A DNA stretch of 44,342 nt, counting the filler, from Jimgerdemannia flammicorona (taxonomy: Eukaryota): the NCBI GenBank assembly GCA_003990765.1. It is 2 parts of 2 records of this genome, joined end to end, with 100 filler letters (N's around TTAATTAATTAA, not from the genome) between each part and the next. Parts side by side here need not be neighbours in the genome. Positions count along the whole stretch, not along the records: positions 1 to 22,122 come from RBNJ01001332.1; 1 more part is not named here. The stretch is one strand, 5' to 3'. Made by a program: the position numbers and the translations under genes. Position 1 is the stretch's first letter, and every line of letters starts with the position of its first letter. Of this stretch, positions 1 through 44,342 are shown one piece after another. A model generated the notes under the pieces. It was not told the DNA's origin, did no database searches, and saw nothing but the letters and a program-made list of their open reading frames with translations.

Positions 1-608
1 TCTGTGAATTCCGAGGTCCGAAGGGCCGCCGTGAGTTGTTGCCGGAATTCTCCCTCATCCCCGCCATCGCCATCGCCACCGCCACCGCCACCGCCATCAC
101 CCCTTTGGCTCTCGATGAGCAGCTTGTGTGCTGTCCATATGAGAAAGAATCTAACATTGTCAGCAGAGAGTGCGTTTCCACCTCGAATACTCCCTCTTTT
201 GATGATCATTGCAGGGTGAAAAATGAGTAGACTGGACCAATGTACAAATTTAGGGCTGCTGTTTTGTTTGCTCGTGATGCGGCAGGAAAGAACAAAGAAA
301 AAGAACAAAGAAAAGAGAGGGAACAAAGGAAAGGGTGATGTCACCAAAGTGTGGCAGGAAAAAAAAAACAAGAGCGAAATGAACAAAAGAAAGGGTGACG
401 TCACCAAAGATTTCAATCCGAATGGATCAATCCGGATGGGTCAATCCAGATGGGTCAATCCGGATGGATCAATCTGGATGGATCAATCCGGATCAATCCA
501 GATCAATCCGGATCAGATCACGAGACCAATCCGAGTTGATTTGAATCCATCACATGACGAATCTGAATCGAATCTCATCCGGATCAACTCCATTCGTTCG
601 GAGCACTA
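1..608. mobile_element. Terminal part of a hAT-like TIR DNA transposon inserted into LINE-1 RT; other end lies outside the window
   Basis: Ends in GAGCACTA (601-608), the same terminal octamer as the MITE at 36038-36461, which has an 8-bp TSD. Has a subterminal repeat array. The LINE RT frame breaks exactly here, after FVVDMVVG. CpG-rich, unlike the neighbouring DNA. Confidence 0.65.
322..590. repeat. Subterminal repeats: two copies of GAACAAA..AAGGGTGA(T/C)GTCACCAAAG, then an array of GATCAATCCGGAT-like units
   Basis: Direct repeats visible at ~322-349 and ~381-409. ATCC/GGAT units run through 412-590. Confidence 0.8.
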
Positions 609-2728
609 CCAACCACCATGTCAACCACAAAGGCCCCAACTTTCCACCCAATTTCATAGATAGAGAGCCCTACCATCCTCTGTCTAATTCTGTCCATTAA
701 AGGTTCCAGGGAAAGGGTATACAAAATGGGGGACAGTGGGTCCCCCTGGGGCACCCCCCAACCCAGGGGGAATGCTACTCCTCTGTGTCCATTACACATG
801 AGTGCAGCCCTACTCCCTTCCAGTAGGCTGACCATTGCTGACTGAAATTGGTATAGAACCCCCATTCTATCTAATACCTTTGCCAGCCAGACTCATCACA
901 CCTGGTTGTAAGCCTTCTCCTGGTCCAAGAAGACTAGACACCTATCTAGTCCACAGGCTCTTGCCCCTTCAATAACTCTATGTACCCAGGCTGTGCCATC
1001 CCTAATGAGCTGACCACCCATAAATCTCCTCTGCTCAACACCTATGACTTGCTGGGCCACCTTCTGTAGTCTTACAACTACCACCTTAGTCACCATCTTT
1101 CTGTCCATATCTAGCAACATTATCAGCTGCCAGTTCTTCCAATTCTCTCACCTTTCTTTGTTCTTATAAAGCAGCATCACCAGCCCAAGATCCTGCTCCC
1201 CCACCCATCTCCCTGTCTGTAATATATAGTTACACAATGCCATTATCTCTCCCATCACACCTGGAACTCCAACCATTCACTTCCAGAAGTTCCAGGGCAG
1301 ACCATCCTCTCCAGGTACCATACCTGGGGTTGTTGCAGCAAGAACCTGGTGGATCTCATCCTCCTTCACAGGCATTACCAGGTCACCTAGTCCCTCTACC
1401 TGTGGTGGATACCAATCCTCCAATGTTTGGTCAATGGTAGCAGCATCCACCCCACCCTCCTTCTCACTCCACAATCCACTCCATTGCTCCTTCAACAATC
1501 CAAGAATGTCCTGCACCCCATGCACTAGCATACCATCTGAGTCAAGTACTCCTTCCCACCATTGCTGTACCCTTCTTGCCTTAAGGGCCCTTGTGAGAAA
1601 CTTGGAAGGCCTCTCCCCTTCCTCCAGCACCTGCCAGCAAAGCTGTGCCACTAAGCTTTGCACCCTTGCCTCTTTCTCTTCCTGCAGCACCTGTTGTAGT
1701 TCCCCAACCTCTATCTTCACCCTCATTACTCTTCAATCTTCTTCTCCTTCCAATATTGCCAGTCTTGCCCACTCCTCCAGAAGCCTAGTCAATCTAGTAG
1801 AAGCCCACTACATTCTTCGCCTTCTCTGCCTCCCTGCCTCCTTGCCAGCCTCACTCCAGTAAATCCTGGCCATCTCTTTCATCCTCATCCACCAAACCCC
1901 AATTGAGGCACCTTCCTGTCACCAGTTCTCCACCCTCAACTGAATGTCTTTAGTCTACTCATCCCACCAGGACTTGTCATCTAACAAAGAGAAATTTAGG
2001 CACTAATGTCCAGGCCCATCCCCACTACCCCTGTCCCAAAAGGCCCCAGTGATCTGACCATGGGCACCATTTCACCTCCAGTGACTTCCAAACATCTCAG
2101 CCCCAGCAGCTGGCTGTCAGAATCCAGTCGATCCTTGTCTCCAGGCCCCCAGCCCAATGTGTATAAACCCTCCTATCCCCCCAGTACTCCTTGCTAGCAT
2201 CTACCAGTACACTAAGTCTTTCTACTTCCTCCCACATTGCCAGTCCCCCACTCCTGCCCTCAGCACCCTGTCCTCCATCTGTTCTATCCATCAGCATATC
2301 CCAAACCATATTGAAATCTCCCCCAAGCATATCCACCCCAGCCTCTGCAAGGATCCCACTCTTCTGTAGACCCTTCACCCAATCTACATGCTCACCCCAT
2401 ATAGCAGGGCAGTAACAGGAGCCAACTGTAACTAGCTTCCAGCCTGCACAAATCCACTCACCCCAGACCAGTCTCTCCCCCCAGCTCCTCACATCTCTTA
2501 TCTCCCCTCTGCCCTTCTGAACCAGAATCCTGACCTTGTCTTTCCAAATCACCATGCCTCCCCATTCCTTTGTCCATTCTATCCTATCATGATCATCCTC
2601 ACACCTGACATCCTGCAAGAGGAAGAGATCGGCCTCCAATCCCTTTAGCTAAGTAAAAATGTTCCTATGTCTAACAGTGCCCATAACCCATTCACATTTA
2701 GAGAAAAAATATTGGTTATACTGTTCAT
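609..2728 (-). pseudogene. LINE-1 ORF2 (APE endonuclease + reverse transcriptase), with stops and frameshifts
   Basis: APE motifs: NIFSLNVNGL, DLFLLQD, GGDFN, YTHW, RIDWIL, SDH. RT motifs: PGEDGLPWNFWK, LDQEKAYNQV, GVPQGDPLSPILY, AFVVD (decayed YADD). Confidence 0.92.
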
Positions 2729-2758
2729 AATGAAATATGTTTTGTTATCAGTCAATCT

Positions 2759-4783
2759 CTACTGCTTCATGTTCATCTCCTCCTGTGCCATGTCCAGATT
2801 ACATTCTGCTATCACCTTCTCCTCTTCAGCCCTCTGAGCCTCCAATCCAGCCAACAGCTCATTCATCTCCCCATCTGCCTTCTCCTCAAACTTCTCCTGG
2901 TACTCAATGCCAGCCTTCTGCCAAAGCTGCAATCTATGATGCTTGTTCCAGCAGTATTCAACCCTCTCTCCAGCAACAACCACCATCTCTGCCTCTCACT
3001 CCTTGTCCACTTCATACCCTTCCTCCTCCAGATACACTGCAAGAATTTCTGCCTTCAGTGCCATCATCATACCATCTCTCTGCAATACCCATACCCAGTG
3101 CTCATCACCCATCATTTGTAAGTCCACCTCCCCCAACTCTTCTGCTGCCAGGTTATTCATCATCCTGTATATCCAAAGTAGGTTCCCCACCTCCTTCCCT
3201 CCAGGGGCTGCTGACCTCCCTCCATCCAGCATTGTGGTGTCAGCCCCAGCACTTGCAGCCTCATCCCACACCTCCGGGACATCCACCAGTTCCTCCTCTC
3301 CAGCCACCACCCCATGTCCCCCATCGGTCACCTCTGGAACTCCAAATTTCACCTGATAGGCCCCCAGCATTGTCATATCCTCCACTATTTTGTTTCTGGA
3401 AGCTGGGCCTTGCCTGATAAGAGGAGAAGGGATGGGGGAGTCCTCCCAGGCCTCCTCCCAAACCTCAAAGATACCATCAGCATACAGGTCATTAATCTTC
3501 ACCTCCTTCACCTTCCCAGTCTCCTTCCCAGCATTCCCACCCCTCTCTCCAGCCCAGGCACTCACTTTGGCCCCCTCCATACCAGTCATCTTGCTTGCAT
3601 CCTCCAGTGGTCTGCCTCCCAGTTTAGCCAGCAGATCCTTCTGTCTCCTATGCCCCTGAGCCCTTTCTTACTGCACCTTGTCCACTTGAATCCACTTGCC
3701 ATCCACCACCTCTAAGTGTGTCAACTCCACAAAGGCCTTCCAAGCCTCTGCTCACTGCTCCACAGTACCACTCAATTCTTTGAGCACTTCCAATAAATTC
3801 TCTTCCTCCTCCTCACTTCTCTTTACCCTCATTACCTTATACAGAATTGCTCCCCAGACCATCACTGAAGGCCAGTCTCTCATCTTCCTGGTAGCTTCTT
3901 TCCCAGCCAGCTGAATCCTCACATCCACATCACTGGTCCTGAGTGAGGTCTCTTCCCAGACCCTGAATCCAATATCCACTACCTCTCTATATTCTGCTAT
4001 GACTTCTTCAACTCTCTTTCTTGTCTCCCCTGCCATCACTATGAGCACTCCTTTCACCAGCAGTTGGACCACCCTCGGATCCCATTTCAGGCACTGTGCC
4101 ATCAGAACACACATCTCCCCAACTACCAACCCAACCTTCAGTGCCTCCTCCAGCAGCTCAGCTTCCTCAAAACCCACCTCCACACCCTTCAGTCCCTTCA
4201 AAAACTTCACTGACGTGGCTGCTGCCACCTGCTTAGCTATAAGCCCCAGCACCATTTTCACCGTCACCGCTAAGCCCTGGAAGCACAGTGTAATCACAAA
4301 TACCGAGATCAATTTTTTGAGTAATGGGGCCACTGCTAGGCCTATCATACCATCTGCCAAATCTCCTTGTCTTCTAAACCTCAGCCACTCAGCCTCGCTA
4401 TCTGCTGTCACATCAGGATTTTTGTTCAGATTGGCAGTCCCATTGCCATCAGCAGTCACACTCCCCCCAGCCACTACTCCCCCAGCTCCACCACCCCCCC
4501 TTCCAAGAGCTACTCTTCCATACACTACCACCTTCTTGGTCTCCTTGCCCTTCCTCAGCCAGCCCTCCAGCCCTGATGCCTGCTGTCTCTCCTTCACTAT
4601 CTCTGCAAAGCTTGCCTTTCCAGACCCTTGGCCTTCACCATTACTGCCACCCCTTCTATGTCCTCCCACCAGCAGCCCCCTCATGTCCCCCCCCAGGCCC
4701 AGGTCCCTCTCCACCTGCTGCCATTCGAAAGCACTTAGGCCACCCTGCCCAGTATGTACCTCAGATTGCCTGTTGGTTGCTAT
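2759..4783 (-). pseudogene. LINE-1 ORF1 (nucleic-acid-binding-like N-terminus, acidic coiled-coil-like C-terminus), disrupted
   Basis: KASFAEIVK motif in ORF 3752-4714, with further pieces 2996-3589 and 2759-2986. Probable start ATG mutated to ATA at 4783 (in frame). Homologous to LINE-2 ORF1. Confidence 0.75.
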
Positions 4784-4873
4784 ATTGTTAGTCTCTTTTC
4801 TCCAAAAATGATATTGTAAGTACCTTCCAAAGATTGTGTAACCTGAATAATACTGGAGAAAGATGAGAACAGT

Positions 4874-7443
4874 GGATTGACAAGTTGCTACACCAAATCT
4901 TCAAGGCCAAGACCTTTTCTCTACTGGACTTGTGAAATGACTACCACCAGATTCTTATTGATGAGAAGGACATTGAGAAGACAGCTTTCTGAACACAGTT
5001 TGGATACTACCAGTTCTGAGTCATGTCTTTTGATTTGACCAATGCACCAGCAACATTCCAGTATCTAATGAATAACATCTTTGGACCACTCCTCAACATC
5101 TGTGTTCTCGTATATATTGATGATATACTAATCTACAGTGAAACAGTAGAACTACACTACACCCACCTCAGACAAGTACTGACCCTTCTGTGAGAACACC
5201 AGCTCTATGCCAAGATGAGCAAATGCAAGTTCTACCAAGACCAGATTGAGTACCTAGAACATATCATCTCTGCTGAAGGAATCAATGTGGACCCCTGAAA
5301 AGTATCAGTCCTTAAGAATATTCCTATCTCTACAACCCTCAAGCCACTCCAGTGCTTTCTGGGTATTGCCAGTTATTACCGAAGGTTTATTCAAGAATAC
5401 TCTGCTATTGTAGCTCCATTGACCAGCCTGGCCCACAAAGGAGTGAACATCAAAGCTGAATGGACCCTGAATGTACCTTGGCTATGGACCATCTCAAGAG
5501 ACTCCTTATCAAGGCCCTAGTGCTAATTGCACCTGACCCTACTGGGCCATTCACTCTAACTACAGATGCCTCTGACATTGCTATTGGAGCAGTACTCAGC
5601 CAAGAGGACTGCCCAGTGGCCTACCTTTTCCAAAAGCTCAAGCCAGCTGAGACCCGATATACCACCCATGAGAAGGAACTCCTGGCCATTATTACTGCAC
5701 TCCAGGAATGGCACCATTTCCTCCTAGGACAGCCATTTGTAGCCTATACTGATCACCATGCACTGCAGTATATTCACATATAGCCCATGCTGACCCACAG
5801 ACAAGCCCACTGGATTGAAATCATTACTAACTTTGATATCGAAATCAAGTATATCCCAGGCAAAACCAACTGTGTGGCTGATGGTTTCTCCAGATATATA
5901 GAAGATGAACTTGTCTTTATGGTTGAGGTAATTGGAGACCTCACCCAGATGATCAAGAATGGCTACCAGCAAGACAGCCCCCTGATGAAATTTCTTCAAT
6001 TCTGCCAAGATCCAGAAGCTGAGGTCCCAGAACTCATGAGACAAATGGCCAAGAGATTTACTTATCATGATGGACTTATGTATCTACAGGGACCATGACA
6101 GAGTAGTTGTACTCAACAATAATACTTTGCGACTCAAGATCATGCAGAAACTCTATGATACTCCTGCAGCAGGACACTTTGGCTTTGAAAAGACCTACAA
6201 CCTCCTCTCAAGAGAGTTTTACTGGCCCAAAATGACCAAGGACATCAAGGACTTTGTGGCCTCATGTGAGATGTGCCAAAGGTTCAAAAGTGGTAACAAG
6301 CTACCAGCAGGACTCCTGCAACCCTTACCTATTCTGAGCCACAACTGGGATCAGATTGCAATATACTTCATTGTCCAACTCCCCAAGACCAAGGCAGGAT
6401 GGGATGTCATCATAGTATTTATAGACTGCCTAAGTAAACATGCTCATTTTGCACCAACCAAGACCACCACTACAGTACCAGAGATTGTCAAGATTTTTCT
6501 CAATCAAGTATTCAAGCTATATAATATGTCTAGCACCATTGTATCTGACTGAGATGCCAAGTTCACAAGTAACTTCTAGAAGGCATTCTTCTCCCTCCAT
6601 GGAACCAAGCTGAAGTTCTCTACTGCCTACCACCCTCAGACTGACAGTCAAACTGAGTGAACCAACAGAACTCTCAAACATATGTTTAGCATCTTTTGCT
6701 GTTACAAGCAAAATGATTGGGACAAGTACCTAGCCCATACTGAGTTTACCTACAACAACAGTCAGCAAACCTCCATGAAGAAGACCCCATTCTTCCTGAA
6801 CCATGGTCAACACCCAAGGACCCCAAGTACTACTGTGAAATCAATAGTCTCAGCAGCCCAAGATTTGGCCAAAACCATTTCCAATCTTACCTGAATGATA
6901 AGAGATGCTCTCATATAAGCACAAGACTATTAGACCAAGTATGCAAACTTGAAGCAAAGAGAAGTCTCCTATAAAATTGATAACATGGTCATGCTTAGAA
7001 CAGACCACCTCCACCCTGATACCCTGGCACAACAACCAGCCAAGAAACTCTGTGCTAGAAGAATTGGACCATACAAGATCATGGAAAAAATTAGTGAAGT
7101 CAACTACAAGTTGCAACTTCCCCACAATATCTAAGTACACCCAGTATTCCATATCAGCCAATTGGTGGACTACCATGAGAACCCATTCTCTGAGCATACA
7201 GTTCCACCACTACCCCCAATTAGGATCAACGATTATGAGGAATTCGAAATTGAGGAAGTACTTGACCACAAGGTCTGCAAATATCCCAAAATAGTCAAGC
7301 AGTTTTTCCTGATCAAGTGGAAGGGTTACCTCACCCATGATGCCATCTGGAAAAAGAAAGAAGCTCTGAAGAATATATGTGAAGTCCTCCAGGACTACAT
7401 GAAAACACTTACTCCCCAGCAAAGAAAGAAACTGCAGCTCTAA
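4874..7443 (+). pseudogene. pol: Gypsy A pol (RT YIDD, RNase H, integrase, chromodomain), multiple stops
   Basis: [10 protein letters not shown] (~5110), TDASDIAIGAVL, EKELLAI, GHFGFEKT..C..CQ, GPY, EFEIEEVLDH..FLIKWKGY. Confidence 0.95.
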
Positions 7444-8050
7444 ATATTGGAGCACCTAGTGAGCAGAAAGATACTATATATCTTATCTCAAACATATTAT
7501 ACCAAACATGGTGGCAAAGAGAAATACTATGGATAATCAATAAGGAGATACTTGAGTGAAGGATAATCTAACATAGTACAGCAAAATGCATTTGAATAAC
7601 TCCATTTCACACCATCTGTGTCATCTCTGCTGGATGATGACAGATGCTTCATGTGAAACTTAGGAAAGCCAACAATGTCAAAACCAGTCTAAGTCCATCT
7701 ATATGACAGATATTATTACTAGGAATTGCCTCAGATTACAAGAAAAGTCTATTTCCAAGAGATTCAAACCCCCAGCTATGACAATGGGAGCCCTCACCCT
7801 AGACAAGAATGGCCAGTCCTCACAAATGCACCAACCAGACAAAAAAAAAGAGGACCAAGACCTGTTAACTCTGTGTAACCACAACTATAAGTGATAATAT
7901 CTTTGAAATCAGAATTTTCTCATGTGATCAGCACATGCCCCACTTACAGCAACAGGTCACACCAGATGGGTGAATAAGTATAAATACCCAAGGTAAGAAT
8001 ACCCTGCAACCCTCATCCCCCTCTCCTCACAAAGAAAAGATAAGACAAGA

Positions 8051-8888
8051 ATGCCCGCTATCTGCAACCAAGCTACCTGCCACCAAACTGCCCACCATAG
8101 TCAGCCTCTCCCAAGTCAGGTTGACTGTCTCTTTGGATACATCCAGGTTGCTATCCAAGGAAGGAACTGCTGCTCAGAGGCCCTTGACCTCTCCAGCTAG
8201 AACCTAGGATATTATGTTCTCAACCACTGTAAAGTCATCGAAAGAGCCTACCTTACCACCAGCCACCTAGAGATCTGGCATAAATATGAGATTGGCCATC
8301 AACTCCTCCAATGGACAAAGGACCTGCCCATGGACCAAGTCTCTAATTGGACCCACCTGGACAGGAATGAGCAAAGACTTGCCAAGAAGGTCCATCAAAT
8401 CATACACCATACACTCTTTGCAATCCCCAACCTCAACTATGTCCAACTGAATGACTTCCAGAACCTCTCTTTTTTCAAGGTTGACAAACTAGAGACCAAG
8501 GTAGCCCAAAAAGCCAACTTCTGGATCACTCTCAAGTCTACTGACTATAAACCCTACTGGAGCCCCCTCCTAAATGACAACCCAGACCAATGGTTCCAAG
8601 GCCTCTCTGACCTCTTTGAAGAACTGCCCACCTGAATGGATATTCCCAGGCATGAGGACCAAGAACCCTACTTGGATGGCCCCAACCACATCAGATGGAG
8701 AACTCCTACACCAGCACCCATCCCCATACAAGAACCATTTGCAAACCTTATTGACTTCTCCATTCTGGACAGTGAGCCATCAGCAAACTATCCCCCCTGC
8801 CACTAAAGAAGATGGCAACAACCCTGATTCTCCACCTTTTTCTCTCCTGGTTCTCAATTTCCAAATCAACAAGGACATTGATTTCTAA
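8051..8888 (+). pseudogene. Accessory 3' ORF (ORF3) of Gypsy A, unknown function
   Basis: ATG at 8051, in frame with ORF 8330-8635. Two stops and one frameshift, all absent in copy B. Ends at the PPT. Upstream TATAAATA at 7979-7986. Confidence 0.75.
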
Positions 8889-8899
8889 GGAGGAAAGTA
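8887..8899 (+). other. Polypurine tract, Gypsy A
   Basis: AAGGAGGAAAGTA immediately before the LTR TG. Confidence 0.85.
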
Positions 8900-9677
8900 T
8901 GTAATAGAATGAGGCATGATGAGTGATGAGTGATCACATGACCCGGCGAGTGATGACATCATCATATGAATGAAGTGCAGCATACAATATTATGAATGAC
9001 AAATGATGAACAATGTGAAATGACATGGAAAATAATATCCAGCTTATCTCCAACAATTGGTACCACAGCAATTATTGCCACAGTAGCTGATCATTACCTA
9101 GTAATTGAGGTCCTGATCACAAAGTTGTTTTTACCAAAAAACTATCTGACAAAGGTCACAATCACAAACCTCATTATAGTTACCAAATTAGTCACTCATA
9201 CTTAGTCAGAAATCGCAGACCAACTTGTATAAATACCCCCCAGTTTCCATCTGAAATAAAGCAGTTTTAGTTCAGTTCTTGATACAAGAATCAAGTCCCC
9301 CCCACACATACACATTCCCCTGAGTCTTAGTAATGACATCTAAGTGACTCTAGTATTTCTGACTAAACTCCAGAAGCCTAGCTAACTTCTGCCAGAACTA
9401 AGACTGGTATATAAATCCCCAAAGACTTAAGTAAATCCATTGAACCTGAATTCCAAGGCAAATTCAGTTTGTGCATAGTAAAGAACATGATCCTCAAATT
9501 AGGGCACAAGAGAAAGACCTTTGAAATAGAAGGCACTCCTGTTACAACTACTTATAAGCAAGCACTTCCTCAAACTGAAGACTTCTTAGTATACATTGTG
9601 TACTAAGTCCCTAAGTAATAGTCTATTTCCCTAATTATCCAATGGATAAGAGAGGGGTAGAAGTGAGAGTTATTACA
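8900..9677 (+). repeat. 3' LTR of Gypsy A (778 bp)
   Basis: TGTAATA...TATTACA termini. Homologous to both B LTRs but lacks their AGAGAAAGACCTTTGAAA duplication. TATA at 9228. Confidence 0.95.
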
Positions 9678-12600
9678 GGCTCTAATGAGAGGATATAAAG
9701 GATAGGAGACAGTGGGTCTTCTTGAGGAACTCCTCTCTCCAAGGGAAATGCCAGACCCCAGTGTCTATTACACAACAGTGCTGCCCTACTACCCTCCAAC
9801 AAACTCAATATAGAAGCCCAAAAACATGGTAGAATACCAATTCTATCCAGTATCTTGCCTAGCCACACCTGCCAAATATAGTCATAGGTCTTCTCCTGGT
9901 CCAAGAAGACCAGTCTGCCATCCAATCCACAGACCTGTGCTCTTTCAATGATGCCATAGACCCAGGCTGTACTATTTCAAATAAGCCAGCCTCCAACAAA
10001 GCCCTACTGCTCCTCACCTAGCACCTGTTGGGCAATCTTCTGTAACCTCACCACAATCACCTTGGTCACTATTTTCCTGTCCATATCCAGAAGCATAATT
10101 GGTCTCCAGTTCTTCCAGTCCTCCCTCCTCCCCTTATCTTTATACAACAAGGCTACCAACCCCAAGTACTGCTCACCAACCCACTCACCATTCAGAAGAA
10201 CATGGTCACAAAGGGCTGCCATCTTTCCTAAAACTCCAGGAATCTTTGCCATCTTCTTCCAAAAGTTCCAAGATAACCCATCCTTACCTAGCACTATTCC
10301 AAGCTTAGTTTCAGTAAGGACTCTCTGAATCTCCTCCTCTTGGACCAGTAGGATCAAATCATCTAAGTTCTCTACTTATAGTAATTCCCAATCCTCAAGT
10401 GTATTACCAATCACCTCCTCATCTACACCTCCTTCCTCCTCACTCCATAGACTCCTTCAGTACTCCCAAGATCTGTTGTATACCATGCACCATTTTCCCA
10501 TCTGCATCCAGGACCCCATCCCAATGATGCTGTACCCTCCTAGTCTGAAGAAGCTATGACAAGTACCTAGTAGGCTGCTCCTCCTCCTCAAGTCTCTGCC
10601 ACTATAGCCTAGCTGCCATTCTCCTCATATGTATCTCCTCCTCCTAGCTCCATCATCTCCAATTTTATACATGCCAACCTCCAATCAATGACCTCATCAG
10701 AATTTAACAAATCAGCCTATACCATCTGCAATCTAAACAACTGGTTGGAAGCACACTTCACCCTTTTCCTTCTCTGCTTCCCTGTCTCTCTGCCAGCCCC
10801 TCTCCAGTAAACCCTTGCAGTTTCTTTCAACTTTAACCATCAGGCACCCACTGACAAACTCTCACATATCCAGCTAGCAATCTTTGCCCAGATGTTCTCT
10901 ACCCAAGAGTCCCACCAAACCTTCTCTGCTAGCAGGAAGAAGTTAAGGCACTAATATCTGGGTCCATCTCCACTCTCCCCAAACTACCCCTGCCCCAAAA
11001 TGCCCCAGTGATCAGACTATGGACACTACTCTACCTCTAGTGACTTCCAAACATCCAGGCCCCAGCATTCAAACATCAGGATCCAGTCAATCCTTATACC
11101 TAGTCTATTCATCCAGTGTCTGTAGATCCTCCTATCCCCCCACTATACTCTGCCCATATCTCCTAATGAGCTGAGGGTCTCCACCTCCTCTCATGCATCC
11201 AGGCCACCACTCCTCCCACCCACATTCCTCTCTCTATCTGTTCGATCTAATTAAGGATTCCACACCATATTGAAGTCCCCTCCCAGAACATCCACACCTT
11301 CCTTCAAGAGTGTGCCCTCTTTTAACAGACCCTTGACCTATGCAATCCTCTCACCCCTAGCTGCTGGATAGTAGTAAGAGCCAACTTTCACTGGCTCCTA
11401 CCCAGGTTGATGCCATTCCCCCTATACCAAATGCTCACCTCAGTTCCTGATTCCACCTAATTCTCCTTTACCACCTTGTACCAAAATTGCCACCTTGCCA
11501 ATCCATACTGTAGCCCCTCTCTATTCTCTAGTCCATTCCACCTAATCTTCCTCATCCTCACAGTATACATTCTGCAGCAGAAAGAGATCAGCCTCTAATC
11601 CCTTAAGCTAAGTAAAAATGTTCCTTCACCACTTAGAGCCCCTTAATCCATTCATGTTCAGAGAAAAAATGTTAGTTGTACTGTTTATTGGGAATAATAT
11701 TTAGAAAAAAGATCTAGTATATACTCTACAAATCCACATTCCTCTCTTCCTGCATCAAGTCTAAGACATGTTCTACAGCCAATTCCTCTTCTGCAGCCTC
11801 CTTTGCCTCTAGTTCTACCAGAAGTTCAGCCATCACTCCATCCTCCTTCTTCTTGAATTCCTCACAATATTCCTGGCAGGCCTTCTGCCAGAGCTTCAGA
11901 CTATACTGCTCTGCCCAATAGTAGGCAGCCTGCTCCCTGGCCATAACAGCCAGCTCAGCCTCCCTCTCCTTGTCAACCTCATACCCCTCCTCCTCTAGAA
12001 GAATTGCAAGCACCTCTCCTATCAGAGCTGCTACTATTCTATCCCCATGCAGGATCTGTACCCAATGCTTCTCAGGCACTATACTCAGGTCCACTTCACC
12101 CAACTTCTCAGCTGCAAAGTCATTCATCATACAGCACATTCACAGTAGGTTTCCCACCTCCTTCCTTTCTGGTGTCACTAGCCTTCCAATATCCAATATT
12201 ATAATATCAGCCCCAATATTCACTGACTCATCCCACTCCTCCTCTGGGATATCCACCAGCTTGTCCTTGCTAACTACCACCACCTATCCCCCTTTTGCCA
12301 TGTCAGAGACTCCAAAGTGTATCTGCTGGGCACTCCACATCAGTACATCCTCCACCACCCTCTTCTTCCCAGCTGGACCCCTTTTGACAAGAGAGGGAGT
12401 GTCTTCCAAATCCTGTCCCAGACCTCAAACATACCATCCACATAGGGGTCCTTACTTAGCATCCTTCTAGCCCCCTCCTAGCCCTCCTCCATATTTCTTT
12501 CCCCTTTGCTAGCCCAGACACTGGCATCAGTGCCCCCAGATTCCTCAGCTCTACTTGCATTCTTCTTTGCCTCTTCTTTCATACTCACCAACAGATCCCT

Positions 12601-12686
12601 CTGCCTCTTGCACCTCTGGGCTCTCTCCCACAGTCTCTTGTCCATGCAGATATGTTTTCCCTCCACAATCTCCAAATGTGTCAACT
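9678..12686 (-). mobile_element. LINE-2: decayed L1/Tx1-like LINE (ORF2 RT/APE ~9678-11690, C-terminal part of ORF1 ~11726-12686); host of Gypsy A and B
   Basis: GVPQEDPLSP, LDQEKTYD, KNWRPIMLLDMDRK, GGDFN, NIFSLNMNGL. Collinear with, but clearly diverged from, LINE-1. Confidence 0.9.
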
Positions 12687-13480
12687 TGTAATAGAACGAA
12701 CAGATGGGACGCGACAAGACGAATGATCACGTGACATGGCGATGACGTCATCATACAATCGAGCGCGGCATATGAATAACGAATGATGCGAAACGATGCG
12801 GAAAACGATATCCAGCTTATCCCCAATAATCAGTGCCACAGCAACAGTTGCCACAGCTGCTGATCATTGCCTAGTAATTGAGGTCCTGATCACAAAGATA
12901 TTCTTTACCAAAAACCACCTGACAAAGGTCACGATCACAAACCTCATTATAGTTACCAAATTAGTCACTCATACTTAGTCAGAAATCGTGGACCAACTTG
13001 TATAAATACCCCCCAGTTTCCATCCGAAATAAAGCAGTTTTAGTTCAGTCCTTGATACCAGAATCAAGTTTCCCCTACATACACACATTCCCCTGAGTCT
13101 TAGTAATGACATCTAAGTGACTCTAGTGTTTCTGACTAAACTCCAGAAGCCTAGCTAACTTCTATCAGAACTGAGACCGGTATATAAATCCCCAAAGACT
13201 TAAGTAAACCCATTGAACCTGAATTCTAAGGCGAATTCAGTCTGTGCACAGCAAAGAACAAGATCCTCGAAATAGGGCACAAGAGAAAGACCTTTGAAAC
13301 AGAAGGCAAACCAGAGAAAGACCTTTGAAAGATAAGGCACTGCCACTATAACTACTTTAAGCGAGTGCTTCCTCAAACTGAAGGCTTCTTGGTACACATT
13401 GTATACTAAGTCCCTAAGTAATAGTCCACTTCTCTAATTATCCAAAGGATAAGAGAGGGGTAGAAGTGAGAGTTATTACA
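12687..13480 (+). repeat. 5' LTR of Gypsy B (794 bp)
   Basis: TGTAATA...TATTACA termini. Retains CACGTG and TGACGTCA motifs near its start. TATAAATA at 13001-13008. Confidence 0.97.
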
Positions 13481-13482
13481 AT

Positions 13483-13494
13483 TGGTAGCAGTGG
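13483..13494 (+). other. Primer binding site, initiator-Met-tRNA-like
   Basis: TGGTAGCAGTGG 2 nt after the LTR. TGG-T-AGC fits the A1:U72 acceptor stem of eukaryotic tRNAi-Met. Confidence 0.65.
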
Positions 13495-14369
13495 TTTACT
13501 AGCCAAGAAGGCACCAAAGAACACACTCCTGAAGTTGGAACAAGACCAATCTTGGACAGGAGTAACCCCCAGAACCAACTGTGGATCCTCAAAACAGAGC
13601 CAGAGAAGCCCTTACCATTAGGACCAGATAGTACCAGGAAACCACAGACACAGAGATCTGCCAGCTTGTAATTGACCAGACTTACAGAGATCTATACCAG
13701 GCCTTTAGGACATACCACCCAGGACTTAGGAATATTGTTAGCCACCGTAGGTTCTACAAACTCCTCCAAGGACACATTGGAACCACTAGGACCCCAGAAT
13801 CTACTACTGCAGCCACCCAGGATTTTTTAGATTATATTACACCCTCTGCTGCAAGAGAAGCAGCTGCCGAGTGGATTGTCTCTGACAGGTATCATCATAC
13901 ACCAACCAAGACCTCCCTCTACTACAGGCTAGTTGTATACTACACCTCTGCTATAACTAGGTATAAGAACGAGCAAGCAGACCACCCATCCCCTACTGCT
14001 GAACAAGGAGCAGGTCCATCTACCTAGCCAGGGACTGATATTCTCTTTGAAGGACCTAGTCAGTACAAGGATGCACTATCTCATCAGGGAAGGGAGTCAG
14101 ACGAAGACTCTACAGATTACCAGTCTGATAATAGTCAACGAGGAACAGCAGACCTAGGAATTTACCAAGGGATCATAGGTCAAGAAGATCAGACCCCAGA
14201 ACCAACTCAGCCACCTATACAGCAATTTGGTTTACCCTCTCTCACAGGACTCTTTGACTTAATATCTGGGAACCAAGTAACCCCAAGTCATACAGCACCA
14301 CAACCCCATCAAGCAGAACAATCTTCAGGAGAATCTACCCCAACAGGCCCACTACCACTAGTCAATACA

Positions 14370-17300
14370 ATGGTAGATGTTAACATTGCAGCACTGACCA
14401 CCCAGCTAGCAGCACTAGCAGGGATAGTAGGACAGATTGCTGAACAGAACAAACCAACTAAGACCTTGCAAATTCCAACATTCAGTGGAAAAAACAGTGA
14501 CATCGAAAACTTCATCAATGCAGTTAATACAGGCTACCAAGCAAACCAATGGAATGACAACCAAGTACCTATAGGAATGCTCACCAACAACCAGAACAGC
14601 ACCCTTCAACAGCTGTTTGCCACATCAGCAGCACAAGTAGAAACAGTAGCCACATTCTTCACTGGAATAGCAGCCGAATTCTGGCAAACCTTGGAACAAT
14701 ACTCAGTAATCTGGGAAGCCTGCCCTCAAGTCAATGGACAAGTACCTGGAAACAATAGACCAGGTTGGGATGACTACGAAGCAGGCCCAGGACTCAAGGC
14801 CTTACTACTGATCAAATTCCGAAATGCAGCCTACATATAAGAAACTTGGAACAAACTGTCCCAGATGAAGTTCCACAAGAATGGCAAAGAAGATCTAGAG
14901 ACCTTTGCCACCAGAATGGATGCATATCTCAAAATGGTTGGACTTACCTATCAGGAAAACAATTTAGCCATCAATGGTACCAGAGCTAATCATCTCTTTG
15001 CAGCCCTACCAGACTGGCTCACCCAGAAGATCAAGGAACAAGGTCTTCCTCAAGGATGTCCCCACTACTCATGATGCTTTGCCCAAGTACAAAGAAGAGC
15101 CCACAAAATCCTTGCTGCACAAGCTCCACAAAATCAAGAACACAAGAAGGATAACCAAGATAGAAGAAATCCTACCAGGAGAAATGATCAAAGGAATGAC
15201 CAATGATATGATCAAAGATATGATCAAAGGAACCAGCGAAACCCCAGAGGACCCAGACCTCCCACTGAGGATGAGAAGAAGCAGCTCCATGAAAAAGGAT
15301 TGTACTTCATCTGTAAGAAGGCAGGACACATCTCAGTCAAATGCCCCAAGAAGAGAAACAGATCAGGCGAACCTAGTAACCAGAACATTACTGTCATTGG
15401 AGAAGGTCCAGGAAAGAAGAACCCCAAGAATGTCATCAAAGTATAGAAGATATGGTACAAGGCTACTATCCCCACTAAGGCCCACCCAACTGATGCTGGA
15501 TATGATCTCTACAGCAGCCAAGACCTCACCATCCCACCAAGCACTAATGCTACAGTGTGAACAGGAATTGCAATGCAAGCTCCCAAAGGAACATACATCT
15601 GCCTTGCTGAGCAAAGTAGCCTAGCCAAAGAGTTCAACATTGGGCTAGGCAGAGGAGTAGTTGACCAAGGATTTACTGGTGAAATTCGTGTCATCTTGCA
15701 AAATTTTGGAGATACCTCATTTGAAGTCAAAACAGGCCAAAGGATTGCCCAAGCAATCATTGAAGAAATCCACCAAGATCTCACTATTGAAGAAGTCCCC
15801 AAACTCTCCCAGACAGACCAAGACAAGAAAGGGTTTGGATCTACCAACAAACCTCCCAGTCAAAAGGTCACTACCATGAAGGAAGATGATGAAAACTGGT
15901 ATAAGAGAATTGCAGATGGTTATGCACCATGTGGACAATGCCCTCATTCCATTTGAATGTACTGTATGGAACATGTTGGTGAATGCCATGCATGCCTCTC
16001 CAAAGTTTTCAAAATTCAATCTGAGAAGCACCAAGCTCAACAGACTGAGGAACTCAAACAAGACAACCCTCCTTGTGAAGGATGGGGAGAAACTGACTTC
16101 GAGGAGACTGACAGCAATTGGGACAACAATGAGGATGAAGAGCTCAATACCATCAAGAAGGAGGATAGTTGCATCAAGTTCACAGGCCAAGTCCACAGAA
16201 AAAATGTCAATGTCTTGCTTGATAGTGGTGCTACTGAAAACTATATCAGTACCAAGACTGCTAAGAGGATTGGAGCCTGAAGCAGACCAACTACTAAGAA
16301 AAGAAGTATTACCTTTGGTGATGGAAAGACTGCACCATTGACCAAGATCTGTGAAAACCTTTTGCTCAAGATTGGCAAATATCAAGAGAAGTTGGACTTC
16401 AGCATTGTAGACCTCCCAGAACAAGACATTATCTTAGGAAAAGCCTGGTTGACCCAGCACAACCCAGACATCAACTGGAGAACCAATGAGGTTAACCTGA
16501 CCCATGAAGGCAGGAAGATCACCCTGACACCCCAGGAAGGTACCAACCACCAAGGAATTGAAATCATCTCTGCCATTCAAATAAAGAGACTATCTCGAAA
16601 AAAGGGAAACACCTACTTCATCTGTATAGTACAAGAAGTCACTGAAGCTACAAGTAGCCCAATTTTAACAGAAGCTCAAGAACTGTTTGAAGAATTCCAA
16701 GATGTATTCCAAGATCCTCAAGGACTCCCACCCAAGTGCCAAATCCAACATGGAATTGATCTTATCCCAGGATCTGAACCCCCATATAAGAGTATCTACC
16801 AACTAGCCCAACCTGAGCTCAAGACCCTCAAGGATGAATTGACCAAACTACTAGCCCAAGGATACATTGAACCCAGCCACTCTCCATTTGGAGCCCCCAT
16901 TCTATTTGTCAAGAAGAAGAATGGCTCTCTGCAAATGTGTATTGACTACAGAGCCCTCAACAAGATCACTATCAAGAATCGGTATGCCTTGCCCAGGATT
17001 GATGAGTTGCTATACCAAATCTTCAAGGCCAAGACCTTTTCTCTACTGGATTTGCGAAATGGCTACCACCAGATTCTCATTGATGAGAAGGACATTGAGA
17101 AGACAGCTTTCCAAACATGGTTTGGACACTACCAGTTCCGAGTCATGCCTTTTGGATTGACCAATGCACCAGCAACATTCCAGTATCTGATGAATGACAT
17201 CTTTGGACCACTCCTCAACATCTGTATCCTTGTGTATATTGATGATATACTAATCTACAGTGAGACAGTAGAGCTACACTACACCCATCTCAGACAAGTA

Positions 17301-19561
17301 CTGACCCTCCTGTGAGAATACCAGCTCTATGCCAAAATGAGCAAATACAAGTTCTACCAAGACCAGATTGAATATCTGGGACACATCATCTCTGCTGAAG
17401 GTATCAATGTGGACCCCCGAAAGGTATCAGCCCTTAAGGATATCCCTATCCCTACTACCCTCAAGCTACTCCAGTGCTTTCTGGGTATTGCCGGTTATTA
17501 CTAAAGGTTTATCCAAGGATACTCTGCTATTGTAGCTCCATTAACCAGTCTGGCCCACAAAGGAGTAAACATCAAAGCTGAATGGACCCCCAAATGCACC
17601 CTGGCTATAGACCACCTCAAGAGACTCCTTACTGAGGCCCCAGTACTAATTGCACCTGACCCTATCAGACCATTCACTCTGACTACAGATGCCTCTGATA
17701 TTGCTATTGGAGCAGTACTCAGTCAAGAAGACCACCCAGGGGCCTACCTCTTCCAAAAGCTCAAACCAGCTAAGACCCGGTATACCACCCATGAGAAGGA
17801 ACTCCTGGCTATTGTCACTGCACTCCAGGAATGGCACTATTTCCTCCTAGGACAGCCATTTGTGGCCTACACTGATCACCATGCACTGCGGTATATTCAC
17901 ACACAGCCTATACTGACCCACAGACAAGCCTGCTGGATGGAAATCATTGCCAACTTTGATATGGAAATCAAGTATATCCTAGGCAAAACCAACCGTGTGG
18001 CTGATGGTTTCTCCAGGTACATGGAAGATGAACTTGTCTTCATGGTTGAAGTAATTGGAGACCTTACCCAAATGATCAAGGATGGCTACCAGCAAGACAG
18101 CCCTCTGATGAATTTCCTTCAATTCTGCCAAGACCCAGAGGCTGAGGTTCCAGAACCCATGAGGCAAATGGCCAAGAGATTCACCTACTGTGATGGACTT
18201 ATCTACAGAGACCATGATAGAGTAGTTGTACTCAACAATGATACTCTGCGACTCAAAATCATGCAGGAACTCCATGATACTCCTGCAGCAGGACACTTTG
18301 GTTTTGAAAAGACCTACAATCTCCTCTCAAGAGAGTTCTACTGGCCAAAGATGACCAAGGATATCAAAGACTTTGTGGCCTCATGCAAGATGTGCCAAAG
18401 GTTCAAAAGTGGTAATAAGCTACCAGCAGGACTCCTGCAACCCTTGCCTATCCCGAGTCACAATTGGGACCAGATTGCAATGGACTTCATTGTCCAACTC
18501 CCCAAGACCAAGGCAGGATGGGATGCCATCATAGTATTCATGGACTGCCTAAGTAAACAAGCCCATTTTGTACCCACCAAGACTACTGCTACAGTACTAG
18601 AGATTGCCGAGATTTCCTCAATCAAGTATTCAGGCTATATGGTATGCCTAGCACTATTGTATCTGACTAAGACACCAAGTTCACAAGTAACTTCTGGAAG
18701 GCATTTTTCTCCCTCCATGGAACCAAGCTGAAGTTCTCTACTGCCTACTACCCTCAGACTGACAGTCAAACCGAGAGAACAAACAGGACTCTCAAATAGA
18801 TGCTTAGCATCTTCTGCTGTTACAAGCAAAATGATTGGGACAAGTACCTAGCTCATGCTGAGTTTGCCTATAACAACAGTCAGCAAATCTCCACAAAGAA
18901 GACTTCATTCTTCCTGAACCATGGTCAACACTCAAGGACCCCAAGTACTACCATGAAATCAGCAGTCCCAGCAGCCCAAGATCTGGCCGAGACCATTTCT
19001 GACCTTACCCAAATGACAAGAGATGCTCTCATAGAAGCACAAGACTACCAGACCAAGTACACGAACTTGAAGCAAAGAGAAGCCTCCTACAATATTGGTG
19101 ACAAAGTTATGCTTAGAACAGACCACCTCCACTCAGACACCCTGGCACAACAACCAGCCAAGAAACTCCATGCTAGAAGAATTGGACCATATAAGATTGT
19201 GGAAAAAATCAGCAAAGTAAACTACAAGTTGCAACTTCCCCACAATATCCGAGTACACCCAGTATTCCATATCAGTCAATTGGTGGACTACCATGAGAAC
19301 CCATTCCCCAAGCATACAGTTCTACCACCACTCCCAATTAGGATCAATGATCATGAGGAATTCGAAATTGAGGAAGTACTTGACCACAAGGTCCGCAAAT
19401 ATCCCAAAACAGTCAAGTGCTTTTTCCTGATCAAGTGGAAGGGTTACCCCACCCATGATGCCACCTGGGAAAAAGAAGAAGTCCTGAATAATACATGCGA
19501 AGCCCTCCAGGACTACATGGAAATACTCACCCCCCAGCAAAGGAAGGAACTACAGCTCTAA
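14370..19561 (+). pseudogene. gag-pol: Gypsy B single-frame gag-pol: capsid, CCHC knuckle, dUTPase, Cys cluster, protease, RT, RNase H, integrase, chromodomain
   Basis: ORF pieces starting at 14370, 14865, 15573, 15957, 16338 and 17862 share one frame, with one frameshift near 18615. Motifs: IPTFSG, (C>Y)FICKKAGHISVKC, LLDSGATENYI, YIDD, TDASD, GHFG..C..CQ, DFIVQLP, GPY, FEIEEVLDH..KWKGYP..ATWE. Confidence 0.95.
15435..15845 (+). pseudogene. dut: Trimeric-type dUTPase domain between nucleocapsid and protease (Gypsy B)
   Basis: All five motifs in order: AGYDL, QSSLA (decayed RSGLA), GVVDQGFTGEI, GQRIAQ, KKGFGST. Confidence 0.93.
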
Positions 19562-20136
19562 GCATAGGAGCACACAGCGAGCAGAAGGGTACCACATATT
19601 TTTAACTGGAAACATATAATATCAAACATTACAGAGAAAAAGGAACATTATGGATAACTAACAAGAAGATACCTGAGCAAAAGAACAATCTAGTACAGTA
19701 TAGCAAAACACATTTGAACAACTCCATTTCACGCCATCTGTGTCATCTCCACTGGATGATGACAGACACTTCATGTAAAACTTAGGAAAGCCGACAATGT
19801 TGAAACCAGTCTAAGTCCATCCACGTGACAGATATTGTTACTAGGAATTGCCTCGGATTATAAAAAAAGTCTATTTCCAAGAGGTTCAAACCCCCAGCCA
19901 TGACAATGGGAGCCCTCACCCTAGACAAAGATGGCCAGTCCTCGCAAATGCACCAACCAGACAAAAAAAAAGTGGACCAAGACCTATTAACCCTGTGTAA
20001 CCACAACTACGGGTGACGAGATCTTTAAAATCAGAATTTTCTCATGTGACCAGCATATGCTCCACTTACAGCAACAGGTCATGCATTTGGTCAGAAAGTG
20101 TGACCAAAGGAAGGTCACATCAGACAGGTGAATAAG

Positions 20137-20144
20137 TATAAATA
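20137..20144 (+). promoter_or_regulatory. Putative internal TATA box for the accessory ORF
   Basis: GTATAAATACCC, the same core as the LTR TATA, ~65 nt before ATG 20208. Conserved in copy A (7979). Confidence 0.5.
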
Positions 20145-20207
20145 CCCAAGGCAAGAATACCCCACAACTCTCATTCCCCTCTTCTCACAAAGAAAAGACA
20201 GACAAGA

Positions 20208-21038
20208 ATGCCTGCCACCTGCCGCCAAACTGCCCGCCATAGTCAGCCCCTTCCAAGCCAGGTTGACCACCTCTTTGGACACATCCAGATTGCTATCCAA
20301 GGAAGGAACTGCCGCTCAGAGGCTCTTAATCTCTCCAGCCCAGACCTAGGACAGTATGTCCTTGACTGCCATGAAATTATTGAAATGGCCTACCTCGCTA
20401 CCAGCCACCTAGAAATCTGGTATGAATATGAAATCAGTAACCAGCTTCTCCAACATACAAGTGGCCTACCCACAGACCAGGTCTCTGACTGGACTCACCT
20501 AGACAGGCACGAGCAAAGACTTGCCAAAAAGGTCCATCAAATCATATGCCATACACCCTTCATGATCCCCAACCTCAACTACATATAACTGAAGGACTTC
20601 CAGAACCTCTCTTTCCCTGAGGTCGATGCCCTAGAAGTCAAGGTCACCCAAGAAGCCAACTCCTGGATTGCCCTCAAGTCTACTGACTGCGAACCCTACT
20701 GGAGCCCTCTCCTGAATGACAACCCTGACCAATGGCTCCAAGGCCTCTCTGACCTCTTTGAAGGACCACCTATCCGAATGGATATTCCCAGGCATGAAGA
20801 TCAAGAGCCCTACTTGGATGGCCCCAACCGCATCAGATGGAGAACCCCTACACTAGCACCTATTCTAATGCAAGAACCATTTGCAGACCTCATTGACTTC
20901 TCCATCCTGGATGGTGAGCCATCTGCAACCACCACCCCCTCTGCCTCTGAAGAAGATGGTAATAACCCTGAGGAGGATTCCCCACCTTTCTCTCCCCTGG
21001 TTCTCAATTTCTCAATCAACAAGGATGTTGATTTCTAA
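20208..21038 (+). pseudogene. Accessory 3' ORF (ORF3, 276 codons) of Gypsy B, unknown function
   Basis: ORFs 20208-20588 and 20778-21038 are in one frame, broken only by TAA 20586 (CAA in copy A). The stop codon overlaps the PPT. Confidence 0.8.
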
Positions 21039-21049
21039 GGAGAGAAGGA
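21037..21049 (+). other. Polypurine tract, Gypsy B
   Basis: AAGGAGAGAAGGA directly before the 3' LTR. Confidence 0.9.
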
Positions 21050-21842
21050 TGTAATAGAATGAACAGATGGGACATGACAAGATGAACGATCACATGACCC
21101 GGCGATGATGTCATCATATGATCGAGTGCAGCATATGAATAACGAATAATGCAAAATGATGCGGAAAATGATATCCAGCTTATCCCCAATAATTGGCACC
21201 ACAGCAATAGTTACCACAGCTGCTAATCATTGTCTAATAATTGAGGTCCTGATCATAAAGATATTCTTTACCAAAAACCATCTGACAAAGGTCGTGATCA
21301 CAAACCTCATTATAGTTACCAAATTAGTCACTCATACTTAGTCAGAAATTGCAGATCAACTTGTATAAATACCCCCCAGTTTCCATCTGAAATAAAGCAG
21401 TTTTAGTTCAGTCCTTGATATAAGAATCAAGTTCCCCCCACACACACACATTCCCCTGAGTCTTAGTAATGACATCTAAGTGACTCTAGTGTTTCTGACT
21501 AAACTCCAAAAGCCTAGCTAACTTCTACCAGAACTGAGACCGGTATATAAATCCCCAAAGACTTAAGTAAACCCATTGAACCTGAATTCCAAGGCGAATT
21601 CAGTCTGTGTATAGCAAAGAACAAGAGCCTCAAAATAGGGCACAAGAGAAAGACCTTTGAAACAGAAGGCAAACCAGAGAAAGACCTTGAAAGATAAGGC
21701 ACTGCCGCTACAACTACTTTAAGCAAGTGCTTCCTCAAACTGAAGGCTTCTTGGTACACATTGTGTACTAAGTCCCTAAGTAATAGTCCACTTCCCTAAT
21801 TATCCAAAGGATAAGAGAGGGGTAGAAGTGAGAGTTATTACA
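21050..21842 (+). repeat. 3' LTR of Gypsy B (793 bp)
   Basis: Direct repeat of 12687-13480. Differences are mostly CpG transitions. Confidence 0.97.
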
Positions 21843-22122
21843 CAACTCTACATACTTCTTCCAAGCCTTTGTCCTCTGCTCTACTACTCCACTCATCTCC
21901 TCCAGAGCTTCCAACAGATCCTCTTCCTCCTCTTCACTCCCTTTCACCCTCAACATCTTGCAAATGAAGGCTCCCCACAATATCACTGATGGCCAGTCAC
22001 TTATCTTCCCTGTGGCCTCCCTCCCAGCCTAATCCTGATATCAACATTCTCAGTCCTAAAAGTAGTCCCCTCTCACATCTGGAACCCAATATTAACCACA
22101 TTACCATACTCTGCCATCACCT
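21843..22122 (-). mobile_element. LINE-2 ORF1, continuation beyond Gypsy B
   Basis: Homologous to LINE-1 3722-4000 (WGA..KMLRVKGSEEEEEDLLE). Confidence 0.9.
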
Positions 22123-22222
22123 NNNNNNNNNNNNNNNNNNNNNNNNNNNNNNNNNNNNNNNNNNNNTTAATTAATTAANNNNNNNNNNNNNNNNNNNNNN
22201 NNNNNNNNNNNNNNNNNNNNNN
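22123..22222. other. Assembly spacer: 44 N + TTAATTAATTAA + 44 N
   Basis: Exactly 100 nt with a linker giving stops in all six frames. The flanks are unrelated elements. Confidence 0.95.
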
Positions 22223-25200
22223 AGATGAGTTCTTCTGGAGGTCCATATCTGAGTGTGAGTCTATGGAGGAGGCCTACAATGGTTAAGGCATCTGCAATTT
22301 CCATTGGAAAAGCCTCGGGCCACTTGGTCAGATGTTCTACAAATACAAGAATGTATTTGTTTCTTCTTGGTGTAACTGGTAGAGGTCCAATTACATCTAC
22401 TCCCCATCTTTGAAAGATGTGAGTGGGTGGGGGAATCGGTTGCAGAGGGGCTTGATAGTTCTTCTTTCCTTGGTACTTCTGGCAGATGTCACATTTCTGG
22501 ATGATGTCCCGAACTTGAGTTCTGAGGTGGGGCCAATGTTGATGTTGTTTTCGAATCCTGTCTTCTATGCTTGTCTGTCCTTGGTGGGCTTTCTGATATT
22601 CTTTTCAGATAAGATCTTCTTGTGTATTGATAGTCTGAGGAGCTTCCTTTAGGGTGTGGTTCCTCGAGACACCCTTCCTCTGATTCATTTGGGCTGGCGG
22701 GAAAGTACATCAACATTGTTGTGGGCTTTCTCTACTTTGTGAATGATGGTGATTTTGTAATCCTGAAGGATAAGGATCCAGCGGGCTAGAATTCCAGTAG
22801 GTTCCTTGTGGTTGAATAGCCATTTGAGGGCTGCATGGTCTGTGATCAGAGTGAACCTTTTTCTGATGAGGTAATGCTTGAACAGGGTGACTGCCCATAT
22901 GACTGCAAGGCATTCCAGTTTGGTGCTACCATAGTTCATCTGCTGCTGGTTGGTAGCCCTGCTTGCATAAGCTATCACATGGTACTGTTGGTCAGGTCCT
23001 TCTTGGGCTAGAACTGCTCCTAGGCCATCTTTAGAAGCATCTGTATACAAGATGAATGGCTTCTGTAGATTGGGGTGTACAAGAATTAGTGCTATAGTCA
23101 TATGGTTCTTGAGTTCTCTGAAGGCTTTTTCCTGTGATTCTGTCCATTTGAATGGCACTCCTTTCTTGAGAAGGGTTTGGATTGGGGCAGCAATTTGGGC
23201 AAAGTCTTTGATAAACCTTCTGTAGTAAGATACTAGCATCAAGAATGATAGTGTTTCCTTTAGAGTCTTGGGTACCAGCCAATTGTTGATCTTCTTGGTT
23301 TTCTTTGGGTCTGCATGAGTTCCTTCTTTTGAGACCATGAATCTAAGGAATTCGAGTTTCTGTTTTCCAAAGTAGCATTTCTTTGCATTCAGTCTCAAGT
23401 GATTCTTGCAGGTGAGCTTGAAGAATTCCTCTAGGTGGTACAGGTGTTCTTTGAAATTTGCTGAATAGATGTTGGAATCATTCATGTATACAATCAGACA
23501 GTAGTGGATCAAGGGGCATAGACTGAATTCATCATCCTCTGGAAGGTGGGGGGTACATTGCAAAGTCCAAAGGACATTCAGAGATATTCAAACAGTTTTT
23601 CTAGAGCAAGGAAGGCTGTCTTTTGAATGTCCTTGGGGTCCATCAGAATCTCATGGAATCTCACAAAGAGGTCCATACTGCTGAAATATCTGGCATCTTG
23701 TAACTGGTCCAAAAGGTCATCGATTCTGGGCAAAGGATAAGCATCCTTTTCAGTGACTGAGTTGAGTTTTCTGTAATCCATGCAGAGTCTCCATCCTCCT
23801 TTCTTTGGTACAATAAGTATAGGGCTGGCCCAGGGGCTGGTAGAGGGTTGGATGACTCCATTGTCTAAGAGTTCTTGAATGTGCTCCTTTTCAAATGTTT
23901 TCAAGTGATGGGGTATTCTATAGGGTTTCTGCCGGGTAGGTGTTGCACTTCCTGTATTTATGCTGTGGTGATATGATGGATTGTATGGCAGGTTGCCATA
24001 ATCAGTGGTGAAGATATCTTGATATTTGTTGAGAAGTCCTACTAGTTGTTGCTGTTGTTCAGGTGTCAATTCTTCTCCAATGTTGGTGGAAGGCTTCACT
24101 GTCTCCTGGGTCGCAGAGGGGCCTTTCCTTTCTTCTGGGACCTTTTGCCGTTTCCTGATAGGTTTAGTTCATAAACTTCTCTATGAGTTTGATTGAGAAA
24201 AGGCACCAGATGTCCTATGATGGTTCCTTTTGGCAGGATGATGATCTCCCAACTTTGGTTGATTGCTTGGGAGTGTACTGGGTTCATTTTGTCAGGGAAT
24301 GTGTGTCCCTCTATGTCCAGGTGTGGGATATCTTTCTTGGGTTCAAAGAAAAGGTTCCTGGGGTCGGGTGGTGCAAATATTTCAAAGGTGGTCTGTTCTC
24401 CAGGCTCCAGGATGAGATTCTTGTGTAGTCTGACTGGTTGCCAGTATACTTGCTGGGGAATATTTCTCTTGAGGTGGTTGACTTGAAGGAGATGTACCTC
24501 TTTCATGTCTGAACTTCCAAATCCCTTAGCTTGTCTTGTTCCTTCAGTTAGTTCAGAGACTTCCTGTAACTGTGGGGTCTTGACCTTCATGAAGACTGCT
24601 TGGGCAATCTTCTGTCCTCTAATGATTCGGTGCCATTCTGCACTGCTATTGTGTAGGATAACCTTGATTTCGCCTGTATATCCAGGGTCAATAGTTCCTC
24701 CTTCTATAGTTATTCCTTGTCTGGCAAGTCCAGACCTTGAGGTCAGTTGAATATAAGCTCCTTGAGGCGGCTGCATGGCTAATCCAGTTCTGACCATGAA
24801 GGTCTTTCCAGGCTTGATGGATTCATCCTCTAGGCTGTGAAGATCATATCCTACATCCTCTGAGTGGGCTTTAGTCCGGGGTTTGGCCTTGGGGTGCAGC
24901 AGGGCATACTGGGCAATGTCCTTGCTGAGTTCAGGCTTTCCTAGGGCTGAAGCTCCACCAGCAGAAAGCCTCCAAGCTCTAAGGTTGAGGTATGGCCATC
25001 TGGCTCCAGTAGAGGGGTCTCAGAGGTAATTGATTCCCCTCCTTCCTGTAGGGTCAAGGGCTTCCATGAAGTTGGTGGCATCTTCTGCCCATCCTTGGCA
25101 GGTTACATGTCTGATGAGAGCTAGGTTGTCTTCTCCCAAATTATAGATCTTGAGAGTTCTTTTTCCAGGCTTCTTGGTCTGCCTTTTTCGAATCTGGCTT

Positions 25201-28099
25201 TTTCAAATCTGGCTTCAGTTGTCTCCTTTCTTCAAGGTGTGCACTGCAACATCATGGCTGAGGTGAATCTTCTGATGTCTGCAGTCTCGGAAATCAGGGT
25301 GTCTCCCATGGTTGCAATATCCCATTGCTTGGAAATGATATTTCCGGCTATTTATCTCTTGTTGTCTGGGGAATTGGTATCCATCTTGGTCATAGGTTGG
25401 AGGAAGAGTAGACAAGGGGAATATTTCTGTTTGGGTAAAGAAGTCTTATCCCCTAAATCGACTTTGTAATCTTGTGGTGACTTCTTGGAAGGTGGTAGAC
25501 TGTGCAAGAGTAGTTGGGGGTTCTGGTCTCTGGGGTCTCTGTCTTTCTTGTTGATCCAACAGATGACACTGATAGCAGTAGTCTCAGGGAGAATGGAAGA
25601 CCATTTGATGTGAACATCTTCCTAGCTGGAAAGCTTTCTCTTAGTGGGTTTCTTTCTTGCGGATAATGGTGATGGTACTGGGTCCTTCCTCTGTATTCCA
25701 GGGATCATTGTCTTCTAGTAGTGTCCAGCAAGGGTCATCCCAGGGGATCATTTCAGGGACTTCTTCTTCATTGGGTGCTTCTTGTTCAGGAACTTCTTGG
25801 TCAGAAGTTTCTTCTTCCTCAGATGATTCTTGACCCCAAATTGCTTATACCTCTGCAGCTTCGGTTGCAGGTGTTTCTGGAACATATCTGCATTTCTTCT
25901 TCTTTCTTCTGCATTCTGGGCAGGCTGCGCCAGGCAATTTCCTTGTTCCCATGATCTTGGAGGAGTGCTTGGGACACTTGTGTCTCTTGAGGCATGTGGG
26001 GCATCCTTTGGCTTCTCCTGCAATGGCTCCAATGGTGATGGGGATGGTGTTCTTAGCCCACACATTGTCTTCTGGTCTGTCATCCACCAGGTTAATTCGA
26101 GGATTGAGTCTGGGATCATTTCCATCTTCAGATTCTTCTTCTTCTTCTGTGGTAGATTCTTCACTACTGGCATACTCTTCCTAAATAATAACCTTCTTTT
26201 CCTTCTTTGATTGCTCATAGCTGGTCACCTTAACCCTATACTTCTTGTCTCGGTAGTCAAACTTGAGTACTTGTTGGCCAATATCAACAACTGCATTCAT
26301 TTCCTTCATCCAGTTGGTGCCAAGAATCATATCATAGGTGACAGCTTCGGTGACAACAGCTTTGGGGATGGAGAACTGAATGTGTCCAAGGGAGATAGTG
26401 ATATTTCGTACTTCTCCGAGGGGTTGAGTTCGGGCTCCATCTGCTACTATGATGCTGAGGTTGGATGGTCCATCAATGGGCCATTGGAGGGTGTCCAGGA
26501 ATCGTTTGGCAATGACACAGACAGCTGCTCCTGTATCTATAAGGATTTTTGCTTTTTGTCCTCCAATGTCTCTATGTAAGTAAGTGCTGACATGTCTTTC
26601 AGCTGCTTGGACAGGGATGGAGGCTGGTTCTTGCTGTGGGATTAGAACTTGGCCAGTGCTAGACCTTGTGGTTCTCAGCAATTTGTTTTGAACTCCAGCT
26701 GGTGTCAATTACAAGAACTGCAGGAGAGAAACTTCCATCTTGGCTTCTTGAATCTTCTGCCAGGCTTCATTGTAAATGTCTCTAGGTATGGTCCTTGGAG
26801 TGTACTTCTTCTTGGACTTTGGAGCAGCAGGTTCCCATTCTTCTTGTTCCATTTCTTCATCTTCTGGTGGCAATTCATTTGTCTCAGGCACAAAGGGTGA
26901 GGGGGTTTGGGGAGGTGTTTCAACTTGTTCCTCCTCATGTTCTTCATCTTCTTCTTGAACAATTCTCCTGCTGATGTTCCTGGATGGTCTTCCCACAGGT
27001 CTCTTTCTTTTTTCTGCTGGGTAGACTGTCTTTCGGGTGGTAACCTTGGTAGGATACAAGTCTAGATCACTATAGTCTTCACTGTTGCTTGCTTCCTCGA
27101 AATCTTCAACAGGGTAGGCTTCAGTCTTCTTGTACTGAGTGTCACTCCTTCAGTTTGGTGGTTCTGAGTCCCTTTGGTCACTTCTTTTGTTGTCACATTC
27201 AGTGGCATAGTGTCCAAATTGTCCACAGTGGAAGCATTGGACTTGGGCTCTGTCTTGAACAGGGTACCTTCTTTCTTCTTGCTGGTAATTTCTGTTGTCT
27301 CTTGGTGGATAACCTTGGCTCCTCTGTGGTGGGTACCCTCTGTTGTTTTAGTAGTCCCGATTTTTGCATATATGGTGAGTTTTTCAATCTATCCCACCAA
27401 TCAGTCTAACTTGGAGCTAAGATCTTGAATTTCACTTCTGTCCTTCTTTCCTTCCTTGGCTGGCCTTCTTTCTTTGGATCTTTCTTATCCTTGAAGGAGT
27501 CCTTGCAGGGCCTTGACCAGGATATCTTCTTTATCTTCCTTTTTGTCATGATCACTCCAGGTGGTTCCTTACCTGACATTAAAGAATCCTTGGGCTGCAT
27601 CTACTTGCTCTTCAGACCTTCTGATGCCTAAGGTGCAGACATGCTGGGCAATATTCAGGGGAATTCCATTCATGAAGGTCATTGGGCCTATAATGTCTTG
27701 GTTGGTGGCATTGAACCTAGCAGAATGCATCCTCTTCTGGATTCTTGTGAAGAAGGCTCTGGGTGATTCTCCAAGATTCATCTTCATTCTCAAGATAGAT
27801 TCCTGAGCCTTGTGGCAGGTTTCATTTCCTGCATACTTTTCGATGAGCCAGTGGACCATGGACTCATATTCTAGCTCATCAGAGAATGCTGCTTGTATCT
27901 GTCTTGCCAGTTCCGAATCTGGGTTGTTTGCTGTTCAGTGGAAAATTCCTCTGGCTGGTTCTCTAAGCTGGGCTTTGTAGATGGCAATTTTTCTTTCATC
28001 TGAGAGGTTTCTCAAGGCTGCAATTCCTTCGATTCCATCAAGGAATTCTCTGGGGTCTTCCTCCAGGTATCCTGCAAAGGTTGGCAATGAGGTGGCCAT
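22223..28099 (-). pseudogene. gag-pol: Gypsy C gag-pol, disrupted
   Basis: MATSLPTFAGYLEEDPREFLD, CFHCGQFGHYATEC, ILIDTGAAVCVI, SPWASP..WRLCMDYRKLN..YPLPRID, YMND (YTDD in D), TDASKDGLGAVL, CDICQ..WGVDVIGPLP. Confidence 0.92.
24510..24908 (-). pseudogene. dut: dUTPase domain between protease and RT (Gypsy C)
   Basis: VGYDL, SRSGLA, GTIDPGYTGEI, GQKIAQ, RQAKGFGSS. Confidence 0.95.
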
Positions 28100-28636
28100 T
28101 TCGTTGTCACTTTCTTCTGATTCTGGTTCAGGTTTGGATTCTGATTCTGATTCACTTTCTGAACTGTCACTAGAGATAAGAGTGCTTGGATATCTTGAAG
28201 ATGGTGTTCTGGTCCTTGGGTGAGGTGGAATAGGCCTAGGTATCCTTGTAGGAGCTACTTCTGGTTCTGCAAGAGGTTGTGGTAAGGGTTCTATTGGTGA
28301 GATTGGTGGGACTAGTATGGGGTGTCTGGCTGTGAAATGTTGGGTCGAGGTAATAAGGTCTTCTAGTTCTTGTGTAAGTTCTCCAAAAACTCCAGCAGGA
28401 CTGTCTGTATTATCTGGTTGATCTGGTTGGAGATTTTGGGCTGTACTGCCTCCTGCTTCTGGTTGGAATCCTTCTGATGCTGGGTAGTTGGCAAGTCTTG
28501 AGGTGATTACTTCTCTTCCTGTCCAAATGCTAGTGATGACTAGTTCTCCTGTAGTGGCAGAGGTTGGTGTTGTGTTTAATGTATCCAGTTTGACTGTGGG
28601 TTCTTGTGAGCTGAAAAGTCATGTTGATCTGAAATC

Positions 28637-28654
28637 TTCCCAGTTGAGCCTCCA
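28637..28654 (-). other. Primer binding site, tRNA-Pro-like (Gypsy C)
   Basis: TGGAGGCTCAACTGGGAA 2 nt after the LTR. D has TGGGGCTCAACTGAG. Both resemble Pro-type PBS TGGGGGCTC..CCGGGA after transitions. Confidence 0.55.
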
Positions 28655-28656
28655 AA

Positions 28657-30269
28657 TGTAACATGCCAGCTCAATAGAGGCAAATTACAAGGTTTGGGGG
28701 TTGATGTAGTTTGGCTTGAGCCCACAGTTACTTTGTCAAAAAGCAACACAATGTTCTAAGATTCCTGAGGTCCTTGGTGTTTACTGGTATAATAGTCAAG
28801 AGCTGGATATCTGCAAGCGATTCTGGCGATTTCCTTATTGGGACAGTTCTCTGGATGTAGTGGTGGTTTATGTGAACAGATTTCCTTCTTGGGTCAACTG
28901 GGAATGGCACAATTTGTGTGTAGTGCAAGTGGCTTCCTTCTTGAGTAATGGGTGATTTCTGTGTAGCACAACGATCTCCTTGTATGTGACAGTCTGGCAA
29001 TTTAGCAGTTCTTCTTATGCAATTACTGTGTGATGATCTTGTGTAGCACAACGATCTCTGTATAGCGCAGTGGGTTCCTTATGTGGATGTTCTGATAATT
29101 CGGTGGATAACTCAATTTGGCTCACTGGGAATCGTATGGTATGGATTCTTCCTAGGCTCACTGGGAATAACGAATAACTCAGATGTCGCAGGAGGCGTGT
29201 AATTTGATAACTCAGATAACTCGGGTGGTGCAGATTCTTCCTGAATCGGCAGGCATCTGGGAAATAACTCAGATGGCACAGATCCTTCCTGAATCAGTGG
29301 TTTCTTGAGGACAGTGGCTTAACTGGGAATTAACTCGGATGGCATGGATTCTTCCTGAATTGGCGGAGTTCTTCTGGGAATGTAGCGGATAACTCGAAAA
29401 TGGCAGATGGCATGGATTCTTCCTGAATCGGCAGCTTTAACTGAGAATACGATAGCACAGATCCTTCTAAATCAGCAGCTTCAACTGGGAATACAATGGT
29501 GCGGATTCTCCCTGAATTGGCAGCTTCGACTGGGAAATGGGATGGCAGCTTAGAAAGGGTCTCTTGGCAAAGTTGTGTTAATGACTGGCTTCGTTTGCGT
29601 GAATGGATTACTGCGAAGTTGTGTCAGAAACTGGCTGGAGCAAGGCAGCTTTCTAATGCAGATAACTTGGAAATGGTGGCTTATTCCTTAAGTGGCGGGT
29701 TACTCAAAGGTGGTGAAGTTCTCCTTGAACTTAGGTGGCAAATCTTCAGGCTTATCTGGCAAGCAAACCAAAAAATGAACTCATTCTTTGTATTGGAATG
29801 TGGACTGGAGTGGAAAGGGGAAATAAGCTCACAATCTCATAACAGTGGCTATAGAGTTCCTCTCGAAGTGTGGTAGGCAGACTTGTCTTTTGCTTCAATT
29901 TCAGACTTTTCAGACTGAGGTTTTATTCACTCTCGCCTCTGGGGTAATTTATACAAGTTGGTTGCTATCTGGTTGCTATGTGGCTAACTATAGATTTGCT
30001 ATCTTCAGTAATGTTTGGATGTATCCTCTGGGTACAGGTGTGTCCACAGGACATGAGTGTGTCCATAGGACATGAGTGTGTCTGCCGGACATAAGTGTGT
30101 CCTCAGGACACAGGTAAACAATCCTGATCTGGTGTCTTGGCTAATTATAAGTGTGGTGGGCATAAGTAACTATGATATACTGAAAGTCACATTATATTAA
30201 GTAAGTATGCTAATTGTTCATGTCATCTGGCTAAGTTATAATTCAGGTGCTACATTTTAGTCTATCACA
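28657..30269 (-). repeat. 5' LTR of Gypsy C (~1613 bp) with internal repeat arrays
   Basis: TGTGATAG...GTTACA termini on the minus strand. Homologous to the D LTRs. TATA at ~29947-29953. Confidence 0.85.
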
Positions 30270-30909
30270 ATATCTATACTTTATAATACCTGTCTACCTC
30301 CACTCACTTTACTCACTCTGGTGCTGAGGCTCTACTCTGCTCTAGTCATGAGACTCTAGACCTGACACCTGTATCTTTATGTGCTAATGATTTTTAGGTT
30401 TTTAAACCTATAAGTAACAATTATATGATAATATGTGATAGTTATTAGTTTACTTCTATTTTTGGTATTTGTTTTAGTTTTGGATAACATTAGATCATGT
30501 GACCAGTACCTTTTCCCAATTGTTTCTATATTGAGTTTTTAATGACCTATCATATGTATAGATTGATGAAGCCTGATTCAGACCTTTGTTTGGATTAGGG
30601 CAAGATCTGGACACTTATGTACCAATCTTATTCTGGAATTCTGGGTTTATATCTATGTATCTTATATATATACATTATTTTCATTTTTGAATAAAGACTA
30701 TCACATATTATGATACTATAAGCAGATTGCAAATCTATTGTACCTTGCTTAGGAAAATACTTTATTTCACTTTTTTGTTCTATTATAAAAATTCATATAT
30801 ACTTATTGTTTCCTACTGCTTGACCTATTACCACCAATCTTCATTTTTACCATAATAATATCTTATCTTGCTCAAATCTCTTTCTCTATTATCTACATAT
30901 TTTATAATA
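30270..30909 (+). repeat. Copy 1 of the leader (pseudo-LTR-like segment) of the Penelope-like element
   Basis: Collinear with 41334-41969. Stops ~20 nt short of the ORF1 ATG and is followed by an A-run. Confidence 0.75.
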
Positions 30910-30970
30910 AAAAAAAAAACAAATGCCAAAAACAGAACTAGATCAATGACTGTTATGCCTGCATACCTAC

Positions 30971-32845
30971 TATAATGAGCAAAAGAATTGTACTGCCAAA
31001 ATCATAAATTAGCCATATATTATATCTAGTGCACTAAGCAATCAAGACTATTTTACTGCACCAATCTGTATATTTAGCCAGAAATACCAGAAACATTATG
31101 TTTATCTGTACCCTTAAGGTATACTGTACCCTCAAGATACACAATACCCTCAAGATATACTGTACTCTCAAGGAACACTTATCATAGTTAGCAAGCTATA
31201 GTTAGCAATATAGTAACGAGATAGCAACTAACTTCTATAAATTACCCCAGAGATAAGAGTGAATAAACCTCAGTCTGAAATTGAATCTAAAGCAATAGCA
31301 TTCCTTTTCTATTCTAGTCCACTTTCTGATACAAAGCTGATTTTGCTGCCAAGTTCAAGTAAAGAACTTTACCATCTTTGGAATTATTGGTATACTTGCC
31401 AGACTAAGCCTGATGAACCCGAGTTTGCTACCAAGTTCATGGAAGAACTTTACTGCCTTTTGAAGAACCCACTACTTAAGGAATAAGTTATACTATTGGT
31501 ATACTTATCAGACTAAGCCTGAAGAACTGATTTGCTGATTTTGCTGCCAAGTTTGAGTGAAGAACTTGACCACCTTTGGTATTATTAGTATGCTTGCCAG
31601 ATAAAGCCTGAAGAATCTAAGTTTGCCACCAAGTTTAAGAAAGAACTTCACTGTCTTTTGAAGAACCCATCACTTAAGGAATAAGTCACACTATTGATAT
31701 ACTTGTCAGACTAAGCCAGAAGAGAATAAGTCTGAAAGTTCAAAATTGAATCTAAAAAGGAAAAGACAAGTCTGTCTATTACACTTTGATAGATATGCCT
31801 GCTAAAAGCCACTTAATCTAGAAAGGATTGTAATACTTAGGAGAAATACTCACTCTAAAGTCACTACTAGGAGATTGTGAACATTAGTCCTCTTTTTCTA
31901 CTTCAGTTCACTTTTTAAAATAAAGTTTTGGTTCACTTGCCAGATAATTCTGAAGATTTGCTACCTAAGTTCAAGTGAAGAACTTTGCCACCTTTTGAAG
32001 AGAAACCCACCATTCTCAAGTTATCTATATTCACAGAGAACCTCACTGATTCAGAAAGAATCTGTGATGTTCAAGTTGTTTATATTCTCAGTTAAAGCCA
32101 CCAATTCAGGAAGAATCCATGTCATCTGAGTTATCTATACCATCCAAGTAATTTCCCAGTTAAAGCTACTACTTTCAAGAAGCCTGCCAACTCAGAAAGA
32201 ATCCATGTTATCTGAGTTATCCATGCCATCCAAGTTATTTCCCAGTTAAAGCTACCACTTTCAAGAAGCCTGCCAACTTAGGAAGAATCTGCACCACCTA
32301 AGTATTATTCTCAGAAGCCCACCAATTTAGGAGGAATCTGTGACATCTGAGTTACCTGAGTTATCTGAATTATCTGTGACATATTCATTATTTCCAGTGA
32401 GCCTAAGTTATCAAGCCAGTATAATTCCCAGTAAGGAGAATCCATACTGAACCAAGTTATCTGCCAAATATGCATAAGGAATATCACCAAATCATCATGC
32501 TATACAAAAGATCATCATGTAGAAATTATATACTTTTGGAAATTGCTGCTACTTAAGAAGGAAACCACTAAATTGTCAGATCGTCCTGCATCAGGAATCT
32601 CCTCATGCTAAATATGAAATTCTGTCAATTCCCAGTTGATCTAAGAAGGAAACCCATTCACACATCCAGAGAACCATCTCAATAAGGAATCCTGATGAAA
32701 TCGACCATTGTATCCAGAACTTGACTATTATACCACTAAACACCAAGAATATTTTATTACTTTTAACAAAGTAACTAGAGGCTGAAGCCCAACCACATCA
32801 ATCTCCAACCTTGTAATTTGCCTCCATTAAGCCAGGCACATTACA
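30971..32845 (+). repeat. 5' LTR of Gypsy D (~1875 bp)
   Basis: T(A)TAATGAGC...CATTACA followed by TTTGGGGCTC (PBS at 32848). Contains a ~190-bp tandem duplication at ~31337-31712. Confidence 0.9.
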
Positions 32846-33401
32846 TTTGGGGCTCAACTGAGAAGATTTTAAAATCAATATAACTTTTCAGCTCACAAGA
32901 ACCTGCAGTCAAACTGGATATATTTGATACAATACTAATCTCAGTCACTACAGAAGAACCAGTTATTACCAGTATCTGGACAGGAAGAGAAGTAATCACC
33001 TCAAGACTTGCTAATTACCCAGCATCAGAAGGATCCCAACCAGAACCAGAAGGTAGTATAAACCAAAATCCTCAACCAGATCAACCAGACAATACAGACA
33101 GCCCTGTTAGAGATTTTGAAGAACTTGCACAAGAACTAGAAGATCTTATCACATAAGTCTGAGATCTTACAGCCAGACACCCCATATTAGTCCCATTAAT
33201 CTCACCAATAGTATCTTTACCACAAGCCCTTGCAGAATTGGAAGTAGCTCCTACAAGAATACCTAGACTCATTCTATTTCATCCAAGGTCTAGAACACTA
33301 TCCTCAGAATACCCAAGTACTCTCATTTCCAGTGACAGCTCAGAAAGCAAATCAGAATCAGAATCTGGACCAGAACTAGAATTAGAAGAAAGGATGATGA
33401 A

Positions 33402-36400
33402 ATGGCCACCTCATTGCCAACTTTTGCAGGATACTTAGAAGAAGATCCTAGAGAATTCCTTGATAGAATTGAAGGAATTGCAGCCTTGAGAAATCTCTCA
33501 GATGAAAGAAAAATCACTATCTACAAGACTCAGCTCAGAGAACCAGCCAGAGGAATTTTTCACTGAACAGCAAATGACCCAAATTCAGAACTGGTAAGAC
33601 AGATATAAGCAGCAATGTCTTCTGAGCTAGAATATGTAGCCATGGTTTACTAACTTATCAAAAAGTATGCAGGAAATGAAACCTGCCACAAGACTCAAGA
33701 ATTCATCATGGAGATGAAGATGAATCTTGGAGAATTCTCAGAGCCTTCTTCATAAGAATCCAGAAGAGAATATATGCTGCCAGGTTCAATGCCAACAACC
33801 AGGACATCAGAAGGTCTGAAGAGCAAGTAGATACAGCCCAAGGATTCTTTGATGTCAGACAAGGAACTACCTGGAGTAATCATGATAAGAAAGAAGATAA
33901 AGAAGACATCCTGATCAAAACCCTATAAGGACTCCTTCAAGGACAAGAAAAGTCTGAAGAAAGAAGGCCAGTCAAAGAAGGAAAGAAGGACAGAAGTAAA
34001 ATCCAAGACCTCAGCTCTAAGTTGGACTAATTGGTTGGACAGATTGAAAAACTTACTATATGCGACAATCAGAGCCACTAAGACAACAGAGAATATCCAC
34101 TACAGAAGAGCCAAGGTTATCTACCAAGAGATAATAGGAATTACCAGCAAGAAAGAAGATACCCTGTTTGAGATAGAGCTCAAGTCTAATGCTTCTACTG
34201 TAGACAATTCAGATACATACTATGCCACTGAATGTGACAACAAAAAAAGTGACGAAAGGGACTCAGAATCATCAAACTGAAGGAATGACACTCAGTACAA
34301 AAAGACTGAAGCTTATCCTGTTGAAGATTTTGAGGAAGCAAGTAATAGTGAAGACTATAGTGATCTAGACTTGTACCCTACCAAGATTACCACTTAGAAA
34401 ACAGTCTATCTAGCAGAGAAAAGGAAGAGACCTGTAGGAAAGCCATCCAGGAACATCAGCAGAAGAATCATCTAAGAGGAAGATAAAGAATATAAAGGGG
34501 AGAATGTAGAAATACCTCCCCAAACCCTCTCACCTTTTGTCCCTGAGACAAATAAGTTGCCACCAGGAGATAAAAAAATGGAAGAAGAATGGGAACCTGC
34601 TGCCCCAAAGCCCAAGAAGAAGTATATCCTGAAGACTATGTCCAGAGATATCTACAATGAAGTCTGGAAGAAAATTTAAGAGTCTAAGATGGAAGTTCCC
34701 CTCCTGCAGTTTCTGCAACTAACACCAGCTAGAGTCTGAAACAAACTACTGAGAACCACCAGGTCTAGCACCAGCTGAGTTCCAATCCCACAGCAAGAAC
34801 CAGTTTCCATTCCTGTTCAAGCTGCCAAAAGACATGTCAGCACCTTCCTATATAGAGATTTTGGAGGACAAAAGGCAAAATCCTTGTAGATACAGGAGCA
34901 GCTGTCTGTATCATTGACAAACAATTCCTAGACACCCTCCAATAGCCCATTGATGGACCATCTAATCTCAGTATCATAGTAGCAAATAGAGCCCGAACTC
35001 AACCCCTTAGAGAAGTATAAAACATCTCCATTTCTCTGGGACACATTCAGTTCTCTATTTCCAAAGCTGTTGTCACCAAAGCCATCACCTATGATATGAT
35101 CCTTAGTACGAACTTGATGAAGGAAATGAATACAGTTGTTGACATCAGTCAACAAGTACTCAAGTTTGACTACTGAGGCAAGAAGTACAGAGTTAAGGTG
35201 ACTAGCTAAGAGTAATCAAAAAAGAAGAAGAAGGTCACTATTCAGAAAGAATATGCCAGTAGAGAAGAGTCTATCATAGAGGAGGAAGAAGAATCTGAAG
35301 ATGGAAATGATCCCAGACTCAATCCCCAAATTAATCTGGTGGATGACAGACCAGAAGACAATATATGGGCCAAGAATACTGTCCCCATTACCATCAGAGC
35401 CATTGTAGGAGAAATCAAAGAATACCCCATCTGCCTCAAGAGACACAAGTGTCCCAAGCACTCCTCCAAGATCATTGGGACAAGGAATTCGCCTGGTACA
35501 GCCTGCTCTGAGTGCAGAAGGAAGAAGAACAAATGCAGTCATATTTCAGAAATATATGCAACTGAAGCTGCAGAAGTACAAGCAATTTGGAGTCCAGAAT
35601 TTCCTGAGGAAGAAGAAGTTCCTAACCAAGAGATTCCTGAACAAGAAGTATCTGAAGAAGAAGAGGTCCCTGAACTCATTCCCTGAGATGACTCTTGCTG
35701 AATACCACCTGAAGACAATGACCCCTGGAATATGGAAGAAGGACCCAGCACAATTACCATTATCTCCAAGAAAGAAACTCACCAGAAAAAAGCTTTTCAG
35801 CTAGGAAGATGTCCACTCCAAATAGTTTTCCACTCTCCATGAGACTACTGTTATCAGTGCCATCTACTAGACCAACAAGAGAGACAGAGACCCCAAAGAC
35901 TAGAACCCCCAACTATACTGACACAGTCAACCACCTTTCAAAAAGTTACCACAAGGTTACAAAGCTGATTTAGAGGATAAGGCTTCTTCACCCAAACAGA
36001 AATATATCCCTTATCTACCCTTTCACTAACTTATGACTAGTGCTCACAATGAATTGAATCAAATTGAATTTGGCCCAAACTTGATTTGATTCAATTGAAT
36101 CAAGGGTCCAATTCGATTCGATTTGAATCGAATCCAAAGTCCAATTCAATTTGAAGTTTGATTTGAACCATAATTTTCAAAATGTAATAACTAGACGAAA
36201 ACTCATCGAAATTTAATGTATTTTAGCTTGTTAGATTCACCATATTAACGTGATTCTAACAGGCTAAAGTACGTTAGATTTGGATGAGCTTATGCTGAGT
36301 TATTGCATTTTGAAAATTAGGGTTGGAATCAGACCCTCAATTCAATTTGACTTTTGATTCAATTTGTATTGATTCGAATTGAAAAATCCCCAATTCAATT

Positions 36401-38849
36401 CAACTCATTTAACTCTCAATTCAAATCAATTTGAATTGATTCAACTCATTTGGGAGCACTACTTATGACCAAGATGGGTACTGATTCCTGAGATAATAAG
36501 AGATCAATAATCAGGAACATCATTTCTGAGCAATAGGATATTGCAACCATGAAAGACACCCAGATTGCTGAGACTACAGGCATCAGAAGATCCATCTCAG
36601 TCATGATGTTGCAGTCCACACTTTGAAGAGAGGAGATAACTGAAGCCAGACCTGAAAAAGCCAGACTAAAAAGCCACAAAGAAGGACTCTTAAGATCTAT
36701 AATTTAGGAGAAGATATCCTAGTACTCATCAGATATACAACCCACCAAGGATGGATAGAAGATATCACTAACTTCATGGAAGCCCTAGACCCAATAAGAA
36801 GAAGAGGAATCAACTATCTCCAAGACCCCTCTACTAGAGCCAGATGGCCATACCTTACCCTCAGAGCATGGAGGCTCTCTGCTAGTTGAGCCTCAGCCCA
36901 AGAATAGCCTGAACTCAGCAAGAATATTGCCTGGTATGCCCTGCTACATCCTAAGGCCAAACCCCCAACCAAAACCTACACAGAAGATATAGGGTATAAT
37001 CTTCACAGTCTGGAGGATGAATTTATCAAGCCTGGAAAAACATTCATAACCAGAACTGGACTAGCCATACCGCCACCCCAAGGAGCTTACATCTAATTGA
37101 CCTCAAGGTCTGGACTTACCAGACAAGGAATAACTATAGAAGGAGGAATCATTGACCAAGGATATACAGGGAAAATCAAGGTCATCCTACACAACAACAG
37201 CACAGAGTGGTACTGAATTATTAGAGAACAGAAGATTGCCCAAGCAGTCTTCAAAAAGTTCAAGACCCCACAATTACAAGAAGTCCCTGAACTGACTGAA
37301 GGAATAAGATAAGCCATAGGATTTGGAAGTTCAGACAAGAAGGAAGTACATCTCTTCAAGTCAACCACTCTAAGAGAAATGCTCCCCAGCAAGTGTACCA
37401 CCAACCAGTCAAACTGCATAAGAACCTCATCCTGGAGCCTGGAGAACAAACCACCTTCGAAATCTTTGCACCACCCGACCCCAGAAACCTTTTCTTTGAA
37501 CCCAAGGAAGATATCCCACACCTGGACATAGAGGGATATACATTCCCTGATAAGATGAATCCAGTGCACTCCTGAGCAACCAACCAAAGTTGGGAAACCA
37601 TCATCTTGCCAAAAGGAACCATCATAGGACACCTGGTACCCTTTCTCAACCAAACTCATAGAGAAGTTTATGAACTAAACCTATTGAGAAATGGTAAAAG
37701 GTTCCAGAAGAAAGGAAAGGCCCCTCTGTGACCCAGGAGACAGTAAAGCCTTTCACCAACATTGAAGAAGAATTGACACCTCAACAATAGCAACAACTAG
37801 TAGAACTTCTCAACAAATATCAAGATATCTTCACTACTGGTTATAGCAACCTGCCATACAATCCATCATATTACCACAGCATAAATACAGGAAATGCAAC
37901 ACCCATCTGGCAGAAACCTTATAGAATACCCCATCACCTAAAAACATTCGAAAAAGAGCACATTCAAGAACTCTTAGACAATGGAGTCATCCGACCCTCT
38001 ACCAGCCCTTGGGCCAGTCCTATACTTATTGTATCAAAGAAAAGAGGATGGAGACTCTGTGTAGATTACAGGAAACTCAATTCAGTCACTGAAAAGGATG
38101 CTTATCCTTTGCCCAGAATCAATGACCTTTTGGATCAGTTACAAGATACCAGATACTTCAGCAGTATGGACCTCTTTACAGGATTCCATGAGATCTCCAT
38201 AGACCTCAAAGACATTCAAAAGATGGCCTTCCTTACTCTAGAAAAACTGTTTGAATACCTCTGAATACCCTTTGGACCTTGCAATGCACCCCCCATCTTT
38301 CAGAGGATGATGAATTCAGTCTATATCCCTTTGATCCACTACTGCCTGATTGTATATACAGATGATTCCAACATCTATTCAGCAAAATTTAAAGAACACC
38401 TGCACCACCTAGAGGAATTCTTCAACCTCACCCATAAAAACCACTTGAGACTGAATATAAATAAATGCTACTTTGGGAAACAGAAACTCGAATTCCTTAT
38501 ATTTATAGTCTTGAAAGAAGGTACCTATACAGACTGAAAGAAAACTGAGAAGATCAACAATTGGCTAGTACCCAAGACCCCAAAGGAAACACTATCATTC
38601 CTGATGCTAGTATCTTACTACAGAAGGTTTATCAAGGACTTTTCCCAAATCCCTACCCCAATCTGAGTCCTTCTCAAGAAAGAAGTATCTATAAATAGAC
38701 AGAATCACAAGAGAAAGCCATCAAAGAACTCAAGAACTGCATGACCACAGTACCAATCCTTGTGTGCCCCAATCTACAGAAGCCATTTATCTTGTAAACA
38801 GATATTTTCAAAAATGGCCTAGGAGCAGTTCTAGCCCAAGAAGGATCTT
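33402..38849 (+). pseudogene. gag-pol: Gypsy D gag-PR-dUTPase (36935-37333)-RT-partial RNase H
   Basis: Reverse-complement homologue of C: VDTGAAVCI, SRSGL, GFGSS, YTDD, AVLAQEG, then a break. Confidence 0.9.
36038..36461. mobile_element. 424-bp hAT-type MITE
   Basis: TIRs TAGTGCTCACAATGAATTGAATC / GATTCAACTCATTTGGGAGCACTA. Perfect 8-bp TSD CTTATGAC (36030-36037, 36462-36469). The empty site is present in copy C (~25390). Confidence 0.95.
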
Positions 38850-38957
38850 ATCTTATATACAACATCAGAGGAACCAGCATCTATTTAAGAAGCATGGATG
38901 GATGAACCTTGAGGATACCAGTACATATCAATTGCCTCAAGATATACCTCTCCTATC

Positions 38958-39470
38958 ATGAACCAGACAATTGACCAGCACCTTCAGACTCTTGTTCTGA
39001 GTTCATTCCAATCACTCCCAGTCTCTCTTCTACAATTCCAACAAGCCAATGGAAACTCCCTTTAATGAATCCAGACCCATTAAGAGAATCTGATTTTGGC
39101 TAGATGTTTACTGAAAGTCCATCAGCTGCAGGTCTACTATGCAATTGGAGAGCAATTGCAGAACCTCTCAGTAGCAGACCTGACCTATATCAGAAACTCC
39201 ACTGATCTTATCCAGAAAAATACCACTGCTGCAGATAGATTATACACAATCTACAAATGAAATATATCAGCCTTGATGTAAGCACAATTCCTTCTAAATG
39301 ACATTCAGAACATAAATCCTACCACTTATTGGAGCATCATCAATTATATCAAAATCATATTTCCAGAAGAAGAAGAAAAACCTATTGGATGGAGTGACTC
39401 TGACCCAAATGAAGATACTGGTTCAGGTATTGATGCTGAAGATACTTATACATATTGGGATAATGACTAA
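38958..39470 (+). pseudogene. Accessory 3' ORF of Gypsy D (~170 codons, five stops derivable from CAA/CGA), similar to ORF3 of A/B
   Basis: Single frame: MNQTIDQH...VYYAIGEQLQ...TDL...AADRLYTIY...LLNDIQNI...acidic tail, ending 40 nt before the 3' LTR. Confidence 0.65.
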
Positions 39471-39510
39471 ATGATTGTCTAAGGGCAGACCATCCTTTAA
39501 TAGGAGCTGA

Positions 39511-41333
39511 TATAATGAGCAACAGATTTGTACTACCAGAATCATAAATTAGCCACTTACTATATCTAGTATACTAAGCAACCAAGACTGCTTTACTATA
39601 CCAACCTGTATATTTAGCTAGAGTACCAGAAACAGTATATTTATCTGTACCCTCAAGGTACACTATACTCTTAAGATATACATACCCTCAAGGTACACTG
39701 TACTCTCACCATAGTTAGCAATCTATAGTTAGCAATATAGTAACCAGATAGCAACCAACTTATATAAATTATCTCAGAGATAAGAGTAAATAAACCTTAG
39801 TCCAAAATTGAATCTAAAGCAACAGCATTCCTTTTTCACTCCAGTCTATTTTTCAATTTAAAACTGATTTTGCTGCTATATTTGAGTGAAGAACTTTACT
39901 GCCTTTGAAATTATTGGTATGCTTGCCAGACTAAGCCTAAAGAACCTGAGTTTGCCACCAAGTTCAAGTAAGAACTTTGCTGTCTTTTGAGGAACCTGTT
40001 GCTTAAGGAATAAGCTGTGCTATTGGTATGCTTATCAGACTAAGTCTGAAGAACCGATTTGCTGATTTTGCTACCAAGTTCGAGTGAAGAACATCGCTGC
40101 CTTTGGAATTATTGGTATACTTGTCAGACTAAGCCTGAAGAACCTAAGTTTGCTACAAAGTTTAAGGAAGAACTCACTACCTTTTGAAGAATCTGCCACT
40201 TAAGTAATAAGTTACACTATTGGTACACTTGCCAGACAAAGTCTGAAGAACTGATTTGGTATACTTGCCAGACTAAGTCAGAAGAGAATAAGTCCAAAAG
40301 TATGAAATTAAATCCAAAAAGCAAAAGATAAGTCTGCTTATTATACTTCAAGAGATATATCTGCCAAAAGCCACTTAATTCAGAAAGGATTACAATACTT
40401 AGGAGAAATGCCCACTCTAAAGCCTCTACTAGAAGATTGTAAGCATTGGTCCCCTTTTTCCACTCCAGTCCATCTTCTAAAACAAAGCCTTGGTTTGCTT
40501 GCCAGATAAGCCTGAAGATTTTCTACCTAAGTTGGAGTGAAGAACTTCACTATCTTTTGAAGAGAAACCTGCCATTTTCAAGTTATCCACATTTCCAGAG
40601 AACCTTGCTGATTCAGGAAGAATCCATGAAGTCTAAGTTGTTTGTATTCTCAGTTAAAGCTGCTGATTCAGGAAGAATCCACATCATCTGAGTTATCCAT
40701 ATCATCTGGGTTATTTTCTAGTTAAAGCTGCCACTTTCAAGAAGTCTGCTGACTTAGGAAGAATCTATACCACCTAAGTATTATTCCCAGAAGTCCACTG
40801 ATTCAAGAAGAATCTGCAAAATCCGAGTTATCTGAGTTATCTGAATTATCTGTGACATATCTGTTGTTCCTAGTGAGCCTGAGTTATTGAGCCAGTATAA
40901 TTCCCAGTAAGAAGACTCTATATCAAACCAAGTTATCTGTCAAATCTACATAAGAAATATCACCAAAATTATTGTTCTACATAAAAGATTATTATATAGA
41001 AATCACATACTTTTGGAAATTACTGCCACTCAAGAAGGAAACTGCTAAATTGCCAGATTGTTCTGCATAAGGAATCTCCTTATGCTATATATAAAATTCG
41101 TCCAATTCCTAGTTAACCCAAGAAGAAAACCCATTCACAAATCGCTACTATACCCTGAGAACCATCCCAATAAGAAAACTCGATGAAATCAACTGTTGTA
41201 TCCGGAACTTGACTATTATACCACTAAATACCAAGAATATTTTATTGTTTTTAACAAAGTAACTATAGGCTAAAGCCAAACCACATCAACCTCCAATCTT
41301 GTAATTTGCCTCTATTGAGCCAGGCACATTACA
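39511..41333 (+). repeat. 3' LTR of Gypsy D (~1823 bp)
   Basis: Direct repeat of 30971-32845 with the same termini. Confidence 0.9.
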
Positions 41334-41987
41334 CTATGCTCTGTGACACTAGTCTACCTTCACTTGCTTCACTCACTCTAGTGCCAAGGCTCTACTTCAC
41401 TCTAGTCATGAGGCTCTAAATCTGATATCTGCCCCTTTGAATGCTAATGATTTTTAGGGTTTTAAACCTATAAGTAAAAATCACATGATAAAATGTAATA
41501 GTCATTGGTCTAGTTCTATTTTTGGGATTTGTTTTGGAGTTGTTTAACATTATATCACGTGACTGGTACCTTTTTCCAATTGTTTCTATATCAGGTTTTT
41601 AATGGCCTATTATATATTCAGATCAATGAAGCCTGATTTAGACCTTTGTTTGGATCAGGGCAAGGTTCAGGTATTTATGCACTAATCCAATTCTGGAATT
41701 CTGGAGTTAGATCTATATATCTTATACTTGAACTTTGTTTTTATTTTTAAATAAAGACTATTATATATTTTAATTTCATGGGCAGGTTGCACATCTATTG
41801 CATCTTGTTTTAGAAAACACTTTAATCTACTTTTTTGTTCCATCATTATAATTTACATAAGCTTATCATTTTCTACTGCTTAACCTATTACCACCAATCT
41901 TCATATCTGTTATAACATTATCTCATCTTGCTCAATTCTCTTCTACTATTATCTACTTGTTTTATAATATACAACATAATAGATAAT

Positions 41988-42900
41988 ATGAATATAGATG
42001 GTGATGCTGCTATCCCCATTGCTTTTTTCACTGATTTGCTGAAGTTTGACAATCTGGCCACCTATATAGCCATTATCTCTGTTGAGGTCCCTGCTTTCTT
42101 CTGTACTGCTTATACCAGAGTGTTTTCCACTCTCAAGATTACTGCTACAATAGAATGCTATGCCAACTTTGTATGAACCCAAGTTGCTGACTGGAAGTTT
42201 ACTCTTTCTAAAAAGGTAGCTGCTGCAATCACTCTTCTACCTGAGGAACAGTCTGATACCATCCTTACTACTACTTTGGCAGAAGCTAGGCACTATGCCA
42301 TAGCCATGGTTAAGGCTATAGTCATTGATAATAATATGGCCACCTAGCATACTAAGAACCAGCATGCCAAAATTAATAAGGCCATGAGTGTCTCATCTGA
42401 AGCTCTGGATTTTTTTAGTCTTTCTGAAGACATCACTCAAGGGATTGGTAAGAATATTGCCACTATATCTACCTCTGAGTGAGCAAAAGTTACTTTTTTC
42501 TTCCTCTGAAGTTATGATATTATCATGCATCAATCATGTCATCTTACCACCACCACTATCACTAAGGCTGTTGCTACCACTGTCTATCCAACTGTCCCTA
42601 TATCCTCCTTTCTGCAAGATGGGATATCTACTACTGCCTGCAAAGCCATAGTTAAGGAGCTTAGAAAGTGCCCTGAAATCATTACTTTAGATGCTAAATG
42701 TATGTTTGCTTCTGCTGCCACTAGTTCTGCCCAGCCAACAAAGAGTGTCCTTACTCTCTTATTCTCTATTGATATGCCTTCAGGAGCTGCAGAAAAGGCT
42801 AAGGGGGTGAGTGTGACTTCAGCCTCTGCTGTGCTGAACTGACACAACTATTCTGGACCTCTTGGTGTGCCAATGAAGGCCCACCAGAGTCCTTGCCCTC
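41988..42900 (+). pseudogene. Putative ORF1 of the Penelope-like element (Ala-rich, helical), end approximate
   Basis: The MNIDGDAAIPIAFF frame continues past TGA/TAG stops. ORF 42525-42842 continues it after a frameshift. Confidence 0.5.
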
Positions 42901-43319
42901 TATTCTCTGTCTTGTCAGAGAGTTCTGTAAAAGGACTCAAGTGAGCATATAAGACTTTGCCTTCTCTATTCATTTATTCTGCTTCCACTAGGACCAGCTG
43001 CTCATTGACTTCAAGCTGCTCATCTAAGAGCACTACAGGGTATTTGTGCCACAGTACAACAAGTGTACTGCCACCAAATGTCATATTGTCTGATACAATG
43101 CTAGTAATATCTGTCCTCTAGCTTCAAAAAACTAGAGATCCCCAGCTAGAAGTCTTATAAGACTTCTCAGCAATTTGGTTTGGCCCCAATGTCTTCATTC
43201 CACATAGAGTAGCAGCCTCAACATTAATTCAGAATTTTGCCTTCATGTCTACTCTTCTCAGTTTTTGCTTAAGTTAGTTTTTCATCTCTCAGTTTGGGAT
43301 ATTTACTAAGGAGGGCTTT

Positions 43320-44325
43320 GTTACTAATATAACTCTGCCTTGACATTCCCTCAAGCTTATATATATACTGAATTTTGGCCCTAAGTTTGTTCTCCCCAGG
43401 TTGGATCAATGAACAGCACTATTGATCTGATTTCATTGTCATTGATCTAATGATATCTCAACCTTACTATCTTCTGGACCTTGATGAATAATTCTGACAA
43501 TATTCCAGAGATCTCTGCCTGGATGTCATCAAAATGATGACCACTGCACTATATAGAAAATATGTAAATTATGCTTCATATGAGTGCTGCATTAAATCAA
43601 GTCATCCAATCTATGATGAATGTATCTGGTACACTTGTACCAAAGAAGTTCTGATACCTTCTTAAAGATATCTGTACTCATGATGACTTCATTGTCTGTC
43701 TTACTAATAAGAATCTGGGGTTTGCTATAATTCTGCATACTCTATATCTCAAATGTCTTCAGTTTCTCATTTATGATCCTATATATATAAATGATTTCTC
43801 TATGATTGATAATGTTAAGGAATTGGTGAGCTAGACCTACTTGGTCTACTCAAGTTCTGTATTGGTGATTCAAATTGTATACCAATTGGAGAATGCCTTA
43901 TGGGGCCCAATGATTGCAAGTTCTGTGTTTCATGTGCTGCCCAAGATATACAAAGGGGTATGTATGATATGGTGCCCTATCATAGACACATTTAACTCTC
44001 CAACAACTGAGATTTCATATTTTCTATCTTACTTTCTCTATCTGTGGTCAGTCCATCTGTATCATAATATGGGTTATTTGCTTTACTCACCTCTATATAA
44101 TACATTAGAACTGCTGTAATTGGTTTGATCAGGTTACCTAAATATGTCAGATTGCTGCTATATTGCTATTGGGGATTTCACTGTATTCTACACTATTATC
44201 ACATTAGATGAGTGTATTAACTGCCTCACCTTCTTATCAATGGTGGCCTTCCCCCCTGGTTCTATACTGCTTGAAGTCATTCTCAGTCTTATCTGTATAG
44301 TTATAACTCATACAATGTTTACATC
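43320..44325 (+). pseudogene. Penelope-like reverse transcriptase, N-terminal half
   Basis: LNFGPKFV (43368), IVCLTNKNLG (decayed DKNLG, ~43700), FHVLPKIYK..WCPIIDTFNSPT..IS.FL (motifs 1-2), GDFTVFYTII (motif A, ~44174). The last three are in one frame. Confidence 0.8.
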
Positions 44326-44342
44326 TTTTTTTTTTTTTTTTT

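What the first reader, a model, noticed from the sequence alone, without database searches (positions are those of the whole stretch)
20208..21038. Uncharacterised accessory ORF in the env position, apparently shared by two different Gypsy families
Seen: A (8051-8888) and B carry a ~276-codon sense ORF between chromodomain and PPT. Their stops do not coincide, and two indels (15 nt and 6 nt) preserve frame. Family C/D has a cryptic ORF at the same position (38958-39470). The cores align with near-identical spacing: A YEIGHQL-x15-THL-x7-AKKVHQI-x6-AI-x7-LNDFQNL versus D YAIGEQL-x14-TDL-x7-ADRLYTI-x6-AL-x6-LNDIQNI, and both end in acidic tails. No signal peptide or transmembrane segment is visible, so it is not Env. 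Inference: a small helical domain kept or exchanged across LTR lineages with different LTR, PBS and domain order. It may be a DNA-binding transactivator or an anti-silencing factor.
Basis: partly seen in the sequence, partly recalled or inferred. Interest (0 to 1): 0.82.

Follow-up and report, generated by a model that had tools for sequence, protein, structure and literature searches.

The report
Conserved third gene in Gypsy retrotransposons
Two decayed copies of a Gypsy-type jumping gene carry a real, selected extra gene after integrase that matches no known protein family and seems distantly related to an extra gene in a second Gypsy family nearby.

Summary
The ORF is real. Copy B (20208-21038) has 276 codons with one in-frame TAA. 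It is a separate cistron: 646 nt of stop-rich spacer follow the chromodomain, and its stop codon abuts the polypurine tract.

It is a selected gene. Intact relatives of 200-342 aa exist at 29-62% identity. dN/dS is 0.20 against an intact metagenome copy and 0.24 between A and B, against 0.80 and 1.18 in the other two frames.

Pfam, PDB sequences, the ESM Atlas and Foldseek gave no match. Both AlphaFold models were poor.

The ORF in element D (38958-39470) also has intact 169-183 aa relatives. However, D lacks the RNase H C-terminal half and integrase, so "same position" holds only loosely.

Homology between the two families is moderately supported. hhalign alone is weak (P 0.023).

Function is untested. 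The proteins are acidic (pI 4.4-4.9), helical, and end in an acidic-hydrophobic tail. A TATAAA lies 71-80 nt upstream of the ATG. The best guess is a trans-acting regulatory adaptor made from an internal promoter.

The parts
12687..21842 (+). Element B. Complete but decayed chromodomain Ty3/Gypsy element of 9156 bp, flanked by the 5-bp target duplication CAACT (12682-12686 and 21843-21847).
   Evidence: LTR pair found. LTR ends TGTAATA...TTATTACA and the CAACT duplication read. The two LTRs are 93.4% identical over 793 nt. Pfam domain order is dUTPase, protease, RT, RNase H, integrase, SH3, chromodomain.
19562..20207 (+). Spacer between the end of pol and the accessory ORF. It has stops in all three frames and holds TATAAATA at 20137, 71 nt before the ATG, with no ATG in between.
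   Evidence: Three-frame translation. TATAAA positions. No intervening ATG. The spacer cannot be aligned to the upstream region of L001 (53% identity with gaps), so conservation is confined to the ORF.
20208..21038 (+). Accessory ORF, copy B. 276 codons, one in-frame TAA at 20586-20588, terminal TAA at 21036-21038.
   Evidence: Relatives found. dN/dS 0.20 against L001 and 0.24 against A. No Pfam family.
21039..21049 (+). Polypurine tract GGAGAGAAGGA directly after the stop codon. The 3' LTR starts at 21050.
   Evidence: Sequence. L001 shows the same layout of stop, purine run and TGTAATA.
8051..8888 (+). Accessory ORF, copy A, in a 5'-truncated element at about 4874-9677. It has TAG at 8198, TGA at 8633, a 2-nt frameshifting deletion at 8787, a 15-nt insertion at 8057 and a 6-nt deletion at 8826, all relative to B.
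   Evidence: The A/B family HMM made without the window's own sequence matches it at 1.2e-69.
38958..39470 (+). Accessory ORF of element D. 171 codons with 5 internal stops. It is the last ORF before the 3' LTR, which starts at about 39702.
   Evidence: Intact relatives of 169-183 aa at 56-78% alignment identity to P0008; BLASTP values are lower: 62-67% to the window's own D ORF, 54-73% to P0008.
31175..41333 (+). Element D, of the same family as C. It has gag, protease, dUTPase, RT and half of RNase H. It lacks the rest of RNase H and integrase, so it is non-autonomous.
   Evidence: LTR repeats. Pfam hits. BLASTN similarity to C ends at D 38848.
22223..30200 (-). Element C, of the same family as D. 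It has gag with CCHC, protease, dUTPase, RT, RNase H and the start of integrase. It is cut by the N runs, so its post-integrase region cannot be seen.
   Evidence: Pfam hits. N runs at 22123-22166 and 22179-22222.

Best explanation
SHOWN: 20208-21038 is a decayed copy of a genuine third gene of a chromodomain Ty3/Gypsy family that carries its dUTPase before the protease. The gene is a separate cistron. Stops in all frames separate it from pol, and it ends exactly at the polypurine tract. In intact relatives it encodes an acidic protein of about 200-340 aa. The protein has a predicted helical core and a conserved mid-region, and it ends in a disordered acidic tail with short hydrophobic motifs. 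The gene has been kept by purifying selection.

LIKELY (about 0.75): its helical core is distantly homologous to the 171-aa ORF that ends element D of a second dUTPase-bearing Gypsy family. Inheritance from a common ancestral element followed by fast divergence explains this most simply.

INFERRED (about 0.35): the gene is transcribed as its own subgenomic mRNA from an internal TATA promoter in the spacer. The protein then acts in trans as a regulatory adaptor. The helical core would bind an element or host partner. The acidic-hydrophobic tail would recruit host machinery, either to raise element expression or to blunt silencing.
For: Real gene:
- An exhaustive phmmer search of 1.84 billion representatives found 5 relatives at E <= 0.001, from 1.5e-78 to 7.8e-05, with 29-62% identity and lengths of 138-342 aa.
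- One metagenome contig (L001) holds an intact 291-codon copy. Its stop, purine run and TGTAATA LTR start are laid out as in B.

Selection:
- B against L001 over 270 codons: dN 0.30, dS 1.47, ratio 0.20.
- A against B: 0.24 in the ORF frame, 0.80 and 1.18 in the other two frames.
- Differences by codon position are 42, 28 and 72.
- 0 of 500 spectrum-preserving permutations gave a ratio as low as observed.
- pol controls give 0.20-0.33.

Separate cistron: stops lie upstream in every frame in B, A and L001.

Cross-family homology:
- The C/D-family HMM against the A/B family proteins gave 4.4e-05 for the L001 ORF and 1e-04 for P0004, with Z set to 1.
- 0 of 2000 residue shuffles reach either real score.
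- In the reverse direction, 3 of 2000 shuffles reach the score for the window's D ORF.
- Among 245 window ORF segments used as decoys, the best scores 2.6 bits. A/B-family sequences score 9.5, 8.3, 7.9 and 6.3 bits.
- hhalign rose from P 0.071 to P 0.023 when both alignments were enlarged.
- 1 of 217 column shuffles reached the real hhalign score.
- MAFFT on the pooled sequences finds the same register on its own.

Internal promoter:
- TATAAA lies at -71 in B, -72 in A and -80 in L001. The window holds 24 TATAAA in 44342 nt.
- No ATG lies between the TATA and the start codon in any of the three.

Protein features: pI 4.4-4.9 with strongly negative C-terminal blocks, and mainly helical low-confidence models.
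Against: - hhalign probability is only 2% and its P value 0.023.
- Most single cross-family HMM scores are weak. The shuffle tests for the remaining targets give 18-45 of 2000.
- The window's own B ORF scores only 0.3 bits against the C/D HMM.
- Both AlphaFold models are poor, with mean pLDDT 40.6 and 50.6, so no fold comparison is possible.
- At nucleotide level the ORF is the most diverged part between A and B: 82.7% identity, against 85.8% for the spacer, 89.9% for pol and 89.4% for the LTR.
- The TATA argument was made after seeing the data, and the -60 to -100 window was chosen afterwards.
- An overall acidic charge speaks against direct nucleic-acid binding. By my inspection only, no classical nuclear localisation signal is visible.
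- No transcript evidence could be obtained.
- Both window copies are dead.
- The host organism is unknown.
Confidence: 0.55

Rival explanations
1. The two accessory ORFs are unrelated. Each family gained its own small helical, acidic protein, and the motif match reflects shared amphipathic-helix composition.
For: hhalign gives P 0.023 and probability 2%. 1 of 217 column shuffles equals the real score. The B ORF scores 0.3 bits against the C/D HMM. The part downstream of the core can be aligned in two different ways. A second, non-collinear similarity also exists, which shows how easily such motifs recur.
Against: 0 of 2000 shuffles reach the real HMM scores for two A/B members, and 3 of 2000 in the reverse direction. 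The reversed sequences that returned a score gave -0.8 to -2.0 bits. None of the 245 decoy ORFs comes near. Three programs give the same register. The order of predicted helices is congruent, though in low-confidence models.
Confidence: 0.25
2. The protein acts after transcription, as a Rev- or CERV-like factor. It would bind the element's unspliced RNA and hand it to the export or packaging machinery through leucine-rich, export-signal-like motifs in the tail.
For: CERV is an accessory protein of the Ty3/Gypsy-type element Cer1. It is made from a spliced mRNA and is needed for genomic RNA export (PMC10309623, abstract read). The conserved tail motifs of spaced L, I and F residues in an acidic context resemble export signals. 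That resemblance is my recall, not a test.
Against: The acidic pI of 4.4-4.9, and (by my reading only) no arginine-rich stretch, argue against RNA binding. No branch-point-like CTRAY motif lies in 20040-20207, and the leader holds only one weak donor-like site. Fungal introns are usually short (my general knowledge), so an element with no spliced RNA would have little need for an export factor.
Confidence: 0.15
3. The protein is a particle or integration cofactor. It would bind Gag, integrase or chromatin (acidic tails can bind histones) and act in cis within the particle rather than as a regulator.
For: The non-autonomous D lineage keeps the ORF. Three database relatives (P0012, P0013, P0015) carry the same sequence upstream of the ORF as D does. 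This would fit a function each RNA must supply for itself. The tail is acidic.
Against: There is no similarity to gag or any other part of the elements. No binding evidence of any kind exists. Retention in D could simply reflect young copies.
Confidence: 0.12
4. It is a captured host gene fragment or a non-functional frame kept open by an overlapping cis-acting nucleic-acid signal.
For: The last codons overlap the region next to the polypurine tract. That stretch is conserved at nucleotide level between B and L001.
Against: The selection signal is specific to the ORF frame: 0.24 against 0.80 and 1.18. Synonymous sites are near saturation against L001 while the protein is conserved. No longer or differently placed host paralogue appeared among the 5 hits of the exhaustive search. 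The one relative with DNA context (L001) lies next to an LTR start.
Confidence: 0.05

Closest known systems
Additional ORFs (aORFs) of LTR retrotransposons. Examples are the "add. ORF" of unknown function drawn for fungal Gypsy elements by Novikova et al. 2010 (PMC2864245) and the ORFs of the pol-3'LTR region in plant Retand elements (PMC11963269).
   Same: An extra coding region between pol and the 3' LTR, inside an element that is otherwise a standard Gypsy, with no known function. The same 2010 paper reports dUTPase at varying places in basidiomycete Gypsy elements: at the N-terminus of Pol, or between protease and RT. That matches families A/B and C/D here (section 5 read).
   Different: The Retand ORFs are antisense and carry the TRP28 domain (abstract read). 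This ORF is sense-strand and has no Pfam match. I could not check whether the 2010 "add. ORF" is this protein. The paper's Additional file 1 is an old .DOC that cannot be read here.
CERV of the C. elegans Ty3/Gypsy-type element Cer1
   Same: A novel, non-Env accessory protein encoded by an LTR retrotransposon and needed for the element's own expression (PMC10309623, abstract read).
   Different: CERV comes from a spliced mRNA and acts on RNA export. Here an internal TATA is the better lead, and no splice signals were seen. No CERV sequence was fetched, so sequence relatedness was not tested directly. No Pfam family links them.
Foamy-virus Tas (Bel1), made from an internal promoter
   Same: By recall: an accessory gene near the 3' LTR of about 300 codons, transcribed from an internal promoter upstream of it, with an acidic C-terminal activation region. 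Here: TATAAA 71-80 nt upstream of the ATG and an acidic tail.
   Different: Tas binds DNA directly (recall). These proteins are acidic throughout and have no detectable DNA-binding domain. Promoter activity is untested. No foamy-virus sequence was compared.
Env-like third ORFs of errantiviruses and Athila-type elements
   Same: The position downstream of pol.
   Different: No membrane span is visible: the highest 19-residue hydropathy mean is 1.36. No signal peptide is visible by inspection of the N-termini. The size is 170-340 aa, the protein is acidic, and no Env family matches.

Membership tests
LTR-retrotransposon additional ORF (class defined by position, not by sequence) | Lies inside an LTR-bounded element, between pol and the 3' LTR | tested here: met
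   B has LTRs at 12687-13480 and 21050-21842 and a CAACT target duplication. The chromodomain match lies in the frame that ends at 19561. The ORF is 20208-21038.
LTR-retrotransposon additional ORF (class defined by position, not by sequence) | Separate reading frame, not a continuation of pol | tested here: met
   Stops lie in all three frames of the spacer in A, B and L001.
LTR-retrotransposon additional ORF (class defined by position, not by sequence) | Protein-level conservation among element copies or lineages | tested here: met
   dN/dS is 0.20 and 0.24, with frame and permutation controls. There are 5 relatives down to 29% identity.
Retroviral or errantiviral Env | Signal peptide and at least one membrane-spanning segment | tested here: not met
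   The highest 19-residue Kyte-Doolittle mean is 0.59-1.36 in 10 family proteins, and all are acidic. This is a simple hydropathy scan, not a dedicated predictor.
Any curated protein family (Pfam-A) or solved structure | Significant sequence match | tested here: not met
   No Pfam family at E <= 0.01 for the two halves of B. Nothing better than E 0.062, below the curated cut-offs, for 8 intact relatives. In PDB sequences, 0 hits for the A/B profile and a best E of 0.47 for the C/D profile.
One family with the C/D-element ORF (38958-39470) | Significant profile-profile similarity | tested here: inconclusive
   hhalign gives P 0.023 and probability 2%. 1 of 217 column shuffles reaches the real score, and reversed controls score 15.4 and 13.2 against 22.3.
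One family with the C/D-element ORF (38958-39470) | Family HMM finds members of the other family above decoys, in one register | tested here: met
   0 of 2000 shuffles for L001 and for P0004, and 3 of 2000 for the D ORF in the reverse direction. The top 4 non-self hits among 263 sequences are A/B-family, and the best of the 245 decoys scores 2.6 bits.
One family with the C/D-element ORF (38958-39470) | Same fold | not testable with these tools
   Mean pLDDT is 40.6 and 50.6. Foldseek on the better model found nothing at E <= 0.001.
Tas-like transactivator made from an internal promoter | Own promoter upstream of the accessory gene | tested here: inconclusive
   TATAAA lies at -71, -72 and -80 with no intervening ATG. 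No RNA data are available.
Tas-like transactivator made from an internal promoter | DNA-binding domain plus activation domain | not testable with these tools
   Only composition can be seen: an acidic tail and an overall pI of 4.4-4.9. No DNA-binding family matches.
CERV/Rev-like export factor | Made from a spliced subgenomic mRNA and binds unspliced element RNA | not testable with these tools
   No RNA run could be listed. A motif scan found no branch-like site and one weak donor-like site.

The most novel reading that the evidence does not exclude
Divergent dUTPase-bearing Gypsy lineages (RT only 42% identical) share an ancient, fast-evolving regulatory gene. It would be transcribed from an internal promoter, as foamy-virus tas is. 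Its acidic-tailed product would switch on the element's LTR or disarm host silencing. That would make these elements "complex retrotransposons" with a virus-like early regulatory gene. The gene is kept even by a non-autonomous lineage that has lost RNase H and integrase.
Probability: 0.2. Interest if true: 0.8.

Novelty: new variant of a known kind. Interest (0 to 1): 0.55.

Why it matters
Extra ORFs in LTR retrotransposons are often noted but rarely shown to be selected genes, and almost none has a known function. This one has clear purifying selection. It has intact natural relatives and a likely homologue in a second family. It also offers a testable expression mechanism, the TATA box in the spacer. 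If it is a regulator or a counter-silencing factor, it would show how such elements come to fill TE-dense regions like this window. It would also extend the accessory-gene logic of complex retroviruses to retrotransposons. At minimum, it defines an unnamed protein family that genome annotators now call "hypothetical protein".

Tried and rejected
- Whole genome: none is held for this window. All-copies analysis, copy ages and a check of autonomous C-type elements were therefore impossible.
- The listing of cluster members and earlier findings were closed.
- RNA evidence: no RNA holder was listed for 12687-21842. No reads could be laid.
- Viral-contig scans with both family alignments: none of 38 and none of 40 pattern matches encodes a relative.
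- ESM Atlas, two calls: only unnamed or inconsistent clusters. Scores were 0.88 or less for P0003 and 0.93 or less for the L001 core, with fewer than 170 shared features. I rejected these as leads.
- Structure: both AlphaFold jobs gave low confidence. Foldseek against the PDB on the better model gave a best E of 1.4, which is meaningless. VIA searches and complex prediction were not used, because the models were too poor and I make no binding claim.
- A profile of the A/B family against the six-frame window finds only A and B. Within the window alone the cross-family link cannot be detected by that route.
- A vs B dN/dS as a lone test: plain NG86 is biased by the 88% transitions. A spectrum-preserving null gives 0.55, so I relied on the frame and permutation controls.
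- Splicing signals: nothing convincing.
They used these terms:
  - dUTPase / LTR retrotransposon / fungi / Gypsy
  - additional ORF / fungal / integrase / unknown function
  - chromovirus / basidiomycete / additional open reading frame
  - accessory ORF / internal promoter / subgenomic
  - dUTPase / retrotransposon / Pucciniales
  None returned a paper whose listed title or abstract start describes this protein. I read passages or sections of two of them (PMC2864245, PMC11105155) and outlines with abstracts of two (PMC10309623, PMC11963269). The table of element structures in PMC2864245 (S1.DOC) could not be read and may bear on novelty.
- Considered and rejected:
  - a decayed env: no membrane span
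  - a gag duplicate: no HMM hit in gag
  - a pol extension: stops in every frame

Full report
**1. Setting**

The window is a nest of retroelements.
- Element B (12687-21842, + strand) is complete but decayed.
  - Its LTRs are 794 and 793 nt long, 93.4% identical, and end in TGTAATA...TTATTACA.
  - It is flanked by a 5-bp CAACT duplication.
- Pfam places the domains of B in this order: dUTPase (1.8e-18), protease, RT (3.5e-28), RNase H (6.1e-31), integrase zinc domain (2.5e-24), Tf2-type SH3 (2.2e-20) and chromodomain (7.8e-12). The last pol frame ends at 19561.
- Element A (about 4874-9677) is a 5'-truncated copy of the same family.
- Elements C (minus strand, 22223 to about 30200) and D (31175-41333) belong to a second family. 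In that family dUTPase lies between protease and RT.
- Between the two families RT is 42% identical over 180 aa, dUTPase 40% and integrase 31%.
- Both dUTPase positions were described for basidiomycete Gypsy elements by Novikova et al. 2010 (PMC2864245, section 5 read). I take this as a hint that the host is a fungus. No tool result names the host.

**2. The observation**

B 20208-21038:
- It is 276 codons plus a stop, with one in-frame TAA at 20586-20588.
- It is preceded by 646 nt that carry stops in all frames.
- Its stop codon is followed at once by the purine run 21039-21049 and by the LTR.

A 8051-8888:
- It is the same ORF at 82.7% nucleotide identity.
- It has in-frame TAG at 8198 and TGA at 8633.
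- It differs from B by three indels, not two: 15 nt, 6 nt and a 2-nt deletion at 8787. The last shifts the frame of the final 33 codons.

D 38958-39470 is a 171-codon frame with five internal stops.

No protein of either family has a membrane-span-like stretch, and all are acidic.

**3. It is a real, selected gene**

- The k-mer-seeded search gave one relative among 270 candidates (P0002, 62% identity).
- The exhaustive phmmer search of 1.84 billion representatives gave five relatives at E <= 0.001. They are P0002 to P0006, with E from 1.5e-78 to 7.8e-05, 29-62% identity and lengths of 138-342 aa.
- One metagenome contig (L001, 1535 nt; 1 confirmed of 155 pattern matches) carries an intact 291-codon copy.
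  - Its stop is followed by a purine run and a TGTAATA LTR start, as in B.
  - Its 375 nt upstream cannot be aligned to B's spacer (53% identity with gaps). Conservation is therefore confined to the ORF and the LTR edge.
- B against L001 over 270 codons gives dN 0.30, dS 1.47 and a ratio of 0.20.
- A against B gives 0.24. The pol controls give 0.20-0.33.
- 88% of A-B differences are transitions, so I added controls:
  - The other two frames give 0.80 and 1.18.
  - Differences fall 42, 28 and 72 on codon positions 1, 2 and 3.
  - A spectrum-preserving permutation null averages 0.55, and 0 of 500 permutations are as low as 0.24.
- A result that cuts the other way: at nucleotide level the ORF is the most diverged region between A and B. 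Identity is 82.7%, against 85.8% for the spacer, 89.9% for pol and 89.4% for the LTR. The gene evolves fast, but within its frame.

**4. The second family**

- The D ORF has intact relatives. Three of 24 candidates matched the single sequence. Eleven of 1180 candidates matched the profile.
- Full-length members are 169-183 aa, and members range from 54 to 100% identity to P0008.
- D is not a full element.
  - BLASTN similarity to C stops at D 38848 / C 22994.
  - The RNase H C-half and all of integrase are missing.
- The N-terminal extensions of three database proteins (P0012, P0013, P0015) continue into the same sequence that precedes the ORF in D. This suggests that the deletion form is an old lineage that has spread. 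It is a suggestion only, since I could not see their DNA.
- C's own post-integrase region is lost in the N runs 22123-22222. Whether autonomous members carry the ORF is therefore unknown.

**5. Are the two ORFs related?**

Profile-profile comparison:
- hhalign of the first small alignments gave P 0.071.
- After enlarging both alignments it gave P 0.023, score 22.3 and probability 2%.
- 1 of 217 column-shuffled controls reached that score. Reversed alignments scored 15.4 and 13.2.

HMM against sequence, with Z set to 1:
- The C/D HMM gave 4.4e-05 for L001 and 1e-04 for P0004. It gave 0.0035 for P0003 and 0.029 for the B ORF.
- L001 aligned over HMM positions 61-142 and residues 77-156.
- In the reverse direction, the A/B HMM gave 9.8e-05 for the D ORF and 0.0013 to 0.051 for the others.

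Residue shuffles that reached the real scores:
- 0 of 2000 for L001.
- 0 of 2000 for P0004.
- 3 of 2000 for the D ORF.
- 18 to 45 of 2000 for the five weaker pairs.

Decoy test: against 245 ORF segments of the window (24267 residues), the four best non-self hits of the C/D HMM are all A/B-family, at 9.5, 8.3, 7.9 and 6.3 bits. The best decoy scores 2.6 bits.

Pooled alignment: MAFFT on the pooled sequences again aligns the Y-x-I-G...L and A-[KD]-[KR] columns.

The low-confidence models show the same order of helices: one long helix, then several short ones.

I put homology at about 0.75. The families share RT at 42% and dUTPase at 40% identity, so common descent with fast divergence is enough. 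Nothing points to exchange.

**6. What the protein looks like**

- No Pfam family matches.
- No PDB sequence matches.
- The Atlas gave no consistent cluster.
- Foldseek gave nothing.
- Conserved blocks of the A/B family:
  - a helical core around E-I-W-H-E-Y-E-I and A-K-K-x-H-Q
  - a mid-region around D-N-P-D-Q-W-L-Q-G-L and F-E-G-P-P-I
  - an acidic tail with D-L-I-x-F and V-L-N-F motifs
- pI is 4.4-4.9, with net charge down to -16 per 40-residue block near the C-terminus.

**7. How it may work (inferred)**

- TATAAA lies 71, 72 and 80 nt upstream of the ATG in B, A and L001. It occurs only 24 times in the 44342-nt window.
- The ORF's ATG is the first ATG after the TATA in all three.
- No branch-point-like motif lies in 20040-20207. 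Very long introns are unusual in fungi (my general knowledge).
- I therefore favour an internal promoter that gives a subgenomic mRNA. The protein would act as a trans-acting adaptor whose acidic-hydrophobic tail recruits host machinery.
- This is conjecture, at about 0.35. Rivals are an export factor like CERV of Cer1 (PMC10309623, abstract), a particle or integration cofactor, and a captured fragment.
- No RNA run could be listed, so expression is untested.

**8. Comparison and novelty**

- Extra ORFs between pol and the 3' LTR are a known kind.
  - The 2010 survey draws an "add. ORF" of unknown function in fungal elements. I read the figure legend only. Its table could not be read.
  - Plant Retand elements carry antisense TRP28 ORFs (abstract).
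- What is new here:
  - a sense-strand protein family with no described domain
  - clear selection
  - a probable counterpart in a second family
  - a candidate promoter of its own
- I rate it a new variant of a known kind, with interest 0.55.

Noticed in passing
window 1-4873 and 9678-12686, minus strand: Non-LTR (LINE-type) retrotransposon copies flank A and B. They have RVT_1 matches (1.4e-16 and 6.6e-10) and an AP-endonuclease domain (3e-08). These stretches show an extreme GC skew of -0.36 to -0.50 on the + strand.
   Followed up: partly
window 15426-15956 (B) and about 24507-24923 (C); also D: Both Gypsy families carry a dUTPase domain but at different places: before the protease in A/B, and between protease and RT in C/D. 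The two dUTPases are 40% identical.
   Followed up: partly
window 38849-38957 (D): D joins half an RNase H to the accessory ORF, with integrase missing. Three database proteins (P0012, P0013, P0015; 50-84% identical to P0008 in the A3 alignment) extend upstream into the same sequence. This suggests an old non-autonomous lineage that has spread and still keeps the ORF.
   Followed up: partly
window 22123-22166 and 22179-22222: Two runs of 44 N (assembly gaps) cut element C inside integrase, so its 3' end and any accessory ORF cannot be seen.
   Followed up: no
A versus B, all regions: 79-92% of differences between A and B are transitions: 238 of 259 in pol, 125 of 142 in the ORF, 77 of 86 in the spacer and 63 of 80 in the LTR. 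This fits cytosine-deamination-type decay. No strand or context analysis was done.
   Followed up: no
D ORF residues 2-22 versus A/B family residues of about 170-190: There is a second similarity that is not collinear with the main one. The N-terminal D-Q-x-L-Q-x-L...F-Q-S-L-P-I stretch of the C/D proteins resembles the D-Q-W-L-Q-G-L...F-E-G-P-P-I block late in the A/B proteins. hhalign gives P 0.0032, on a query that includes upstream residues. HMMER domain E-values are 0.014-0.11. It could be an internal repeat, a permutation or chance.
   Followed up: partly
window 31336-31723 and 39863-40250: Two adjacent copies of a roughly 190-nt unit, spaced 198 nt apart, lie inside each LTR of element D (family D3).
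   Followed up: no
window 30274-30573 and 41334-41633: A direct repeat (80% identity) lies upstream of D's 5' LTR and downstream of its 3' LTR. This is out of order for a simple LTR pair (family D13). Unexplained.
   Followed up: no
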